Below are positions 1 through 64,000 of a stretch of 64,000 nt of DNA, piece after piece. Made by a program: the position numbers and the translations under genes. How positions within the stretch are numbered: position 1 is the stretch's first letter; each line of letters begins with the position of its first letter. The notes under the pieces were generated by a model. The model ran no database searches, was not told the origin of the DNA, and saw nothing but the letters and a program-made list of their open reading frames with translations. Origin of the DNA: Candidatus Bathyarchaeia archaeon (GTDB lineage Archaea > Thermoproteota > Bathyarchaeia > Bathyarchaeales > Bathycorpusculaceae); the NCBI GenBank assembly GCA_038882655.1, contig JAVZNT010000003.1, forward strand, positions 1 to 64,000, written 5' to 3'.

Positions 1-627
1 TGCTGGTTTTGGCTTGAAGCCTCCTCTAAACTTTTGCGGGGCAACCCTCTGCCTTTCCAGGTTCTTAAGTCTAGCATAAAGCTTTGCAATCTTTGTTTTC
101 GAAGGCCTCTTGCGATGCATAATCCTTGATGGCGGCGGTGTAAACGGTTTTTTAGGCTTCTCAACATCTTTTTTCCTTGAAATGACCGCACTTTGAGGAC
201 TTTTCCCTTTTCGGAAGATTACATAGCCCTCTTTTAGGTTTACTTCGCTAGTTTTCCATCCGATGTCAAGCCAAGCCTTAGCATGTGCATTGTTAGGCGA
301 GTTTGCCCACCAGTTTTCAGAGCGGTAAGCCTCCATTGGAAGGTTATCCCCAATAATCCCGTCAATTTGAGCGAAGGAAAGTTTAACAGAGTCTGTGAAA
401 GCCGCCCTAAACTTCAAATATCCCTTAAGTGGCTCATATTTGGCTTTAGGCTTTGGAAAAACAATCCTCTGCGCGCAGTTTAAGCAGAGCAATCTTGAAG
501 CGTCTCCGGTTGCCACCTCCGGAACCATACAGTCGATGCAGAAAAGTCTGCCGCACTTCCAACAGCGCCTAAGATAACTGTATGGGAGAACCCTTCCACA
601 GAGATGGCACTCATCCTTTAAGGGCAT
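1..627 (-). CDS. Cys-rich zinc-finger protein with a conserved uncharacterised domain (DUF7662-like); runs off the window edge
   Basis: Not in the ORF track. Translated by hand from ATG at 627: MPLKDECHLCGRVLPYSYLRRCWKCGRLFCIDC...CLNCAQ (four CxxC), then KYEPLKGYL...LSFAQIDGIIGDNLP..AY...WWAN...AWL..GW. No stop found before position 1. Confidence 0.75.
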   Translation of the reverse strand, partial: MPLKDECHLCGRVLPYSYLRRCWKCGRLFCIDCMVPEVATGDASRLLCLNCAQRIVFPKPKAKYEPLKGYLKFRAAFTDSVKLSFAQIDGIIGDNLPMEAYRSENWWANSPNNAHAKAWLDIGWKTSEVNLKEGYVIFRKGKSPQSAVISRKKDVEKPKKPFTPPPSRIMHRKRPSKTKIAKLYARLKNLERQRVAPQKFRGGFKPKPA

Positions 628-774
628 CAAACCCACTTTAGTCGCGTGCAAACGATTAAACCATAACTGCACATATAGACTTTTCTAGCCTAAATAGGCT
701 AATCGCATTTAAAGTGTTCGGAATCTACAATAATATTTATAGCCATCTACCAACACGCCACAAATCGTGGATTC

Positions 775-1137
775 ATGCTTTTCAGCGAATACCTCCATGA
801 AAAGGCTGAAGAATCAAGGCATAATGAGACAATAGGATACCTAATAACCATAATAGGCTCAATATTCTTCGTCGGAGGGCTCCTAGAAACCGCCATAACA
901 GTCGAAAACCCAGAATGGTTCCTAATAATACCATACCATTTAACATCCCACCCATACAGCCTTTTGGGCTTATCCCTAACACTGGTAGGCATAGCGCTCC
1001 TAATTCTAGGCATAGCTCTAAGCATCCACTATGCAAAGGAAAGAACATGGTATATGAAACAGCTCCAAAAGGCGCACACAGTCGAAGAGCTAAAACTAAA
1101 GAGGGAAGAAAAAGAGGCTGAGAGGAAAGCAAATTAA
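775..1137 (+). CDS. Uncharacterised 2-TM membrane protein; paralog of 62851..63246
   Basis: Two hydrophobic helices and a charged tail; shares YLHEKAEESRHNET and NPEWF.(I/F)IPY with the ORF at 62851..63246. Confidence 0.8.
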   Translation: MLFSEYLHEKAEESRHNETIGYLITIIGSIFFVGGLLETAITVENPEWFLIIPYHLTSHPYSLLGLSLTLVGIALLILGIALSIHYAKERTWYMKQLQKAHTVEELKLKREEKEAERKAN

Positions 1138-1170
1138 TACAGCCCTCCATTGATATTATTTTGGCCGAGG

Positions 1171-1248
1171 GCTCCGGTAGTATAGTCCGGTCAAGTATAG
1201 CGGCCTCTCGAGCCGCGGACCCGGGTTCAAATCCCGGCCGGAGCACCA
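1171..1248 (+). tRNA. tRNA-Glu (anticodon CTC), CCA encoded, no intron
   Basis: Acceptor GCTCCGG/CCGGAGC, anticodon arm GCGGC-CT-CTC-GA-GCCGC, T-arm CCGGG-TTCAAAT-CCCGG, ends ACCA. Confidence 0.97.
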
Positions 1249-1298
1249 TGCTTCGTTTATAAACAATGTTATGGACTGTTTATTGAGGGAGTGTCCAT

Positions 1299-2177
1299 AT
1301 GCATGTCCCTGTCATGAAGGACTATGTTATCCGTTTTCTCGATCCTAAACCAGATGAGGATTTTGTTGATTGCACAGTTGGTGAAGGTGGCCACGCTATG
1401 GCTATTTTGGAGCGTACTAGGCCATCCGGCATAGTTTTGGGGATAGATGCTGACCCTATAATTTTGAGGGTGCTTAAGCGGAAAGTTGAAGGTACAGATT
1501 ATGAAAAACGTTTGGCCCTTGTTTGTGGTAACTTTGCTAACCTAAACGAAATAGTTGAGAAATACGCCTTTAAGCGTGTTTCTGGGGTTTTGTTTGATTT
1601 AGGTTTATCAAGTTGGCATTTAGAGGAAAGTCGTCGAGGGTTTTCTTTTCTTCGGAACGAGCCGCTTGACATGCGATATAGCCTTGAAAACACATTAACT
1701 GCTGATGTTATAGTGAATTTTTGGAGCTTAAGGGATATTGAGAGAATTTTAAGGATTTATGGGCAGGAGAGGTTTGCGCGAAGAATTGCTGGGGAAATTG
1801 TGCGATCCAGACCATTAAGGACGACTGTGGATTTGGTTATGGCTATTGAAAGGGCAACACCATCGTGGTATCATAAAGGGAGAATCCATTTTGCTACTAA
1901 AACCTTTCAAGCTTTGAGAATAGCGGTAAACAGCGAGTTGGAAAATTTGGAGAGGGCTTTGCCTCAGGCTCTCGACATAATAGGTGAGGGTGGCAGACTT
2001 GTAGTTATCTCTTTCCATTCCCTAGAAGACCGCATTGTCAAAAATTTTCTTCGGGAAAAGTTTAGGGCGGGAATCGTTAAAATTTTGACAAAAAAGCCCG
2101 TCCGACCTTCTAAAGAGGAAGTTACAGAAAATCCTAGATCTAGGTCGGCGAAACTGAGGGCTGCGTTAAAGGTTTAA
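1299..2177 (+). CDS. rsmH: 16S rRNA m4C1402 methyltransferase RsmH/MraW (bacterial type)
   Basis: Family motifs HVPV, DCTVGEGGH, DLGLSS, PLDMR, ATKTFQALRIAVN.EL, ISFHSLEDRIVK, NPRSRSAKLR. Confidence 0.95.
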   Translation: MHVPVMKDYVIRFLDPKPDEDFVDCTVGEGGHAMAILERTRPSGIVLGIDADPIILRVLKRKVEGTDYEKRLALVCGNFANLNEIVEKYAFKRVSGVLFDLGLSSWHLEESRRGFSFLRNEPLDMRYSLENTLTADVIVNFWSLRDIERILRIYGQERFARRIAGEIVRSRPLRTTVDLVMAIERATPSWYHKGRIHFATKTFQALRIAVNSELENLERALPQALDIIGEGGRLVVISFHSLEDRIVKNFLREKFRAGIVKILTKKPVRPSKEEVTENPRSRSAKLRAALKV

Positions 2178-2180
2178 GCC

Positions 2181-2606
2181 TCAAAATGCGTTAGTGAAGT
2201 TTATGGCTTTTAACGCCTGTTCAAGTTCTTTGACTTTTGTGAGGGTTATGTCTGAGTGCATGGTTATCCATGGGCTTGGGTTCTTGATTTTGCATATGCA
2301 TATGGTTTTCTTCCCCTTCATTTTTGCATAGAAGAGTTCCATGCACGTTCCAGCTGAGAGTTTGGGTACGTAGGCGATTAAAATGTCGCATTTCTCGATG
2401 TCTTCTAAATCCCTTTTTATGAAGTCTGCTACTGGCACTTTTTTCCACCAGCCGTGTTCTGCGCCTCTGTAGATTATTTTTTCGCGTTGCCACGGGTCAA
2501 TTGGTTCGTATCCGCAGCTGATACAGATTTTTCGTATGGTTTCCCTGTAAGATTGTTTTGTCTCCATGCCTTGGATTGGTCCAGAGATGAAGGCTTTTCT
2601 CTCCAT
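2181..2606 (-). CDS. Nucleoside 2-deoxyribosyltransferase-like protein
   Basis: FISGPI, IDPW, RDLEDIEKCDILIAY, SAGTCMELFYAK..GK pattern of the NDT/Rcl fold. Confidence 0.8.
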   Translation of the reverse strand: MERKAFISGPIQGMETKQSYRETIRKICISCGYEPIDPWQREKIIYRGAEHGWWKKVPVADFIKRDLEDIEKCDILIAYVPKLSAGTCMELFYAKMKGKKTICICKIKNPSPWITMHSDITLTKVKELEQALKAINFTNAF

Positions 2607-2693
2607 GTGGTTGCGCCCTTATGTATTGTTTCATGGAAAGGATTAAGTGTTTGACGTATATTTTGGTTTTTAATCGTTGAAAGGTGCCTTAAT

Positions 2694-3965
2694 TTGGGAC
2701 TACTTGAGCCTCTAACAGCGGTGGTGGTTTCCTTTTGTTTTCTTGGCTTGCTGCTTTATAGGCGTGTGAATTTGGGAATAACACTAAACGCAACAGCCGT
2801 CCTTTTGGCTTTGCTCTCACTGGATTGGTGGAACATTCCAAACATAGCCTATATAACTGTTGACCCTCTGAGGAGTGAGGGACTTCTCGCCATATCAATT
2901 ATCATTACAACTTTCGGCATAATGTGGCTAAGCCAACTCTACAAAGAGACCGGAGAAATTGCCAAATTAAGTGAGAGTCTAAGCCGGCTAGTTAAAAACC
3001 CGAAGATCGTCTTAAGCGTGCTTCCAGCTGTGATAGGGTTTCTTCAAGTTTCTGGCGGGGCTCTAATGTCGGCTCCTATAGTGGATTCAGAGGCTGAAAA
3101 GCTGAAACTGAAGCCGGAAAAGAAGGCTTACGTGAATTTGTGGTTTAGACACACGATTTTTCCTGTTTATCCATTAAGCCAGGTGCTCATAGTGACGTCT
3201 GCCTTAACAGGGGTAGCGTTATTTTCAATTATTTTGCTTCAAATTCCAACGGTTACGGTGATGATTATTGTTGGCTTTTTGGTGGGTTTCTGGAAAGTTC
3301 CGAGCCCGGAAGGCGAAGAAAAATCTGAGATGGCAAAAACCAAAGCCGGTTTGGAGTTTAAACGATTCATTTTATCTTTCTCTCCTATAACGGCAACAAT
3401 TGTTGTGGCGGTTTTTGCAAGTGCTTTGAGTTGTGGTTTGTCGAGGCTAGGTTTCGATGTTCTAATAGCAACGTTTGCGGGATTGGTGGTTCTAGCCATA
3501 ATTTCTAGCCTGAACCGTAAAGCATTGTTGAAACCGCTTAAGGAATGGGGAATTTACGGAGTGACTTTTGCTGTTTATGGTGCCTTTTTACTTCGTAATG
3601 TTATTGTTGCTACTGGAATTTCTGAGGTTTTCAAACAGTTTGTTACTAACGGAAGTATAGACGCTGTAATACTTTTAACGGTTATACCCGCGGCTTTGGG
3701 TTTTCTTACAGGATCCCCTTACGGGGCAGTAGCCATAAGTGTACCAATTCTAACTGGCGTTCTAACTTTTTCGACAAAGACCGCTGCGCTTCTATATATT
3801 AGTGCTTATCTCTGGTACACTGTTTCGCCCACCCACCTTTGTTTCACGTTTACAGCGGACTATTTCAATAGTCCTTTGGGCAAAGTCTACAAGTATGTGA
3901 TTCCCTCATTTATAGCGACTTTTGCAACAGCCTTGTTAGTTTATTTTCTGTCCTTCTCCATTTGA
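2694..3965 (+). CDS. DUF401 family multi-pass membrane protein (putative transporter)
   Basis: About 11-12 TM helices; motifs GGALMSAP, NLWFRH..FPVYPL, SPTHLC. Confidence 0.8.
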   Translation: MGLLEPLTAVVVSFCFLGLLLYRRVNLGITLNATAVLLALLSLDWWNIPNIAYITVDPLRSEGLLAISIIITTFGIMWLSQLYKETGEIAKLSESLSRLVKNPKIVLSVLPAVIGFLQVSGGALMSAPIVDSEAEKLKLKPEKKAYVNLWFRHTIFPVYPLSQVLIVTSALTGVALFSIILLQIPTVTVMIIVGFLVGFWKVPSPEGEEKSEMAKTKAGLEFKRFILSFSPITATIVVAVFASALSCGLSRLGFDVLIATFAGLVVLAIISSLNRKALLKPLKEWGIYGVTFAVYGAFLLRNVIVATGISEVFKQFVTNGSIDAVILLTVIPAALGFLTGSPYGAVAISVPILTGVLTFSTKTAALLYISAYLWYTVSPTHLCFTFTADYFNSPLGKVYKYVIPSFIATFATALLVYFLSFSI

Positions 3966-4008
3966 AAATGCTTAAAAGTTGCAATGCTTAAGGCGTAATT
4001 TGATAAAG

Positions 4009-4281
4009 ATGGCTTTGCCGCTTGATACTGGTCTACTTTACGAGTTGGGTATAATCATAGTTTTCCTAGGCGTTATAATAGTCCTTGTGGCTTTTGTTCT
4101 ACTTTTTCTTTCAAGCATGAAAAGTGGAAAAGTGCGGGGTGGTGGAGCATTGATTATCGGACCTTTTCCAATAATTTTTGGCAGTAATAAAGAATCTGTC
4201 AAGACTATTTTATGGCTTTCAATAACACTCACATTGCTTCTTTTCGTGGTTTTCATAGTGCTTTATTTATTGGGCAGGTAA
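4009..4281 (+). CDS. DUF131 (TIGR00304) membrane protein
   Basis: GGGALIIGPFPIIFGS motif between two TM helices; ATG at 4009 preferred over TTG at 3979. Confidence 0.85.
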   Translation: MALPLDTGLLYELGIIIVFLGVIIVLVAFVLLFLSSMKSGKVRGGGALIIGPFPIIFGSNKESVKTILWLSITLTLLLFVVFIVLYLLGR

Positions 4282-4286
4282 AGTAA

Positions 4287-4580
4287 ATGACATCCAAAGA
4301 AGATGAAAGCGGAGAACACGTAGAAACCGATTGGGTTAGGCACTTTATGAAGTTGTTTTTAATAGGTTTCTTCATGATTTTGGTTGGAGTCATAATAACT
4401 GTGGTTGCTGCACTGCTATTTGGCGAAGGTGTCGGAAGTTTCGGAGGCTTTATACTTATAGGCCCATTTCCTTTTGTTTTCGGCGCTGGCCCGGAAGCCC
4501 CATGGCTTGCTTTGTTTGCCGTAATTCTTGGAATTTTAAGCATTACACTATCCTTTTTGTTATGGCGACGAAGAAGTTGA
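4287..4580 (+). CDS. DUF131 membrane protein, second tandem copy
   Basis: FGGFILIGPFPFVFG motif flanked by TM helices. Confidence 0.8.
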   Translation: MTSKEDESGEHVETDWVRHFMKLFLIGFFMILVGVIITVVAALLFGEGVGSFGGFILIGPFPFVFGAGPEAPWLALFAVILGILSITLSFLLWRRRS

Positions 4581-4597
4581 AAAGGACTATTTAAGAG

Positions 4598-4714
4598 TCA
4601 GCTTTTCTTTTCTTCTCTGCCGTAAAATATGTGCAGGAATATTAAGACTAGAACGACGAACGTTGCTGTCATCAGCACGTATTTGAGAGTTTCAAAGTAT
4701 GCTCCTATGTCCAA
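4598..4714 (-). CDS. Small single-pass membrane protein (38 aa)
   Basis: Hand translation from TTG: MDIGAYFETLKYVLMTATFVVLVLIFLHIFYGREEKKS*. AGGGGG lies just upstream, and the ORF fills the gap after the SWIM gene. Confidence 0.6.
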   Translation of the reverse strand: MDIGAYFETLKYVLMTATFVVLVLIFLHIFYGREEKKS

Positions 4715-4749
4715 TGGGAATCCCCCTTTCTAATTTTGAATTGTGGTAT

Positions 4750-5160
4750 TTAAGGAGTTGGTTTTCTCCACTCATTCATTAATGGTTCGTATAGTTTGTC
4801 ATGTTCCTCTATTTTTTCATACCATTCTAGTATGTTGGCTATCTTCTGCGCTATTAGGTGATAGCAAAGATGGATTTTTCTGTCTAGGACTCTGAAGTAG
4901 AAGTCGTCGCATGAGCAGAACTCAGCGTCTGGCATTATCAAGTAGTCCCGTTCTTTTCCAACAACCACCCAGACAACCCTTCCACTGGGCTTGAAGGTGT
5001 ACTTTTTCACTCTGTTTTCCTTTAATACTTCAAATGCCTTTGTAAAACGTTGCCCAAACACCTCATAAAGTCTGGTGAGGTTTTTCCCTGTTAGTTTGCC
5101 CTCTGCCTTAACCTCTTTACATATGACATTTAAGATATCGCTTTCGGAGTCCCCGCTCAT
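4750..5160 (-). CDS. SWIM zinc-finger protein
   Basis: FCSCDDF...LCYHLIA (CxC-xn-CxH). Confidence 0.85.
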   Translation of the reverse strand: MSGDSESDILNVICKEVKAEGKLTGKNLTRLYEVFGQRFTKAFEVLKENRVKKYTFKPSGRVVWVVVGKERDYLIMPDAEFCSCDDFYFRVLDRKIHLCYHLIAQKIANILEWYEKIEEHDKLYEPLMNEWRKPTP

Positions 5161-5202
5161 GGAGGCACAAGCTTGAAATTTACATCGTCTGCTGCGCTGT
5201 TG

Positions 5203-5799
5203 CTATTCGATTTTTAGGGGCTCGCCTTTTGGTTTTTTCTCTTCTTTTATCTTTGGAAGCTTTACCTCTAAAACTCCGTTCTTATACTGGGTCTTCGCCT
5301 CTTTCACGTTAACTTTCGCCGGAAGCGTCAACTCTTTATAATATTTCCGTTGGGGTGTGTCAACGCTTATCGTTAGTGTATCTTCTGTGCCGTGGAGCTT
5401 AACATCCTCTTTCTCAACACCTGGCAATTCAGCAACAACATGGATTTCATTGTCCGTCTCAACTATGTCGACCAGTGGTTCACGTTCCTCCTTAACTTTT
5501 GGTCCAAGACGGGTTGGCTTAACGTTTCCAAACTCTCGGATTTCTGGTTTGCCATCCGGTCCTATTTTTACACTGTAGCCGTAAACAAAGGGTCCCCACT
5601 CCTTTATTGTTGAGCCGTTTGGTAGTTTGCGTTCCCTCACATAGTCTTTTGGGATTCTTGATGTGAACTCTTTAAATTCCTCTTCCATCCACTTTTCCAT
5701 TTCTCTGAACATTCTGTCTATGTCTTCGAAGAACCAGCTTCCGAAGAATGGAAGGCGTCTCCTTTTAAACCATTCTGGAAAATCTTCTTCAGAAGGCAT
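5203..5799 (-). CDS. hsp20: Small heat-shock protein Hsp20 (archaeal type)
   Basis: GPFVYGYSV.IGPDGKP...EFGN, EPLVD, AELPGV.KED, YKNGVLEV.LPK. Confidence 0.95.
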   Translation of the reverse strand: MPSEEDFPEWFKRRRLPFFGSWFFEDIDRMFREMEKWMEEEFKEFTSRIPKDYVRERKLPNGSTIKEWGPFVYGYSVKIGPDGKPEIREFGNVKPTRLGPKVKEEREPLVDIVETDNEIHVVAELPGVEKEDVKLHGTEDTLTISVDTPQRKYYKELTLPAKVNVKEAKTQYKNGVLEVKLPKIKEEKKPKGEPLKIE

Positions 5800-5848
5800 T
5801 TTTCCACCTAGTTTAGTGTGGAAAACTTTAGTCTATAAAATCTTTGCG

Positions 5849-6694
5849 CTACTCTAAGGCTCTAAGCTGGCTTAAAGCTCCAAGAAATGTTCCATCTAGG
5901 AGGTAAATTTCCGCATTTCCCAAGTCGACAGCCTTCGTTCTCAATATCGGTCCGACAATTTTTTCGCTTTTTTCCTCTTTGCCGAAGTTTTTCTCGTTTA
6001 ACGGTTTTCCTCCCAAATACTCGTTGAAGGACGGTATTATGAAAAGCTGCGAGGTTTTAGGCTTAATTCCGTAATGTTTAAGCAATGTCTCTTGCGCATT
6101 ATTCTCAATTTTTATCTTATTCTTTTCTAACAAAATCCTTGTAAACTGCTCCTTGTTGCAGTTCGCCTTAACCCAAACCTGCCGCATTATTCTGAATCCT
6201 GCTGGATCGCGAAACGCCACAACAGGGTGAACATGCCCCATTACAAGGATTTTACATCTTAAAAGTGCTGGCGATGGCCAACGATGACCGTGGAAGAACC
6301 CCACGTCGTCTACGGTTGTTCCGGATGATGGAAGAGTCTTTATGCCCTCTGGAAGTAGTGGCTCGAGGTTTCCATCGTGATTTCCCCGAATTACATGTAT
6401 TTCTTGGACAAGTGTTTTTAGTTCTGTGAAGAAGTCTGGTACGTCGTGCCATTCGCTCATCTCTGCTGTTGCCACTGTATGCTTGACGTCGCCTATGATT
6501 AAGAGTTTTTTCGGTTTGTATAGGCTTATGAGAGTTTTTAGCTTTTGAAGGAGTTTTGGCATTTGAGTTGGAACATGGATGCCCTTTTCTGATAGGGCTA
6601 TCTCCCATCCTATGTGCAAATCCGCCACAACTAAAACTCTTGTTTTCTTTGTTTTTACAAGGGCTGCTGGGTGGGGCATTAAAGGCGTTATCAT
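5849..6694 (-). CDS. Calcineurin-like metallophosphoesterase
   Basis: ADLHIG, GDVKH, GNHD, FHGH, MGHVHP motifs. Confidence 0.9.
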   Translation of the reverse strand: MITPLMPHPAALVKTKKTRVLVVADLHIGWEIALSEKGIHVPTQMPKLLQKLKTLISLYKPKKLLIIGDVKHTVATAEMSEWHDVPDFFTELKTLVQEIHVIRGNHDGNLEPLLPEGIKTLPSSGTTVDDVGFFHGHRWPSPALLRCKILVMGHVHPVVAFRDPAGFRIMRQVWVKANCNKEQFTRILLEKNKIKIENNAQETLLKHYGIKPKTSQLFIIPSFNEYLGGKPLNEKNFGKEEKSEKIVGPILRTKAVDLGNAEIYLLDGTFLGALSQLRALE

Positions 6695-6704
6695 CGGCTC
6701 TGCT

Positions 6705-7535
6705 TCAACCCTTTCTTATTAGGCTTAAAATCTTCTCATGAATCTGCGGGTTAGCGGAAGCCACGAAGGTCAGCCTCTCCTTTGGGTCTAATTTGGCGTT
6801 TAAAGGTTTCCCGTCTGGTGTTGTGATTAGTGCTCCAGCCTCCTTCATTATCAGCCACGCAGCCGCGGTGTCTGTTGTTCTAAGTTTTCCGCGAATGTCT
6901 ATGAAAGCGTCTGTTGTTCCATCAGCTACATAGCACAGCTCTAATGCGTTGGCTCCTAGATGGCGTATGTGCTTCGTTTTTTCAATAAGGCTTGTTAGAC
7001 ACGGGACAATTTCACGCGTTTTGTAAGTGTTCAAGTCTATGCCCACTACTACGTCTTCTAAATTTGTCTGTTTTGAAGGAGCAATCTTTTGATTGTCGCA
7101 GTGTGCTCCTCTGCCCTTTTCCGCTTTGTATGTTGTACCATGAAAAAGGTCTGCCACAAGCGCCGTGTGTACAGCATTCAGCTCTGGCTTTGCTGACACA
7201 GCTATGGAAGTTGCGTAGAAGGGTATACCCCTCGTTAGGTTTGTTGTTCCATCTATTGGGTCTATTGTCACATAATTTTCGTTTGGGTTTTTGCCGTATC
7301 CCCTTATTCCAGACTCCTCGCTTATCAAGGTAAATGATATGTCCCGCTTAACAAGAGTTTCCACGATGGCTTTTTCCGCTTCTATGTCTATCTGCTTTAT
7401 AGGATCGCCGCCAGCTCCGATGCCTAGGCTTGGCTGCTGTTGTCTGCGTGCAGTTTCCAAAAGCGGGGCTATTCGCCTTTTTATGTTGTCTCTGCATTGA
7501 GTTAATATCGGCAACCAGTCGATTTCTTTTTTCAT
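6705..7535 (-). CDS. suhB: Inositol monophosphatase / FBPase (IMPase superfamily)
   Basis: SEESG, IDPIDGTTN, RHLGANALEL, D.AA motifs. Confidence 0.88.
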   Translation of the reverse strand: MKKEIDWLPILTQCRDNIKRRIAPLLETARRQQQPSLGIGAGGDPIKQIDIEAEKAIVETLVKRDISFTLISEESGIRGYGKNPNENYVTIDPIDGTTNLTRGIPFYATSIAVSAKPELNAVHTALVADLFHGTTYKAEKGRGAHCDNQKIAPSKQTNLEDVVVGIDLNTYKTREIVPCLTSLIEKTKHIRHLGANALELCYVADGTTDAFIDIRGKLRTTDTAAAWLIMKEAGALITTPDGKPLNAKLDPKERLTFVASANPQIHEKILSLIRKG

Positions 7536-7679
7536 GTTTCCTCTTTTTCCATTACAGTCGTCGTTTGATAAAGACTTTGCTGGATCAGGCTAAGTTTAAC
7601 ATTAGATTGGCATAAGTGGTCGGCAAAAAATATATGAAAACAGATGCAACAACACAATTCAAAACTGGTTTAGGAGAGA

Positions 7680-8474
7680 ATGCGCTTGGACATTATTGTT
7701 TGTGTTAAGCATGTTCCAGAAACAGCGGAAGCGGAACTCAAAATTGACGTGACTGGAAAGGGCATAGAAAAGGCTGGTTTAGTCTACGATATTAACGAGT
7801 GGGACGACTACGCCTTAGAAGAAGCTGTGCGCATAAAAGAGAAGTTCGGTGGAACGGTCACAGCCATAACAGTTGGGCCAGAAGACTCAGAAAGCACTCT
7901 ACGAAAATGCCTTGCGCGCGGCGCCGACAAGGCAATACGCCTAACAGACCCAAAGTTTGCCAGTTCAGACGCCTATGCAACCGCAAAAATCCTCCACAAC
8001 GTAATCAAAAATCTTCACTTCGACTTAATCCTCGTGGGAGCGCAGGCTGGCGACGATGGAAGCGCTGTTGTTGGCCCCGTCTTAGCCGAGCTGCTTGGCA
8101 TCCCACACGCCACAATGGTTAAGAAGATTGAGCTCAGCGACGGAAAAGCTATTGTTAACCGAGAGCTTGAAGGCGGCTTAGAAGAACGCCTAGAGGTCAA
8201 GTTACCAGCACTTTTCGCTGTTCAAACGGGCATAAATGAGCCGCGCTACGTCTCCATCATGGGAATTCGTAAGGCTATGCAGAAGGAAGTCAAAGTTATG
8301 GGATTGGCAGACATAGGTTTAAACGAAAGCGACGTGGGCGAGGCTGGTTCATGGCTGAGAATAGAACGCCTTTATGTTCCACCAGTGGAGAAGCAAGCGG
8401 AGTTCCTTAAAGGAAGCCCAGACGAGATAGCCACAAGAATTGTTGAAATCTTAAAGTCTAGGGGGCTGATTTAG
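7680..8474 (+). CDS. etfB: Electron transfer flavoprotein beta subunit
   Basis: IIVCVKHVPET, INEWD.YALEEA, GADKAI, RELEGG, INEPRY. Confidence 0.95.
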   Translation: MRLDIIVCVKHVPETAEAELKIDVTGKGIEKAGLVYDINEWDDYALEEAVRIKEKFGGTVTAITVGPEDSESTLRKCLARGADKAIRLTDPKFASSDAYATAKILHNVIKNLHFDLILVGAQAGDDGSAVVGPVLAELLGIPHATMVKKIELSDGKAIVNRELEGGLEERLEVKLPALFAVQTGINEPRYVSIMGIRKAMQKEVKVMGLADIGLNESDVGEAGSWLRIERLYVPPVEKQAEFLKGSPDEIATRIVEILKSRGLI

Positions 8475-8475
8475 A

Positions 8476-9465
8476 ATGGCTGAAATCTTTGTTTTAGCCG
8501 AGCATAGGCAAGGACAACTAAGGGACATAACCTTTGAAATGCTGACGAAAGCCAGAGAACTAGCCGAGAGAACAAACACCGAACCAGTGGCTGTTATTTT
8601 GGGAAAAAATGTTAAGGAGCATGCCAAAAACTTAGCTGAGCACGCCAAAAAAATTTTGCTTGTTGAGGATGAAAAGCTTGAAAACTTCAATTCAGAAGCC
8701 TACCAAAAGTTTCTTTCCCACCTAATTAAAGAGCACAAACCCTTTCTAACAATTATTGGACACACATCTTATGGTGTTGAGCTTGCTCCGAGGCTTGCAG
8801 CAGCCCTAAACATCCCACTAGCGACAGACTGCATAGACTTGGCTTTCGAAGGCGACACATTCATTGTCACGAGGCAGATGTACGGCGGGAAAGTGAACGT
8901 TAAAGCGGCACTCCGCAAGTCTGAAAGCTACATGGTTACAGTGCGCCAAGCAGCCTTCCAAGCTCAAAAGCCAACAGCACCTTTAAACGGGCAAATAGTT
9001 GAGGTCCCATCACCTACAACAGAAGAAATAGCCACAAAACGGTTCTTGGAATATGTTTTGCCGCCGCCCGGAGGAGTTGACATAACCGCAGCGGAAGTGC
9101 TTGTGGGCATTGGGAGGGGCCTAAAAGACCAGAGCAACATACCGATGGTTGAAGAATTGGCGAAGACGCTGGGCGGAGTGCTAGCGTGTTCGCGTCCAAT
9201 TGTTGATAAGGGTTGGCTTCCAAGCGACCGGCAGGTAGGGACTTCTGGAAAAACTGTTAAGCCAAAACTCTACATAGCCCTAGGCATAAGCGGAGCCTTC
9301 CAACACGTCTTAGGAATGAAAAGCTCCGACTTGATAATAGCCGTTAACAAAGACCCTAAGGCTCCAATATTCAGCTTTTCAGACTATGGCATTGTTGAAG
9401 ACCTATTCAAAGTTGTGCCAGTGCTGAAAAATAAAATCAGCGAGTTAAAAGCTCAAAAAGCATAA
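8476..9465 (+). CDS. etfA: Electron transfer flavoprotein alpha subunit
   Basis: GIGRG, SRPIVD.GW, QVGTSGKTVKPKLYIALGISGAFQH..GM, AVNKDPKAPIF. Confidence 0.96.
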   Translation: MAEIFVLAEHRQGQLRDITFEMLTKARELAERTNTEPVAVILGKNVKEHAKNLAEHAKKILLVEDEKLENFNSEAYQKFLSHLIKEHKPFLTIIGHTSYGVELAPRLAAALNIPLATDCIDLAFEGDTFIVTRQMYGGKVNVKAALRKSESYMVTVRQAAFQAQKPTAPLNGQIVEVPSPTTEEIATKRFLEYVLPPPGGVDITAAEVLVGIGRGLKDQSNIPMVEELAKTLGGVLACSRPIVDKGWLPSDRQVGTSGKTVKPKLYIALGISGAFQHVLGMKSSDLIIAVNKDPKAPIFSFSDYGIVEDLFKVVPVLKNKISELKAQKA

Positions 9466-9484
9466 TTAGAGTGGAGGAATCTGC

Positions 9485-10633
9485 ATGGAGTTTAAACTAA
9501 CAGATGAACAAATGGAAATCAAGCGGGCTGCCCGCGAATTCGCAGAAAAAGAGCTCACGCCTGAACTAGCCTTAGAATACGACCAGAAAGAAGAGTTTCC
9601 AATGGAGCTTTACAAGAAAGCCGCTAAACTGGGCTTCACGGGCATGCGAATACCCCAAGAATATGATGGGCAAGGTTACGGGGTCCTAGAAGAATGCCTA
9701 GTTGTTGAAGAGTTCTGCCGCGTTGACCCAGGATTGGGAGTAGCTATCTCCCTCGGAAATCTAATGGTTCCCGACGTCTTACTTAAGCACGGCACAAAAG
9801 AGCAAAAAGAAAAACATATTCCGCCACTGGCTAGAGGCGATAAAATTGCCGCTGCAGCCTTCACCGAGCCGGAGCATGGAAGCGACATAACTAAGATGGA
9901 CACGACAGCTGTCAAAGTGGGCGACGAGTGGGTTATTAATGGCTCAAAACAGTTCATAACAAATGCGCCAATAGCCGACACTTTCATAATTCTATGCCAA
10001 ACAGACCCCAACGCGACCCCACCTCACCGTGGGCAAAGCCTCTTCCTAGTGGAGAAGGGCATGCCAGGTTTAGAGACAACAAAGCTTCAAGGCAAGATGG
10101 GTATAAGACCATGTGTTACTGGCTCGTTGGCGTTAAGCGACCTCCATGTACCCGCAAGCAATCTTATAGGCGAACTGAATAGAGGCTTCTATTATGCGCT
10201 TGAGCTTTTTGATGGAACCCGTATAACTGTAGCAGCCCAAGCCGTCGGCATAGCTCAAGGAGCCTTTGAAAAAGCCCTAAACTATGCTAAAACCCGCAAA
10301 CAGTTCGGACAGCCCATAATCAATTTCCAAGGCGTCTCCTTCAAGCTGGCTGAAATGGCTATGAAGATTGAGACCGCTCGCTTGCTAACGTACAAGGCGG
10401 CTTGGATATACGACCATGAAAAGCCTAGTCCAGCGGCAACATCGATGGCTAAGGCTTATGCGAGTCGCGTAGCTATGGAAGTTACAGACGACGCCATTCA
10501 AATATTTGGTGGTTACGGCTATTTAGCGGACTACCACGTGGAGCGCTTCCATAGATGTGCAAAAATAACTGAAATTTACGAAGGCACAAGCGAAATCCAA
10601 AAGCTGACCATCGTCAACTTTCTAACGAAGTAG
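9485..10633 (+). CDS. Acyl-CoA dehydrogenase (copy 1)
   Basis: FTEPEHGSD, INGSKQFITNA, KMGIR, RKQFGQPI, QIFGGYGY, TEIYEGTSEIQ. Confidence 0.95.
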   Translation: MEFKLTDEQMEIKRAAREFAEKELTPELALEYDQKEEFPMELYKKAAKLGFTGMRIPQEYDGQGYGVLEECLVVEEFCRVDPGLGVAISLGNLMVPDVLLKHGTKEQKEKHIPPLARGDKIAAAAFTEPEHGSDITKMDTTAVKVGDEWVINGSKQFITNAPIADTFIILCQTDPNATPPHRGQSLFLVEKGMPGLETTKLQGKMGIRPCVTGSLALSDLHVPASNLIGELNRGFYYALELFDGTRITVAAQAVGIAQGAFEKALNYAKTRKQFGQPIINFQGVSFKLAEMAMKIETARLLTYKAAWIYDHEKPSPAATSMAKAYASRVAMEVTDDAIQIFGGYGYLADYHVERFHRCAKITEIYEGTSEIQKLTIVNFLTK

Positions 10634-10740
10634 CCACCTTCTCCCCCTTTATTTTCTCAAACGGTTTGTAGGCGACTTCTCAAAAGTTTTATTACGAGTC
10701 TTCCCTATTCAATTTCATTCTAGATTGGGAGAGGATTTGT

Positions 10741-11925
10741 TTGGCTGAAAAATTGAAGAAAGCCGCTGTAATTGGTTCTGGAGCAATGGGGCATGGAATA
10801 ACGCAGCTTTTAGCGATGAGCGCCATAGAAGTGGCAATGGTGGACGTCAGCGACGAACTATTGCAAAAGGGTTTGGAGAAAATTAAGTGGAGCCTAGGCA
10901 AGTTTGTTGAAAAGAAAAGGGTTAGGCAGGAAGATGCAGACGCCGCGCTTTCGCGAATAAAAACGACAACAAGCTATGAGGAGGCAGCCAAAGACATAGA
11001 CCTTGCAATCGAGGCAGTTCCAGAAAACATGGAGCTTAAAAAGCAAGTTTTCGCAAAACTTGACAGCGTCGCACCGCCGCACGCAATTTTAGCGTCTAAC
11101 ACTTCGACCTTGAGCATAACTGTAATGGGAGACGCCACAAAACGCCCAGAAAAAGTGGCGGGAATGCACTTCTTTAACCCACCGCAAATGATGGCTCTGG
11201 TAGAGGTCATTAAAGGCGAAAAAACGAGTCAAGAAACGATAGATGCGCTTGTGGAGCTGGCTAAAAAACTTGGAAAAACTCCAGTGGTTGTCAAAAAGGA
11301 TGTGCGGGGCTTCATAGTTAACCGCGTTCTCGGGGCAGTTTTTAACGAGGCTTTCTGGGCTTATCACAGAGGAGAAGCAACAAAGGAAGGTATAGACGCC
11401 TCCGTCAAATATAGTGGCGGCTTCCCGATGGGATGGTTTGAACTGGCAGACTTCGTCGGGCTTGACATAGCCTATGAAGTTGGGAAAATCCTTTACGAAG
11501 CTTATGGCGAACGCTTTAAACCTTGCGCAGAAGTCATAGAGCCTCTTGTCAGGGAGAAAAAGCTTGGACAAAAAACTGGCGTCGGCTTCTACGACTGGAC
11601 TAAGGGAAGACCAAGAATACCCTTCAATTTGATGGAGGAATATGACGTTGAAAGGTCTTGGGCTGTAGCCGTAAACGAGGCTGCATGGCTAATACATGAA
11701 GGCGCAGCAAACCCAGCAGACATAGACACTGGAATGAAGCTTGGCACTTATTGGCCTTCTGGTCCATGCGAGTATGCTGATAGGACTGGTATAGATGTTG
11801 TTGTCAACAAGTTGAAGGAGCTTTATGCCAAATACAACATGGGAATGTATAAGCCATGCCCGCTGCTAGAAGAGTATGTTAGCAAGGGCTGGCTTGGTAA
11901 GAAAACTGGAAGGGGGTTCTACTAG
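10741..11925 (+). CDS. 3-hydroxyacyl-CoA dehydrogenase with duplicated C-terminal domain
   Basis: GSGAMGHGI, IEAVPE, ASNTS, GMHFFNP, GFIVNR, PMG.FELAD.VGLD, and two G.KTG.GFY endings. Confidence 0.95.
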   Translation: MAEKLKKAAVIGSGAMGHGITQLLAMSAIEVAMVDVSDELLQKGLEKIKWSLGKFVEKKRVRQEDADAALSRIKTTTSYEEAAKDIDLAIEAVPENMELKKQVFAKLDSVAPPHAILASNTSTLSITVMGDATKRPEKVAGMHFFNPPQMMALVEVIKGEKTSQETIDALVELAKKLGKTPVVVKKDVRGFIVNRVLGAVFNEAFWAYHRGEATKEGIDASVKYSGGFPMGWFELADFVGLDIAYEVGKILYEAYGERFKPCAEVIEPLVREKKLGQKTGVGFYDWTKGRPRIPFNLMEEYDVERSWAVAVNEAAWLIHEGAANPADIDTGMKLGTYWPSGPCEYADRTGIDVVVNKLKELYAKYNMGMYKPCPLLEEYVSKGWLGKKTGRGFY

Positions 11926-13080
11926 ATGAAGTTTGAATTAACCGAAGAGCAGATTGGAATAAAAAATGCCGTGAGGGAATTCTGCGATAAGGAGTTCAAA
12001 CCAGAATTGGCATTGGAACTTGACCGTAAAGAAGAGTTTCCAGTGGAGCTTTACAAGAAAGCCGCAAAGTTGGGTTTTACAAGCATGTTCTTCCCACAAG
12101 AGTATGGCGGCCAAGGATATGGGCTTCTTGAAACATGCCTTGTAATCGAGGAAATGTGTAGGGCGGACTCCTCGCTTGGTGTAGCTATTTCAAGTGGAAA
12201 CTTTGGTAGCGAGTTAATATTGGCTTATGGTAGTAAGGAGCAGAAGGAGAAGTATCTTCCGCCAATCTGTAGAGGCGACTATATTTCTGCTGCAGCCTTC
12301 ACAGAACCAAATGTCAGCGGAAGCGACATAACTCGCATGGAGACAACAGCCACAAAATATGGGAACGAATGGTGGATTAATGGCACAAAAACTTTCATAA
12401 CAAACGCCACAATAGCCGATTTTATTGTTGTTTTAACCCAAACAGACACAAAAGTTAGACCAACATACCGTGGTGAAACGTTGTTTGTCGTGAATAAGGG
12501 CACACCGGGACTTGAAACAACAAAGCTTCACAACAAGATGGGGATAAGATGTTCCGTAACTGGCGAAGTGCGCTTTGACAACGTTAAGGTCACCGACTGG
12601 CATATTGTAGGCGAACTTAACAGAGGCTTCTACCACTCAATGGAGTTCTTCGACAAAACAAGGGTTGGCGTAGCAGCTCAAGCCGTGGGCATGGCTCAAG
12701 GCGCGTGGGAAGTAGCCTTCAAATACTCAAAGCAGAGGGAAGCCTTCGGACAGCCCATAATACAGCATGAAGCCATAGGCTGTACCTTGGCGGAGTTAGC
12801 CACAAAAATAGAGGCTGCAAGGCTTCTAACTTACAAGGCCGCTTGGCTCATAGATGTTGGAAAAATGGATCCAATGGGGACAGCCATGGCTAAACAGTAC
12901 GCAAGCAGGGTGGCAATGGAAGCCACAGACTTCGCCATCCAAACATTGGGCGGTTATGGCTATTTAGGCGAGTACCGTGTTGAAAGATACCATAGAGACG
13001 CAAAAATAACTGAAATCTACGAGGGAACAAGCGAAATCCAGAAGCTTACAGTGCTGAAGTATCTCCTAAGAAAGTTCTAA
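11926..13080 (+). CDS. Acyl-CoA dehydrogenase (copy 2)
   Basis: FTEP..SGSD, INGTKTFITNA, REAFGQPI, QTLGGYGY, TEIYEGTSEIQ. Confidence 0.95.
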   Translation: MKFELTEEQIGIKNAVREFCDKEFKPELALELDRKEEFPVELYKKAAKLGFTSMFFPQEYGGQGYGLLETCLVIEEMCRADSSLGVAISSGNFGSELILAYGSKEQKEKYLPPICRGDYISAAAFTEPNVSGSDITRMETTATKYGNEWWINGTKTFITNATIADFIVVLTQTDTKVRPTYRGETLFVVNKGTPGLETTKLHNKMGIRCSVTGEVRFDNVKVTDWHIVGELNRGFYHSMEFFDKTRVGVAAQAVGMAQGAWEVAFKYSKQREAFGQPIIQHEAIGCTLAELATKIEAARLLTYKAAWLIDVGKMDPMGTAMAKQYASRVAMEATDFAIQTLGGYGYLGEYRVERYHRDAKITEIYEGTSEIQKLTVLKYLLRKF

Positions 13081-13131
13081 ATCTCCCAAAAGTAATATAG
13101 GCTGTTCCATAAAACATGGTTTGGTGAAATT

Positions 13132-13920
13132 ATGAGCAAAGCGTATGAAACCCTAAAAATTGAGAGGGAAGACAACGTCCTATGGATAACCCTAAACAGA
13201 CCGCATAGATTAAACGCCTTTAACGACGTTTTAATGGAAGAGCTTGCAGACGCCTTGGATACGGCTGAAAAAGATTCATCCGTTAGATGTGTGGTGATAA
13301 CCGGCGAAGGCGACAGATCCTTCAGCGCTGGCGCAGACGTGACAATGTTTCCAAAGGCAACGCCCGTGAAAGCTGAAGAGTTTTCTAGGCTTGGGCAGAA
13401 GGTTTTCAGTAAAATAGAGGAAATGTCAAAACCAGTTATAGCGGCGATTAACGGCTTCGCCCTAGGCGGAGGCTTGGAACTGGCATTGGCATGCGACTTT
13501 AGAATAGCGGCAGAGCATGCAGAACTAGGTAGTCCCGAAATAAATTTGGGGCTAATACCTGGATGGGGTGGAACCCAAAGGCTTGTGAGGATTATTGGCT
13601 TAGCAAAGGCTAAGGAAATGGTTATGCTTGGAACAAGGCTTAAGGCTGAAGAAGCCCTAAAAATCGGTTTAGTCCACAAGATTGTGCATTACGAGAAGCT
13701 TAGAGACGAGGTTCGCGAGCTAGCCAAAAAACTGAGCGAAGGACCGCCTGTAGCTTTGAAGTATGCGAAATTCGCCGTAAACTTTGGAACACAAGTGCCA
13801 TTAGACGCGGGCTTACGCATAGAATCAGCCCTTATGGGTCTAACCTTCTCAACAGAAGACCTGAAAGAAGGCGTTGAAGCCTTCATGTCAAGGCGGAAAG
13901 CAGAGTTCAAAGGAAAATAG
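13132..13920 (+). CDS. Enoyl-CoA hydratase (crotonase)
   Basis: ITLNRP..LNA, FSAGAD, AAING.ALGGGLELALACD, PEINLGLIPGWGGTQRL; both catalytic Glu present. Confidence 0.95.
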   Translation: MSKAYETLKIEREDNVLWITLNRPHRLNAFNDVLMEELADALDTAEKDSSVRCVVITGEGDRSFSAGADVTMFPKATPVKAEEFSRLGQKVFSKIEEMSKPVIAAINGFALGGGLELALACDFRIAAEHAELGSPEINLGLIPGWGGTQRLVRIIGLAKAKEMVMLGTRLKAEEALKIGLVHKIVHYEKLRDEVRELAKKLSEGPPVALKYAKFAVNFGTQVPLDAGLRIESALMGLTFSTEDLKEGVEAFMSRRKAEFKGK

Positions 13921-13986
13921 GCACTTCACCATTTCCCCACATTTTTAATTGTTTCAAAATTTGAGGTCTAATGGAAGAGTGGTAAG

Positions 13987-15159
13987 ATGAGAAAAGTTGC
14001 GATCATCGGCGTTGGGAGCTCCAAGTTTGGAGTTAGAAACGATGTTAATGTGGCGGAACTCGCCTTTGAAGCTTTTAAGCCCTCTGTTGAGGATGCTGGG
14101 ATAACGCCCAAAGACATAGAGTTCGTTGCTGTGGGCTCGACTGGAGCCGGAGCGTGGTATGAAGAGCTTCTCCCAGCCGTGGTTTCAGCTGAATATTGTG
14201 GCTTAACTGGGACTGGTCTTGTGCGTTGCGAAGCCGCATGTGCAAGTGGAAGTGCAGCCTTTTCGACAGCCTATTGGGATGTGGCAAGCGGGCAAGTCGA
14301 GATTGCAGCGGCTTTAGGTGTTGAGAAAATGCGGGAAATTGACACTCCGACAATGATGGAGTGGATTGGAAGAGCTGGATATTACCTATGGGAGTTCCAC
14401 AACTTCGGTTTAACCTTTCCAGCTTATTATGCTTTATATGCAACCGCCCACATGGCGAAGTTCGGCACGACAGAAGAGGATTTAGCTTTAGTTGCTGTTA
14501 AAAACCACAAGTACGCTTCCATGAACCCAATAGCGCATCTACAAAACAGAATAACAGTTGACGACGTGTTATCTTCGATGGTTATTGCCGCACCCCTAAA
14601 ACTCTTCGACTGCTGCCCAGTCTCCGATGGGGCCGCTTCGATAATCTTGGCCTCTGAAGAGAAGGTTAAAGAGCTTAAGGTTGACACGCCAGTTTGGGTT
14701 GCCGGTATAGGATATGCTTCTGGAACAGCTAACATGAGCAAGAGGCTTGACTATGTGGGATTGGAAGCCAGCGTGGCAGCAGCCCAAAAAGCCTACAAAA
14801 TGGCAAATGTAACACCAGACCAGCTTGACGTTGCAGTGGTCCACGACTGCTTCACCATAGCCGAAATAATGGCATACGAAGATTTGGGCTTCTGCAAGAA
14901 GGGCGAAGGCGCCAAACTAATTAGAGAGGGACAAACCGAAATAAGCGGAAAAATCCCGGTGAATGTAGACGGTGGCTTAAAAGCCAAGGGTCACCCGATT
15001 GGCACAACAGGCTGCTCAATGATATATGAGTTGACAAAGCAGTTGAGAGAGGAGGCTGTTGAAAAGAGCAGACAAGCTCCAATGAAAAATTACATAGCCC
15101 TAGCCCACAATGTGGGCGGAACTGGGCACTACTGTTACGTGACGATTTTAAGGAGATGA
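13987..15159 (+). CDS. Archaeal (SCP2-like) thiolase / acetyl-CoA acetyltransferase
   Basis: EAACASG, AVKNH, DGAA, VHDCFTIAE, GGLKAKGHPIG.TG, HNVGG. Confidence 0.93.
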   Translation: MRKVAIIGVGSSKFGVRNDVNVAELAFEAFKPSVEDAGITPKDIEFVAVGSTGAGAWYEELLPAVVSAEYCGLTGTGLVRCEAACASGSAAFSTAYWDVASGQVEIAAALGVEKMREIDTPTMMEWIGRAGYYLWEFHNFGLTFPAYYALYATAHMAKFGTTEEDLALVAVKNHKYASMNPIAHLQNRITVDDVLSSMVIAAPLKLFDCCPVSDGAASIILASEEKVKELKVDTPVWVAGIGYASGTANMSKRLDYVGLEASVAAAQKAYKMANVTPDQLDVAVVHDCFTIAEIMAYEDLGFCKKGEGAKLIREGQTEISGKIPVNVDGGLKAKGHPIGTTGCSMIYELTKQLREEAVEKSRQAPMKNYIALAHNVGGTGHYCYVTILRR

Positions 15160-15163
15160 GAAG

Positions 15164-15595
15164 ATGGCTGCTATGCCCTCCATAAAATCGAGAGAAGTAA
15201 AAATCGTGCAAGACATCCCCATAAGTAAGACGCTTCAGTTTTGGGAAGCCCTCAAACAAGGGAAAATCCTAGCCACAAAATGCAGAAAATGTGGAAAACT
15301 GTATTTCCCACCAGTTGCTGACTGCTCAAACTGCTTAACTTCAGACATGGAGTGGGTTGAACTCAGCAACGAGGCGACAATCGAAACTTTCACGCATGTG
15401 GTTGTTAGACCAGCAACCTTCCAACAGGAAAAGCCCTACACCGTAGCCATCGGCAGACTAAAAGAAGGCGTTAGGGTGCTTGCGTGGCTTACAGGCTTTA
15501 AACTTTCAGAGGTTAAAGTGGGAATGAAAGCCAAACTTGTGGCAAAGTTAACCCCTGAAGGGCGTCCCACTTACGAGTTCACCCGTCCAGAGTAA
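15164..15595 (+). CDS. DUF35 Zn-ribbon/OB-fold thiolase partner
   Basis: CRKCG..YFPP...C..C followed by an OB fold; directly downstream of the thiolase. Confidence 0.92.
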   Translation: MAAMPSIKSREVKIVQDIPISKTLQFWEALKQGKILATKCRKCGKLYFPPVADCSNCLTSDMEWVELSNEATIETFTHVVVRPATFQQEKPYTVAIGRLKEGVRVLAWLTGFKLSEVKVGMKAKLVAKLTPEGRPTYEFTRPE

Positions 15596-15651
15596 AACCA
15601 TGGAAAGTATTATTACTTCAAAAATCGAAAATATCTCTAATAGGGTTTGAT

Positions 15652-17391
15652 ATGCCAGCTAAAAGGAAAAAGAAGGGTGAAGAGGAGAAAATTAAAAAGC
15701 CAGAAATGCCGGAAAAACCATGGTACAAGTTTTGGTCGCCCAGCGTTAGAAAACACATAGACTATCCCGAGGTGCCCCTTTTCGAGTTTTTAAGAGACTC
15801 CGCCAAAAAATATTCAGATAAGACTGCGATAATCTACTTTGACAGAAAAATAACCTATAAGGAACTGGATTTGCTCTCTGACAGGTTTGCAACTGCCTTA
15901 GCGAATTTAGGAGTAAAGAAGGGGGACAAAGTCGCAATTTATCTTCCAAACGTTCCGCAGTTTGTAATTTCCTATTATGGCGCTTTGAAGGCTGGAGCAA
16001 TTGTCACTGCGATAAGTCCGCTTTATAAGGAGCGGGAGGTGGAGCATCAGCTAAACGATTCTGAAGCTGAAACAATAGTTGTTCTTGACTTGCTTTATCC
16101 AATTGTGGCGAAGGTTTGGGGGAAAACAAAGCTTCGAAATGTTATAGTGGCAGGCCTAAAGGATTACATGCCAACTTTTAAGGCTGTTCTCGGTTCCTTA
16201 TTGAAAAAGATTCCATCTCATAAAGTTGAGCGGAAGGCCAACGTTTACTTTTTCATGGAATTGATGGCAAAGTATGAGGCTAAACCGCTGAAAGTTGAAA
16301 TAAATCCGAGGGAAGATTTGGCTGCTCTCCAATACACTGGCGGGACTACTGGAATTTCTAAAGGAGCTATGCTCACTCACATGAACCTTGTTTCAAACGC
16401 TGTTATGTGCAAAGAATGGCTGCAAGCCAACGAGGCTGAAGAAGTTGTTTTAACAGTGCTTCCACTGTTCCACATCTACGGTATGACGACAAGCATGAAC
16501 GCTCCAATATTTTTCGCTGGAACAATGGTTATGTTGCCCCGCTTCGACCCAGTAGCCGTCTTGGAAGCCATCCACAAACACAGAGTGACGGTGTTTTGCG
16601 GTGCACCGACAATGTATGCAATGCTCATAGCCCACCCAGACCTCAAAAGATACGACCTAAAATCAATAAAATTCTGTGTTTCAGGAGCAGCTCCGCTCCC
16701 ACCAGAGGTCCAGAAGAAGTTCATGGAGGTTACAGGAGGCGTTTTGGTTGAAGGTTATGGGCTTACAGAATCATCGCCAGTAACACATGCTAACCCGCTT
16801 GACAAAACTATGAAGACCGTGAAGATAGGCTCAATTGGGATACCTTGGCCTGACACAGACGCGAAAATAGTTGATTTGGAGACAGGCGAAAAAGAGCTTC
16901 CACCCGGAGAAATTGGTGAACTTATAGTTAAGGGGCCACAAGTGATGAAGGGCTACTGGAAAATGCCAGAAGAAACAGCCGAAGTCTTGAGAAATGGCTG
17001 GCTTTACACCGGCGACATTGGAAAAATGGACGAGGACGGCTACTTCTACATAACAGACAGAAAGAAAGATCTAATCAAATACAAGGGCTACAGCGTCTAC
17101 CCAAGGGAGCTTGAAGATGTCTTATATGAGCATCCAGCTGTGAAACTCTGCGGAGTTATTGGCAAACCAGACCCTGTTGCTGGTGAAATCCCAAAAGCTT
17201 TCGTTGTGCTGAAAGAGGGAATGACTGCCACCGAAGAGGAGCTGATGAAATTTGTAAATGAGAAGGTTGCACCTTACAAGGCGATTAGGGAGCTGGAGAT
17301 TCGCAAGGAGCTACCACTAAGCGCTGTTGGCAAGGTTCTCCGCAGAGTTCTGCGGGAAGAAGAGCTTAAAAAACTGGCTGCTAAAACCTAG
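15652..17391 (+). CDS. fadD: Long-chain acyl-CoA synthetase (AMP-forming)
   Basis: YTGGTTG.SKG, LPLFHIYG, EGYGLTE, TGDIG, DRKKDLIK, GKVLRR. Confidence 0.92.
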   Translation: MPAKRKKKGEEEKIKKPEMPEKPWYKFWSPSVRKHIDYPEVPLFEFLRDSAKKYSDKTAIIYFDRKITYKELDLLSDRFATALANLGVKKGDKVAIYLPNVPQFVISYYGALKAGAIVTAISPLYKEREVEHQLNDSEAETIVVLDLLYPIVAKVWGKTKLRNVIVAGLKDYMPTFKAVLGSLLKKIPSHKVERKANVYFFMELMAKYEAKPLKVEINPREDLAALQYTGGTTGISKGAMLTHMNLVSNAVMCKEWLQANEAEEVVLTVLPLFHIYGMTTSMNAPIFFAGTMVMLPRFDPVAVLEAIHKHRVTVFCGAPTMYAMLIAHPDLKRYDLKSIKFCVSGAAPLPPEVQKKFMEVTGGVLVEGYGLTESSPVTHANPLDKTMKTVKIGSIGIPWPDTDAKIVDLETGEKELPPGEIGELIVKGPQVMKGYWKMPEETAEVLRNGWLYTGDIGKMDEDGYFYITDRKKDLIKYKGYSVYPRELEDVLYEHPAVKLCGVIGKPDPVAGEIPKAFVVLKEGMTATEEELMKFVNEKVAPYKAIRELEIRKELPLSAVGKVLRRVLREEELKKLAAKT

Positions 17392-17398
17392 CTTTTCT

Positions 17399-18940
17399 TT
17401 AAATTGACTCACTTAATTTCTTCCCAAACTTTTCAGTCCACTCACTGACTGATATGGCGAACTGTTTTTCCACATTGTTTCTATGGATGCTGTTGTATGT
17501 ACAGAAGGGTCTAACCTTGCCGTCGGGCGTTGCATAGTGTATGACGCATCTTTGCACGCGGTCTAGATCAAAGTTCCAGACATCCATAAAATGCATTATC
17601 CCGATCATGACTATCCTGCGCATAAACCTTCCAAGCGCCTCGTAGCTTCCCTTTGTTATAACGTCTTTAAGCAAGCCTCTAACAAGTGGTGACTTCACGA
17701 GTGGCAAAAGTTCCAACATTTTCATCTTCGCCGTTGTCCTCTTACCCTTAACGCCAGAATAGTAAATGTTCCAGAAGATTTCGGAGAAACGGTCAACATC
17801 CACGTACTGCGTAATAGGCTTGTATGAACCGTCCTTTTCAACAACAAGGAATGTTGCTGCTCCACACATGGGATGCATTGTGAATTCTGGATAAACCCTA
17901 TTCTTCACAACGCTCATGCCTTTAGAAATTGGAACAGGCCAGTTGACGGGTCGCCAGTCCCACCGCGTGACAATCCCATTTGTCTGTTCTTCTATTATTT
18001 TGATGGTGTCCGGCACTGTTATGCGCATTTTTCGCATTTCGTCTTTGCGGGCTCTTCCAGCCATAGAAATAGGCTGAATATTGATGCATCTAACAACATC
18101 GTGATTTTCAACAGCGTAGCGCACTATGTCGCCTAGATCTATGTCGTTTACGCCTCTTGCGAGGGTGACTACCAAAACTATGGAGTCTAAGCCTATTTTT
18201 CTGGCATTTTCCAAAACCTTATGCTTAACTTGGACGAGGTCTGTTCTGCCCCTGGTTTTCTTATAGATTTCTTCCCTTAAACCGTCAAACTGAAGATAAA
18301 GTGTGCTCATGCCAGCGTCTAAAAGTTTCTTGAAATAGTCTATTTCTTCTGCAATGCGTAAACCATTAGTATTCACTTCCACATGCTCTATTCCAGCCTT
18401 TTTCGCCTCTGCAATAAGCTGTGGCAAATCGTTTCTTATGGTTGGTTCGCCTCCACTGAACTGGAGCGCGTTGCACGCCCAAGGCTTATTGTTTCTAAGC
18501 AGTTTAATCATATCCACAATCTGCTCGTATGTTGGTTCATAGACATAGTTAACCGCCCCAGCATAGGCGAAGCAGACGGGACAAGCCATATTGCACCGAT
18601 TTGTGACGTCTATTATGCCTAAAACCGTGTAAGACTTATGTTGAGTGCATAAGCCGCAGTCGTAGGGGCACCCTTTGACAGTTTTTGTGTGGGGATTTTC
18701 CAAGCCATTTCCGATGTATTTGGCGTTGTACCATCCTCTGTAAATCCACTTGAAAAGCTCAGCGTCCCCCCAGTAAACATCTTCAAACTTTCCATGTTCT
18801 GGGCATGTTTTCTCGAGGTATATTACGCCGTGTTCCTCGTAGATTCTCATGGGAACCTTGTTTAGGCATTCTGGACATAGGCTTGTTGAGTAAGTTTCAA
18901 ACTTTGCCTCTTCTTCTTGTTTTTGCATGTTAATCGCCAT
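17399..18940 (-). CDS. tes: Tetraether lipid synthase Tes / GDGT-MAS (MJ0619-family radical SAM)
   Basis: N-terminal SLCPEC...KTCPEHG, CPYDCGLC..H, radical SAM CNMACPVC, C-terminal HPMCG, FMD.WNFD..RVQRCVIHYA.PDG...PFC.YN. Confidence 0.9.
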   Translation of the reverse strand: MAINMQKQEEEAKFETYSTSLCPECLNKVPMRIYEEHGVIYLEKTCPEHGKFEDVYWGDAELFKWIYRGWYNAKYIGNGLENPHTKTVKGCPYDCGLCTQHKSYTVLGIIDVTNRCNMACPVCFAYAGAVNYVYEPTYEQIVDMIKLLRNNKPWACNALQFSGGEPTIRNDLPQLIAEAKKAGIEHVEVNTNGLRIAEEIDYFKKLLDAGMSTLYLQFDGLREEIYKKTRGRTDLVQVKHKVLENARKIGLDSIVLVVTLARGVNDIDLGDIVRYAVENHDVVRCINIQPISMAGRARKDEMRKMRITVPDTIKIIEEQTNGIVTRWDWRPVNWPVPISKGMSVVKNRVYPEFTMHPMCGAATFLVVEKDGSYKPITQYVDVDRFSEIFWNIYYSGVKGKRTTAKMKMLELLPLVKSPLVRGLLKDVITKGSYEALGRFMRRIVMIGIMHFMDVWNFDLDRVQRCVIHYATPDGKVRPFCTYNSIHRNNVEKQFAISVSEWTEKFGKKLSESI

Positions 18941-19020
18941 GTTATGTTTTAAGGTCTTGGTTTGTTGGCTATATTAAAATTTCCATAATTTTAATATGGT
19001 GAAAAGTATTACTCTCTCAC

Positions 19021-19764
19021 ATGAGCGAAAAAACAAGAACACTACTCAGAAAGGCTGGACTAACAGACTGTGAGGCAGACGCATACCTACTCCTTCTGGA
19101 GAAAGGCGCGTTAACAGCCAAACAAATAAGCTACGGGGCACAGATACCCTACTCCAAAGTTTATCAAGTTCTAAACAGTTTAGAAAAGAAAGGCTGGATA
19201 GAATCGGCTAGGAAAAGACCGAGCAAGTATTTTCCAAAATCGCCTAAAACAGCCCTAAAAACTGCAAGGGCAGCCTTTGAAAATGAGTGGTTGCAGATTG
19301 AGAAAACTATCACCGATGAATTGCTTCCTATCTATGGAAAACTGAAGACCAAGGAGAAATATGACGTTTGGATTCTGAGGGGGGCATTAAACATAATTTC
19401 AAAGTTTAAGGAAATGACTAAAAAATGTAGGCAAGAGCTACTTATTGCTCTACCATTTGTTAAAGAAGAGTTTTTAATGGATTTTCATCAGCTGCTTTAT
19501 TCCTTTGTTAGCGAAAAGGTACAGGTGCGCTTTATGATGTTAAAGGGACTAAGCGAAAACGTGTATAAGATGCTTTCAAAAATCGGCGAGGTGCGATGTC
19601 GGACAAAAATGTTTGGCGGTGGAGCCATATCCGACGGCAGCGAAGTCTTACTACTCTTCAGTGACGAAAGAAGTGGAATAAGCGCCATATGGTCTGACCA
19701 TCCAGGGTTGGCGGCACTAGCAAAAGATTATTTTAACTATTTGTGGAAGGAGTCTGAAGAGTGA
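19021..19764 (+). CDS. TrmB-family transcriptional regulator
   Basis: GLT..EA.AYL.LL..G..TA..IS....IPYSKVY.VL.SLEKKGW, RPSKY; C-terminal effector domain. Confidence 0.92.
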   Translation: MSEKTRTLLRKAGLTDCEADAYLLLLEKGALTAKQISYGAQIPYSKVYQVLNSLEKKGWIESARKRPSKYFPKSPKTALKTARAAFENEWLQIEKTITDELLPIYGKLKTKEKYDVWILRGALNIISKFKEMTKKCRQELLIALPFVKEEFLMDFHQLLYSFVSEKVQVRFMMLKGLSENVYKMLSKIGEVRCRTKMFGGGAISDGSEVLLLFSDERSGISAIWSDHPGLAALAKDYFNYLWKESEE

Positions 19765-19804
19765 AACTTTAAACCAGTGTTTTAAATGTGAATAGCTTCA
19801 AGAG

Positions 19805-22093
19805 ATGGACACGGTGCGAGTAAAAGTTAGAGTTACCGGCATAATTCAAGGTGTTGGATTTCGTCCATTTACATATCGCATAGCCGTGAAAAACGGTTTG
19901 AAAGGCTATGTTAAAAATATGGGTGACGCAGGCGTTGAAATCCTCTTAGAAGGCGAAGAAAACGCCATCAACAGCTTCTTAAGGGATTTGAGGGAAAAGA
20001 ACCCGCCATTGGCGCATATACATGAAATTATCACAGTAAAACTTGAGGGTGAACACCAGTATTCCAGCTTTACGATCGAGAAAAGCTCCGAGGAGTCTGA
20101 GCTTTCGGGCTCTGTTATTCCGCCAGACGTAGCCATATGCGGCGAGTGCCTAAAAGAATTGAGGGAGAAGAGCAACCTTAGATATGAATACTTTTTTATA
20201 ACGTGCACCGACTGTGGTCCAAGATACACAATTATTGAAAGGCCCCCATACGACCGTGAAAACACCACTATGCGAGATTTTCCAATGTGCAGTTTCTGCC
20301 AAAGAGAATACAAAGATCCGTTGGATAGGCGTTTCCATGCGCAAACTGTGGCTTGTCCAAAATGTGGTCCAAAAGTTTACTTAACCACAAGCAAAGGCGA
20401 ACTGATTTCTGTTCATGATCCGATAAGGGAGGCTGGTAAACTGCTTGCTGAGGGCTTTATTGTTGCCATAAAGGGGTACGGCGGCTTTCACATGGCGGCG
20501 GCAACAACAAAGGATGAGCCTCTGGTAAGGCTTAGAGAGGCAAAGCATAGAAGGCAGAAGCCATTTGCTATTATGGCGCGAAGCCTCGAAACCGTGAAGT
20601 CTTTCGCCGAAGTTAGTCCAAGAGAAACTGAGCTTTTAACCTCTCATACACGACCCATAGTGCTCTTGAAAAAGAGCTGCAAATACTCCCTTTCAGATTT
20701 GGTTGCTCCGGGTTTGCATAATGTGGGCGTCATGCTTCCTTACACTGGATTGCACTATATGTTGTTTGACAGCGTAGACGAACCAGCCTTTGTCATGACA
20801 AGTGCCAATCCACCCAACCAGCCAATAGTTAAAGACGACGAGGAAGCCTTAAAAACGCTGGGCGACATTGTTGACTACTTCCTCTTCCATAATAGGCGCA
20901 TAGCCCACAGATGCGACGACTCAGTGGTGCGAGTGCATGGCGAAAAACTGGTTTTTATTAGGCGTTCAAGGGGTTACGCGCCAGCCCCTGTGATCTTGAG
21001 GGAGAAAGCCAAAAAATGTGTCTTGGCTTTGGGCGGGGAGCTTAACAACACCGCATGTGTTTTGCTCGGCAACAAATCCTTCATATCCCAACATATTGGC
21101 GATGTAGAAAACATAGAAACGCGGGTTTTCTTGGAAAGCGCCGCCAAACATCTAATCCGTCTAACAAACAGCAAGGTGGAAGTTGTTGTGTGCGACTTGC
21201 ATCCGAAGTTCACGACAACAAAGCTTGCACAAGACTTGGCTGAAGAAAATGGCTGGCAGCTTTTCCAAATCCAACATCACTACGCGCATGTTGCAGCCTT
21301 GATGGCTGAGCACGGTGTATCTGAAATTGTCGGCGTGTGCTGTGACGGCTACGGATACGGTGTTGACGGCGAGGCATGGGGCGGCGAAATAATACTGGGA
21401 TTAAAAGACTCTATGGAGTTTAAGCGCCTAGCTCACCTTGAAAAGCAGCCCATGATTGGCGCAGATTTAGCCACCTGCTATCCGCTGAGAATGGCTGCTG
21501 GAATATTGTACAAAAAGGTAGATGTGAAAGACTGGCTCATGTGGAATAGTAGGCATTTCCCTTATGGCGAAGGAGAGGTTCATTTGATTCTTCAACAACT
21601 GAAAATGGGACGCTGCACAGTTAAAACAACAAGTTGTGGAAGGATTTTAGATGCTGTTGCAGCTGTTTTAAGCATATGCTTTGAACGAACATATGAAGGC
21701 GAGCCAGCCATGAAACTTGAATCAACAGCAATGAAAGGAAACGACACGCTAAAATTGAAACCAATAATCAAAGAAGACACCCTAAACACCACGGAACTGC
21801 TGCTGGAAATATTTGAAAACAGAGAAAAATATGCTATACCTGATTTGGCTTTTTCCGCGCATGCCTACTTAGCCCGAGGCTTGGCTGAACTAGCCATAGA
21901 AAAAGCTTTAGAAAATGGCGTTAAAGTTATTGGATTTTCTGGCGGGGTTGCATGCAACGAGATATTAAACAGAATTATGCGGGAAACTATTGAGGCAGCT
22001 GGCCTAAAATTTCTTGTCCATGAGGCGGTTCCACCGGGCGATGGCGGTTTATCCTTCGGTCAAGCTTTCACCGCTGGGTTCTCGTCATCTTAA
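19805..22093 (+). CDS. hypF: Carbamoyltransferase HypF
   Basis: Acylphosphatase GIIQGVGFRPF, two Zn fingers (C..C...CTDCGPRY; C..C...RRFHAQ..ACP.CGP), QHHYAH, PPGDGGLSFGQ. Confidence 0.97.
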   Translation: MDTVRVKVRVTGIIQGVGFRPFTYRIAVKNGLKGYVKNMGDAGVEILLEGEENAINSFLRDLREKNPPLAHIHEIITVKLEGEHQYSSFTIEKSSEESELSGSVIPPDVAICGECLKELREKSNLRYEYFFITCTDCGPRYTIIERPPYDRENTTMRDFPMCSFCQREYKDPLDRRFHAQTVACPKCGPKVYLTTSKGELISVHDPIREAGKLLAEGFIVAIKGYGGFHMAAATTKDEPLVRLREAKHRRQKPFAIMARSLETVKSFAEVSPRETELLTSHTRPIVLLKKSCKYSLSDLVAPGLHNVGVMLPYTGLHYMLFDSVDEPAFVMTSANPPNQPIVKDDEEALKTLGDIVDYFLFHNRRIAHRCDDSVVRVHGEKLVFIRRSRGYAPAPVILREKAKKCVLALGGELNNTACVLLGNKSFISQHIGDVENIETRVFLESAAKHLIRLTNSKVEVVVCDLHPKFTTTKLAQDLAEENGWQLFQIQHHYAHVAALMAEHGVSEIVGVCCDGYGYGVDGEAWGGEIILGLKDSMEFKRLAHLEKQPMIGADLATCYPLRMAAGILYKKVDVKDWLMWNSRHFPYGEGEVHLILQQLKMGRCTVKTTSCGRILDAVAAVLSICFERTYEGEPAMKLESTAMKGNDTLKLKPIIKEDTLNTTELLLEIFENREKYAIPDLAFSAHAYLARGLAELAIEKALENGVKVIGFSGGVACNEILNRIMRETIEAAGLKFLVHEAVPPGDGGLSFGQAFTAGFSSS

Positions 22094-22139
22094 GCCATAA
22101 ACGATTTATCTTCGTTTGTTTTGCTATCCACAGATAACA

Positions 22140-22385
22140 ATGTGTTTAGCCATCCCCGCAAGGGTTGTAAGTGTTCAAGGTAATTTTGCTAAAGTGGATT
22201 TTGGAGGAGGTCTAATAAGAGAGGTTGACATAAGCCTCGTAGACGTGAAAGTTGATGATTACGTGCTTGTCCACGCTGGCTACGCCATCCAAGTTTTAAG
22301 CAGAGAAGAAGCCGAGGAAACGCTGCATTTGTGGAGTGAAATTTTAGAAGCTGAAGAAAAGCTTGAACGAAAGAATTTGCGATGA
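22140..22385 (+). CDS. hypC: Hydrogenase maturation chaperone HypC
   Basis: MCLAIPARV N-terminus (start at 22140); YVLVHAGYAI. Confidence 0.96.
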   Translation: MCLAIPARVVSVQGNFAKVDFGGGLIREVDISLVDVKVDDYVLVHAGYAIQVLSREEAEETLHLWSEILEAEEKLERKNLR

Positions 22386-22391
22386 GCTGAA

Positions 22392-23477
22392 ATGTTTGAG
22401 CATTTTAAAAAATTTAGAGATCCAAATTTAGCGAAACATGTCGTAGAGAAAATCTGTGAAATTGCCCCTAGACGTGATGTTGTAAAAATATGCCACGTCT
22501 GTGGCACTCACGAGTGGACAATAACCCATTTCGGTCTGAGAAGCCTCCTACCCCAAAATGTTGAAGTTATAGCCGGTCCGGGATGTCCAGTGTGCATAAC
22601 GCCAGCCTCTGAAATAGATGAGGCTGTGCAACTTGCCCTAAAAGGAGTTGCTGTCGCATGTTTTGGGGATGCCCTCCGTGTGCCCGGTTCTGAAAAATCG
22701 CTGTTAAATGCTAAAGCTGAGGGCGCCGATGTCAGAGTTGTCTACAGTGCATTAGACGCCGTAAGAATAGCTGAAAAAGAGCCGGGCAAAGAGTTCTCTT
22801 TCTTCGCCATAGGCTTTGAAACAACAGCGCCATCAACAGCCGTAGAAATCCTAAAAAAGCCACCAAAAAATCTAAGCTTTCTAGTTTCCCATCGTTTGAT
22901 CCCGCCAGCAATGGAACTTCTCCTCGGAATAGGCGACCTTCACATAGACGGTTTCATTGCCCCTGGACATGTAAGCACTATTATAGGCTTAAAAGCCTAT
23001 GAAATATTTCCAAAAGCTTACCGCATGCCCACAGTGGTGGCGGGCTTTGAACCATTAGATGTTCTGCTCGCCATTTACATGGTTCTTAAACAATTGAAAG
23101 AGGGAAGGCCGCGCTTAGAAAACGAGTATACTCGCGCGGTAACATATGAGGGAAACGTGAAAGCCCAGCAAATTATGAACGAAGTCTTTGAGGTTGTTGG
23201 AGGAAATTGGCGGGGTCTCGGAAGGCTTCCCAACTCAGCCTTAAAGCTGCAAGATAAATACATTGGTTATGATGCACGAGAAAATTTCAATGTTATGGTT
23301 AGGCATGGCGCGGACATATTGCCCGGCTGCCAGTGCCATTTGGTAATAATTGGCAAGATAAAACCGACAGAATGCCCATTATTTATGAAAGCTTGTACTC
23401 CTCAAAATCCAATTGGCGCTTGTATGGTAAGTATAGAAGGAACCTGCCGCATATGGGCGCACGTCTACAATCTTTAG
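22392..23477 (+). CDS. hypD: Hydrogenase maturation protein HypD
   Basis: HVCGTHE, GPGCPVC, GFETTAP, PGHVS, C-terminal C.C...ECPLF...CTP..PIGACMVS.EGTC. Confidence 0.97.
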   Translation: MFEHFKKFRDPNLAKHVVEKICEIAPRRDVVKICHVCGTHEWTITHFGLRSLLPQNVEVIAGPGCPVCITPASEIDEAVQLALKGVAVACFGDALRVPGSEKSLLNAKAEGADVRVVYSALDAVRIAEKEPGKEFSFFAIGFETTAPSTAVEILKKPPKNLSFLVSHRLIPPAMELLLGIGDLHIDGFIAPGHVSTIIGLKAYEIFPKAYRMPTVVAGFEPLDVLLAIYMVLKQLKEGRPRLENEYTRAVTYEGNVKAQQIMNEVFEVVGGNWRGLGRLPNSALKLQDKYIGYDARENFNVMVRHGADILPGCQCHLVIIGKIKPTECPLFMKACTPQNPIGACMVSIEGTCRIWAHVYNL

Positions 23478-23557
23478 GGACGACGTGACAAGAATTAAAT
23501 ATTATAAAGGCATAGTTAAGGTAAAGCTGAAGGAGGATAAAGGACGAGGTGAAGAAA

Positions 23558-23704
23558 ATGTCTGAAAAATCCTATGAAAAAGATATAGCCGAATTAAAGG
23601 AGAGGGTAATACGTCTAGAAATTCAGTTGGCAGAGCTTAACAAACGTGTTGAATCGCTCAGCAACTATTCCCGCCAGTTATTTGAATACCTCTCAAGAAA
23701 ATAA
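23558..23704 (+). CDS. Small coiled-coil protein (48 aa)
   Basis: Hand translation MSEKSYEKDIAELKERVIRLEIQLAELNKRVESLSNYSRQLFEYLSRK*; GAGGTGA Shine-Dalgarno upstream; heptad pattern. Confidence 0.7.
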   Translation: MSEKSYEKDIAELKERVIRLEIQLAELNKRVESLSNYSRQLFEYLSRK

Positions 23705-23732
23705 AGATGAAATAAGATAAAAAGGGGACCCC

Positions 23733-24185
23733 CTATACCGGCGGGGGTGGTGGTGGGGCCTCAACACGAGCTTCAGGCTTCCATATCAAACCAAGTATGC
23801 CTCCGATTAAAGCCAAGATGAAACCTATGTAGAACCCGCTTGCAGTGAATAGGCTTAGAATGGAAAATATTAAAACCATAATGGATCCTTTTCTAACCTT
23901 GTCTTTTTCTCCAGAATTAATCATTAAAGCACCGACTAGTACAAGTATGCCGAAGACCAGCCCTACTATGCAGATGATGAGAAACATTAAGAAAAAGGCG
24001 CCTATAGCACCACTAACACCCTCCATGCCAGGAACCATGCCAGCAAACTGGCCGATAAATCCGCCGACCATGCTTAGAAAAATGGCATAGACCAAGACGA
24101 GCACAGACTGTATGATTATCAATATGGCCCCAACTAGAGATAGCGCAAAAGCCACTGTAGGTTTTTCTCCCAAGATTTTCACCAA
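23733..24185 (-). CDS. Multi-pass membrane protein with C-terminal polyproline tail
   Basis: Four hydrophobic segments, GFYIGFILALIGGILG, ends EAPPPPPPV. Confidence 0.8.
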   Translation of the reverse strand: MVKILGEKPTVAFALSLVGAILIIIQSVLVLVYAIFLSMVGGFIGQFAGMVPGMEGVSGAIGAFFLMFLIICIVGLVFGILVLVGALMINSGEKDKVRKGSIMVLIFSILSLFTASGFYIGFILALIGGILGLIWKPEARVEAPPPPPPV

Positions 24186-24376
24186 ACTATAGGTTCAGGC
24201 TACTTGTATATTAAATTAACTACTTACATGCAAAACTGTACTTTCCCTTGTTTCAATTATAGGTCAACTATTAAAAGCCCATAGTTGCAGCATTGTTGAT
24301 TAACAAAAGTGTCGGCATGAACACATAAGTTTTATAAAGATTATAAAGCAGAATAAAACGCAAAGAGGAGAATAAT

Positions 24377-24619
24377 ATGGCTATCATGCAAGGAGAATGG
24401 CTATTGTTTGGTGGAGCTTGCCTAATACCGTTAATTTGGTTTATTGTTGCGATAATATTGTGCATATGGGTTTACAAGGATGCAGAATCGCGGGGAATGA
24501 ATGGCGCCTTATGGCTCATTATTGTGCTTCTTGCCGGTTTGCTGGGGCTTATAATATACTTAATTGTTAGGAAAGAGGAAAAACCGAGTCGACCTGCACC
24601 ACCGCCGCCACCACCATAA
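24377..24619 (+). CDS. Small 2-TM protein (PLDc_N-like) with C-terminal polyproline tail
   Basis: WVYKDAESRGMNGALWLIIV...GLIIYLIVR motif; ends RPAPPPPPP. Confidence 0.8.
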   Translation: MAIMQGEWLLFGGACLIPLIWFIVAIILCIWVYKDAESRGMNGALWLIIVLLAGLLGLIIYLIVRKEEKPSRPAPPPPPP

Positions 24620-24655
24620 AAACGGCTTCAACAATTTTACGGATGGCGTGTTCAA

Positions 24656-25324
24656 ATGTCATGGGTAGAGGAAATAATCAATTTCTTCAACTTTATTGGA
24701 GGTTTGGTCTGCCACCAGAAGCCAGAAAGAACTTTGGTGGTGGGCGGTTACCCTCTCCCGGTGTGTGCAAGAGATACGGGTGCGTATATTGGACTTGATA
24801 TGGGTTATATAACGCTACTATTTCTCAGAAATAAGGATGCAAGTGGTCCCCCTAACTTACTTTTAACACTGGTTATGTCAGCACCCTTATATGTGGACTC
24901 TTTTGGACAGTTTTTCAGATTTTGGACCAGTAACAACGATTTAAGACTTTTTACGGGAATCCTTTTTGGGATGTCCCTTGCACCATTTCTGGTCTACACA
25001 CTTTCGCTTTTCTTTTTTAAAGGCAAAATTCCATTGTTGAGAAGGATTCAGCCAAAAAATGCGGATTTAAATGCAAAGGATTCATGGTTTAATACTAAAG
25101 CTATAGGAGCAAACATGCTTATTTCAATTCTTTTATTCACTGGTATTAAATTAATTGCAAGCAGCGGATTCTACTTATTCTACTGGCTGCTAAGCATACC
25201 TATAATTTCAGGAGTGGTTTGGCATTTCTTTATTCTTTTGCCCCTCTTAGTGGCAATAACGCTAGTGCATTACTTTAGAAATAGGCTTAGTATAAAAATG
25301 CGAAATTATCATGGCCAGAAATAG
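24656..25324 (+). CDS. DUF2085 membrane protein
   Basis: VCHQKPERT...PVCARDTGAY.G and SNN.LRLFTG.LFG motifs. Confidence 0.85.
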   Translation: MSWVEEIINFFNFIGGLVCHQKPERTLVVGGYPLPVCARDTGAYIGLDMGYITLLFLRNKDASGPPNLLLTLVMSAPLYVDSFGQFFRFWTSNNDLRLFTGILFGMSLAPFLVYTLSLFFFKGKIPLLRRIQPKNADLNAKDSWFNTKAIGANMLISILLFTGIKLIASSGFYLFYWLLSIPIISGVVWHFFILLPLLVAITLVHYFRNRLSIKMRNYHGQK

Positions 25325-25325
25325 T

Positions 25326-26396
25326 TTAGCAGATTCTTGGAACAGGGTCACCGAGGGGTCTAGCTATTATCCTTTTGCCACCTACTACTGTTTGCATCGC
25401 CACTCCGTCAAATTCTTTTGTGGCTTCGCCTATAATCTCGGCGTCTCTGCCTTCTTCCGTGGTTTTCAAGAATTGTAAAACTTCTTCGGCTTTCTCTCTT
25501 AACACTCCCATGATTATTTTGCCTTCGTTTCCAACTTCAAGCGGGTCTAATCCTAGCATCTCGCATGCTGCCCTCACATTCTCTCTTATTGGGATTTTGT
25601 CTTCGTGGATTAGTATGCCCACTTTTGATTTTTCGCTGAACTCGTTTAGGGCGTCTGCCAATCCGCCGCGGGTTGGGTCTTTAATGGCGACTATGCCGCC
25701 AGCCTCGCCTAACAAACGCTGAATAAGGCGGTTTAAGGGTTTAACATCGGACTTTATTTCGCTTCCAAAGCTCAAACCTTCTTGGGCAGATAAAATCGCT
25801 AAGCCATGGTCGCCTATTGTGCCGGACAATATTATTTTGTCTCCGGGTTTTAGGTTTGAATCGAGAATCCAACGCGCTTCAAAATCGCCCCTAAAGCGTT
25901 TAACAACAGCCAAATTTTTTTCTAAGGCTTCTGTTCTTCTGCCAATTCCAGAAACGTTTACAACGCAGCCACCTAGGCTTCCCTTTTCCACGACCTTTGT
26001 GTCACCCGTAACAATGCTCACGTTTGCCTCTCGGCATGTCTGCTGCATGCTTACAAGAATCTTTTCAAAATCTGTTAGAGACAAGCCTTCTTCTAGGATA
26101 AAGCCGCACGCCAAAGCATGTGGTTCAGCTCCTAAAGCAGCAATATCATTGACAGTGCCGGAAACAGCCAAACGTCCAATGTCCCCACCTGGGAAAAAGA
26201 TTGGCTTAACAGCGTGGGAGTCGCTTTTCAAAACAATGTCGCCGATGGCTGCGGCGTCGTCTAAAGCCTCGAGGGGCACTTCAAAACTTGTGTTTTCAGC
26301 ACCGCCAAAGTATTTTAGAACATATTTTTTAACGAGGTCGTGCATAACTGTTCCGCCGGCGCCATGCAACATCGTGATGTACTCGCTGTTCTTCAT
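25326..26396 (-). CDS. hypE: Hydrogenase maturation protein HypE
   Basis: HGAGG, PIFFPGGDIGRLAVSGTVND, GDTKVV, DPTRGG, NEGK, C-terminal PRIC. Confidence 0.97.
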   Translation of the reverse strand: MKNSEYITMLHGAGGTVMHDLVKKYVLKYFGGAENTSFEVPLEALDDAAAIGDIVLKSDSHAVKPIFFPGGDIGRLAVSGTVNDIAALGAEPHALACGFILEEGLSLTDFEKILVSMQQTCREANVSIVTGDTKVVEKGSLGGCVVNVSGIGRRTEALEKNLAVVKRFRGDFEARWILDSNLKPGDKIILSGTIGDHGLAILSAQEGLSFGSEIKSDVKPLNRLIQRLLGEAGGIVAIKDPTRGGLADALNEFSEKSKVGILIHEDKIPIRENVRAACEMLGLDPLEVGNEGKIIMGVLREKAEEVLQFLKTTEEGRDAEIIGEATKEFDGVAMQTVVGGKRIIARPLGDPVPRIC

Positions 26397-26620
26397 CGAG
26401 GTTCACCATCTTTGTGTCAATAAGGTCTTAGGTTGGACATAAATGCATCGAGGGATTTGCGGAGCCTTGTTGGGCGCGGCGCTTACGGGCTCGATTCACT
26501 AAATTGCGGAAGAGAGTCGTGTTTTGTTGGTGTTAGGCGAACTTCAAAATGTAATGGTTTATGGAAAACCATATAAACCGCCATGTAGCTGTTCAATTGC
26601 ACAGTTGGAGAGTCTATCGA

Positions 26621-27112
26621 GTGCCAAAATGGGGATACTCCATACCAGAAGAGGCATTAGATCCCGAGAAAACGGTTAAGGCAAGTGGACGTGAGGTTAG
26701 GGTGTCCCATAAATCCGCCTGCGAAGTATGCAGTGCAATAAAGGACATGATGCTCACAGAAGCCAAAAAGTTTCTAAGAGATGTTATAACCAAAAAGAAG
26801 GCTGTCCCATTCACAAGATTTAAAAAGAAGGCTGCCCACCGCCACGGACTGGAAAAGGCTTATGCTGGCAGATATCCGGTGAAAGCGGCAAAGCAGATTC
26901 TGAAAATCCTTCAAGGCGCGGAAGCCAACGCTGAAAACAAGGGATTAGACACGGAAAGACTCAAAATAATTCACGCCTCAGCCTATCCTGGAATGAAGAT
27001 TAAGCGTTATATGCCGAGGGCTTCTGGAAGAGCCACGCCGAAATTTGAAACTCTAACCCATATTGAACTAGCCTTAGAAGAGCAGCCTGAGGCAGTCACG
27101 GAGGAAGCCTAA
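26621..27112 (+). CDS. rpl22: 50S ribosomal protein L22 (uL22)
   Basis: Probable GTG start at 26621; KKAVPF.RF, GRYPVKAA, NAENKGLD, PRA.GRATP. Confidence 0.96.
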   Translation: MPKWGYSIPEEALDPEKTVKASGREVRVSHKSACEVCSAIKDMMLTEAKKFLRDVITKKKAVPFTRFKKKAAHRHGLEKAYAGRYPVKAAKQILKILQGAEANAENKGLDTERLKIIHASAYPGMKIKRYMPRASGRATPKFETLTHIELALEEQPEAVTEEA

Positions 27113-27799
27113 ATGGCTGTTGTAAAACATTTTATCTTAAAGTCTAGGAAAAGAACGGAAATCGATGAGTTTCTGCAGAAAAAACTTGAAAAGGCTGGTT
27201 ATGGTGGGGTAAACGTCTCAGAGACCCCGCTTGGGACTCACGTAGTTATTTACGCTATGCGCCCCGGACTTGTGATAGGGCGAAGTGGTGAAACCATAAG
27301 GGAACTTGCGAAGATATTGGAAGAGAGATTCAATGTTTCAAATCCGCAAATTTCAGTCTCTGAAATTGAAGTTCCGGAGCTGAATCCGTACATCGTCGCT
27401 ACGCGTGTAGCCTCTGCCTTGCAACGGGGCGTGCACTTTAGGCGCGCGGGCTTCTGGGCTTTAAATCAGGTTATAGAGGCTGGAGCTTTAGGAGCGGAGA
27501 TAATTATTAGCGGGAAACTGCGAACAGAAAGAGCCAGATATGAGAAATTTAGGAGTGGCTACTTGCCCAAATGTGGAGACCCGGCTTTAAAGTATATGCG
27601 TAAAGCCGAAGTGCATGTTCAGCTTAAACCTGGTATTTTCGGCGTCAAGGTTAGGATAATGCCTCCGGACGCCAAGTTTCCGGACAAAATCCAGATAGTT
27701 GAAGCTCCACCAGCAGAGGAAAAGCTCGGAGAGACCGTTGAAGAGGTTCCAGAAGAGACCGAAAGGACAAGCGAAGAGGGAGAAGAGGAGGCAACTTAG
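27113..27799 (+). CDS. rps3: 30S ribosomal protein S3 with acidic tail
   Basis: AGYGG, TPLGT, RPGLVIGR.G, GALGAEIIISGKL..ERAR.EKF. Confidence 0.97.
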   Translation: MAVVKHFILKSRKRTEIDEFLQKKLEKAGYGGVNVSETPLGTHVVIYAMRPGLVIGRSGETIRELAKILEERFNVSNPQISVSEIEVPELNPYIVATRVASALQRGVHFRRAGFWALNQVIEAGALGAEIIISGKLRTERARYEKFRSGYLPKCGDPALKYMRKAEVHVQLKPGIFGVKVRIMPPDAKFPDKIQIVEAPPAEEKLGETVEEVPEETERTSEEGEEEAT

Positions 27800-27802
27800 T
27801 AG

Positions 27803-28042
27803 ATGCCAATAATTAGGGTTAAGGAGATAAGGGAGATGTCTTCTGAAGAGCGGCTTAAAAAGCTCAACGAGTTTAGGACAGAACTCCTTAGACTAAAGAC
27901 TATGGTGAAAGCTGGCGGCACCGTAGAAAATCCTGCAAGGATTAAAGAGTTGCGGAGGGCAATTGCTAGAATATTGACAATAGAAAACGAGCAAAAGCTG
28001 GAGGCTAAAACAGTAGAAGGCAAGGAGAGGATGAGCAAATGA
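27803..28042 (+). CDS. rpl29: 50S ribosomal protein L29
   Basis: EIREMS.EER..KL.E...EL, ENPARIKELRRAIARILTI. Confidence 0.95.
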   Translation: MPIIRVKEIREMSSEERLKKLNEFRTELLRLKTMVKAGGTVENPARIKELRRAIARILTIENEQKLEAKTVEGKERMSK

Positions 28043-28320
28043 AGGTGACGTCGGACATAATACGCTACGCGTTTATTGGAGCAGAGGCGAAAGTAACCAG
28101 GAGCACTAATCATGGTTATGTTGGGTTACGCGGCAAGATAATTGACGAGACACGTAACACGTTTACCATACTCCATAACGGTGAAAGAAAAATTGTTGTA
28201 AAAGAGTCTTCTATTTTTTGTTTCAAGTTTTCCGATGGAACCGTTGTTGAAATTGATGGTAAGCTTCTTGTTGGAAGACCCGAAGACCGCCTTAAAAAAC
28301 GCGTTAGGAGGCTTTGGTAA
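28039..28320 (+). CDS. rnp1: RNase P protein component 1 (Rpp29/POP4)
   Basis: GKIIDETRNT, IDGKLLVGRPEDRLKK; canonical operon position. Confidence 0.94.
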   Translation: MKVTSDIIRYAFIGAEAKVTRSTNHGYVGLRGKIIDETRNTFTILHNGERKIVVKESSIFCFKFSDGTVVEIDGKLLVGRPEDRLKKRVRRLW

Positions 28321-28640
28321 TGGCAATAACTCTTAAAAAGCCTAAGAAAACATGCAATGATCGGAACTGCCCATTCCATGGGAGTCTTCCAATAAGAGGC
28401 CGCATATTAGAAGGCGTGGTTGTAAGCGCGAAAATGGATAAAACCGTGATAGTGCGCCACGACTATCTGAAATATGTTTCAAAGTTCATGCGATATGAAA
28501 GGCGACGCAGTCGCATACCTTCTCATAACCCGCCATGTATAGATGCAAAAGAAGGCGACCGTGTTGTAATAGCTGAATGTCGACCAATAAGTAAGACCGT
28601 CTCCTTTGTGGTTGTAGAGAAGAAGGAGGAGGCGAAATAG
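28320..28640 (+). CDS. rps17: 30S ribosomal protein S17
   Basis: [31 protein letters not shown]; ATG overlaps the rnp1 stop. Confidence 0.96.
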
Positions 28641-28642
28641 GA

Positions 28643-29083
28643 ATGGCAGCGAAGGCAAAAACAAGAGGCTTGGTTGCGAAGGGAGTAATTGGTCAAAGGC
28701 CAAAAATCTCTAGGGGGCTGCCAGCCGGCTCCATTCTGAGGTGTGCAGACAACACCGGGGCCCGAGAACTGCGCCTAATACAAGTTATGGGTTATAAGGG
28801 TAGGCTTAGGCGTGTGCCTTCCGCTGCTGTCGGTGACCGCATAACTGTTTCGGTTAGGCATGGCACGCCAGACATGCGAAAGAAAATCTTTCAAGCAGTT
28901 GTTGTCAGGCAAAGAATGCCCTTCAGAAGGGCTGACGGCATCTGGGTTCAATTTGAAGACAACGCGGCAGTTATAATAACCCCAGAAGGCGAAATGAAGG
29001 GCTCTGAAATTCGCGGGCCGGTGGCGAAGGAGGCAGCTGAAAGGTGGCCAAGAATAGCAAGCGCTGCCAGCATCATAATATAG
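28643..29083 (+). CDS. rpl14: 50S ribosomal protein L14
   Basis: [45 protein letters not shown]. Confidence 0.97.
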
Positions 29084-29098
29084 CGTGGTGAGATTTGT

Positions 29099-29722
29099 AT
29101 GCAGACAATAACCCAAACATCAAAGCCTTCAAAACAAAGGAAAATGCTGTTCCAAGCCCCGGACCACGTACGCTATAAGCATTTTGCCGCCATCTTGGCG
29201 CCCGAGCTAAGAAAGTCTTATGGAACTAGAAGCCTTCCGGTGAGGAGCGGCGACACCGTTCGCGTATTGAGAGGAGACCATAAAGGGTTTGAGGGGAAAG
29301 TTGCCCGTGTTGACAGAAGAAAGTTCAGGATTTACGTTGAAGGCTTAACTCGAGAAAAGGTTGACGGCTCAACAGTCTTTGTTCCAATCCACCCATCGAA
29401 GGTTATGATAACAAAGCTTAACGTAGACGACAAGTGGCGAAAGAAAATTCTGGAAAGGCGGAAGAAAGCCAAAGAAGTTGCGGAAAAAATGGTTGAGAAA
29501 CCCCCAGAGGAAGTAGTGAAGGTTGTTGAAGAAAAACTAGCTGAGGAAAAGCCTCCAGCCGTAGAAGAGCTACCATCCAAAGAGAAGAAGCCAGTGAGGA
29601 GAAAAAGAGCCGCAAAGAAGCCGAAGGAAAAAGTAGAAGAAAAAATGGAGGAAGAAGCGCCGGAGAAGAAGAAAGGGGCTGTAAGAAGGCGCAAAAAAGA
29701 GGAGGGGTCTGAGCTTGGGTAG
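29099..29722 (+). CDS. rpl24: 50S ribosomal protein L24 with long Lys/Glu-rich C-terminal extension
   Basis: KPSKQRK, RSLPVRSGDTVRVLRGD.KG.EGKV, PIHPSKV.ITKL. Confidence 0.95.
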   Translation: MQTITQTSKPSKQRKMLFQAPDHVRYKHFAAILAPELRKSYGTRSLPVRSGDTVRVLRGDHKGFEGKVARVDRRKFRIYVEGLTREKVDGSTVFVPIHPSKVMITKLNVDDKWRKKILERRKKAKEVAEKMVEKPPEEVVKVVEEKLAEEKPPAVEELPSKEKKPVRRKRAAKKPKEKVEEKMEEEAPEKKKGAVRRRKKEEGSELG

Positions 29723-30473
29723 GAAAGGCGGCTCAACAACCCTTAAACGCAAGCCAGCACCAAGAATCTGGCCGATACATAGGAAAGAGTTCGTTTGGGT
29801 TGTAAAACCAACCTCTGGTCCCCATTCTTTGAAGAGTTGTCTACCTATAACATTGCTTTTGCGTGACATCTTGGGAGTTGCAAAAACAAGGAAGGAAGCA
29901 GAAATAATAACTGCGCAAGGGAAAGTTTACGTTGACGGGAGAGTTAGGCGAGACGACAAGTTTCCAACGGGACTTATGGATGTAGTCTCGCTTCTTGACA
30001 TGAATAAATACTTCCGCATTTTACCGTCACATAAGGGTTTAATCCTCCATCCAGTAAGCAGAGAGGAAGCCAACTTCAAGCTTTGCAGAATAGAGAGCAA
30101 GACGGTGGTGAAGAACGGGCATGTACAGCTGAATCTTCACGATGGCTCAAATATTCTCGTTAAGGTTGCTGACCCGAAGAATCCGCAAGAAGATGTTTAC
30201 AGCAGCTTTGACACTATTAAGATTAGTCTTCCGGATAGGCAAATTCTCGAACACATTAAGATGAAGGAGAACGATTATGTGATAATAACCAGCGGCAAAA
30301 ACATGGGAAAGCATGGCAAAATTGTAGAAATTGAGAAGGTTAAGGGTAAAAAACGCAAAGACGCCATAGTAACAGTAGAAGATGAGAAGGGCAACCGCTA
30401 CCAGACAGTAATGGAGTTCGTTTTTGCAATAGGCGAGACAAAACCGCTGATATCCTTGCCGGAGGCTCAATAG
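29715..30473 (+). CDS. rps4e: 30S ribosomal protein S4e
   Basis: LKR..AP..WPI.RK, P..GPH, VDGRVR.D.KFP.GLMDV, QLNLHDG.N. Confidence 0.96.
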   Translation: MGRKGGSTTLKRKPAPRIWPIHRKEFVWVVKPTSGPHSLKSCLPITLLLRDILGVAKTRKEAEIITAQGKVYVDGRVRRDDKFPTGLMDVVSLLDMNKYFRILPSHKGLILHPVSREEANFKLCRIESKTVVKNGHVQLNLHDGSNILVKVADPKNPQEDVYSSFDTIKISLPDRQILEHIKMKENDYVIITSGKNMGKHGKIVEIEKVKGKKRKDAIVTVEDEKGNRYQTVMEFVFAIGETKPLISLPEAQ

Positions 30474-30474
30474 A

Positions 30475-31014
30475 ATGTCTGAAGATAAAATCCGAAAAAA
30501 GTGGGAAGAAAATCCAATGCTTAAGCCGAGAATAGACAAAGTTGTTGTCAACATAAGTGTTGGAAAATCCGGAGAGCCTCTGGAAAAAGCCTCAAAGGTG
30601 CTGAAGGATTTAACCGGACAGGCACCGTGCAAAAGGAAGGCAAAGAAAACCATTAGGGATTTTGGAATAAGAAGGGGCGAACCAATGGCTTGTATTGTCA
30701 CGCTTAGAAAGCAGAAAGCCATAGAATTCTTGAAAAAGGTCTTGCATGTAATTGATTACAAGATTCCGAAGAGCTGTTTTGATAATTGCGGAAATTTTGC
30801 CTTTGGAATAAAAGAGCATATAGAGATTCCTGGAGTCAAATACGATCCTGAAATAGGAATATTTGGTATGGACGTGTGCGTGACGCTAAGCCGGCCAGGA
30901 TGGCGCGTTAAAAATAGACGTAGAAGTAAAGCGAAAGTAGGTTCAAGCCACGTCTTAACACCAGAGGAGGCTATGGTTTTTGTCAAAGATGCTTTGGGGG
31001 TTGAAATAGTCTAA
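30475..31014 (+). CDS. rpl5: 50S ribosomal protein L5
   Basis: [50 protein letters not shown]. Confidence 0.97.
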
Positions 31015-31036
31015 TTTGGCTATGAGAGGGAGTTTT

Positions 31037-31201
31037 ATGGGTAAAAAGAAGCTTAAAAGGGAAAGAAAATATGGCAAGGGTGCCAGACCATGCGTCAGAT
31101 GCGGCTCATACGGACCTGTTATTCGGCGTTATAATTTATATTTATGTAGGCATTGTTTTAGGGAAGTAGCCAAAAAACTTGGGTTCCAAAAATATGAATG
31201 A
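31037..31201 (+). CDS. rps14: 30S ribosomal protein S14 (Zn-binding)
   Basis: [11 protein letters not shown]...[17 protein letters not shown]. Confidence 0.95.
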
Positions 31202-31211
31202 TGAGGAAAGC

Positions 31212-31598
31212 ATGATGGATGTGCTGTCAAACGGCTTAACAACAATTCTGAACAACGAGATGCGCAACAAACTCGAATGTGTTGTTAGCCCAGCCTCTAA
31301 ACTTTTAGGCAAGGTTTTAAGGGTTATGCAGTTAAACGGGTACATAGGCGAATTCGAATTCATAGACGATGGGCGCTCCGGAAAGTTCAAAGTCCAACTT
31401 TTGGGCAGAATAAACAAGTGTGGCGCCATAAGACCACGCTTCGCCGTTAAAGTTGATGAAATTGAAGACTGGGAGAGGAAGTTTCTACCATCAAGAGAGG
31501 TGGGGCTTCTAATAATCTCAACTTCGAGAGGGGTATTGTCCCATAGAGAGGCTAAAGAAAGGAGCGTTGGAGGCAGACTCTTAGCCTACGTCTACTAG
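31212..31598 (+). CDS. rps8: 30S ribosomal protein S8
   Basis: [39 protein letters not shown]. Confidence 0.96.
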
Positions 31599-31612
31599 GG
31601 GGTTTTTGACAA

Positions 31613-32161
31613 ATGCGGGCTGTGGAGGTCTCAAAGGTCGTTCAAATTCCAGACGACGTGGAAGTAACCCTCGAAGGCAAAAAAGTGACGGTTAAAGGTG
31701 CCAAGGGAACCCTAACCAGAGACTTCTCATCCGCCCCAATCTTAATGGAGCTTCAAGGCAAAAGCCTTCATATTTGGGCTAATTGGCCTCGCAAAAAAGA
31801 GAGCGCCCTAGTTGGCACAATTCATGCGCATATTAATAACATGATTACTGGAGTTAGGAAAGGTTTCACATACAAGCTGAAGGTGGTTTTCTCCCACTTT
31901 CCAATCTCCGTTAAAGTTCAAGACAAAATGGTGTTAATTGAAAACTTCACTGGTGAAAGAAACCCGAGGAAAGCAAAAATTGTCGGCAACGCCAAGGTGA
32001 AGGTCTCCGGCGACGACGTAATTGTTCAAGGGATAAACCTTGAAGAAGTAAGCCAAACAGCCGCAAACATAGAACAAGCCACAAAAGTGCGGAGGAAAGA
32101 TCCCCGAGTCTTCTTGGACGGCATATACCTATACGAGAAAGGCGAGGGAATGGAAGCGTGA
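31613..32161 (+). CDS. rpl6: 50S ribosomal protein L6
   Basis: HI.NMITGV..GF.YKLK, SHFPISV, NF.GE..PR, DPRVFLDGIY. Confidence 0.96.
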   Translation: MRAVEVSKVVQIPDDVEVTLEGKKVTVKGAKGTLTRDFSSAPILMELQGKSLHIWANWPRKKESALVGTIHAHINNMITGVRKGFTYKLKVVFSHFPISVKVQDKMVLIENFTGERNPRKAKIVGNAKVKVSGDDVIVQGINLEEVSQTAANIEQATKVRRKDPRVFLDGIYLYEKGEGMEA

Positions 32162-32721
32162 AAGAGCAGAACACCGCTGTTGTAAAGAAAGCCTTAAAGA
32201 TAAGGGCGAGGCTAAAAAAGAAAAAGCCCGACTTTGTGCGACAGGAAAGCTGGCGTTACGACCGGCTAAAGGAGAACTGGCGCAAACCAAAAGGCATAGA
32301 CAACAAAATGCGGAGAAAAATCAAGGGATGGCCTCAAACAGTAAACGTTGGATATAGAGGACCAAAAGCAGCTAGGGGACTCCATCCGTCCGGCTATGAA
32401 GAGGTTTTAGTGCATAATATTTATGAGCTAAAGAAAGTGAATCCTAAAACCCAAGCTGTACGGATCGCCCACACCGTTGGCAGAAAAACTAGACTGCAAA
32501 TTCTTGCAGAGGCGAGAAAGAAGAAAATAACAGTCTTAAATGTGGGAGTTAGGGAAGAGGAAAAGAAGGCGGAAGCGGAGAAAGAAGAAACTGAAGAAGA
32601 GAAAAAAGCTGAAAAAGAGGCAACGGAGGAAAAAGAAAAAGAGAAGACGGTTAAAGAGGAGAAGCCGAAGCCCAAACGGAAAAGAGTAGAGAAAAGCAGG
32701 GGAGGAAAGGAAGAACGGTGA
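32158..32721 (+). CDS. rpl32e: 50S ribosomal protein L32e with charged C-terminal extension
   Basis: KKKPDFVRQE, WRKPKGIDNKMR, GYRGPK..RGLHPSG. Confidence 0.95.
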   Translation: MKEQNTAVVKKALKIRARLKKKKPDFVRQESWRYDRLKENWRKPKGIDNKMRRKIKGWPQTVNVGYRGPKAARGLHPSGYEEVLVHNIYELKKVNPKTQAVRIAHTVGRKTRLQILAEARKKKITVLNVGVREEEKKAEAEKEETEEEKKAEKEATEEKEKEKTVKEEKPKPKRKRVEKSRGGKEER

Positions 32722-33173
32722 CAATTCTGAAAAGTCAGAGGCGACTGGCAGCCCAAATATTGAAGGTTGGTCAAGAAAGGGTTTGGATAGACCCTAATAG
32801 GATTGAGGATGTTGAAGCCGCCATAACCCGCGAGGAGATTAGGAAACTCATTCACGAAGGTGTAATTAAGCCCTTAAGAGAGAAGGGTGTCAGCCGGGCA
32901 AGAGCAAGAATAATCCACCAAAAGAAAAAGAAGGGCTTGAGGCGGGGACCCGGAAGCAAAAGTAGTGCAGAAAAAGCTAAAATTTCTAAAAAGGAGGCTT
33001 GGATGCGCAAGGTTCGTGCATTAAGGAAGAGGCTTCACGAGCTAAAGGCTAACAAAACAATCACTGAAAACACGTACAGAAAGCTTTACACGATGGTTAA
33101 AAGTGGGCGGTTCACATCTGTCGCTGACATGGAGAGATTTCTAAAGGCTCATGACCTTTGGAGGAAACGCTGA
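32718..33173 (+). CDS. rpl19e: 50S ribosomal protein L19e
   Basis: QRRLAA.ILKVG..RVWIDP, AITRE.IR.LI, RRGPGS, WM.KVRALR..L. Confidence 0.96.
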
Positions 33174-33790
33174 TGGCGCAAGGTTCCAGTTATAGTGTAC
33201 CGTACCGCCGAAGAAGAGAAGGCAAAACAGATTATCATAAAAGAAAAGCCTTAATCCTTTCCGGAAAGCCTAGGCTTGTAGTTCGCGGCACGCTCCAAAA
33301 CTTTATTGTCCAAGTAGTGGCTGCCAAACCCCGAGGCGACGAAGTTTTGGTTTCAGCTCACAGTAGAGAACTCCTAAAAAATTATGGTTGGAAAACTCCT
33401 AGGGGAAATCTCCCAACAGCTTATTTAACAGGGCTTTTATGTGGGTTAAAAGCCAAAACAAAAGGCATAGAAGAGGCTGTTCTTGATGTTGGATTGCATT
33501 CTCCAACGAAGGGCGCAAGGGTTTTTGCAGCTCTTAAAGGCGTTTTAGACGCTGGTTTGAGTGTTCCATATGGGGAGGAAAAGTTGCCAGACGAGAAGAG
33601 AATTCAAGGTGCGCACATAGCCCAGTATGCGAAAACGCTTTCAGCAGATACTGAGAGGTATAGGGCAGTGTTCTCAAAATATCTTGACAATAAGGTTCCT
33701 CCCGAAAGTCTTCTTGAACATTTTGCAGAGGTTAGGAAGTCTGTAGTTGCCTCTTTTAAGAATGGAGGTAAAAGCCGTGGCAGTGGATAG
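33173..33790 (+). CDS. rpl18: 50S ribosomal protein L18
   Basis: [40 protein letters not shown]. Confidence 0.96.
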
Positions 33791-34412
33791 AGCTAAAAGT
33801 TTAGAGGAGTGGGTTCCTAAAACCCGTCTTGGAAAGCTGATTCAGGAGGGTAAAGTAACCTCTATTGAAGAGGTTTTTATGGAAGGCTTACCCATACGGG
33901 AACCCCAAATTGTTGATGCTTTGCTTCCAGACCTTCAGGAAGAGGTTATAAACATTAATCTTGTGCAGAAGCAGACAGACGCCGGTGAGAAGTCTAGGTT
34001 TAAGGCGATAGTTGCTGTTGGAAATAGGGATGGCTACATTGGGCTTGGGGCTGGAAAGGCAAGCCAAGTGCGAACTGCAATAGAGAAGGCAGCTGCAGAT
34101 GCCAGATTAAAACTTGTTCCAATAAGGCGAGGGTGTGGCAGCTGGGAATGTGGATGTGGAAAACCCCACTCTGTTCCATTCCAGGTTGAGGGCAGATGCG
34201 GCGGCGTAAAAATCGTCATCGTTCCAGGACCGAGAGGCTTAGGCTTGGTTGCCAGCGAAGTTGCAAAAGTGATTCTTGGACTTGCAGGGATAAAAGATTG
34301 TTGGACAAGGAGCTACGGCTCAACACGAACTGTTCCTTCCTTCGCGTATGCAGTTTTTGATGCTTTGAAGAGGACCTACAGCCTAATAACGCCAATGGAT
34401 TGGGTGAAATAG
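33777..34412 (+). CDS. rps5: 30S ribosomal protein S5
   Basis: GTG start after GGAGGT; [33 protein letters not shown]. Confidence 0.96.
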
Positions 34413-34413
34413 C

Positions 34414-34902
34414 TTGCCAGAAGAGACCAAAAGCCGAAAATGTATTACAGCCATTCGCGTCCGCGGAATTATAAGCGCGCCCCTACAGGTTAGGGAAACC
34501 CTAAAAATGTTAAACTTGAAAAGGAACAACTATGCAGTTTTGATTGATAATAGACCCTCCTTTCTTGGAATGTTAAAAACAGCTCAAAGCTTTGTCACTT
34601 GGGGTGAAATTTCAAAAGAGACCTTGAGGGCGCTGTTAAAGAAGAGGGGTAAACTTATTGGAAACAAAAAGTTGACGGATGATTATGCAAAAAAGCTTGG
34701 TTACGCCTCTTTGGAGGAGCTTGCAGAAGCAATATATAACTGTAAAGTTGAGTACTGGAAGCTTCCGAGCATACAGCCATATTTTAGGTTGCACCCGCCA
34801 ACGAAGGGTTTCAAGGGTAAGACAAAGAAGGGCTATGGCATGGGCGGCGAGCTTGGATACCGCGGCGAAAAAATAAATGAGCTTTTAGAGAGAATGATTT
34901 AA
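34414..34902 (+). CDS. rpl30: 50S ribosomal protein L30 (archaeal long form)
   Basis: AIRVRG, TL.ML.L.R.N, VTWGE, FRLHPP.KGF, GELGYRGE.INEL..RMI. Confidence 0.95.
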   Translation: MPEETKSRKCITAIRVRGIISAPLQVRETLKMLNLKRNNYAVLIDNRPSFLGMLKTAQSFVTWGEISKETLRALLKKRGKLIGNKKLTDDYAKKLGYASLEELAEAIYNCKVEYWKLPSIQPYFRLHPPTKGFKGKTKKGYGMGGELGYRGEKINELLERMI

Positions 34903-34979
34903 AGGCTCTCTTATGTTGTGGCGATACCTTTTATAACTTGTTTGAAGATGCGTTTGTGTCAAAGGGAGGAGAGACCAGC

Positions 34980-35417
34980 GTGAGATGGCGAAGAAGCGAG
35001 AAACTTCCCAAATGGTTTAGAACCGCTAAAAGACTGAGCAGAACCGAAGATAAAGCTTTAAAGTTTGAAAATTTGAGAATTGCAAAACAGCATTCTCATA
35101 GGTATAAAGGTTTAAAGACTTTTAAAGTTAAAAGTTGGAAAGAGCCCGAGCCGTTGGTGGATGTTTTTAGGGAAAAGGACAAAATAGTTGTTGTCGCCGA
35201 GCTTAAGGGCTTTAAGAAAGAAAACATAAAGATTCAAGCCAAAAAACAGCAGCTAACCCTGGCGGCGAGGGCTCAGGGGCGCAGATACTATAAAAGTTTA
35301 AATCTTCCAGAGGCTGTGATTCCAGAGGCAGTCCGCATAACATATAAGAATGGAGTCCTCGAAATACAGTTAAAGAAAGCCCTAGAAGAGAAACCACTAA
35401 ACAAGGTTGCTGGTTAA
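34980..35417 (+). CDS. Hsp20/alpha-crystallin domain protein inserted in the r-protein operon
   Basis: EPLVDVF, VVAEL.G..KE.I, YYK...LP, TYKNGVLEI.LKK; probable GTG start after GGAGG; basic N-terminus. Confidence 0.85.
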   Translation: MRWRRSEKLPKWFRTAKRLSRTEDKALKFENLRIAKQHSHRYKGLKTFKVKSWKEPEPLVDVFREKDKIVVVAELKGFKKENIKIQAKKQQLTLAARAQGRRYYKSLNLPEAVIPEAVRITYKNGVLEIQLKKALEEKPLNKVAG

Positions 35418-35419
35418 GG

Positions 35420-35860
35420 ATGCCCCATAGACTTAGGAAAATCCGCAAAAAACGCGGTTCAAGAACATGCGGCTACGGAAGAGTAGGACAGCATAGAAAA
35501 TCAGGCTCCAAGGGATACCGCAGAGCCGGACGCCACAAGCACGGTTGGACATACGTCATAAAATACGAGCCAGAATACTTCGGAAAAAAGGGTTTCACCT
35601 CGCCTAAAAGTTTAAAACAAAAAAATAAAGTCATAAACGTTGGGGAGCTCGAAGAAATAGCCGAAAAATGCGGAGGAAGAACTGATGAAGGAAAAATCTT
35701 CATAGACTTGAATGGTTTAGGCTACACGAAGCTTCTTGGCTCTGGAAAAATAACAAAACCCCTAATCGTTAAAGTTGCCTTTTGCTCAAAATCAGCGGCT
35801 GAAAAAATAGAGGAGATTGGAGGGCAAGTTTTAGTAAAGTCTCAACAAGCTGGGGAGTAG
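35420..35860 (+). CDS. rpl15: 50S ribosomal protein L15
   Basis: RK.RGSRT.GYGRVGQHRK.G, GKKGF, KLLGSG, A.EKIE..GG. Confidence 0.96.
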   Translation: MPHRLRKIRKKRGSRTCGYGRVGQHRKSGSKGYRRAGRHKHGWTYVIKYEPEYFGKKGFTSPKSLKQKNKVINVGELEEIAEKCGGRTDEGKIFIDLNGLGYTKLLGSGKITKPLIVKVAFCSKSAAEKIEEIGGQVLVKSQQAGE

Positions 35861-35870
35861 CGGTTAACCC

Positions 35871-37289
35871 ATGGCTGGAAGGTTTCTTAACTTCTTTAAA
35901 CCCGTTGCGCGTTTCATTCCAGAGGTAAAAGCTCCAGAGCGTAGAGTGAGCTTTAATGAAAAACTCTTCTGGACAGCCATAGCCCTCATAATATACCTAG
36001 TAATGGCCAGTAATGCGTGCAGCCTTTACGGTATTCAAAGTTCAGAGGAGTTTGCACCCCTAAGGATAATTTTTGCTTCAAGCCGCGGCACTTTGATGGA
36101 GCTAGGCATAGGTCCAATCGTGACCGCTGGCTTAATTTTGCAACTTTTAGTTGGTTCCGCCATGATAGAATGTGACATGTCAAAACCTGAAGACAGAGCC
36201 TTATTCACAACAGCAAGCAAAGTTTTTGCGATAATTCTCACTGGGGTTCAAGCATCGGCTTACATAATAAGCGGAATGTACGGTAACTTGCCCGGCACAA
36301 CTGCCATAATCGTTTTTCTTCAACTCTTAGCCGCCGGGCTCATAGTCCTACTCCTAGACGAGCTTATCCAGAAAGGTTGGGGGTTCGGTAGTGGGATCAG
36401 CCTCTTCATAATGGCAGGTGTTGCACAGCAAATATTTCTTCAATGCTTCGATATTAGTGGAGCTGTTGATGAATACTACAATCACGGAATTTTTCCAGCG
36501 TTAGCAGGTGCCATAATTAATGGAAAACCAATTACAGGATTATGGTTAAGAGGCAATCTTCCGTCCTTAACAGGGTTCATAGCAACAATAGCCGCTTTCC
36601 TTGTGATAATTTATATGGAAGGTGTTAGAGTGGAGTTGCCGCTTTCTTACGCTGGCTACCGCGGTTTTAGGAGTCGCTACCCGATAAAGCTGCTGTACGT
36701 TTCAAATCTCCCAGTGATTTTTGCATCTGCGCTTTTTGCCAACATATACTTCTTCTCATATCTACTATGGAGCCAACCATGGGGTAAAGACAACGTTTGG
36801 ATTAAACTTTTAGGAGATTATAAGTATGACTATAACGCTCGACAGAATGTGCCTGTCGGAGGCCTTGTTTATTTTGTAACTTCTCCAGGCAACCTTACCA
36901 ACGTGATGAATGAGCCTTTAAGAGCCATTGGATATTTAGCAATTCTCATAGTTTTCTGTGTAATCTTTTCGCTTACTTGGCTTGAAGTTGGCGGTTTAGG
37001 GCCTTCAACAGTGGCGAAGCAGCTTGTAGATTCTGGCATGCAGATTCCGGGTTATAGACGTTCAGGTAAGGCTGTTGAGCAGATTCTTAAACGCTACATT
37101 CCAGCAGTCACTGTTTTGGGCGGAATTATAGTTGGATTAATCGCTGGTTTATCAGATTTCTTTGGAGTTTTCGGCTCCGGTATAGGGATTTTGCTTTCTG
37201 TAGGCATAGTTTACCAGTACTATGAAATTTTGGTGCGTGAAAGAGCAGCCGAAATGTACCCCGCCTTCAGAAGAATATTTGGAGAGTGA
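35871..37289 (+). CDS. secY: Preprotein translocase SecY/Sec61alpha
   Basis: GTLMELGIGPIVTAGLILQLL, LDEL..KGWG.GSGISLFI, YPIKLLYVSNLPVI, GMQIPGYR, G.GILL.VGI. Confidence 0.97.
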   Translation: MAGRFLNFFKPVARFIPEVKAPERRVSFNEKLFWTAIALIIYLVMASNACSLYGIQSSEEFAPLRIIFASSRGTLMELGIGPIVTAGLILQLLVGSAMIECDMSKPEDRALFTTASKVFAIILTGVQASAYIISGMYGNLPGTTAIIVFLQLLAAGLIVLLLDELIQKGWGFGSGISLFIMAGVAQQIFLQCFDISGAVDEYYNHGIFPALAGAIINGKPITGLWLRGNLPSLTGFIATIAAFLVIIYMEGVRVELPLSYAGYRGFRSRYPIKLLYVSNLPVIFASALFANIYFFSYLLWSQPWGKDNVWIKLLGDYKYDYNARQNVPVGGLVYFVTSPGNLTNVMNEPLRAIGYLAILIVFCVIFSLTWLEVGGLGPSTVAKQLVDSGMQIPGYRRSGKAVEQILKRYIPAVTVLGGIIVGLIAGLSDFFGVFGSGIGILLSVGIVYQYYEILVRERAAEMYPAFRRIFGE

Positions 37290-37298
37290 GTTTAAAGC

Positions 37299-37766
37299 AT
37301 GTCCTTTCTCCCGACAAGTCCACCTTGGTCGACACTTTTCATTTTCCTACTTGCCGCTGCTATATCTTTTCTTATAACTCTGGCAAATCGTCTCACAACA
37401 AACCCGGAAAAGACAAGGGCTTGGAGAAAAGAAATTGCCGAATGGAATCAACAGTTTAATAAGGCTAGGAAAAGCGGGGATAAGAAACAACTGGAGAAGC
37501 TTATGAAAAAACAGCAGTACATACTTCAGCTTCAAGCAAAAATGTCATGGCAGTCAATGAAAGTGTCCTTCTTATTCTTCGTCCCATTAATGATAATTTG
37601 GTCATTTCTGGGAAGCTTCTATACTGGTGAGAATGCCAACATTGCATACTTCCCAGGTATTGGCCCTCAGCTGTTGTTTCCGCCTTTGTTCTGGTGGTAT
37701 CTTTTATGCTCCTTTTTCTTTAGTACGATATTTTCCCATTTATTAGGTATTTCAAGTGTGGAGTGA
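37299..37766 (+). CDS. EMC3/TMCO1 (DUF106, Oxa1 superfamily) membrane protein
   Basis: TM, cytosolic coiled coil, TM, WY..CS motif; conserved position after secY. Confidence 0.88.
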   Translation: MSFLPTSPPWSTLFIFLLAAAISFLITLANRLTTNPEKTRAWRKEIAEWNQQFNKARKSGDKKQLEKLMKKQQYILQLQAKMSWQSMKVSFLFFVPLMIIWSFLGSFYTGENANIAYFPGIGPQLLFPPLFWWYLLCSFFFSTIFSHLLGISSVE

Positions 37767-37772
37767 TGTAGC

Positions 37773-38051
37773 ATGCCCAGACCATCTCAACGTGCACGCA
37801 GCCGGAAACGTGTTTTCAGGACTCTGCCTGGAGGACGCACAAGCATGCATCTTAAACGCGAAGTTCCAAGAGGTGACAGTTGCGCCAGTTGCGGCAAACC
37901 TTTAGCCGGAATTCCCCATCTTCTCCCCCATGAGGCGACGAAGCTTAACAGGACGAAGAGGAGAATTTCAAGAATTTATGGTGGGCATCTCTGCCACAAC
38001 TGCTTGAAAGTAGCCCTTAAACATGCGGCACGAACACTTAGTGTTGTATGA
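37773..38051 (+). CDS. rpl34e: 50S ribosomal protein L34e
   Basis: MPRP..R..S, R.LPGG, CASCGKPL.G, R.YGG.LC.NC. Confidence 0.93.
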   Translation: MPRPSQRARSRKRVFRTLPGGRTSMHLKREVPRGDSCASCGKPLAGIPHLLPHEATKLNRTKRRISRIYGGHLCHNCLKVALKHAARTLSVV

Positions 38052-38061
38052 GGTTCTTGGC

Positions 38062-38652
38062 ATGGCGAAAGAACCATTGATTATCTGCGTTTGTGGGATG
38101 GCTGGAAGCGGAAAAAGCACTTTAGCAAAAAAACTGGCCGAAAAGTACGGACTTAAATATTATTCTGGCGGTGATGCCCTAAAAGCTTTGGCTTTAGAGA
38201 GAGGTCATAAGCCAGCGGGGCACGGTTGGTGGGAAAGCAAAGAAGGCTTATCATTCCTAGAGAAAAGGAAGAAAAACCCCCAATTTGACAAGGCTGTTGA
38301 CCAGAAACTCTTGGAAATTGCAAAACAGGGAAACGTAATTCTAGACAGTTGGACAATGCCGTGGCTTCTCGAAGGCGGGTTCAAAATATGGCTTGAAGCA
38401 TCGCCAAGAAAAAGGGCGGAAAGAGTAGCAAAAAGAGACAACATGACCGTGAAAGAGGCATTAAACGCCTTGAGAAAGAAGGAGGAGAAGACAAAATCAA
38501 TCTATGAGAAGCTTTACGGCTTCAAATTAGGCGAAGATTTCACCCCATTCCACATGATATTGGACACCGATAATTTATCAGCTGAAGAAGTTTTTCAAGC
38601 CCTAAGTTTAGTTTTAGACAAGCTAGTTTTTGGTAAACAGAACTTCGCGTAA
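38062..38652 (+). CDS. cmk: Cytidylate kinase (archaeal type)
   Basis: P-loop GMAGSGKST, SGG, RAERVAKRD, YEKLYG; canonical position after L34e. Confidence 0.92.
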   Translation: MAKEPLIICVCGMAGSGKSTLAKKLAEKYGLKYYSGGDALKALALERGHKPAGHGWWESKEGLSFLEKRKKNPQFDKAVDQKLLEIAKQGNVILDSWTMPWLLEGGFKIWLEASPRKRAERVAKRDNMTVKEALNALRKKEEKTKSIYEKLYGFKLGEDFTPFHMILDTDNLSAEEVFQALSLVLDKLVFGKQNFA

Positions 38653-38723
38653 ATTTTTTAAAGCATTAGAGAAACTTCTATAATATTCCTTTAAAATAAA
38701 ATCCACATCTGAATCTAAAACCA

Positions 38724-39110
38724 ATGCGGAGATTGGAGAACTTGAAAATGCTAATTTTCTGCTCCGCAATTGTTACAGCCTTAATCCTCACAATTCTTCA
38801 CGGGCTTCTTCCAATGACTTGGGAAACGGCTCAAACACTGCTTACATTTAACCTTCTATTTCTGCTCATTCTCATGCCATTAAAAGGGTCTATTATGAGA
38901 AAAATAGCAATACTTTTGTTAGGTAATATATTAAGCTTCATTTGGAGCACCCTTTTCTATCTGCTTGTTCACTTCGCTGTTGGGCAAATGGATGGAGTGT
39001 TTAACACCTTATATGTTGTTTTGAGTCCACTGTTGAATGTTTTGTGGGTTGTAACATTTTGGTCTACAAGTCTGACCTTTTTGGCTGAACCGGGAAAAGG
39101 AAAGCGGTGA
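38724..39110 (+). CDS. Uncharacterised 4-TM membrane protein
   Basis: Four hydrophobic segments; stop overlaps the GT2 start (GTGA). Confidence 0.7.
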   Translation: MRRLENLKMLIFCSAIVTALILTILHGLLPMTWETAQTLLTFNLLFLLILMPLKGSIMRKIAILLLGNILSFIWSTLFYLLVHFAVGQMDGVFNTLYVVLSPLLNVLWVVTFWSTSLTFLAEPGKGKR

Positions 39111-40429
39111 AAAACTTGATAACTGAAATTTTAGAGGTCTTGCTTTTTCTGTCGACGATCTTGATGGCGGCTTATCTTGTTCGCCATTACATCTTCACCA
39201 TAACGGTTGCCAAGAAATCAAAAATAAATGGGAGGAGCCTTGTTGCAGCCGAAACCGCGGTCTTATCTTACCAACCAAAAGTGTCAATTTTGATACCTGC
39301 TCACAACGAAGAACTTGTCATTGGGCGGCTTCTCCAAAGAATGACGGAGCTGACATATCCAAAGGACAAGTTGCAAGTAGTAGTGATAGATGATGCCTCG
39401 ACGGATAAAACTGGAATTATAGCAGAACAGTATTCGAGGCATCACCCCTACATATTTGTTGTGAGAAGACATAGAGAGGAAGGTGGGCGTGGAAAGGCTT
39501 CCGCCCTAAACGCCGGAATGAAGTGGGCTAATGGCGAGATAATTCTGTGTTTTGACGCTGACTATTACCCGCAAAGAGACATTATAGAAAAACTTGTGAA
39601 AGAGTTTAAAGACCCAAAAGTGGGAGCAGTTCAAGGAAGGGTTGTTGTGCTAAACGAACCGCAAAACATCGTCACAAGGCTTGTTGCCCTTGAAAGGATA
39701 GGCGGATACCGCGTTGATCAAGAAGCCCGCGACAGCCTCGGCTTGATAACGCAGTTCGGCGGGACTGTTGGAGGATTTAGGCGTACCCTTTTAGAATCTC
39801 TTGGCGGATGGGACGAAAATATTCTAGCGGAGGACACTGATTTGACTTTCCGCGTTTATCTCGCTGGTTATAAGGTTAAGTATGTTAGTGATGCAGAGTG
39901 CTATGAAGAGGCTGTTGAAAATTGGCGAGCCTATTGGAGGCAGCGATACAGATGGGCTAAAGGACATATGCAATGTGCCTTCAAGCATTTGCTAAAAGTT
40001 CTGAAAAGCAAAAAGCTTGGACTTAAAGAGAAAATTGATGGCTTATTCTTGCTCGGTGTCTATTTTCTCCCCATTATTGTCCTTTTCTCATGGATAATTG
40101 GGGTGTCGCTAATGTTTCTGAAATTTTCGCGGCATTTCTCTCCATTTTGGGCAACATCCTCCATTGCCCTCTACAGTTCCATCGGAAACTTCGCTCCATT
40201 TTATGAGATTGGAGTTGGCGCCTTTCTTGATGGCAGAAAGAGGGCACAGTGGCTTATCCCCCTACTTCTCTTCACCCTCTTTTACAATATCCCTATATGC
40301 ACTAAAGCTCTTCTCGACATTTTTATTTCAAAAATTACAAGGAAAAACAATAACCATTGGGTTAAAACCGAACATTCAGGCAATGGAAACTGTTATATTA
40401 TAAACTGCGCTAAAACCTTAGAAAGGTAG
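39107..40429 (+). CDS. Processive family-2 glycosyltransferase (cellulose/PNAG-synthase-like)
   Basis: IPAHNEE, DDASTD, GKASALN, FDAD, AEDTD, QRYRW (D,D,D,QxxRW); N- and C-terminal TM helices; W.KTEH end. Confidence 0.92.
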   Translation: MKNLITEILEVLLFLSTILMAAYLVRHYIFTITVAKKSKINGRSLVAAETAVLSYQPKVSILIPAHNEELVIGRLLQRMTELTYPKDKLQVVVIDDASTDKTGIIAEQYSRHHPYIFVVRRHREEGGRGKASALNAGMKWANGEIILCFDADYYPQRDIIEKLVKEFKDPKVGAVQGRVVVLNEPQNIVTRLVALERIGGYRVDQEARDSLGLITQFGGTVGGFRRTLLESLGGWDENILAEDTDLTFRVYLAGYKVKYVSDAECYEEAVENWRAYWRQRYRWAKGHMQCAFKHLLKVLKSKKLGLKEKIDGLFLLGVYFLPIIVLFSWIIGVSLMFLKFSRHFSPFWATSSIALYSSIGNFAPFYEIGVGAFLDGRKRAQWLIPLLLFTLFYNIPICTKALLDIFISKITRKNNNHWVKTEHSGNGNCYIINCAKTLER

Positions 40430-40432
40430 AGA

Positions 40433-40684
40433 ATGGTTCCAGCTTCAGCTTTAACGTCAGTTATAATGTTGTTTTTTGGAGTTATGGCCTTCATTATTAT
40501 TATGCTTTTACCAGCAATTATGGAGCTGAAAAAACCAAAGGATGCAGGTCCAAAAATATTGGAAAGCGGCGAGCAACATGGAATTAATCTGTTGGTTAAC
40601 ATGGAAAGCGACGTCAAATTTGATTGGACCACCATAAGGCGAGTTGCAGAGATAATTGCAATCCTTCCAAACTTGGAGCCCTAA
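40433..40684 (+). CDS. Small single-TM protein downstream of the GT2
   Basis: TM helix followed by LLPAIMELKKPKDAGP; starts 3 nt after the GT2 stop. Confidence 0.7.
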   Translation: MVPASALTSVIMLFFGVMAFIIIMLLPAIMELKKPKDAGPKILESGEQHGINLLVNMESDVKFDWTTIRRVAEIIAILPNLEP

Positions 40685-40759
40685 CCCCAAAATTCAGAAA
40701 GCCTCATAGACGAGACTGTTAAATTCAATAGTTAGGAAAAGGGAGGACGGGGCCACATA

Positions 40760-42163
40760 ATGTTCTATATAGAATGCACAGTGTGCGGTGCAAAGTTTGA
40801 AGCCTATCCACCACAATACAGCTGCAAGAAATGTAGCGGCCTCCTAGAATACAGATGTGATAATGAAACGCTTAAAACCGGAACATTTGTCGGGCCTTTC
40901 ACTTTTTGGCGTTACAGGAAGCTTCTGCCAAAGGTCAGAAATGTTGTCTCCATGGGGGAAGGAGGAACCCCACTTATCAAGGCGAGAAGACTTGCCAAAG
41001 GTATTGGGTTAAACAATTTATACTTTAAGGATGAGACGCGAAACCCAACGAATTCTTTTAGGGATAGATGCGCTGCCCTAATTGTTTCCAACGCTGTTGA
41101 TTTGAAGTATAAGTCGGTTGCTTGCGCTACAAATGGAAACCTTGGGGCCTCCTTAGCTGCATACTGTGCAAAGTCTGGATTAACATGCCATGTTGTGGTG
41201 CCGAGAAACGTGGATATGGGAAAACTTGCCCAAATGCTGATCTATGACGCCGTAATTGAAGAGTATGGGGAAATAGTGGATGATTCACTGAAAAGGGCAG
41301 ATGAGCTAGCCAAAGAAATGGGCTGGTATCAAGGGTCTGCAGAGTTTAATCCGCTATCAATAGAAGCCCTAAAAACCATTGCCTACGAAGTTTACGAGCA
41401 AATTGGCGTCCCAGACTGGTTGATTGCTTCTATGGGAAGTGGTGGGACGTTATATGCTATTTGGAAAGGGTTTAAGGAGCTTGAAATAAGAGGCGAAGTA
41501 AAATCCATCCCAAAGATGGTTGGCGTTCAAGCTGAAGGCTGTTCACCAATTGTAAACGCGTATATGCAAAATATTCATGAGCTAACTCTCAAAACTAAAC
41601 CTTCAACTCACGCTCTTGCCATCCTCGTTAAAAGGCCGTGGTATGGTAAATTAGCCATCAAAGCAATCAAAGAATCTATAGGAATGGCTATATCAGTTTC
41701 AGACGAAGAAATTTTCTCTGCGGAACAGGAAATTGCAAAACTTGAGGGTGTCTTCGCTGAACCAGCAAGCGCAGCAACATACGGGGCACTTAAGAAACTT
41801 GTAAACCAACATGTAATTGGCAAAAAGGACAAGATTGTATGCTTGATAACTGGAAGCGGACTTAAAGCAACAGACATCCTCCAAATTTTAACTAAGAGAA
41901 AGAAAACGGCTATTGTTGGATTAGAGCTTAGTACAAAAGAGAAAATATTGAGGATCCTATGTGAAAATGATGCTTACGGCTATGAATTATGGAAAAAACT
42001 CGGAAAAGTGATGACGAGGGCAGCAATTTACCAACATTTAAGCGAATTATCAAAAAACGGGTTGGTCTCAAGTTATGAGAAAGATGGGCGAAAATATTTC
42101 AAAATAACAAAACGTGGAATTAAAGCTATTCATGCATTCGAGGATCTAAAACTTTTGTTATAG
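40760..42163 (+). CDS. Threonine-synthase-fold protein lacking the PLP lysine, fused to a C-terminal PadR-like winged helix
   Basis: Zn-ribbon N-terminus, MGEGGTPL, NPTNSFRDR (canonical NPTGSFKDR), KTIAYE, GVQAEGC.P, EPASA, TGSGLK; then ILRIL...YGYELWK.L....RAAIYQHL.EL...GLV......RKYF.IT..G. Confidence 0.88.
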   Translation: MFYIECTVCGAKFEAYPPQYSCKKCSGLLEYRCDNETLKTGTFVGPFTFWRYRKLLPKVRNVVSMGEGGTPLIKARRLAKGIGLNNLYFKDETRNPTNSFRDRCAALIVSNAVDLKYKSVACATNGNLGASLAAYCAKSGLTCHVVVPRNVDMGKLAQMLIYDAVIEEYGEIVDDSLKRADELAKEMGWYQGSAEFNPLSIEALKTIAYEVYEQIGVPDWLIASMGSGGTLYAIWKGFKELEIRGEVKSIPKMVGVQAEGCSPIVNAYMQNIHELTLKTKPSTHALAILVKRPWYGKLAIKAIKESIGMAISVSDEEIFSAEQEIAKLEGVFAEPASAATYGALKKLVNQHVIGKKDKIVCLITGSGLKATDILQILTKRKKTAIVGLELSTKEKILRILCENDAYGYELWKKLGKVMTRAAIYQHLSELSKNGLVSSYEKDGRKYFKITKRGIKAIHAFEDLKLLL

Positions 42164-42197
42164 TTTCCTATTTCATAAAGGGCATAAATTTAAAATA

Positions 42198-42215
42198 GTA
42201 TAGCTACAGCTATAC
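42198..42215. promoter_or_regulatory. Inverted repeat GTATAGCT-AC-AGCTATAC (candidate operator) next to a TTTAAAA TATA-like box
   Basis: Perfect 8-bp arms with a 2-bp spacer, between TTTAAAA (42189-42195) and the ATG at 42235. Confidence 0.65.
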
Positions 42216-42234
42216 CATTACACGAGGCTTTAAA

Positions 42235-42984
42235 ATGTCATTAAAGTCTGCGAACTTAACAAGGCAGCTAAGCATCACGGCTGTTTTCACAGCTCTTGTT
42301 TGCATAGCAACAATAAGCTTCACTGTTTATGTGCCAAGCACAAAAGGCTATTTTAACATAGGGGAAACAATGGTTTACACTGCAGCCTTACTTTTCGGGC
42401 CTTTTGTAGGAGCTTTTGCTGGTGGTGTTGGTTCTATGCTCGCGGATGTTTTCTTAGGTTATTACTATTATGCACCAGCAACTTTAGTAATTAAAGCCTC
42501 GGAAGGTCTCCTTGTTGGTTTTATCAGTCGGAAAGGGCAAGTTTTTGCTAGGTCCTATGTCAAGCGTGAGTGGAGAATATTTACAATTGAAATAGGCATA
42601 CTCGTAGGGATGCTCATCAGTCTTATTGGTTTCCTTTACTATAGCGGGCTTGTCGAACTCTATTCAGGCATAGTTTCCATAGAAAACCCAGCATCAACAG
42701 TTTTCGTCCCTGTTGAGTTTTGGTTTGGAATAGGGATTCTTACAGTCATTCTAGTAACAGTTTTAGCCTTAACATCTGAACCAGATTTCAGTTTAACAAT
42801 GATTGCATGCATCTTTGGAGGGTTGCTAATGGTTTTCGGATACTTCCTCTACGAACAGCTTTTCCTTGGGGTGTTTGCTTTCGCAGAAGTTCCCATAAAC
42901 ATTGGACAAATGACAGTAGGCCTAATTATTGCAGCACCCATTGTGCGAATCGCGAAGCAAACCTTGCCACAACTTAAAAGCTAA
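42235..42984 (+). CDS. ECF transporter S-component (extended)
   Basis: TALV..AT, P.T.GYFNIGE, GAFAGGVGSMLAD, APATLVIK..EG, MV.GYF.YE, P.NIGQ. Confidence 0.9.
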   Translation: MSLKSANLTRQLSITAVFTALVCIATISFTVYVPSTKGYFNIGETMVYTAALLFGPFVGAFAGGVGSMLADVFLGYYYYAPATLVIKASEGLLVGFISRKGQVFARSYVKREWRIFTIEIGILVGMLISLIGFLYYSGLVELYSGIVSIENPASTVFVPVEFWFGIGILTVILVTVLALTSEPDFSLTMIACIFGGLLMVFGYFLYEQLFLGVFAFAEVPINIGQMTVGLIIAAPIVRIAKQTLPQLKS

Positions 42985-43015
42985 CCTATTAAAATATTTG
43001 CTTGAGGCATTGAAA

Positions 43016-44041
43016 TTGAAACTGCCATTTGGAAAAGTTCCCATTGAAATACTAAAAGAGGTTATCTTTAAAAATCTTGGATTCAAACGCAGAGAGGTTA
43101 TCCTTGGACCATCAGCTGGCTACGATGGCGCGGTTATAGATTTGGGCGAGGAATCTCTGGTGGCTTCAATGGACCCCATTACCGGTGCTATTGAGCGTAT
43201 CGGCTGGCTTGCAGTAAATATCAATGCAAATGACATCGCCACTTTTGGTGTAGAGCCAGCTTTTTTCCTTTCATGCATATTGCTTCCAGAAGACACAGAC
43301 CGAAAAACAATTGAAGTTATATGCCTTCAAATGAATGATGCTGCAAACGATTTAAAAATGGCTATTATTGGGGGGCACTGTGAAGTAACGCCCGGGCTCG
43401 CTAATCCTGTCGTTATAGGATGCGCTTTGGGAATAACAGAAAAGGGGCGTTATGTCACAGCCGGTGGAGCTAAGCCTGGGAACAAACTTATTTTAACAAA
43501 AAGTGCTGGCATAGAAGGAACAGCCATACTGGCAACTGAACGCTATGATTTGCTCCTAAGGTTAGGCGCCGACGGTAAGCTGTTAAAGTCTGCGCAGAAG
43601 TTTTTTGACAAAATAAGCGTCGTCAAAGATGGCTTAACAGCATTCAAAACCGGCGGAGTTAAGGCAATGCATGACCCCACAGAAGGCGGCGTTCTAGGGG
43701 GCATCCATGAGATGGCAGATGCCTCAAACCTCGGCGTTAAAGTCTTTGAAGAGGAAATTCCAGTGGCAAAAGAAACGGCGGAAATTTGCAGGCTTTTAGG
43801 GATAGACCCATTGCAGCTGATAAGTTCTGGAGCTATGCTTATTGCAGCAAAACAGGAATACATGGAACTTATCATCGAGAAATTAAGGAAGGAGAAGATT
43901 GAAGCGTCCGTAATTGGCGAGTTTTTGAGCGATTCGAAAAAACGGGTAATGGTTCGCCAAGATAAACGTGAAACAAACCTTCTGCGTCCGGGATGCGACC
44001 ACTTATGGTTGGCATTAACAAGTCAAAAAGGAGTAAAGTAA
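43016..44041 (+). CDS. AIR-synthase (PurM)-like family protein (HypE/ThiL-related)
   Basis: GKVP, DPITGA, INANDIAT.G, IIGGH.EVT, AGIEGTAILA, MHDPTEGG; lacks the HypE C-terminal PRIC; start codon uncertain. Confidence 0.85.
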   Translation: MKLPFGKVPIEILKEVIFKNLGFKRREVILGPSAGYDGAVIDLGEESLVASMDPITGAIERIGWLAVNINANDIATFGVEPAFFLSCILLPEDTDRKTIEVICLQMNDAANDLKMAIIGGHCEVTPGLANPVVIGCALGITEKGRYVTAGGAKPGNKLILTKSAGIEGTAILATERYDLLLRLGADGKLLKSAQKFFDKISVVKDGLTAFKTGGVKAMHDPTEGGVLGGIHEMADASNLGVKVFEEEIPVAKETAEICRLLGIDPLQLISSGAMLIAAKQEYMELIIEKLRKEKIEASVIGEFLSDSKKRVMVRQDKRETNLLRPGCDHLWLALTSQKGVK

Positions 44042-44080
44042 ATATGCCTATACCTTTTGAAATATGAATTTCGCTGAAGG

Positions 44081-45061
44081 ATGAAAATGTTTCAAAACCT
44101 AAATATGGAAAGAGTTTTTATAACCGGGGGCGCCGGTTTCATTGGAAGTCACCTAGTTGACAGACTATGCGAAATGGGCGAAGACGTTATTGTATTTGAC
44201 AACTTAAGCTCTGGCACCGTTGAAAATGTCAAAAAATGGTTGAACATGCCTAACTTTAAATTTATACGTGGTGATTTACTATCTCTGAAAGAGATTATTA
44301 AATCCATAGAAGGATGCGACACCGTTTTTCATCTCGCTGCCAACCCAGAAGTTCGTGTTGGTTCGGAAAACCCTAAAATCCATTATGAACAAAACGTGCT
44401 TGCAACGTTTAATCTGCTTGAAGTAATCCGCAAAGTTGGGCGTGTCAAAACCCTAATTTTCACTTCTTCTTCAACGGTTTATGGAGATGCAATAGCAATA
44501 CCAACTCCAGAGGATTATGCCCCACTAAAGCCCATCTCAGCTTACGGCGCTTCTAAGCTAGCTGCTGAAGCCCTCATATCAGCATACGCCAACACATACG
44601 GCTTTCAAGCCATAATATATAGACTGGCAAACATTGTAGGCCAGAGGTCGCAGCATGGAGTCATACATGATTTCATAAAAAAACTCAAAGAAAATCCGAA
44701 AAAGCTTGAGATACTTGGCGATGGCACTCAAACCAAATCCTATTTACATGTTGAAGACTGTATAGACGCCATTCTGACAGGCTTATATAAGAGCAATGAA
44801 AGGGTAGGCATATTCAATGTGGGATCTGAGGACCAAGTAGTCGTAGAGGAGATAGCAGACATTGTTTGCGCAAAGATGGGGTTAAAAAGTGTGCAATATG
44901 TTTTTACAGGCGGTGTCGATGGGGGGAGAGGCTGGAAAGGCGACGTAAGGGTCATGCTTTTAAACATTGAAAAACTTAAAAAATTAGGGTGGAAGCCAAA
45001 ACTGAAAAGCCGTCAAGCAGTTGAGAGAGCGGTTTCAGAAATATTGCATGCTACACGTTAG
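44081..45061 (+). CDS. NAD-dependent nucleotide-sugar epimerase (UDP-glucose 4-epimerase-like)
   Basis: TGGAGFIGSHL, HLAANP, SSSTVYG, YGASK, GDGTQ.KSY. Confidence 0.93.
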   Translation: MKMFQNLNMERVFITGGAGFIGSHLVDRLCEMGEDVIVFDNLSSGTVENVKKWLNMPNFKFIRGDLLSLKEIIKSIEGCDTVFHLAANPEVRVGSENPKIHYEQNVLATFNLLEVIRKVGRVKTLIFTSSSTVYGDAIAIPTPEDYAPLKPISAYGASKLAAEALISAYANTYGFQAIIYRLANIVGQRSQHGVIHDFIKKLKENPKKLEILGDGTQTKSYLHVEDCIDAILTGLYKSNERVGIFNVGSEDQVVVEEIADIVCAKMGLKSVQYVFTGGVDGGRGWKGDVRVMLLNIEKLKKLGWKPKLKSRQAVERAVSEILHATR

Positions 45062-46092
45062 TGTCTTTTTAAAAAGAATCTCACGCTTCGCCACTTGTCC
45101 TTAACTATTTCAATGTTGCCAGCAACGCTTCCATGAATCGAGTAAAAAATGTAACAAAGATATGCGCATCTTTCACACTCACTATATTTTTTTCTAAGGA
45201 CTTCAAATCTTTCGCTTTCCCAAAGACTGGGCAATTCGAAAATTGAAGCAACCGGTTCGTGAAGATGGCAGCCGGCAACTTCACCTCGATGATTTATTAC
45301 AAAAAAATTCCGCAGCGCACCACATTTCCAGATTCTCTCATTACTCAGATAAAGGTGCTTAACAGCCTCCAAAACTTTTGTTGTAATCAAAATATTGTCA
45401 TTCTCTCGCTTCATTTCAAGAAGTGAGTCGCAAACCTTAACCATGGCGTCTCTATCCCTTATTAAGAAAGCATCTTCCGCTTTTCCTATCTTAAAAAGTG
45501 AGTTTGAATGGTCGGGCGCGTCATAGGAATATAGGGAATACCAGACCGGTATTCCTTTGTCTAAGAAATATTTAGTGAAATCAACAATCTCGTAAAGATT
45601 TGCTTGCGAAATAGTAGGCGTCACGCTTACATTAATTCCTTCCATGTGAAGTCTTTCAACAGCTTCCATAGCTTTTTTCCACGCCCCCTTAACCCCCCTT
45701 ATGCGGTCGTTTTTATCCGGGTTTAGGCTGTCTATTGAAATCGCAACAAAATTTGTGTGTCTTAACGCGCCAATGTTTTTAACCGCCAAGCTACCATTAT
45801 CATAAACTGTTACAAGGAAGTAACGTGACGCATACTCAATTATTTCGTCGATGTCGGCCCTCAAGAGTGGGTTACCACCAGATATCAAAACCTCCACAAC
45901 GCCAAGTTTTCGAAGGATATCCAACCCGCGTTTGACCTTTTCAGTTGATAATTCCTTGTTGTCCTGCTCCCGCCAGACATTACACCCTCTACAACGGTAA
46001 TTACATTTTCTCGTAACCATCCATTGCACATGATAAGGCCTATTAGGCGCCAAAACCCGCGAAACAATGCTCAAGGCTTTTCTAATGGACAT
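45058..46092 (-). CDS. Radical SAM protein with SPASM/twitch domain
   Basis: CNYRCRGC, SGGNPL, ISIDS, C-terminal C.A...G.V..C...C..C...C. Confidence 0.88.
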   Translation of the reverse strand: MSIRKALSIVSRVLAPNRPYHVQWMVTRKCNYRCRGCNVWREQDNKELSTEKVKRGLDILRKLGVVEVLISGGNPLLRADIDEIIEYASRYFLVTVYDNGSLAVKNIGALRHTNFVAISIDSLNPDKNDRIRGVKGAWKKAMEAVERLHMEGINVSVTPTISQANLYEIVDFTKYFLDKGIPVWYSLYSYDAPDHSNSLFKIGKAEDAFLIRDRDAMVKVCDSLLEMKRENDNILITTKVLEAVKHLYLSNERIWKCGALRNFFVINHRGEVAGCHLHEPVASIFELPSLWESERFEVLRKKYSECERCAYLCYIFYSIHGSVAGNIEIVKDKWRSVRFFLKRH

Positions 46093-46306
46093 TCACCGGC
46101 ACCATTTCAAACGATTCTCGGTTTTAATGCCCAGTACATCTTTTTAAAGATATAAACTGTACTTTTATGAATAACTTATTTTAGACTTTACTTTAGTATT
46201 TAGTGGTTGTTAAGACCCTGCGAACTTCGTGAATGTGAAGTCGGATTACTTATGCCACGTTGAAGGTTAAAATCATCAGCTTATACAAAAATTAAAGCTC
46301 AAAACG

Positions 46307-47437
46307 TTAAGGCAGCGACTTTTTAAATAGTTGATATATTCCTCCCAAGAGGAATGCCAAGGCTCTTGCGATATCTATTATTGGATAAAGGATTATTCTT
46401 CGGTATTTTTTATCTCTTCTCTTGATGGTCTGATAGCCATAAAAAGCCATAAGCCCAAAAAGTGGAAGCACAAGCGTGACTAGGAGAATTATTTGAGATG
46501 TGAAATAACCAGTTAATAGAATGTGTATTACTAATGCCAAGACTGTTAAACTCCATGTGAGAAAGCTAAGTACGCAGACCAGAAGCCATTTTGAAAATAC
46601 GCTCTTAATTCCGAATTTTTTCAACATTAAACCTAAACCTCTTCCATAATTGAAATTTTGCTTCAAAAGCCCCCTTAACGTTGGTCTATGCTTATGCATC
46701 ACTAAAACCTCCGGGTCCAAAACCATCTTGTATCCTTCTCTACAGATTCTTTCCACAAGTTCAACTTCGTCAAAACCATACTTAATGTCTTCATCAAACA
46801 ATCCAACTTTGTTCAAGACATCACGCTTCAGTCCCATGTTGCAGCCGGCCGGATATTTTTGTGGAGGCTTAATGGAGTCTAATGTTTCTCTTCTTCTAAA
46901 AATTCTCATAACCGGGATGAAACTTTCATCAGAATATTTGGATAAAAAATTATCATAATACCTGAGAACATTTCCCCCAACGCATCCGACATGCAAATCT
47001 CGAAGGTTGTCGACCATTTTATTTAGCCAGTTCTTTGGTACAATACAATCAGCATCCGTGAAGGCAAGAATTTCTCCAGTACTATTTTTTATGCCGGTAT
47101 TTCTTGCTGCATTTAATCCCGGGCGTTCCTCTAATATGAGTTTAACTGGATACTGTAAAACTATTTCCCTAGTATTATCTGTGGAATTTCCATCTACCAC
47201 AATAATTTCCAGACAATTCTTTTCGTAGTTGATTTGCATGAGAGAATCCAAAAGCTCTCTTATATGTGCGGCTCCATTTTTAACAGGAACGATCAATGTA
47301 ACTTTTGGGTAATATTTACTCTCTTCACGCAATGGTTGCGCCTTCATTAAATTGGTTTCCTTCTGCAGAATTGTTTTTAAATTTACCGCGTGCTTGAACA
47401 ACTGTTCATTTTGAATTTTGCCAGAACTGTTAAACAT
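46307..47437 (-). CDS. Family-2 glycosyltransferase with C-terminal TM helices
   Basis: IVPVKN, VVDGNSTD, ARNTG, FTDAD, GLFDE; start uncertain. Confidence 0.88.
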   Translation of the reverse strand: MFNSSGKIQNEQLFKHAVNLKTILQKETNLMKAQPLREESKYYPKVTLIVPVKNGAAHIRELLDSLMQINYEKNCLEIIVVDGNSTDNTREIVLQYPVKLILEERPGLNAARNTGIKNSTGEILAFTDADCIVPKNWLNKMVDNLRDLHVGCVGGNVLRYYDNFLSKYSDESFIPVMRIFRRRETLDSIKPPQKYPAGCNMGLKRDVLNKVGLFDEDIKYGFDEVELVERICREGYKMVLDPEVLVMHKHRPTLRGLLKQNFNYGRGLGLMLKKFGIKSVFSKWLLVCVLSFLTWSLTVLALVIHILLTGYFTSQIILLVTLVLPLFGLMAFYGYQTIKRRDKKYRRIILYPIIDIARALAFLLGGIYQLFKKSLP

Positions 47438-47549
47438 ATGCTTTTGCTAACCTTTTAGCCCGCTAATAGTGCTATACGTTTTGTTAAAAGTCTACCTCAA
47501 AAGATAAAAGTTAGCATAAGCTGAAGTGCAGATTTTATCTAGACTCCAG

Positions 47550-48308
47550 TCATGGGTAATCTCTTGAATAGCTAGAGAGAAGTGCTTTTCTGGTTAATAT
47601 GTAATAGGAGCCAACAACAAGCCATACGAGAGAAAGTTTAAGGTAGCCATTTTTTTCAAATCTCCTCATTGAAACATAACCCTTCGCGTTGCGAACAAAC
47701 TTGATTTTTCCATAATCCCTTAGTTTCAGGGACATGTCCACATCCTCACAGCATGCGTTTTTCTCGGTGAAACCTTCAACTTTTTCGAAAGCAGCCCTTT
47801 TAATTGCTACGGCTGTTCCCAGTTTTCCGAAACAAGGAGTTTTAGCGTTTCTAAGGATTAGATTTGATAACTCTTCTTTGCTGTATGCCAACCAAGCTTT
47901 TAACGCTCTTTCTTTAGGTAACAGGTCCCCATATGTAGCAATAACTGTTCCATCGCGCAGGTATGGCAAGACGGTGCTAATCCAGTTTGGAGAGAGAGTT
48001 ATATCTGCATCCACAAAGAGAAATACGTCTCCTCGAGCCTCTCTTGCTCCAAGATTTCTTCCCACCGGGATTATGCAGTCTTGAACTATTATTCGGTCAG
48101 CATATTGCTTCGCAATATCAACAGTCTTATCTTTCGAATTTGAATCAACTACAATTATCTCCTTATTGGCATATGTTTGATTCTTTAAAGATCTTAAACA
48201 GTCTCCAACGTAATCTTCTTCGTTACGAGTTGTCACTATTATCGAGACAAGCTCTAACATTCTGTTTTCATTTTGCTTGCTCGGATAATTAAGAATTTTT
48301 ATGAGCAA
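47550..48308 (-). CDS. Family-2 glycosyltransferase
   Basis: SIIVTTRNEE, VVDSNSKD, GRNLGA, FVDAD, EDVD, S.RRF; start may be the later Met (MLELVS). Confidence 0.88.
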   Translation of the reverse strand: MLIKILNYPSKQNENRMLELVSIIVTTRNEEDYVGDCLRSLKNQTYANKEIIVVDSNSKDKTVDIAKQYADRIIVQDCIIPVGRNLGAREARGDVFLFVDADITLSPNWISTVLPYLRDGTVIATYGDLLPKERALKAWLAYSKEELSNLILRNAKTPCFGKLGTAVAIKRAAFEKVEGFTEKNACCEDVDMSLKLRDYGKIKFVRNAKGYVSMRRFEKNGYLKLSLVWLVVGSYYILTRKALLSSYSRDYP

Positions 48309-48397
48309 CTTAAAAACTTGTTTCTATTTTGGGCAAAATCTGTGGGAAAACCTAAATGCATGTTCGTCTTGATTATCGAGTTGTCAGGTTGGTTGTC

Positions 48398-48772
48398 ATG
48401 GCGGAAGAGGAAGACCCCGTTAAACTCCACAAGGATGGAAATACCCTTTACGAGCTTGGCAAATATGAAGAAGCTAAAGGAAAGTTTTTAAAAGCCTCTG
48501 AACTTTACAGGAAGGCAAATAACTTCTTTGATTCCGCCTATGCGCTTTTCAAGGCTGGTGAATGCGCTTTCATGCTGAAGGACTATGCTGGCGCGGTTGA
48601 ATATTTCCTGAAGTCTGCAGAGCTCTCATTTCAAAAGGGCTTTGACAGATTCGGCGTCAGCGCTTTGGAGTATGCCAGAGACTGTTATAAGGCTTTAGAC
48701 GAAAAAGAGAAAGTCTCGGAGACTGAGAAGAAGATAAAGGAAGTTAAGGCGAAGCTTGAAGAGTCCTTCTGA
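48398..48772 (+). CDS. Small TPR/helical-repeat protein
   Basis: GNTLYELGKYEEA...FLKA and AGECAF..KDY..A..YFLKSA repeats. Confidence 0.8.
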   Translation: MAEEEDPVKLHKDGNTLYELGKYEEAKGKFLKASELYRKANNFFDSAYALFKAGECAFMLKDYAGAVEYFLKSAELSFQKGFDRFGVSALEYARDCYKALDEKEKVSETEKKIKEVKAKLEESF

Positions 48773-48868
48773 GAGTCCGCATCCCCCTTTTTATCGCACT
48801 TCTCTTAAATAAACAATTTTAAATTCCATCAAACCATTTTTAACATGGCAGTATTAAAGTGTGTTATT

Positions 48869-50572
48869 ATGCCTACATCTTTTAAGGCACTGGCCGAGTT
48901 ATGCGAGAAACTGGAAGGTATGAGTAGGCGTGTTCCAGCAGTAAACCTTGTAGTGGATTTCCTAAAAAGCCTTGAGCCCAGCGAGGTTGAGCCTGCGGTT
49001 TCGATGATTTTGGGGAGACCTTTTCCAACGTGGAGCCAGCAAACTATTGATGTGAGTTGGGCTACTCTAAGCGAGATTATTAGGCGCATTACTGGGGTTA
49101 AATGGAGAGTTTTTCTAGAAGCCTTCAATCAGACTGGCGATGTGGGTTCGGCGGCAAAGGTTGTTTTTGAAAGTTGCAAGGTTAAGCGGCAAGCAGTGCT
49201 TTTTGAAAAGCCTTTAACAATTTTGGAGGTTAGACGGAGTTTTGAAGCTATTGCCGAAACCGTTGGGTATGGTTCTAAGGGGAAAAGGGAACGTTTAATT
49301 GAGACCATGCTAAGTTTGGCTTCCCCTCTTGAGGCAAAATATCTGGTTAAAATATTCATTGGTGAGATGCGAACGGGTTTTTATGAGGGATTGATGGAGC
49401 AAGCAGTTTCAAGGGCTTTCCAGATACCGCTTGAAGCCGTTAAAAGGGCGGGGATGATGCTTGGGGATATTGGCACTGTGGCGGCGCTATTTAAGACTGA
49501 GGGTGGGGAGGCGCTGTCAAAGATTGATTTTCAAGTTTTTAGACCCGTAAAGCTTATGCTGGCTCAGATGGCGAATGATGTGGCTGAGGCGATTAAAGAA
49601 CATGGTGGGCGAACAGCTTTTGAGCATAAGCTTGACGGCGCTCGTGTTCAAATTCACAAGCAAGGCAATAATGTGCGAATTTTCAGTCGCAGATTAACAG
49701 ACGTTACCAAAAGTTTGCCAGAAATAACCGACATCGTGAAAAGGGAGATTAAAGCCTATAACGCCATTATGGAAGGCGAAGTAATATCCGTAGATGATGA
49801 AGGGCACCCAGTTCCTTTCCAACATCTTATGCGGAGATTTAAAAGAGTTCATGAAATTGAAGACGTGGCCGAAACAATCCCTGTTAAGCTTTACCTTTTC
49901 GACATTTTATATCTAGATGGTGAAAGCCTAATATCTTTGCCCTACCTTCAGCGAAGAAAAATTTTGGCTGAAAATGCTGGTGGGATACCTCTAACAAAAC
50001 AGCTAATTACAAACAGCGTTGACGAGGCTGAAAAATTCCTTAAGGAGGCTATTGACTGTGGACATGAGGGACTAATGGCAAAGAGGTTAAACAGCGAATA
50101 CAAACCCGGAATTCGTGGAAAACACTGGTTGAAGATAAAGCCGATCCTTGAACCGTTAGACTTAGCCATTGTTGCCGCAGAGTACGGTTATGGGCGGAGA
50201 CGCGAATGGCTTTCAGATTATTATTTGGCTGCTCGCGACGCTGAAACTGGCGAATTTCTAATTGTTGGCAAAACCTTCAAGGGGTTAACAGACTCTGAAA
50301 TTATCGAGATGACCAAGCGCCTAAAAGAACTGACCATAAAAGAAGAGTACCGTAGGGTCTATGTCACTCCAAAAATTGTTGTAGAAGTAGCCTACAACGA
50401 AATTCAGAAGAGCCCAAAATACAAGTGTGGCATGGCACTGCGGTTTGCACGGATAGCCCGCATAAGAGAGGACAAAACACCAGAGGAAATCGACACCATC
50501 CAGAGGGTTAGGGAAATCTATCAGAAACAGTTTTTAAAAAAGGGTAATATAAGACTGCAGAACAGCATTTAA
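48869..50572 (+). CDS. lig: ATP-dependent DNA ligase
   Basis: EHKLDGAR (KxDG), FSRRL, EGEV, FDILY, EGLMAK, WLKIK, ALRFARI.RIREDK; start at 48845 or 48869. Confidence 0.96.
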   Translation: MPTSFKALAELCEKLEGMSRRVPAVNLVVDFLKSLEPSEVEPAVSMILGRPFPTWSQQTIDVSWATLSEIIRRITGVKWRVFLEAFNQTGDVGSAAKVVFESCKVKRQAVLFEKPLTILEVRRSFEAIAETVGYGSKGKRERLIETMLSLASPLEAKYLVKIFIGEMRTGFYEGLMEQAVSRAFQIPLEAVKRAGMMLGDIGTVAALFKTEGGEALSKIDFQVFRPVKLMLAQMANDVAEAIKEHGGRTAFEHKLDGARVQIHKQGNNVRIFSRRLTDVTKSLPEITDIVKREIKAYNAIMEGEVISVDDEGHPVPFQHLMRRFKRVHEIEDVAETIPVKLYLFDILYLDGESLISLPYLQRRKILAENAGGIPLTKQLITNSVDEAEKFLKEAIDCGHEGLMAKRLNSEYKPGIRGKHWLKIKPILEPLDLAIVAAEYGYGRRREWLSDYYLAARDAETGEFLIVGKTFKGLTDSEIIEMTKRLKELTIKEEYRRVYVTPKIVVEVAYNEIQKSPKYKCGMALRFARIARIREDKTPEEIDTIQRVREIYQKQFLKKGNIRLQNSI

Positions 50573-50604
50573 TATGCCTAATTGCCCTATAAGGAAGATT
50601 TAAA

Positions 50605-51651
50605 ATGGCGAAAACACGAAAGCCTCGCATTCCATATGAGGAATTCTATAGCCGGCAACTCGTTATGAAAGAGCTTGGACGCGATGGACAAGAGAAGCTT
50701 GCAAGGGCAAAGGTTGCTGTTGTGGGACTTGGTGGGCTTGGCACGGTTTCCTCGCTTTATTTGGCGCTTGCTGGTGTTGGCTACATACGCCTAATAGACC
50801 AAGACACTGTGGAACCACACAACCTCCACAGACAAGTTTTGTACACGTCAAAGGATTTGCGGTATCCAAAAGCCGAGGTTTCAGCTAAGAGGCTTATGGG
50901 GATAACCCCCTTCGTTAAAGTTGAGGCAATTCCGGAGAACTTAAATGTGGACAACGCTGAAAAACTTTTGAAAAGTGTTGACTGCGTTGTTGACGGCTTA
51001 GATAACATGCGAACACGTTATCTGGTTAATCGCACTTGTATAAAGCTTAAAATTCCATATGTTTTTGGAGCCGCCATAGGAATAGAAGGTAACCTCTCAG
51101 TTTTCGTCCCACCAGAAACCCCATGCCTAGAATGTATCCTGCCAAACCTTGAAGACAGCAACCTACTAACATGCGACGTTAGAGGAGTTTTAGGCGCAAC
51201 TCCAGGGATCATTGGAACAATGGAAGCCATGGAAACAATAAAACTCTTGACTGGAATAGGCACGCCATTAAAAGGTAAGCTTATGATATGCGACTTCAGC
51301 GACATGTACTTCACAACAATAGACATATACAAAAGGGAAAACTGTCCAGCGTGCCGTGGCGAAGTCACCGCCCAAAAACTAAGGGAAAAGCTTGTATGGC
51401 TATGCGGGAGAAACACTGTCAACATAAACCCAGAAAAACCAACAAGACTCAACCTTGAAAGCCTCTACACAAAAATAAGGCAAATCTTTAAAGTGCGCGT
51501 GAAATCTTCAATGGCAATAGTCTTCACATACAAAGACTATGAAGTAACACTGTTTAACGGCGGACGCATGCTAATAAAAAACATTAACAACGAAGAAAAA
51601 GCCCACAAGATCTACAGAGAAATAGCCCAAAAAATAGGATTAAACCAATAA
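50605..51651 (+). CDS. ThiF/MoeB/E1-like adenylyltransferase with C-terminal extension
   Basis: YSRQ, GLGGLG, D.D.VE..NLHRQ, DGLDN, PCLEC, TC...GV, CPAC, LCGRNTV.I. Confidence 0.92.
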   Translation: MAKTRKPRIPYEEFYSRQLVMKELGRDGQEKLARAKVAVVGLGGLGTVSSLYLALAGVGYIRLIDQDTVEPHNLHRQVLYTSKDLRYPKAEVSAKRLMGITPFVKVEAIPENLNVDNAEKLLKSVDCVVDGLDNMRTRYLVNRTCIKLKIPYVFGAAIGIEGNLSVFVPPETPCLECILPNLEDSNLLTCDVRGVLGATPGIIGTMEAMETIKLLTGIGTPLKGKLMICDFSDMYFTTIDIYKRENCPACRGEVTAQKLREKLVWLCGRNTVNINPEKPTRLNLESLYTKIRQIFKVRVKSSMAIVFTYKDYEVTLFNGGRMLIKNINNEEKAHKIYREIAQKIGLNQ

Positions 51652-51690
51652 AACCTTTATTTGCACGTTAACAAAACTCTATTTAAAAAT

Positions 51691-51763
51691 GCCGGGGTGG
51701 CCGAACGGTTCAGGCGGCTGCCTGCAGAGCAGCTATATGTGGGTTCAACTCCCACCCCCGGCT
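51691..51763 (+). tRNA. tRNA-Cys (anticodon GCA), CCA not encoded
   Basis: Acceptor GCCGGGG/CCCCGGC with U discriminator, anticodon arm GCTGC-CT-GCA-GA-GCAGC, T-arm GTGGG-TTCAACT-CCCAC. Confidence 0.95.
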
Positions 51764-52092
51764 CTGCACTGAAGCAACTCACTTAAGTTTCCTGAAGAAC
51801 TTTGCTCCATTATGGTCACAAACATATTCAAAACCAGCCTCTACGAGCTCCGTTATCTTCTCATTCGAAGTTGCGACTTTACAAATGTAATCATCTTTGT
51901 GTTTCCAAAGTTTAAAATTGTGTATATTAGTGTGTTCTTAATGTTTTTGCGGTACTCTAAAGTGGTGTTCCGATGTTTAAAAGCAGCATTGATGTCGTTA
52001 AAGGGAGGCGCATTAGGAAGTCTTCTTTAAAGTCTAATCGGTTAGGGAAAGCTTTTCTAAAAGCATGCGCACTGTTTATATGGTCTGTCAGC

Positions 52093-55000
52093 ATGCCTGA
52101 GGGCTTGAAGGTTGAGCGTTTTCTTCGTCAAGCGGAAAAAATGGAAGGAAAGTATGAGTGGCTGGAAGCTGCTGAGTCCTACAAGAAAGCGTTGAGTCTG
52201 TTGCCGCCACGCGAATTTCTTAAGGTAGGCGACGTGTACGAGCATATAAGCTATGCTTTTTATCGAGCAGCAATGCAATCTGGGAGTTTAAACGAATTTA
52301 GGAGCAGGATGAGCCAAGCTGTTGTTAATTGCGAGCGGGCAAGAGCTTCATATGCTAAGCTGAGCACTGCCAAAAGATTACCTCTGATGCTTCGTTGCGA
52401 TGCCATGGTCGCATTGGCACATTATTGGCTTGGGTCTTCAGTGTCGGAAAGAAAAAAGCATGCGGATGAATGTTGGCAATTGACAATAAAAGCTCTCGAA
52501 TTATTCAAGGAGTCTTCAAACGCTAGAGAATATGGCTTAACTTACAACAGGTTCACAACAAGCGTTCTTTTTGGGTTCTTTGCAGAATGGGATTATGAGA
52601 CCCGAAGAAAAAAAGCTACAGAAGCTATAGAAAGCGGAGAGCAGGCAGTTAAGTTTCTTTCCACACGTGGCAATTCTCGCGAGTTAACAACAGCCCTTGT
52701 TAAGGTTGCAAGTTTTCGGGAAATGTTTGGTTTCTATTTCCTTGATTTAGAGGCGAGGAAAGAAGAGTATCAGAGAGCTTTAGACTGTTGGCTTAGAGCT
52801 AACGAGCTTTCTGAAGAAACAGCTTACCATGAATTATTGAATTCTTTTGCCATGGTGATGCTTGAAAACCCTGAATGGGAGTGGGGAACAGAAAAAACGC
52901 TTGCGAATATTAAGAAAGCGTTGAACTACAGTAAAAAAGCGAGAGATAATCTAACAATCGGGCTTGCACTCGATTGGTTGGGTTTTCATGCTCTTTTCAA
53001 TGCAGAAACATGTGAAGATCCAAAACGTAGGGTTGAACTTACTAAGAAGGCCTTGCAATATGCCGAAGATGCTAAACGTAACTATTCGCGGGTTTGCTTC
53101 ATCAGTCCACTTTGGGGTCCTTTGTGGGTGGAATCTCCTCTTGCTGGCTTCTATTTCGACCTTGCTGCTTGTGCAACGAATCTTAACGAAAGACGCGATT
53201 TATTAGAAAAAGCCAGAGATGCATCAATGGAGTTGCTGAATTGTGCTTATGCGTCTACGTATCCAGAAGTCATAATGTATGCACATCATGTGTTCAGCGA
53301 TGTTTTATTCTCATTTGCTCATATGGAAACCAATCCTGACAAGAGGCAGCAGCTCCTAGAAGAAGCTATGACACATTCAGATGAGACTGTCAGGATAATC
53401 GAGCAGTTTATCCCCTATTACTATTGGAAACGTGGTAAGATGCAGAATTCCTTGGCAGACATCAAGTCTGAACTGTCTGATTTGTATAAAGATTTTGAAG
53501 TTAAAAAGAGTTTACTTGAGGAAGCTGTGATGGGGAAAGAAAGAACGGTGAAACTTGTTGCAAAGTATGTGAACTTCTGGGAAGGCATAGGGCCTATTCC
53601 ACCATTGGTCGCCAATTTGGCAGAATGGCAATTCCAATACGGAGTCTTGCTAAGTCGCCTCGGCGAGTTCACAAAAAACATTGAATATCTGAAAAAAGCT
53701 GCCAAAACCTTTGAAGAAGCTGCAGCGTCCTTCATGAAGCTTAACCTATTCAGTTACATAGCTCAGTGCTACTGGAAAAAAGGGCAAACCTCCGATGCGT
53801 TAGAAGATTACTTGACGGCTGCAGCAGATTTTGATACAGCTTCAAAGTATTTCAGAAGAGCCTCAAAGACAATTCCTCAACTGTCACAATTCTATCAAGA
53901 CTACGCTCGTTACATGCATGCATGGGCTGAGATTGAAAAAGCCAGACACAACCACAAAACACAGGATTATGAGTCAGCCCGGGAGCATTTCAAGAAAGCT
54001 TCCAAAATTCATAGGCTGTCGAAGCAATGGAGTTACCTTGCTCTAAACTATGAAGCTTGGGCAGAACTGGAAAGCGCTGAGGCTTTGAGCACAAGAGAGC
54101 AAAGTGAAAAAGCCCTCAAAACTTTCACAAATGCCATTGCAATGTTTAATGAGACGAAAAATTCTCTTCAAGCCCAGCTAAGCAGGATTAAAGATAGAGA
54201 TGAAATCCAAATGGTCGCAAGCATTATTAAAGCCGCATCGTTCAGAACAAAATACTGCAGAGGAAGAATGGCCATAGAAGAAGCAAAGATTCTCGACAGA
54301 AAAGGCGACCATTATTCTAGCTCGGAAAAATACAGTTCAGCCGCAGAAAATTTTGAAAAAATAATTCAAAATATGGAATCAGAACACTATCGGAACGAAC
54401 TTGAATTCATTTTAATTCTTTGCCGAGCTTGGCAAAAAATGACGAAAGCTGAAGCGGAAGTTTCCCCTTCGTTGTATATGGAGGCGTCAGAGTTGTTTGA
54501 ACAAGCGAAAGAGTTTAGCGTAGACGAAAGGTCCAAAATGCTGGCGTTGGGGCATAGTCACTTCTGCAAGGCGCTTGCATCAGGAACAAAATTCGTGGAC
54601 ACAAGAGACAAACGCCTCTACGCTGTCACTTTACAACACCTAGAAATCGCCTCCAACTACTATCTTAAGGCAGGTTTCAAAAACGCTGTAGAGTACGGAA
54701 AAGGCATTGAACTGCTTTTCGAGGCTTATATATACATTAACACCGCTAAGAAAGAGAGAGAACCTGAGAAAAAAGTCAAACTTTTCATGATGGCTAAGAA
54801 AATTCTGGAATCTTCTGCTGAATCATTTCTGAAGGCGAGGCACTTTGAAAAAAGAGAGCAAGTGCTCAAGTTGATCGAAAAAGTGGCGGAAGAACGGACA
54901 TTAGCTCTTTCTCTCACCGAGACATTGCATGCTCCAGCTATTATTACGGCTGCATCTACTTTTCCCACTCCAAGTCCAACCAACGAAAAAGCTGTAGGCT

Positions 55001-55716
55001 TAGAACAATTTGAACACGCCAACATACAAGCCTATTTGGTTGCACCCAGAGAAGTAGAGGTTGGAGAGACGTTTGAAGTTAGACTGGATATGACAAATGT
55101 CGGCAAAGAGCCCGGGTTGCTTGTTAGAATTGAGGACCTTGTTTCGTCTGTTCTGAAGATTTCTGGAACTATACCAAAATACAATTTTGATGAAAGCTCG
55201 ATAGATGTGAAGGGCAAGCAACTTGAACCTCAGAGAATCGAATCCATCCTTCTTCAAGTCACAGCATTAGGAAGCGGCATCACGCATCTGAGTCCAAAAA
55301 TAGTCTACATTGATAGCCGCGGCAACTTTAAGACGTGTCAAGCCAAACCGACCACATTAACAATTTATCCGATTGGCAAATTTCAGTTTAGAACAGTCAA
55401 CGCACAAAAAGTATTTGACTATTTAGCTAAAGCCTTCTCTGACGATTATATGAGAAAGCGGATGCCATTGGAAAAGTCAGGTTGGAGAACGCTCATGCAA
55501 ATTGTGAAAAATGCGCATGTATCAAAGTCAAGTATATACGGCACAGGAGTTCATCGTGGAGTAGGCATGACTGAACTGGAAAGACGAGGCGTCGTTGAAG
55601 TCAGAATCTTCCCAGAAGAAAGAGGAAGAGGCGGAAAAATCACTAAAGCACGCATAGCTTATGAGAGAGATGTGGTAAAGAGGTACATTGACCAGCAGGT
55701 TATGAAAATAAAGTAA
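52093..55716 (+). CDS. Giant TPR/helical-repeat protein (~1200 aa) with an Ig-like domain and a C-terminal winged-helix-like domain
   Basis: About 950 aa of Ala/Tyr-rich helical repeats; then beta-rich VEVGETFEVRLDMTNVG...P.IVY.D..G; then SGWRTLMQIVKNAHVSKSSIYG...ELERRGVVEVRIFP.ERGRGG. ATG at 52093 preferred over 51973. Confidence 0.8.
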   Translation: MPEGLKVERFLRQAEKMEGKYEWLEAAESYKKALSLLPPREFLKVGDVYEHISYAFYRAAMQSGSLNEFRSRMSQAVVNCERARASYAKLSTAKRLPLMLRCDAMVALAHYWLGSSVSERKKHADECWQLTIKALELFKESSNAREYGLTYNRFTTSVLFGFFAEWDYETRRKKATEAIESGEQAVKFLSTRGNSRELTTALVKVASFREMFGFYFLDLEARKEEYQRALDCWLRANELSEETAYHELLNSFAMVMLENPEWEWGTEKTLANIKKALNYSKKARDNLTIGLALDWLGFHALFNAETCEDPKRRVELTKKALQYAEDAKRNYSRVCFISPLWGPLWVESPLAGFYFDLAACATNLNERRDLLEKARDASMELLNCAYASTYPEVIMYAHHVFSDVLFSFAHMETNPDKRQQLLEEAMTHSDETVRIIEQFIPYYYWKRGKMQNSLADIKSELSDLYKDFEVKKSLLEEAVMGKERTVKLVAKYVNFWEGIGPIPPLVANLAEWQFQYGVLLSRLGEFTKNIEYLKKAAKTFEEAAASFMKLNLFSYIAQCYWKKGQTSDALEDYLTAAADFDTASKYFRRASKTIPQLSQFYQDYARYMHAWAEIEKARHNHKTQDYESAREHFKKASKIHRLSKQWSYLALNYEAWAELESAEALSTREQSEKALKTFTNAIAMFNETKNSLQAQLSRIKDRDEIQMVASIIKAASFRTKYCRGRMAIEEAKILDRKGDHYSSSEKYSSAAENFEKIIQNMESEHYRNELEFILILCRAWQKMTKAEAEVSPSLYMEASELFEQAKEFSVDERSKMLALGHSHFCKALASGTKFVDTRDKRLYAVTLQHLEIASNYYLKAGFKNAVEYGKGIELLFEAYIYINTAKKEREPEKKVKLFMMAKKILESSAESFLKARHFEKREQVLKLIEKVAEERTLALSLTETLHAPAIITAASTFPTPSPTNEKAVGLEQFEHANIQAYLVAPREVEVGETFEVRLDMTNVGKEPGLLVRIEDLVSSVLKISGTIPKYNFDESSIDVKGKQLEPQRIESILLQVTALGSGITHLSPKIVYIDSRGNFKTCQAKPTTLTIYPIGKFQFRTVNAQKVFDYLAKAFSDDYMRKRMPLEKSGWRTLMQIVKNAHVSKSSIYGTGVHRGVGMTELERRGVVEVRIFPEERGRGGKITKARIAYERDVVKRYIDQQVMKIK

Positions 55717-55938
55717 AAATAAAGGTGAACATTCCAGCGCTAAAATGCTGTAATCTCAAAGCCCCAAGTAAATTTGCAGTTTTCAGCTTTGAATCAAGAT
55801 CCTCCATTCAAATAGCCATGAAATGACCTGTTTATTATCAAAATAGGCGTTTTTTTACCTTGCATAACATGCAAAAATGCTCTACTATTTTTCCTTCTTT
55901 TAAATTAAATCAGAAACGGGAAAAGGAGGTGGGATGAT

Positions 55939-56451
55939 ATGAAAGGAAAAATATTACTAGTCATACCCGTTGCACTCTTAGCATTGTCAATTATTCCAGC
56001 GAAGGCGGCTCCTACTTGGTACAATAAAGCTGAAATGGAAATAACAGGCTTTACGTTTATGGGACCTGATCCAGGGGGAAGAGGTCTCCTATTTGATGTA
56101 ACTTTTGTTGGAGTTGCTGCTGGACCTAACATCAAAGAGGCAACTGTGGAGGGAGTAGATCATCTTCTCATGGACTGGGAAGGAATTGGCCATTTAGATG
56201 TGTACTTGACGGATACCGACAAACAAGGTGAAAAAATTTCAGCGCATATTACTGGACTCGCTGTGACCAAGACGCCTGGCCGCATTGTTTTTGAAAATGC
56301 ACAGGCAACTGTCATCAACACGGCTGGTTATCCTACTACTGGCAAGTATACTGACCTGATTGGCACCACTTTCAATGTTGAAGGCTTTATTACAGAACTC
56401 TCCATCAACCCTCCAAGTGGGTATATACACGCTAAGTGGTGCTGGACCTAA
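55939..56451 (+). CDS. Secreted beta-rich protein of unknown function
   Basis: Signal peptide MKGKILLVIPVALLALSIIPAKA/A; GGAGGTG Shine-Dalgarno; alternating beta-strand pattern. Confidence 0.8.
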   Translation: MKGKILLVIPVALLALSIIPAKAAPTWYNKAEMEITGFTFMGPDPGGRGLLFDVTFVGVAAGPNIKEATVEGVDHLLMDWEGIGHLDVYLTDTDKQGEKISAHITGLAVTKTPGRIVFENAQATVINTAGYPTTGKYTDLIGTTFNVEGFITELSINPPSGYIHAKWCWT

Positions 56452-56455
56452 ATGA

Positions 56456-56486
56456 AAAGCCATTCAAATTGGCTTTCCTCCTTTTT
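56456..56486 (+). terminator. Probable terminator after the secreted-protein gene
   Basis: Hairpin AAAGCCA-N7-TGGCTTT followed by CCTCCTTTTT. Confidence 0.5.
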
Positions 56487-56662
56487 AAACGACGCTGAAT
56501 ACAGAGAGGTGAATTGTTCAAAAAGAACGAAGTATATGTCGAAATTCCGTTCTACTTTCTATAAATCCAGCATAATCCACATTCAAACAGGATGTCTAAT
56601 CCTGAAATTTCACTCTTAAAAAGAAAAATGGAAGTTTGCGGGAGATGTCTCCACGCGTTGAT

Positions 56663-56689
56663 GGTTCAACTCCCCCCAACTCTACACTG
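56663..56689 (+). repeat. Degenerate copy of the tRNA-Cys 3' end plus flank (att-like remnant)
   Basis: 12/12 identity to 51742-51753, a shortened C-run, then 9/10 identity to 51762-51771. Confidence 0.65.
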
Positions 56690-56816
56690 CTACCCAAATA
56701 CGAAAGAAGCTTACCAGTGGTTTCGGCAAAATGTCCATCTTTAACATTTAGGGATAGAATTTTCTTACATAAACGTTTTATGATTAAACATTGAATGTGA
56801 AGCGGTGACATGAGCT

Positions 56817-58190
56817 TTGGAATATAAATGCTATTGTGGCGCGACCCTGAAATGTTCGCATGATGGAAACTGGTTCTGTCCAAATGGACACCCAGTATAC
56901 ACTTGTAAAAAATGCGAAGCGCTTGGAAAGAATACTCCACTTCAATGGGTTTCGCAGTATCAACGATGGTATTGTTATGAATGCAGGGAATATGCTTCAA
57001 AATCAGTTGCGGAAGAAAAAATAGAAGAGGAAGAGGAGGTAGGCGGGGAAGAAGAGGAGTTTCTCGACGAAGAAGAATTTCTTGAAGAGGAAGAAGAAGT
57101 CGAAGTAAGCGGCTACATACTCGGCATACCTAGAGGCAGTAGAGTTGACGAATTCTGTTTCATGTGCAAACATCTGAAATTCACACAAAATAATACGCAC
57201 ATCAAATGTGGTATGAACATCCCCAGATTCTTGGAACCAGCGATTTCAGAGGTCACCATAAGACCAACAGGCGCAGGCAAGGGGATAAGCGGTATATGCG
57301 CTCAAGCATCTTTCATCTCCGACGAGGACGCCCTATTAACTCTTCAAGAATGGCGAGAATTCATTGAGAAAATAGTTGAAAAGCAGATAGAAAATCACGA
57401 AGATGAAGCTGAACCCATCGAAATGTACCGAATTGAATTCGTCGGCGCAACCACCGCAGATGGAGGTGCAAACGCCACCAAGGTACCTGTAAGTCGCGAC
57501 AGCATTGTTGGTGGCCGAATCACTGTGACAATTGACAGCGAAAATGAGAAAGTTTGGATTCATGCTGGAACTAAAAAGTCCGGTTTTCTGAGCGGCTTTG
57601 CAAAGGTTATAGGAGGCATTGCCGGCTCCATGGAAGACTGTTTCAGTGCGCGATTTCTGAGGGATCTACTAAAACGGGATATAGAATCGTTTAGCGTTGA
57701 GAAAATATGGGCTGGAGAGGAGCCTCTGGAGTTTTGGCAGGTTTTGGATAGAGGCGCAAGAGAGCTATCTAGTCAGGCATCTGAGCATGTGTTAGAACAA
57801 CCTAAATTTGAAGGTCCTAAGATAGAAATGTACCTGTTAAAGTATCACATGGGAAGGGCATACGGTGAATATTATACTGGAGGCAGAAGTGATAGCGAAA
57901 CAAAATCAATAACTATCGAGCCATTAAAAGCATCCGTTGAAGAACTTCAGTCAAAACGCATGGTAATCGTCATAGATCACCAAGCAAAAATTGTTTGGCA
58001 CTGGATAGGAGACAAAAGTGCACGCCTAATGAAGTTCTTCGTAAAAAGAATACCCTCAGATGGACAGTCACGGAGGCATCATTTAGGCATTATTGGAAGT
58101 CGAATAGGGCAAAGCATAGACGATTATGACTATGTCGTAGTCGAAGAGAAAAAGGAACCAGAACAGTTCAAGAGGCTTTTCCAAGCTTAA
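56817..58190 (+). CDS. Zinc-ribbon / acidic linker / tandem gelsolin-like-domain protein
   Basis: TTG start with GGTGA upstream; Cys-rich N-terminus, poly-Glu tract, two internal repeats (about aa 200-311 and 334-457) with the gelsolin pattern ..D....VW.W.G..S and E..EP..F...(L/F). Confidence 0.7.
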   Translation: MEYKCYCGATLKCSHDGNWFCPNGHPVYTCKKCEALGKNTPLQWVSQYQRWYCYECREYASKSVAEEKIEEEEEVGGEEEEFLDEEEFLEEEEEVEVSGYILGIPRGSRVDEFCFMCKHLKFTQNNTHIKCGMNIPRFLEPAISEVTIRPTGAGKGISGICAQASFISDEDALLTLQEWREFIEKIVEKQIENHEDEAEPIEMYRIEFVGATTADGGANATKVPVSRDSIVGGRITVTIDSENEKVWIHAGTKKSGFLSGFAKVIGGIAGSMEDCFSARFLRDLLKRDIESFSVEKIWAGEEPLEFWQVLDRGARELSSQASEHVLEQPKFEGPKIEMYLLKYHMGRAYGEYYTGGRSDSETKSITIEPLKASVEELQSKRMVIVIDHQAKIVWHWIGDKSARLMKFFVKRIPSDGQSRRHHLGIIGSRIGQSIDDYDYVVVEEKKEPEQFKRLFQA

Positions 58191-58204
58191 TGTCTGGGAA
58201 TTAA

Positions 58205-59056
58205 ATGAATGTTGAGGCCATCACATTCCTTGCAATTAGCACAATCTACTGGGTACTTGCACTGCGTTATTATTATGGCGTTTCTAAAGAACTGAGTCAG
58301 TATGCGCAAAAACCTCTAAAATCACCTAAAACTAGGACACTCATTATCGCTATTTACGGTTTCGGGCTAACATTATCTTTCGCGCTTGTGGGCCTAAACT
58401 CGAAATCAATCCTGCTGTCAGCCCTTCGAGGAGGCGCCCCTATTTCAGCTTTCTTTATAATCCTTCTTTCTTTTTTAAGCCCAATTATCAATTATCTTTC
58501 TGTTTGCATTCAAGCTACGAATAGTGTTAATACTATTTTTCTATCCTCTAGCTTTCTGTTGGCAGTTGCTTCCGGCATAGCCATCCTTATTCCCTTCGGC
58601 TATGTCCTATATAAAACTCGAAAAGAAATAGAGATGCGCTTTCAAATGGCTACAGGTGGAATGCCTAAAAAACTGCGTGGAGATTTTAAAATGTACAGAA
58701 CATCTCATGGAAAGCCGGTTACACGAGGCATATTTGGAGGGCTTATGGGCTTGATTATGTTTCCTTGGTATTTGTACTTTGATTTATTCAAAGCTAAGCA
58801 AGGCCTCGTTGTATATAGAAAAGCGACAACAACCGAATACGACTGGACTTTCGTTGATTCGTCCCATCCTCCGCCCTTTTATGTTAGAGATGAGAGATTA
58901 GAGGTGGATATAGGAGAGGCGCTCGCTAAAACAGACAAAAGAACTATAAATCATGCCGGCGTCCCTATTTGCCCAAAATGCAAAAAGGCGCTCATCTACT
59001 TAGAAGACCATCAAAAATGGTGGTGTACCAAGTGCAAAAGAGCCTATATAGAATAA
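58205..59056 (+). CDS. Multi-pass membrane protein with C-terminal zinc ribbon
   Basis: 4-5 TM helices; ends CPKCKKALIYLEDHQKWWCTKCKRAY. Confidence 0.78.
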   Translation: MNVEAITFLAISTIYWVLALRYYYGVSKELSQYAQKPLKSPKTRTLIIAIYGFGLTLSFALVGLNSKSILLSALRGGAPISAFFIILLSFLSPIINYLSVCIQATNSVNTIFLSSSFLLAVASGIAILIPFGYVLYKTRKEIEMRFQMATGGMPKKLRGDFKMYRTSHGKPVTRGIFGGLMGLIMFPWYLYFDLFKAKQGLVVYRKATTTEYDWTFVDSSHPPPFYVRDERLEVDIGEALAKTDKRTINHAGVPICPKCKKALIYLEDHQKWWCTKCKRAYIE

Positions 59057-59119
59057 TAGAGAGAAATAAGCGATTTTGCGGTATATCACGTAGCAGTAAG
59101 TTCACTTTTCAAGCCGGTG

Positions 59120-60520
59120 CTAAGTGCTTTTGATGACCGCTTTTGCCCAGCTTCCATATTTTATCCAGAGTATGGCTATCATTCCGCTTATAATGTTGCT
59201 TATTGCTATGGCTAGCCAAATCCCTATAGAGCCCATGTCGAGAATGAAAGCCATGAGATAGCCTGCGGCTATCCTTATTCCCCAAAGCCTCACCATTCCC
59301 AAGCCCGTTGGAAATGTTGTGTGTCCCGAACCCCTCCCAACTGATAGGGCTACGGCGAAAAGTCCAAAGAATGGAAGCGTGGGAAGCATTGTTTGGAGGA
59401 AAATGTCTGTCTCATTTACTGTGTTAGGATCATCTGCGAAGACGTCCACTAAGTTTCTCCTAACTGGGTATACTATGGCGGCACTTATCATCATTAGGGC
59501 GAATATGAGGAGGGTTGCTTTAAAGGCTACTTCTCTGGCTCTTTTATGGTTGTCCGCGCCGAGACTTTGCCCTATCATTATGGCCGGGGCTCCACTTAAA
59601 CCCCAAAGCGCAGCATCCACAATATCCATCATTACAAAACCTATAGAAAAGGCGGTTGCGGTTACGATTCCAAGCATGTTGACAAGTCTAAGCTGCATGA
59701 GAAAGGCGAAACCATTTGTTAAGCCAAGCGTTAAAATTGGCAGCCCTATACGTAAAACCAAGCGAGCCCATGTGACGTCTATTTCCTTAGTTGGTCTTAT
59801 ATGGAGCTCTGGGTAGTATTTTCTCAAAATGTATGTTAGGGCTGTTATTGATATTATTTTTCCCATAACATCTGTTAGGGCTGCTCCGACTACTCCGAGT
59901 CTTGGAATGGGTCCTATACCTAAAATAAGGAACGGGTCTAAGGCTATGTTTATGGCGACAGATATGACATTAACAATTGCTGGTCTTCTTGTGTCTCCCA
60001 CGCTTTGGAGAATCGTCGTATATGTTAGGGCTATGTAGTTGAAAAACACGTCGAAGACTATTACGCCAGAATACCTCATAACATCCTCAAAAATTTCTGT
60101 GGGTGTGGACACAACAACTGTAAAAATCGAATTTCTAAGTGCCAAAAGGAGCATGCTTAAGGCACCACCAGATATTAGGGACAGCGTAAAGAAGCGTGAT
60201 GCTGACATACTTGCTTCCTTGTAGGCTTTGCTTCCCACATACTGTGAGATTACGCTTAGACTTGCTGTGGTGATGGCGTTTGCAAGGGCTTGAAAAAGCA
60301 TTAGAATGGGCCAAATCTGTCTAGGAACAGCCACAGCTTGTTCGCTGTAGTTGCTAAGCCAATAAGTGTCAGCCACGTTGTAAGTTACAACCACAAGTTG
60401 GTTTACAAGGGGAGGGGTTCCCAACCAAAAAATTGTGCGAATAATGGGGCCGTCAATAATTTTATCCCTGTACTTGCTTATTCCACTAGGCTCTAGTGGG
60501 CTTTCAGAGTCTTCAGCCAT
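59120..60520 (-). CDS. MATE family efflux transporter / flippase
   Basis: YNVADTYW, ISQYVG, GDTRRP, NIALDPFLI.G...LGVVGAAL, IGQSLGA, G.GHT; about 12 TM. Confidence 0.93.
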   Translation of the reverse strand: MAEDSESPLEPSGISKYRDKIIDGPIIRTIFWLGTPPLVNQLVVVTYNVADTYWLSNYSEQAVAVPRQIWPILMLFQALANAITTASLSVISQYVGSKAYKEASMSASRFFTLSLISGGALSMLLLALRNSIFTVVVSTPTEIFEDVMRYSGVIVFDVFFNYIALTYTTILQSVGDTRRPAIVNVISVAINIALDPFLILGIGPIPRLGVVGAALTDVMGKIISITALTYILRKYYPELHIRPTKEIDVTWARLVLRIGLPILTLGLTNGFAFLMQLRLVNMLGIVTATAFSIGFVMMDIVDAALWGLSGAPAIMIGQSLGADNHKRAREVAFKATLLIFALMMISAAIVYPVRRNLVDVFADDPNTVNETDIFLQTMLPTLPFFGLFAVALSVGRGSGHTTFPTGLGMVRLWGIRIAAGYLMAFILDMGSIGIWLAIAISNIISGMIAILWIKYGSWAKAVIKST

Positions 60521-60571
60521 AGGCTTCCCTTTACGTTGAAAATGAATTCTTAAAAGCTTTTCCTAAAATTT

Positions 60572-61432
60572 TCAGAAATATTCAAGAATTTTTGAAGAGA
60601 TGGGCCTGTGGAACTTTCTTTTCACCCTTTCAATAGGCTCTCCGACAACTTCTATGTTTTCCAGTCGGCATGTTCCAAGTCCCTTTTTCTCCGCCAAAAC
60701 CAGATGCTTAACTTTCGTTGGCGAAACTCCCATAACAGCAGCACCAACAGTGTCAACAGCCACAGGGTCTGCGCCTGCTATAACCAAATCCATTTTTACA
60801 GGATTTCCACTCGTTTCATGTCCTTCTCCAGCTATTATTCCATCAATAACCGTTAGGCTTGGCTTTAGTACGGAAGTCAAGTCCACAATGTTCGCGTGAA
60901 GTCTACCGTTGTGCATGCTTCCTTTGGAGGCGAGGGCTCCCATCATGTTCTTTATTCCAAGCGTGACTGTGGCGAGCCTATGAAGTTTCAGCTTTGGAAC
61001 ACTTATTATTACGCTTTCTAGGGCTGTTTTTGCTACCTTAACCTTTCTTAGAGCCAAAGGATTTGACGGATAAACCTCAACGAAAATGTCCTTGTTGAGG
61101 TCGACAAGTTTCACTTTCCATTTTTCGCTTACTTTGTCTAACTCAGCAACTTTGAAGGCTTCAAACGTGTCTGCCCAACCGCTTCCCTCACCAATAACGA
61201 TGTCGTCTTTATCATGCTCTTTAAGAAATTTAACAACCCCTTCCACCACCCTGCCGTCTGTTGTGATTCCAGTTGAAGGGTGCTGAGCTGTTATGTAATT
61301 CGGCTTTATGAGAATGGGCTTTTTTGCGGAAAGAATGGCGTCTAAATCCGACTTTACTGCTTCAAGCGCTCTAACAGTTGTTTCTATGGGGTCTGAGCCT
61401 TTAATTATGGCTACTTGGCTAATTTTACTCAT
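60572..61432 (-). CDS. DUF362 domain protein
   Basis: LIKPN, TTD, IGEG, ISVPKLKLH...VTLGIKNMMG, VIDG...EG, DPVAVD. Confidence 0.9.
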   Translation of the reverse strand: MSKISQVAIIKGSDPIETTVRALEAVKSDLDAILSAKKPILIKPNYITAQHPSTGITTDGRVVEGVVKFLKEHDKDDIVIGEGSGWADTFEAFKVAELDKVSEKWKVKLVDLNKDIFVEVYPSNPLALRKVKVAKTALESVIISVPKLKLHRLATVTLGIKNMMGALASKGSMHNGRLHANIVDLTSVLKPSLTVIDGIIAGEGHETSGNPVKMDLVIAGADPVAVDTVGAAVMGVSPTKVKHLVLAEKKGLGTCRLENIEVVGEPIERVKRKFHRPISSKILEYF

Positions 61433-61719
61433 CTCGACACTTGAAAGTCAAAAATAAGAGCGGCAATTTAACACTTACCATCTTACAAACCATAAAAAAG
61501 CAAGGAGAAAGACGTTGAAATTTAAAAGCGGGACCGGTGAAGGCAAAACATCTTCAAGAGGCAATGGGAAGCTTTTACTTCTTTTCCTTCTTCTTTGGCA
61601 CGGCCATCATCAAATTTTGATGGGAAAAACCAGATGTTAAAATTTTTCGTTCCATCTAAAGGTGTTTAGAGGCATTTTGTTGCAATATTTTTAAATGGGG
61701 CTTTGCGGGAGGCTTTCCT

Positions 61720-62118
61720 ATGCACGAATGGGCTTTAGCGGAGGCAATAATCTCTTCCGTTTCGCAAATAGCTGAAAAGGAGGGGCTAAAAGAGGTCAAG
61801 GAGGTCAAGATAAAAGTTGGCGAGCTTCAGCAGGTAGAAGTAGACATTTTAGAGTTTGCGCTGTCGGAGCTTAAGATGGACAAGCTCAAAAACACCAAAT
61901 TTTCGATAAAAACTGTTAAAGTCAAGTTGCAATGCAGAGCTTGCAGACATAAATGGTCTTTCAACAAGAACAAACTTGATGAGGAATCAGCCGAAGCCAT
62001 TCACTTCCTCCCCGAAACAGTGCACGCCTACATTAAATGTCCAAGATGCGGCAGTCCGGACTTTGAAGTTTTACAAGGTAGGGGTGTATGGCTTGAAAGC
62101 GTAAGGGGAGTCAAGTAG
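61720..62118 (+). CDS. hypA: Hydrogenase nickel incorporation protein HypA
   Basis: MHE N-terminus, GELQ, CRAC and CPRCGS, GRG. Confidence 0.95.
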   Translation: MHEWALAEAIISSVSQIAEKEGLKEVKEVKIKVGELQQVEVDILEFALSELKMDKLKNTKFSIKTVKVKLQCRACRHKWSFNKNKLDEESAEAIHFLPETVHAYIKCPRCGSPDFEVLQGRGVWLESVRGVK

Positions 62119-62120
62119 CC

Positions 62121-62849
62121 ATGTTAGACCCGCGAGAAAATGTTATCAACAAGAGACTTAAAGGGGTAAAGCGCATAATTGCCGTTTCAAGTGGTAAAGG
62201 CGGTGTTGGAAAAAGCCTTGTTGCATCCACCATTGCCTTGACACTGGTGAGAAAAAACTTTAAAGTCGGGCTTTTTGACGCGGATTTCACGAGTCCCTCA
62301 ACCCACCTAATTTTAGGTGTTAAAAAAGCGGAGCCAAAAGAGGAGAAGGGCATAATTCCAGTTCAAGTTCACGGTTTAAAATACGTCTCAATTGTCGCTT
62401 ACTCAAAAGAAAGAGCGTTGCCTTTGAGGGGCGCAGATGTTTCAAATGCTCTTATAGAACTTTTCGCCACTACGATATGGGGAGATTTAGACTTCCTAAT
62501 AATAGATATGCCTCCAGGCATAAGCGACGTCGCATTAGACGTAGTTAGACTTGTTAAAGGCATAAACTTCCTCGTAGTTACGACACCTTCTTTGCTTGCC
62601 TTTGAAACCGTTAAGAAGTTGCTGGATCTGCTTGCTGGGCTTAAAGTGCCAGTTTTAGGCGTTGTTGAGAACATGAAAACTAAGGGAAACGCGTTTATAT
62701 CGCAGAATGTTGTGGCCACGAGTTTTCCTTTTCTTGGAGAGTTACCCTTCGACTCGAAGGTTGAGGATTCACTGGGGGACGTAGATGCACTTTTAAAGAC
62801 AGATTTTGCCAAAAAATTGGCTGAAATTGTTTCAAAAAATTTCCTTTAA
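62121..62849 (+). CDS. Mrp/NBP35 family ATPase (probable HypA partner)
   Basis: SGKGGVGKS deviant Walker A, DAD, WG.LDFLIIDMPPG, VTTP, VENM; 2 nt after hypA. Confidence 0.9.
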   Translation: MLDPRENVINKRLKGVKRIIAVSSGKGGVGKSLVASTIALTLVRKNFKVGLFDADFTSPSTHLILGVKKAEPKEEKGIIPVQVHGLKYVSIVAYSKERALPLRGADVSNALIELFATTIWGDLDFLIIDMPPGISDVALDVVRLVKGINFLVVTTPSLLAFETVKKLLDLLAGLKVPVLGVVENMKTKGNAFISQNVVATSFPFLGELPFDSKVEDSLGDVDALLKTDFAKKLAEIVSKNFL

Positions 62850-62850
62850 T

Positions 62851-63246
62851 CTATTTAGCCGTTTTCTTAGCCGGTTTTTTCTTCGTTTCGCTTGAAACCC
62901 GCTTTCTAGACAGCAAAACTTCTTCCATTGAGTTTGCCTTTTGCAACTCATTCATATACCAACCTCTGTCCCTTGAATAGTTTATTCCAGCCGCTATTCC
63001 ATAAATGATTAGGGTTAGACCACAAATTATTAGGGCTAAACCTAGAAGGGTTCCGCTGTGAAAGACAGCATAATAAGGAATAAATAGAAACCACTCGGGA
63101 TTTCTACCAATCACACTGCTGATAAGTAGGTTTTCAAGGATTCCTCCAACAAAGAATGTTGTTCCAGCGAGAAACATTAGATAAGCCACTGTCTCGTTGT
63201 GTCTTGATTCTTCAGCCTTTTCGTGCAAGTAGTCTCTGAAAGACAT
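62851..63246 (-). CDS. Uncharacterised 2-TM membrane protein; paralog of 775..1137
   Basis: YLHEKAEESRHNET, FFVGG.LE, NPEWF, WYM..LQKA shared with 775..1137. Confidence 0.8.
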   Translation of the reverse strand: MSFRDYLHEKAEESRHNETVAYLMFLAGTTFFVGGILENLLISSVIGRNPEWFLFIPYYAVFHSGTLLGLALIICGLTLIIYGIAAGINYSRDRGWYMNELQKANSMEEVLLSRKRVSSETKKKPAKKTAK

Positions 63247-63351
63247 AACTTCTCAATATTCTCATCATTGGACATATACCTAAATCTTATTATGTGGAAA
63301 TAAGTATTGCAAAAAAGTATTAGAAATTCAGCGAAGTGGAGAAGAAAGGCT

Positions 63352-64000
63352 TTGCCACTCATTAAGGCTGTTATATTTGATTTCATTGGTACGCTGGTGA
63401 ATGTTAAAGGTTACAACTTGGAAACTTCAAAAATGAAGCTTTGTAAGGCTATTTTCGACGCTGGTTTTAAAGTGAGCCAAAAAGATTTTTTAGAGGCGTA
63501 CAGTCAAGCCCATGAAAAATATCGTGCTATACGCTATCAGAAACTTATCGAAGTCACAAACGCTATATGGATTTCCGAAGCACTAAACAGTTTAGGATTT
63601 AAGACAAGCCCAGAGGACGCTCGCATAAGAACTGCTGTTAACATTTTCTTTGAGGACTACCTGAACTCTTTTAGGCTAAGAAAGTGTGCAAAGCAAACTT
63701 TGAGAATGTTGGCTGGGGATTATAAGCTTGGGCTTGTTTCAAACTTTACATATGCCCCAGTTATATACGCTGGGCTTAGAAGAGTTGGAATAAGCAATTT
63801 TTTTGATGTTATACTGGTCTCGGAGGCTGTTGGCTGGCGAAAGCCCCACGCCAAAATTTTTGAGGAAATGTTAAAGAGGCTTGGAGTAGAGGCTAAAGAG
63901 GCGCTTTATGTCGGGGACAGTCCTGAGGAAGATATCAAGGGTGCAAAGCAGTTAGGCATGAAAACAGTCTTTGTTGCCTCTCAGTTTTTCCCGGTTGAAA
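63352..64000 (+). CDS. HAD-superfamily hydrolase (subfamily IA); runs off the window edge
   Basis: Not in the ORF track. From TTG 63352: MPLIKAVIFDFIGTL...LGLVSN...KPHAKIF...YVGDSPEEDIKGAKQLGMKT. Confidence 0.88.
   Translation, partial: MPLIKAVIFDFIGTLVNVKGYNLETSKMKLCKAIFDAGFKVSQKDFLEAYSQAHEKYRAIRYQKLIEVTNAIWISEALNSLGFKTSPEDARIRTAVNIFFEDYLNSFRLRKCAKQTLRMLAGDYKLGLVSNFTYAPVIYAGLRRVGISNFFDVILVSEAVGWRKPHAKIFEEMLKRLGVEAKEALYVGDSPEEDIKGAKQLGMKTVFVASQFFPVE

Follow-up and report, generated by a model that had tools for sequence, protein, structure and literature searches.

The window analysed was a stretch of 64,000 nucleotides of a Candidatus Bathyarchaeia archaeon (contig JAVZNT010000003.1, positions 1 to 64,000), in which a gene was identified that joined a threonine synthase (ThrC)-like domain to a C-terminal winged helix-turn-helix (wHTH). 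It was followed on the same strand by the gene of an S-component-type vitamin transporter and by a gene of the PurM superfamily, and a palindrome lay in the spacer upstream of the transporter. The features of the locus were collected in Table 1, and the fusion gene will be called the regulator gene, in keeping with its proposed role.

Table 1. Features of the regulator locus, with positions in the window.
Feature	Position	Strand	Basis
ThrC-like pseudoenzyme fused to PadR-type wHTH (putative regulator), 467 aa	40760..42163	+	ORF; PALP and PadR domains; NF004170 over residues 4-460; AlphaFold2 model
N-terminal four-cysteine ribbon (C6, C9, C22, C25)	40775..40834	+	Cys kept at 85-92% in canonical and fused groups
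PALP domain, fold-type II PLP, residues 63-365	40946..41854	+	Pfam PF00291, E 7.2e-77; Foldseek matches to ThrC structures
Arg101 (codon AGG) at the position of the PLP Schiff-base lysine	41060..41062	+	Sequence; alignment to 2zsj and 2d1f; family counts
Flexible linker, residues 379-389	41894..41926	+	pLDDT <50 in AlphaFold2 model
wHTH, residues 392-466; probable recognition helix 420-432	41933..42157	+	Pfam PadR 396-458; DSSP
A/T-rich box ATAAATTTAAAA, candidate archaeal TATA element of the transporter promoter	42184..42195	+	Read from sequence
22-bp palindrome TAGTATAGCTACAGCTATACCA, operator candidate	42196..42217	.	Inverted repeat; same palindrome upstream of the orthologous transporter in related loci
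S-component-type vitamin transporter gene (PF07155, PdxU/HmpT/RibU family), 249 aa, predicted regulated target	42235..42984	+	Pfam; HmpT match
AIR-synthase-related gene (PurM superfamily, ThiL/HypE-like)	42929..44041	+	Pfam AIRS and AIRS_C

The Pfam domains of the regulator were PALP (fold type II) and PadR, with neither a GntR nor an aminotransferase domain. The PadR match (PF03551, 46.6 bits, cut-off 27, E 3.3e-12) covered profile positions 1-74 of 75. In the AlphaFold2 model (pLDDT 93.4, pTM 0.82) a complete ThrC-like fold (residues 1-378) was connected by a disordered linker (379-389) to a winged helix (392-466) composed of three helices, a beta-hairpin and a terminal helix (DSSP: H392-402, H407-413, H420-432, E436-441, E444-449, H451-466), in which Y424, H426, L427 and L430 were nearly invariant. 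Foldseek matched the fold to threonine synthases with target TM-scores of 0.84-0.89. An earlier reading made from the DNA letters alone (the sequence-only reading) had described an otherwise intact enzyme fold carrying a PadR-like wHTH, and both parts of this description were borne out. The N-terminal cysteine ribbon may bind zinc.

The regulator passed the ThrC model TIGR00260 (209.9 bits, cut-off 167.1) and scored 396.8 bits with NF004170 (PRK05638, 'threonine synthase'), which was under the cut-off of 421. NF004170 covers both the enzyme domain and the C-terminal wHTH, and since the regulator could be aligned along the whole profile (positions 2-441 of 442), its architecture is that of this model. 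None of 14 control genomes, all from model organisms, contained an NF004170 match above cut-off. The name given to the model looks wrong for the members that have no lysine at the Schiff-base position.

This lysine is needed for catalysis in threonine synthases. The regulator has the motif NPTNSFRDR, as the sequence-only reading had pointed out, and its Arg101 is placed under the K of NPTGSFKDR in the solved threonine synthases 2zsj and 2d1f. In the 120 top homologues, at 65-100% identity, this residue was R in 116, S in two and M in one, and one lacked the motif, so K was found in none of the 119 close homologues having it. In a wider representative set of 150 distant homologues, clustered at 50% identity, a wHTH tail was present in 73 and absent from 77. 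The tailed representatives comprised 69 without the lysine, two with it and two truncated at the N-terminus, and the untailed ones comprised 74 with Lys and three with Arg (two were fragments, and the match of the third ended at residue 332). With respect to the loss of Lys, the co-occurrence test proposed in the sequence-only reading thus supported that reading, with one correction. Arg is not the sole substitute: elsewhere in the family the position was occupied by L, I, V, M, T, F, S, Y, A, N or H, and one entire clade of fused proteins had L, I, V, M or F.

All 104 fused rows fell on one side of one branch in the FastTree phylogeny (support 93), and the same split between fused and unfused proteins was obtained by IQ-TREE (SH-aLRT 88, one change of state), so the fusion had a single origin. 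The fused family was distributed over Bathyarchaeia, Asgard archaea, Nitrososphaerota, Thermococci and others, and its cultured members include orthologues in Thermococcus chitonophagus (WP_068578498.1) and Thermosphaera aggregans. Lysine was missing in 96 of the 104 fused rows. The eight that retained it formed two subclades nested within the Arg clade and possessed the same neighbour gene and the same operator candidate as the members without Lys. Retention of Lys by fused homologues, which the sequence-only reading had named as evidence against itself, was therefore found in a minority only, and because this minority exists, the loss of Lys is not obligatory for the function of the family.

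The rest of the pocket was kept. Of 53 positions with a conservation of 85% or more across 73 canonical ThrC proteins, 46 were kept at 75% or more in 66 fused proteins without the lysine, while the Schiff-base Lys itself was present in 100% of the former and 0% of the latter. No usable published list of the substrate-contact residues of ThrC was found, so this comparison of conservation was used instead and a role was assigned to the lysine only. The pocket of the Lys-less family thus appears to be under selection.

The transporter gene scored 101.8 bits with PF07155 (cut-off 26.7), which is the family of PdxU and PdxU2/HmpT (PMC9997740), and its only PDB match was 4hzu_S, HmpT/PdxU2 (6.8e-11). 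HmpT was initially predicted as a carrier of HMP and is described as binding pyridoxamine (PMC4860826). One of the three alignable pocket residues of HmpT was kept in the transporter (Glu41 as E44), with His84 changed to Lys87 and Gln87 to Glu90; Tyr120, Asn140 and Gln143 of HmpT fell in poorly aligned parts. No T component (EcfT, PF02361) was matched in the organism's own genome, which is 84% complete.

In 27 of the 35 fused loci a PF07155 gene stood directly next to the regulator, and the pairing was observed in three orientations and in Bathyarchaeia, Loki/Hermod, Thor, Nitrososphaerota and Desulfurococcales. Five of the eight loci without such a neighbour stop at the regulator itself. The neighbours in the transporter-less loci were housekeeping genes (GatDE, FttA, MCM, proteasome), except for an AIRS-like gene and a HAD gene in locus L052. 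Other genes recurred near the regulator in Asgard/Thor loci (helicase, GTPase, rubrerythrin, ZIP and others), and these appear incidental. The PurM-superfamily gene came after the transporter in 10 Bathyarchaeia loci. It was under every NCBIfam cut-off, with 92 bits for TIGR01379, and its true start may be about 30 codons further on. It probably forms one operon with the transporter gene.

The palindrome was the sole site with three or fewer mismatches in the organism's 1.02-Mb genome, in which the other sites were weak (4-5 mismatches). Of the 27 loci with a partner, 18 had the core AGYT-NN-ARCT in the 150 bp upstream of the partner gene (500 shuffles: mean 0.30, maximum 3), and 17 had a 9-2-9 palindrome with at least eight of nine matches (200 shuffles: mean 1.37, maximum 5). 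A single operator site was also found in four of five related Bathyarchaeia genomes (reversed-pattern control, 0). The fifth (G002) had an extra site with three mismatches, which preceded a paralogous S-component gene followed by a bona fide thiL (TIGR01379, 252.9 bits). In five Asgard genomes the sites with at most one mismatch were confined to the regulator locus, plus one at G010:C85, and two-mismatch sites were fewer than in the reversed-pattern control.

Upstream of the regulator gene itself, neither an inverted repeat nor the operator core was found at this locus. The A/T-rich box may be the promoter element of the transporter gene. A sigma-70 promoter scan, which is not meaningful for an archaeon, gave background level only. 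The terminator scan also picked up the palindrome, scoring it as a hairpin on the minus strand alone, and no riboswitch or other RNA was matched in Rfam at E <=0.1 within 38000-45500.

A link to vitamin B6 was provided by pdxS-pdxT, which divergently adjoined the regulator in six of the 12 listed regulator-bearing genomes having PdxS, these six belonging to two separate families. The exact 12-mer CCTATATATAGG occurred once per genome in five of five genomes (control, 0), lying in the spacer between regulator and pdxS in three of them and in the spacer between regulator and transporter in two Thorarchaeota. The CC-TATATA-GG motif overlaps a possible plain TATA box. Among the top-scoring matches listed, PdxS was present in 12 of 78 regulator-bearing genomes versus 144 of 301 in a phylum sample, a comparison of related genomes in two slightly different samples. 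In the organism's own genome (84% complete) PdxS was not found, nor was PdxK/ThiD above cut-off. There were also pointers to thiamine and HMP, namely the G002 site in front of an S-component gene and thiL, and the likeness of the co-operonic gene at this locus to ThiL and HypE.

The homodimer prediction of the regulator gave a score of 0.81, with the best control at 0.00, and thereby passed a mark attained by 20 of the 30 proteins solved as pairs and one of the 23 solved as single chains. At least 51% of the contacts agreed between runs, and the partner pLDDT was at least 85. Since ThrC dimers have been solved, this pass may reflect likeness to ThrC. The predicted interface would be made by the ThrC-like domain, including residues 96-98 and 366-369 beside the pocket.

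On this computational evidence, the regulator is probably a homodimeric one-component repressor that senses a ligand, probably PLP or some other B6 vitamer, and controls the uptake of vitamin B6. Its sensor would be a threonine synthase fold, presumably no longer catalytic since Arg here, and other residues in most of the family, have taken the place of the Schiff-base lysine; otherwise the pocket for cofactor and substrate has been kept. The enzyme-like domains would pair into a dimer, and such pairing would set the two C-terminal PadR-type winged helices on the 22-bp palindrome. As the palindrome is situated between the A/T-rich box and the start codon of the transporter gene, its occupancy would block transcription of both the PdxU/HmpT-family S-component gene and the PurM-superfamily gene that follows. 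A B6 vitamer is the most likely ligand, with PLP as the first candidate; it would be bound reversibly and non-covalently, and plentiful cofactor would turn the importer off, if the ligand acts in the direction supposed here. That the enzyme domain was repurposed to sense a ligand had been proposed in the sequence-only reading, and the transporter partner, the candidate operator and the pdxS-pdxT link lend support to the proposal. That reading had left a B6 vitamer, phosphohomoserine and threonine side by side as ligands; the same three lines of gene context, which are new, favour the B6 vitamer.

A regulator of the same type could instead hold PLP as a non-covalent cofactor; what it senses would then be O-phosphohomoserine, threonine or a related amino acid or phospho-amino acid, captured as a dead-end external aldimine of the kind that PLP-enzyme mutants without the lysine form. 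Such a sensor would agree with the conservation of nearly the whole ThrC active site, where the 46 of 53 kept positions extend beyond the cofactor contacts, and with the canonical thrC that is divergently upstream of the regulator in four related loci (L010-L013). Yet the adjacency to thrC was confined to one small clade, and the loci concerned had no operator core upstream of the regulator, save for a weak match in L012. Both the conserved partner and the sole operator belong with a vitamin-type S-component rather than with thrC, and the pdxS-pdxT adjacency with its common palindrome indicates B6, which makes an amino acid ligand unlikely.

A thiamine-related ligand (HMP-P, TMP or TPP, which resemble PLP in their pyrimidine phosphate) and control of thiamine or HMP salvage were also considered. 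HmpT, the sole solved relative of the partner, was first predicted to carry HMP (PMC4860826), the second operator in G002 stands before an S-component paralogue and a true thiL, the co-operonic gene is ThiL-like (92 bits for TIGR01379), and neither ThiC nor ThiD was found in the organism's own genome. That genome, however, contains a separate ThiT gene (TIGR02357, 143.4 bits) in an operon of its own without the operator, as well as a separate true ThiL. No thiamine biosynthesis gene adjoined the regulator in any of the 35 loci, whereas six genomes had the regulator next to pdxS-pdxT, behind the 12-mer palindrome found upstream of the transporter gene in two Thorarchaeota. A thiamine-related ligand is accordingly given only a slim chance.

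It is highly improbable that the protein is still an enzyme, that is, a bifunctional threonine synthase and regulator in the manner of RbkR. Its fold and pocket are intact, it exceeds the TIGR00260 cut-off (209.9 over 167.1), the databases name it threonine synthase, and RbkR is a precedent for archaeal enzyme-regulators (PMC5397151). Against this stand the 96 of 104 fused rows without the Schiff-base Lys, which is L, I, V, M or F throughout one clade, and the presence in the same genome of a separate canonical thrC, which the sequence-only reading had suggested looking for and which was found on contig C2 (369 aa, NPTGSFKDR, NF005035 443.8 bits, cut-off 301). A one-base sequencing error or strain mutation (AAG and AGG differ by one base), or a decaying pseudogene, was refuted, since Arg was fixed in 116 of the 120 close homologues from independent assemblies with none having Lys, the reading frame was intact, and strong conservation reached into the wHTH.

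The nearest analogues are found in the MocR subfamily (PdxR, GabR, TauR), which are one-component regulators with a PLP-enzyme-fold sensor fused to a winged helix. MocR proteins are bacterial and retain the PLP lysine; their wHTH is N-terminal and of the GntR type, and their sensor domain is aminotransferase-like, of fold type I. The regulator described here is archaeal and has lost the lysine; its wHTH is C-terminal and of the PadR type, and its sensor domain is ThrC-like, of fold type II. The resemblance is one of analogy, not homology. In Bacteria, PdxR controls pdxST and B6 uptake genes (PMC5320631, PMC9997740), and the logic of the regulon, an uptake gene or pdxS-pdxT, appears to be the same. 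With ThrC (TIGR00260, PRK08197; 2zsj, 2d1f, 6nmx, 1v7c) the regulator shares the fold, the 46 conserved positions, the region of the surface used in the predicted dimer and, with its closest canonical relatives, the N-terminal cysteine ribbon; it differs in having no Schiff-base lysine, in its extra wHTH and in the true ThrC alongside it in the genome.

Classical PadR proteins are small, have an N-terminal wHTH and dimerise through C-terminal helices. The regulator resembles them in its above-cut-off PadR match and in the wHTH topology with the following helix, but here the wHTH is a C-terminal appendage and the predicted dimer is made by the enzyme-like domain. ThiR consists of an inactive ThiN (thiamine-phosphate-synthase-like) domain and a DNA-binding domain, and regulates thiamine genes and transporters in archaea. 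It follows the same design principle, a dead enzyme used as a vitamin sensor, with another fold and another vitamin. RbkR is an archaeal riboflavin kinase with a wHTH that binds palindromes of 16-20 bp before vitamin synthesis genes and ribU S-component genes (PMC5397151). It is likewise an archaeal vitamin regulator made of a pathway enzyme and a wHTH, with palindromes before S-component genes, but it is an active kinase of another fold acting on riboflavin genes, while the enzyme domain of the present regulator appears inactive.

A search of the literature, which covered few of the subscription journals, gave no published description of the ThrC-PadR fused family, and no B6-responsive regulator of Archaea was found in the literature searched. 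A more far-reaching proposal is put forward tentatively, and in its entirety it is doubtful: the family could be the missing B6 regulator of archaea, reading free PLP reversibly by virtue of the lost Lys. In B6-auxotrophic lineages, of which this Bathyarchaeon would be one, it could govern a solitary S-component working without an ECF module, together with a PurM-superfamily enzyme acting as a new B6 salvage kinase ('import and trap'), and the subclades with Lys could be reversions from Arg to Lys. A gap for an alternative B6 kinase is noted in PMC9997740, and the PurM-superfamily gene, if it were a true B6 salvage kinase, would fill it.

In public databases the members of the family are named 'threonine synthase' or 'PLP-dependent enzyme', so reconstructions of uncultured archaea may count a false threonine synthase and may overlook B6 auxotrophy. 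If the proposed role is true, the family would supply a B6-responsive regulator in Asgard, TACK and some euryarchaeal lineages. It would also be a natural example of how a PLP enzyme can become a sensor when the catalytic lysine is removed and the pocket kept, which would be useful for pseudoenzyme biology and for the design of ligand sensors. In addition, the regulon points to a candidate B6 transporter of archaea and perhaps to a new salvage enzyme, both of which are described as open problems in PMC9997740.

The regulator gene (467 aa) encodes a threonine synthase (ThrC)-like domain followed by a C-terminal winged helix-turn-helix (wHTH). The motif and its arginine codon, as reported in the sequence-only reading, were confirmed by the ORF and the DNA, and alignments to solved threonine synthases placed Arg101 beneath the K of NPTGSFKDR, the lysine that forms the Schiff base with PLP. 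The rest of the fold, said to be intact, was so in the Pfam match and in an AlphaFold2 model made from 69 family members (pLDDT 93.4), in which residues 1-378 were predicted to keep the ThrC fold, 379-389 to be a disordered linker and 392-466 to form a winged helix that ends in a further helix. Foldseek matched the model to threonine synthases with target TM-scores of 0.84-0.89. The extra C-terminal wHTH was recovered both by Pfam and in the model, and this DNA-binding domain is assigned by its sequence to the PadR family.

Features of the regulator gene and its surroundings in the window
Feature	Position	Strand	Evidence or remark
HypE gene	25332-26402	-	TIGR02124, 364.8 bits
Small ORF, 128 aa, predicted membrane-like	38724-39110		no Pfam match
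Small ORF, 83 aa	40433-40684		no Pfam match
Regulator ORF, 467 aa	40760..42163	+	ORF listing of the window
AGG codon, residue 101 in NPTNSFRDR	41060-41062	+	DNA read
PALP (PLP-enzyme) domain	residues 63-365		Pfam, E 7.2e-77
PadR-type winged helix	residues 396-458		Pfam, 46.6 bits vs cut-off 27
Candidate operator, palindrome TAGTATAGCTACAGCTATACCA	42196-42217		between regulator stop and transporter start codons
Partner (transporter) gene, 249 aa	42235-42984		Pfam PF07155, 101.8 bits
PurM-superfamily (AIRS-like) gene	42929-44041		below all NCBIfam cut-offs (HypE 127 bits, ThiL 92 bits)

The regulator scored 209.9 with TIGR00260 (thrC; cut-off 167.1), and NF004170 (NCBIfam; PRK05638, named 'threonine synthase') matched it end to end at residues 4-460, winged helix covered, with 396.8 bits, under the cut-off of 421. 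As it lacks the defining lysine, it is judged by the membership test to fall outside the threonine synthases. A separate canonical threonine synthase (369 aa, NPTGSFKDR, no tail) was present on contig C2 of this genome, an assembly of 1.02 Mb in 27 contigs that is 84% complete, with 443.8 bits for NF005035 against a cut-off of 301.

The 120 best homologues ranged from 65 to 100% identity. All but one of them, a partial protein, had a PadR domain among the precomputed Pfam matches (119/120), and the motif residue was R in 116, S in two, M in one and not recognisable in one. Since K occurred in none of them, a sequencing error or strain mutation at Arg101 was ruled out. A wider sample consisted of the best 150 representatives clustered at 50% identity, with the tail scored by a tail-specific HMM. 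The 73 tailed proteins comprised 69 without Lys, two with Lys and two without the N-terminal part, and the 77 untailed ones comprised 74 with Lys and three with Arg, with no other case. Two of these three were fragments (247 and 227 aa), and in the third (467 aa) the match stopped at residue 332. At the lysine site the 69 proteins had L (19), R (14), I (14), V (5), T (5), M (4) and F (3), with S, Y, A, N and H once each. The expected co-occurrence of Arg with the fusion held for the loss of lysine, which tracked the tail (69/73 tailed vs 3/77 untailed), and failed for the residue itself, which was often not Arg. Lysine in fused homologues, named in the sequence-only reading as the observation against it, was found in only 8 of 104 tailed rows, in two subclades, the rest being Lys-less.

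A FastTree tree of 226 rows, restricted to the enzyme domain and excluding the column of the lysine as well as the tail, placed 104/104 tailed proteins on one side of one branch (support 93); two rows scored untailed grouped with them, one at a contig end and the other with a match ending at residue 332. The same split was given by an IQ-TREE 'quick' tree of 80 rows (SH-aLRT 88), with one state change for the fusion and three for Lys. Judged from these trees, the ThrC-PadR fusion is a single event. In one half of the family (some Bathyarchaeia, together with Thorarchaeota, Nitrososphaerota and Methanomethylicota) the lysine position was occupied by hydrophobic or small residues, and in the other (Bathyarchaeia including the window gene, Jordarchaeia, Thermococci and Desulfurococcales) mostly by Arg. 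The eight Lys-keeping rows formed two subclades nested in the Arg half (supports 92-100), one of Loki/Hermodarchaeota and one a small Bathyarchaeia group sister to the window gene's clade; these members (L015, L016, L022-L025; P0121, P0126) had the same transporter neighbour and palindromes. A tree uniting all Lys-less tailed proteins was rejected by the AU test (log-likelihood difference 109.3, p 0.0004), the group having been chosen after the tree had been inspected. By parsimony, two reversions from Arg to Lys, each needing one base change, are favoured and probably occurred; several independent losses of Lys are possible. In addition, a canonical thrC (418-425 aa, Lys present) lay divergently upstream of the regulator in four Bathyarchaeia loci (L010-L013), which may be a relic of the gene duplication from which the family arose. 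Two stand-alone proteins, L030:11147-11998 (+, 283 aa) and L054:5338-5853 (-, 171 aa), had an N-terminal wHTH matching the family tail HMM at about 1e-14, and may be related to the protein that donated the fused domain.

The enzyme domain of 73 canonical relatives was compared with that of 66 Lys-less tailed proteins. Of 53 positions conserved at ≥85% in the canonical set, 46 were kept at ≥75% and 41 at ≥85% in the Lys-less set, those not kept being the lysine (100% to 0%), 112, 124, 219, 251, 283 and 285. Such conservation would be that of a ligand-binding module, unlike a decaying enzyme. When two copies of the regulator were predicted together, the score was 0.81 against 0.00 for the best control, a mark that in the tool's calibration was reached by 20/30 proteins solved as pairs and 1/23 solved as single chains; contact agreement between runs was ≥51% and partner pLDDT ≥85, and the score may reflect likeness to solved ThrC dimers. 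The predicted interface was formed by the enzyme-like domain, including residues 96-98 and 366-369 beside the pocket. A dimer of this kind would match a palindrome on the DNA, and ligand binding might act through it on the spacing of the helices.

In function, the nearest counterparts are the bacterial MocR/PdxR regulators, which retain the PLP lysine and combine fold type I with an N-terminal GntR wHTH, in contrast to the ThrC-like fold and C-terminal PadR wHTH of the regulator; by the membership test it is not a MocR protein. ThiR is one of the two nearest analogues in archaea. The other is RbkR (PMC5397151). Cultured holders of the family include Thermococcus chitonophagus and Thermosphaera aggregans, in which the annotation reads 'threonine synthase' or 'pyridoxal-phosphate dependent enzyme'. 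No description of a Lys-less ThrC-PadR family was found in the literature searched, a scope outside which lay most subscription journals and the supplementary tables of B6 papers. The Lys-less ThrC-PadR finding is real.

A search for related loci returned 80; counted together with the window, 35 loci had a tailed gene. After clustering of the flanking ORFs, one gene family directly adjoined the regulator in 27/35 loci, and five of the eight loci without it stopped at the regulator gene. In Bathyarchaeia this partner followed the regulator on the same strand, in Loki/Hermodarchaeota the two genes were convergent, and in Thorarchaeota, one Bathyarchaeon and one Nitrososphaerota genome the partner lay upstream in divergent orientation; the pairing has therefore outlived rearrangement. 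Its sole PDB match was 4hzu_S, the Lactobacillus brevis S-component HmpT/PdxU2 (6.8e-11). Only three prokaryotic B6 transporters are reported to have been characterised, and two of them, PdxU and PdxU2/HmpT, belong to PF07155 (PMC9997740); the reported substrate of HmpT is pyridoxamine (PMC4860826). Among the alignable HmpT pocket residues Glu41 was kept, but His84 was changed to Lys and Gln87 to Glu, so that the partner may differ from HmpT in its exact substrate.

The PurM-superfamily gene came after the partner in 10 Bathyarchaeia loci. AIRS-like proteins adjoined vitamin S-components twice in the window's source genome, in the window and as a paralogue on contig C7 in the operon ThiT / KaiC-like ATPase / AIRS-like (L085:2625-4887). 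A search of this genome (84% complete) found neither PdxS, ThiC or EcfT nor a PdxK/ThiD match that passed the cut-off, and with these missing the AIRS-like proteins could be vitamin-trapping kinases for solitary S-components. Elsewhere in the window, the clear HypE gene implied that this small genome encodes maturation of a [NiFe]-hydrogenase, and the two small ORFs, which flank a GT2 glycosyltransferase gene upstream of the regulator, recurred in just three related loci.

The candidate operator directly follows an A/T-rich box and ends 17 bp ahead of the transporter ATG. At the same position, related Bathyarchaeia loci had TAGTATAGTT-NN-AACTATACTA, and Loki/Hermod loci had two tandem palindromes TATAAGTT-NN-AACTTATA. 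The window copy carried the same T-to-C change in both half-sites, as would suit recognition by a symmetric dimer. An AGYT-NN-ARCT core within 150 bp upstream of the partner was found in 18/27 loci (mean 0.30, max 3 in 500 shuffles), and a 9-2-9 palindrome with ≥8 of 9 matches in 17/27 (mean 1.37, max 5 in 200 shuffles). No Rfam family matched the region. In the source genome (84% complete) this was the sole site with ≤3 mismatches, and five related genomes had one site each (reversed-pattern control 0), with an additional one in genome G002. In five Asgard genomes sites with ≤1 mismatch were confined to the regulator locus except G010:C85:6318-6335, a single-mismatch Loki-type palindrome away from it. 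From these counts the regulon is therefore essentially local, and the place of the site between promoter box and start codon suggests repression.

A B6 vitamer is the best-supported ligand on present genomic grounds. Among the matches listed from 301 sampled Thermoproteota genomes, at least 78 genomes had full-length tailed matches. PdxS (PF01680) was present in 12 of these and in 8 of the 63 that were ≥90% complete, against 144/301 of the phylum sample filtered for completeness, a tendency only, given that the genomes share ancestry and that the samples are not the same. In 6 of the 12 PdxS-bearing genomes among the matches listed, five from one genus and one from a different family of the window's class, pdxS divergently adjoined the regulator at 150-190 bp; pdxS, pdxT and the PALP + PadR regulator were confirmed by Pfam in two loci scanned. 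Five regulator-pdxS spacers were inspected, and CCTATATATAGG was present in four of one genus, with a shorter related CCATATATGG in the fifth. CCTATATATAGG also lay between regulator and transporter gene in Thorarchaeota. As an exact 12-mer it occurred once per genome in 5/5 genomes of 1.3-4.0 Mb (control 0), in the regulator-pdxS spacer of three and the regulator-transporter spacer of two Thorarchaeota. Thus one operator type ties B6 synthesis genes in one lineage to the PF07155 gene in another.

Thiamine or an HMP compound is a live rival as ligand. The additional G002 site, at 3 mismatches, stands ahead of a 305-aa S-component paralogue that is extended at its N-terminus and is followed by a true thiL (TIGR01379, 252.9 bits; region L083:1317-3313, contig C63), an arrangement that may point to cross-talk with thiamine salvage or to duplication of the promoter; the co-operonic PurM-superfamily gene is ThiL/HypE-like, and HmpT was once predicted as a hydroxymethylpyrimidine carrier. 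However, the source genome has a ThiT gene in a separate operon (143.4 bits vs 108.45) and a separate true ThiL. As almost all of the active site is conserved, the sensed molecule could also be an amino acid, recognised through PLP that is bound non-covalently, and the divergent thrC of L010-L013 would agree with it, but no operator core was found upstream of the regulator in these four loci, bar one weak match in L012.

The proposal that the enzyme domain was repurposed to sense a ligand and control DNA binding was supported by every computational test made. It is very probable that the protein regulates the adjacent transporter operon, and the full statement, in which it does so with B6 as the ligand, is somewhat favoured.

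Follow-up and report, generated by a model that had tools for sequence, protein, structure and literature searches.

A bathyarchaeial two-gene module pairing a predicted tandem gelsolin-fold protein, armed with zinc ribbons, with a small membrane protein

The gene at 56817-58190 on the forward strand of the window (the whole 64,000-nucleotide stretch of DNA analysed here) is a real, conserved ORF of 457 aa. Its product is a soluble multi-module protein. It starts with two putative zinc ribbons and a disordered acidic linker, continues with a four-Cys module and a long helix, and ends in two predicted gelsolin-fold domains (D1 and D2). The gene lies in an accessory island of the genome of a hot-spring Bathyarchaeia archaeon, directly upstream of a gene for a small membrane protein, and no actin was detected in that genome. 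With a probability of about 0.5, we read the protein as a gelsolin-fold adaptor that has spread horizontally and acts at a membrane independently of actin. Table 1 provides the coordinates of the modules and of the surrounding features.

Table 1. Features of the gelsolin-fold protein gene, its partner gene and their surroundings (positions in the window)
Feature	Positions	Strand	Remarks
tRNA-Cys, left border of variable hotspot	51691..51764	+	sister-genome homology stops at 51765 and resumes at ~59125
Degenerate copy of tRNA-Cys 3' end (att-like remnant)	56663..56689	+	upstream of the gene pair
Whole gene	56817..58190	+	457 aa, TTG start, stop included; basis: ORF, 27 homologues
Putative zinc ribbon 1 (aa 1-28)	56817..56900	+	putative ligands C5, C7, C21, H25; pLDDT 83-89
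Putative zinc ribbon 2 (aa 29-60)	56901..56996	+	putative ligands C30, C33, C53, C56; W-Y-C-x2-C signature
Disordered acidic poly-Glu linker (aa 61-98)	56997..57110	+	pLDDT <50 for aa 64-93
Middle four-Cys module (aa 99-168)	57111..57320	+	C114, C117, C131, C161; no recognisable fold
Long connecting helix into repeat 1 (aa 169-196)	57321..57404	+	DSSP helix 170-195 in both models
Predicted gelsolin-fold domain D1 (aa 197-312)	57405..57752	+	degenerate WxG position ([H/Y]-A-G); disordered insert 256-273
D1-D2 linker (aa 313-333)	57753..57815	+	poorly conserved, mean column identity 0.43
Predicted gelsolin-fold domain D2 (aa 334-457)	57816..58187	+	ProGel-like; WxG (W396-x-G398) and D387-H388 conserved
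Partner gene (283 aa)	58205..59056	+	14 nt downstream of the target; about four TM helices, conserved cytosolic region, C-terminal zinc ribbon

The TTG start is backed by homologues that begin with MEYKC or MDYKC, and the full-length ones share the N-terminus. The family alignment consists of 28 sequences, namely the target and its 27 homologues. Some members are short forms of 244-260 aa made up of the middle module and D1; since they hold nothing else, these two modules probably represent the family core, to which the ribbons, the linker and D2 would be add-ons. No Pfam family matched the target protein at E<=1.

The two ribbons are assigned from their pattern of Cys and His residues. The earlier note had pointed out Cys clusters and an acidic tract in the N-terminal half, and both were recovered: the 12 putative ligands are all conserved wherever the respective region exists, and the tract lies at aa ~64-95, where it is modelled as disordered. 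The ribbon 1 ligands are conserved in every sequence having the region (15-16 of the 28 rows, the others being without the N-terminus), and the middle-module Cys residues are invariant in the 24-25 rows that cover them. Family members differ in the length of the acidic linker (9 to 46 aa), in which a sister strain lacks 21 nt in frame at 57030. Ribbon 2 is the best-conserved module, with a mean column identity of 0.81, and its type is present in 90 of 99 representative matches, frequently as tandem arrays. The same type recurs at the C-terminus of the downstream partner protein and also ends a 114-aa PRC-barrel protein of the host genome (PF05239, E 1.9e-8). Ribbon-only matches of a size similar to this PRC-barrel protein recur in relatives, and elsewhere the ribbon type is promiscuous, being fused to TPR and other domains. 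When the N-terminal 195 residues were folded alone, the pLDDT was 68.4; the best VIA match of this model had a Z of 3.1, and Foldseek gave no match to it at E<=1e-3. The best Foldseek E value of 1.4 was to chains of ribosome structures, which are presumably small zinc-ribbon ribosomal proteins.

The C-terminal half had been described as two mutually alignable repeats, and every motif pair listed in that description was found aligned when the two halves of the family alignment (aa 186-318 versus 326-457) were compared with hhalign (probability 96.1%, E 3.4e-9, 110 columns). Plain pairwise blastp also joins the two halves, with 23.9 bits and E 4e-4. D1 and D2 arose by duplication. Both repeats are predicted to have the gelsolin fold, as judged from an AlphaFold2 model of the target with a pLDDT of 75.8 and a pTM of 0.70. 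In the Foldseek search of this model against the PDB there were 63 matches at E<=1e-3, and all of the 34 listed belong to the gelsolin superfamily, the best being adseverin (3fg6, E 3e-10). Adseverin was also aligned by VIA over residues 195-457 with a Z of 10.8 and 192 residues, the adseverin span being A1-A3. In a search of a viral library, the sole significant match was a Klosneuvirus gelsolin-repeat protein (E 3.5e-7). No unrelated family claims the repeats. The reading of the protein as a divergent two-domain gelsolin-like protein is thus borne out by the structure prediction, by the two independent fold searches, by a profile match to the Thorarchaeota ProGel structure (below) and by leads from the ESM Atlas. 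On the other hand, the Pfam Gelsolin profile (PF00626), which the earlier note had proposed as a check next to AlphaFold and Foldseek, gave no match in the target or in the host genome at E<=1.

The evidence differs between the two domains. D2 was superposed by VIA on ProGel (7c2f_D) with a Z of 10.4 and an rmsd of 2.6 A over 88 of 88 residues at 19% identity (model residues 335-456). When the family profile was run against 177,635 PDB sequences, the top match was again this protein (7c2f_B, E 6e-4, 21.7 bits), covering D2 only; the match is marginal and is independent of the model. D2 keeps its WxG in 27 of 27 sequences as well as an invariant D387-H388, and these residues could mark a retained actin-type or cation-binding surface. 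D1 matched the gelsolin-like domain of Sec23a by VIA with a Z of 7.0 (rmsd 3.8, 95 aligned residues, model residues 191-311) and severin domain 2 with a Z of 5.6. Since such values could reflect a common arrangement, the main support for D1 comes from the two-domain alignments and from its being homologous to D2. At the Trp position of WxG, D1 has H (15 sequences), Y (12) or R (1); 18 of the 28 sequences have G251. A WH2-like motif, L-[KR]-[KRH]-[TVAS], was found in the D1-D2 linker of none of the 28 family sequences.

The layout of the target and partner genes, with a gap of 14 nt, suggests that they are co-transcribed as a conserved two-gene operon. In all three full-length metagenomic loci that continue beyond the gene, the partner adjoins the target, with 40-42% identity and with different genes as the other neighbours. 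The partner family has 21 members, six of which have a longest contig equal in size to that of target-family members. The partner had no usable match in the ESM Atlas. Two runs labelled as metatranscriptomic, probably DNA, covered the upstream block and had next to no depth over 56740-59052.

The gene pair is accessory cargo between the tRNA-Cys gene and a gene for a MATE transporter. The flanks of this hotspot are conserved at about 88-92% in sister genomes, while the interior is unrelated in three of them (G013, G004 and G008) and the site is empty in a fourth (G003). G013 has cargo with an integrase and with a tRNA repeat of 29 bp; G004 and G008 have an ABC transporter there instead. For the degenerate tRNA-Cys copy upstream of the pair, the local alignment score was 17, compared with 10.8 +/- 1.2 in shuffled sequences, and 2 of 300 shuffles reached 17; a contig in run X3 has an exact 27-nt copy at the same position. 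Short forms of the family are located close to a tyrosine integrase in another locus (L099). The full-length family was found in 1 of 401 sampled genomes of the class. A motif scan of species-representative genome contigs gave 9 pattern matches, none of which is a relative, and viral contigs scanned with the family yielded no relatives. A compositional case for recent transfer was considered and rejected, as the G+C content of 0.43 across the gene is within the range of the window and shows no anomaly. Nevertheless, the gelsolin-fold module probably entered the host lineage horizontally, because no sequence relatives of D2 were found outside the family except in Promethearchaeota (Asgard); this reading draws on the nearest matches and on the patchy distribution.

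The host had been taken to be a non-Asgard archaeon, and this stands. SecY on the contig is up to 95% identical to that of Candidatus Bathyarchaeia MAGs, and 79 of the 80 SecY-related loci kept are labelled Bathyarchaeia, Bathyarchaeota or Bathyarchaeales. Contamination from an Asgard bin was ruled out by the Bathyarchaeia ribosomal operon and SecY on the contig, together with hotspot flanks that are syntenic with the sister genomes. The contig of a relative (L092) is also from Bathyarchaeia, with an ATCase 84-88% identical to that of genomes of the same family. The genome search for actin proposed earlier returned no match to the Pfam Actin profile (PF00022) in the host genome (G000, 84% complete), and none in 61 genomes of the host's taxonomic family, including 36 of high quality; the control genomes for both searches were without a crenactin carrier. 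No MreB was found in the host genome, and FtsZ is present. An actin-like protein too divergent for PF00022, or one encoded in the missing 16% of the MAG, would be compatible with these results. In the accessible text of PMC4571567, a crenactin-like actin is reported in a Bathyarchaeota (MCG) single-cell genome.

With no detectable actin and a membrane protein as the conserved pairing, the fold therefore probably has a role other than actin regulation in this host. In the mechanism that we favour, the gelsolin-fold module would have been acquired horizontally by the host lineage, and its two domains would serve as a protein-binding module, as the gelsolin-like domains of Sec23/24 do, rather than as an actin regulator. 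The protein would work at the membrane with its four-TM partner, and the ribbon type shared by the two could provide docking, with the ribbons binding each other or both binding the same hub. A protein ligand may then come within reach of the middle module and of both gelsolin-fold domains by virtue of the flexible acidic linker. Of the two functions proposed in the earlier note, a Sec23/24-type use of the fold on a non-actin target, although without homology to Sec23/24, fits the context better than the regulation of an actin-type filament.

The protein might nevertheless be a genuine regulator of actin or of an actin-like filament, comparable to the Asgard 2DGel and ProGel, with the actin itself undetected, unassembled, located on a mobile element or belonging to another organism. 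The closest structure is after all the actin-binding ProGel, the WxG of D2 is fully conserved, and the tandem layout, as well as the linker and zinc domain reported for some 2DGels, resembles that of known actin regulators; the crenactin-like actin of the single-cell genome points the same way. We consider this rather unlikely, as neither the genome nor its family yielded an actin match, MreB was not found in the genome, the WH2-like motif is absent between D1 and D2, the WxG of D1 is lost, Pfam Gelsolin fails to recognise the protein even at E<=1, and the conserved neighbour is a membrane protein, neither actin nor profilin. Scarcely less improbable is the alternative that the pair is a mobile island's module for conflict or defence, in which the cytosolic protein detects invaders or a stress signal and the four-TM partner is the membrane effector. 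A variable hotspot next to a tRNA gene whose cargo differs between sister genomes and includes an integrase-bearing element, an extremely sporadic distribution, a layout of one soluble and one small TM protein, and short forms near an integrase speak for such a module. But the target had no PADLOC match, and the partner matched PDC-S64 through its ribbon only (16.3 bits, E 8.7e-4); PHROG searches with the target, its partner and both upstream genes gave no match; the viral contigs held no relatives; an ABC transporter, not a defence system, takes the place of the pair in G004 and G008; and no enzymatic or pore-forming domain was recognised.

More doubtful still is that the ribbons recruit the protein to the FtsZ/SepF/PRC-barrel division machinery, where it would modulate a non-actin cytoskeleton. 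FtsZ is present, the PRC-barrel protein of the host genome ends in the same ribbon type, and relatives repeatedly show ribbon-only matches of about that size. According to the accessible text of PMC11188069, the PRC-barrel proteins of Haloferax are division factors in complex with SepF, and CdvA-like proteins with fused Glu-rich tails occur in Bathyarchaea. This argument is purely associative; the ribbon is promiscuous, and a gene of an accessory island is unlikely to be a core division factor. A related version, in which a mobile two-gene module of TACK archaea captured a gelsolin/cofilin-fold pair that now acts on a non-actin target, with this machinery as the candidate by way of the shared ribbon, seems to us a long shot to the same degree. 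The membrane-acting adaptor remains our preferred reading.

Proteins with gelsolin domains count as eukaryotic signature proteins. The two-domain gelsolin fold has so far been described solely in eukaryotes and Asgard archaea, and it is predicted here in Bathyarchaeia. Mini-gelsolin architectures are stated to be unique to Asgard archaea in the accessible text of PMC7444086. In the partly accessible literature that we searched, we found no gelsolin-fold protein reported from Bathyarchaeia or Thermoproteota; supplementary tables of signature proteins may list some. The present case would mean that the gelsolin fold can occur apart from both actin and Asgard archaea and can move horizontally, which bears both on the reading of gelsolin domains as evidence of an actin cytoskeleton and on what the gelsolin/cofilin fold may have done ancestrally, before actin. 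The pair also offers a small, tractable two-protein system for finding a non-actin ligand of the fold. If a mobile module with a non-actin target is the right reading, a 'eukaryotic signature' fold passes between archaea without a link to actin; if the division machinery were the target, a gelsolin-fold protein would be seen for the first time to regulate a non-actin cytoskeleton.

When compared with known systems, the target shares its predicted domain fold and the WxG signature of D2 with ProGel (7C2F) and 2DGel (7C2G, 7C2H, 7WHF, 7WHG), and its tandem two-domain layout with 2DGel. The accessible parts of PMC9433394 and PMC7444086 name the WxG (DWG) signature and place a WH2-like LKKT-type motif between D1 and D2 of 2DGel; the former also gives the 2DGels of Loki and MK-D1 a linker and a predicted zinc domain. 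However, the zinc modules of the target are N-terminal and the zinc domain of these 2DGels is C-terminal, and the target has the extra four-Cys middle module. It also departs from 2DGel in the missing WH2-like motif, the lost WxG of D1 and the lack of a Pfam Gelsolin match, and from the Asgard proteins generally in its Bathyarchaeia host, the absence of detectable actin and the pairing of the gene in an operon with one for a membrane protein. Beyond its own family, D2 is closest in sequence to a single-domain family of Promethearchaeota (P0094, P0123-P0129), to which it was matched over 69 columns by hhalign (96.8%, E 2.3e-10) and also by hmmsearch (E 3.6e-5). These proteins differ from the target in having a single domain, other C-terminal extensions and no zinc ribbons. 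No Pfam family covers them; their profile weakly recalls ProGel (7c2f_B, E 0.19), and P0094 itself found nothing relevant in the PDB by sequence.

The eukaryotic proteins gelsolin, adseverin, villin, CapG and fragmin, which fill the Foldseek list, resemble the target in their tandem gelsolin repeats. They differ in having three or six repeats rather than two, in a sequence identity of 12-16% and in inter-domain orientation (global rmsd 16-18 A, TM 0.16-0.19), and the host of the target is without a detected actin. Membership of the ADF/cofilin group was considered and rejected: ADF-H, cofilin, twinfilin and coactosin gave Z values of 4.0-5.6 versus 7.5-10.4 for gelsolin domains, and D2 has W-I-G, while the accessible text of PMC7444086 gives a WP motif in place of WxG as the mark of ADF/cofilin.

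Sec23 and Sec24 of the COPII inner coat are the known systems on which our preferred reading is modelled. The target lacks their trunk (vWA-like), beta-barrel and helical domains, having 195 residues outside the repeats, of which about 40 are disordered; it has two gelsolin-fold domains versus one; and the match is weaker than that of ProGel, with a Z of 7.5 for D2 against Sec24b by VIA. Asgard Sec23-like proteins are reported without a gelsolin domain in the accessible text of PMC11914678. What the target would have in common with Sec23 and Sec24 is a gelsolin fold used without actin, the presence of zinc-binding modules and, putatively for the target, work at a membrane.

The open reading frame claimed by the earlier note is a real gene, and the internal repeat described in its product is equally real. 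In a profile-profile comparison, residues 186-318 aligned with 326-457 over 110 columns at 96.1% probability (E 3.4e-9), with all the motif pairs listed in that note aligned; plain blastp between the halves gave E 4e-4. The suggested Pfam search came back empty, with no family at E<=1 for the protein and no match to PF00626 anywhere in the genome. Among all PDB sequences, the family profile matched best to 7c2f_B, the 94-residue Thorarchaeota ProGel, at E 6e-4 over the repeat 2 core; the entry is from Akil et al. 2020, according to the available portion of PMC7444086.

Features of the target locus, its protein and compared loci (nucleotide positions in the window unless another locus is named)
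Feature	Position	Strand	Description
Beta-oxidation cluster	7680-17391	+	complete-looking; ETF alpha and beta, two acyl-CoA dehydrogenases, 3-hydroxyacyl-CoA dehydrogenase, enoyl-CoA hydratase, thiolase, AMP-forming ligase
PALP domain (PLP-enzyme) fused to PadR-type winged helix	40760-42163	+	
Variable hotspot	51765-59125		tRNA-Cys/MATE junction
Proximal-module protein	51973-55716	+	1247 aa; weak TPR matches only
Proximal-module protein	55939-56451	+	170 aa; N-terminal hydrophobic segment (signal-peptide-like start)
Degenerate copy of tRNA 3' end	56663-56689		score 17, shuffles 10.8 +/- 1.2 (2/300 reach 17)
Target gene	56817-58190	+	457 aa; TTG start
Deletion in poly-Glu tract, sister strain	57030		21 nt, in frame
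Partner gene	58205-59056	+	283 aa
Ribbon 1, CCCH	C5, C7, C21, H25		putative zinc ligands
Ribbon 2, CCCC	C30, C33, C53, C56		putative zinc ligands
Middle module, CCCC	aa 99-168; C114, C117, C131, C161		putative zinc ligands
Gelsolin-fold repeats D1, D2	aa 197-312, 334-457		
Hotspot in sister genome G003			empty, about 170 bp
Hotspot in sister genome G013			integrase-bearing element between 29-bp att-like repeats of tRNA 3' end
Hotspot in sister genomes G004 and G008			MacB/FtsX ABC transporter and large orphan protein, 1155-1283 aa
PRC-barrel-ribbon protein	host contig C13, L107 1361-1705	+	114 aa; PF05239, E 1.9e-8

An AlphaFold2 model built from a 28-sequence alignment has a mean pLDDT of 75.8 and a pTM of 0.70, with both repeats mostly above 80. 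Foldseek placed it among gelsolins: there were 63 PDB matches at E<=1e-3, and all 34 among the matches listed belong to the gelsolin superfamily, including adseverin (3e-10), gelsolin, Thor 2DGel (4-5e-9), Heimdall 2DGel, villin, CapG and fragmin. Covering D1 and D2, these alignments run to about 264 columns; the poor global values (TM 0.16-0.19, rmsd 16-18 A) are what a difference in inter-domain orientation would produce. Per-domain scores were obtained with an independent aligner, VIA, against 48,161 structures. D2 (335-456) superposes on the whole ProGel chain with Z 10.4, rmsd 2.6 A, 88/88 residues and 19% identity, followed by fragmin F3 (Z 9.1), Thor 2DGel3 (8.8) and Heimdall 2DGel (7.8), while D1 (191-312) matches the Sec23a gelsolin-like domain (Z 7.0) and severin domain 2 (Z 5.6). 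Jointly the two align 192 residues with adseverin A1-A3 (Z 10.8); ADF/cofilin domains score lower (Z 4.0-5.6). A Klosneuvirus gelsolin-repeat protein was the sole significant match in the viral structure library, and ESM Atlas agrees by features and its own model, as leads only. We regard the gelsolin fold of the repeats as solid and hardly in doubt.

The N-terminal features reported earlier were also recovered. There are three Cys modules, and their 12 putative ligands are kept in every family sequence having the relevant region. Mean column identity is 0.81 in ribbon 2, 0.72 in ribbon 1, 0.67 in the middle module and D2, 0.64 in D1 and below 0.5 in both linkers. Modelled alone (pLDDT 68.4), the N-terminal 195 residues had no structural neighbour (best VIA Z 3.1, best Foldseek E 1.4). 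The acidic tract has the character of a flexible linker and not of a functional motif: the model leaves it disordered (pLDDT <50, residues 64-93), its length ranges between 9 and 46 residues among family members, and a sister strain (sequencing run X3), about 3.5% divergent in nucleotides over the gene, has an in-frame deletion there.

Among 5.8 billion proteins, a word-indexed search yielded 27 relatives, all unannotated and devoid of Pfam domains; the N-terminus is common to the target and the full-length ones, and mean column identity in the family alignment is 52%. Short forms (244-260 aa) hold the middle module and D1 only, and some longer members have no ribbons, so these two parts appear to be the family core. 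When 1.84 billion cluster representatives were searched exhaustively by HMM, 99 sequences matched the family profile at E<=1e-3, of which just 9 extend beyond the ribbons; the other 90 are confined to profile positions 1-90, often in 3-8 tandem copies. The W-Y-C-x2-C ribbon, for which Pfam has no specific model, is a promiscuous module: one protein (P0031) has 8 stretches matching the profile, spaced by E/K/P-rich linkers, and the double ribbon is fused to TPR repeats in P0033 and to an unrelated domain in P0035.

The full-length family was found in 1/61 relatives and 1/401 sampled genomes of the class. Scanning species-representative genomes for its motif gave no further case, and the locus was met in hot-spring metagenomes from five studies. 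The contig of one relative (L092) is from Bathyarchaeia of the same taxonomic family (ATCase 84-88% identical). The pair of target and partner lies in a variable hotspot, as seen by comparing loci L103-L106. Homology with four sister genomes of the genus (about 88-92%) ends at the tRNA-Cys end and returns at the MATE 3' end, and the junction is an integration hotspot in the host genus. A degenerate tRNA 3' end copy stands just upstream of the target, and a contig of run X3 has an exact 27-nt copy there, continuing into the gene; the island is accordingly built of two modules, with target and partner as the distal one. The proximal-module proteins had no significant family, and in other loci they do not accompany the target.

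A profile search of cluster representatives gave just one sequence relative of D2 from beyond the family, P0094. The N-terminal domain of this protein is a member of a small domain family, itself unannotated, encoded in Promethearchaeota MAGs. D2 matches that domain family at 96.8% probability (E 2.3e-10) and D1 hardly at all (16%). Together with the patchy distribution and the location in an island, the D2 match suggests that a ProGel-like domain was acquired horizontally from an Asgard-related source.

The partner gene begins 14 nt after the target stop. Its product combines about four TM helices with a conserved cytosolic region and ends in a zinc ribbon of the W-[WY]-C-x2-C type found in the target. 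It is present in 3/3 full-length metagenomic loci reaching past the target, at 40-42% identity, with all other neighbours different; blastp found it in none of 7 short-form loci. Its family is similarly small (21 proteins), and for 6 of these the longest contig equals in size that of a target-family member. Short forms in metagenome loci L096-L101 have no partner gene; in L097 and L099 a tyrosine integrase is encoded about 2.6 kb away from the short form, which has large Laminin_G_3-type proteins as neighbours.

That the host is not an Asgard archaeon was borne out: SecY reaches 95% identity to named Candidatus Bathyarchaeia MAG records, and of the 80 SecY loci retained, 79 have Bathyarchaeia, Bathyarchaeota or Bathyarchaeales in their titles. 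Besides an archaeal ribosomal-protein operon (L32e, L19e, S4e, SecY), the window has beta-oxidation and hydrogenase-maturation genes. In the host genome (84% complete; 1.02 Mb in 27 contigs) one FtsZ was found, and neither Pfam Actin nor MreB gave a match. Since its incompleteness could hide a gene, the Actin search was widened to 61 genomes from the host's taxonomic family (60 genera), 36 of high quality; none had a match at E<=1e-5, with no crenactin carrier among the control genomes. The signatures of Asgard gelsolins described by the Robinson laboratory, WxG and a WH2-like LKKT-type motif (available text of PMC9433394 and PMC7444086), are incomplete here: D2 retains WxG in 27/27 sequences, with [H/Y]-A-G instead in D1, and the LKKT-type motif is absent from the D1-D2 linker in all 28 family sequences. 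The actin-regulator role proposed earlier receives no support from genomic context, and a true actin regulator is rather unlikely.

Two other readings were weighed. Target and partner could form a defence or conflict module, which we consider unlikely, or the target could be recruited to an FtsZ/SepF/PRC-barrel divisome, which is quite improbable. The latter idea arises because a host PRC-barrel protein ends in the target/partner ribbon type and PRC-barrel proteins play a division role, according to the accessible part of PMC11188069. Many relatives have open frames of about 103-123 aa that match in the ribbon only, so the PRC-barrel-ribbon protein may itself belong to the conserved core, perhaps with a part in division. 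With moderate confidence, we favour an actin-independent gelsolin-fold adaptor working with the membrane partner. The common ribbon would serve as a docking module, and the D1-D2 pair would bind a protein ligand.

Mini-gelsolin architectures are stated as unique to Asgard archaea in the available portion of PMC7444086. In our literature search, no paper was found to describe a gelsolin-fold protein from Bathyarchaeia or Thermoproteota, a point on which supplementary distribution tables may bear. The gelsolin fold is already known; the domain architecture, the host lineage, the gene partnership and a host with no detectable actin are new. The gelsolin-like domains of Sec23/24 are used without actin, and the gelsolin-fold pair of the target is proposed to act likewise.
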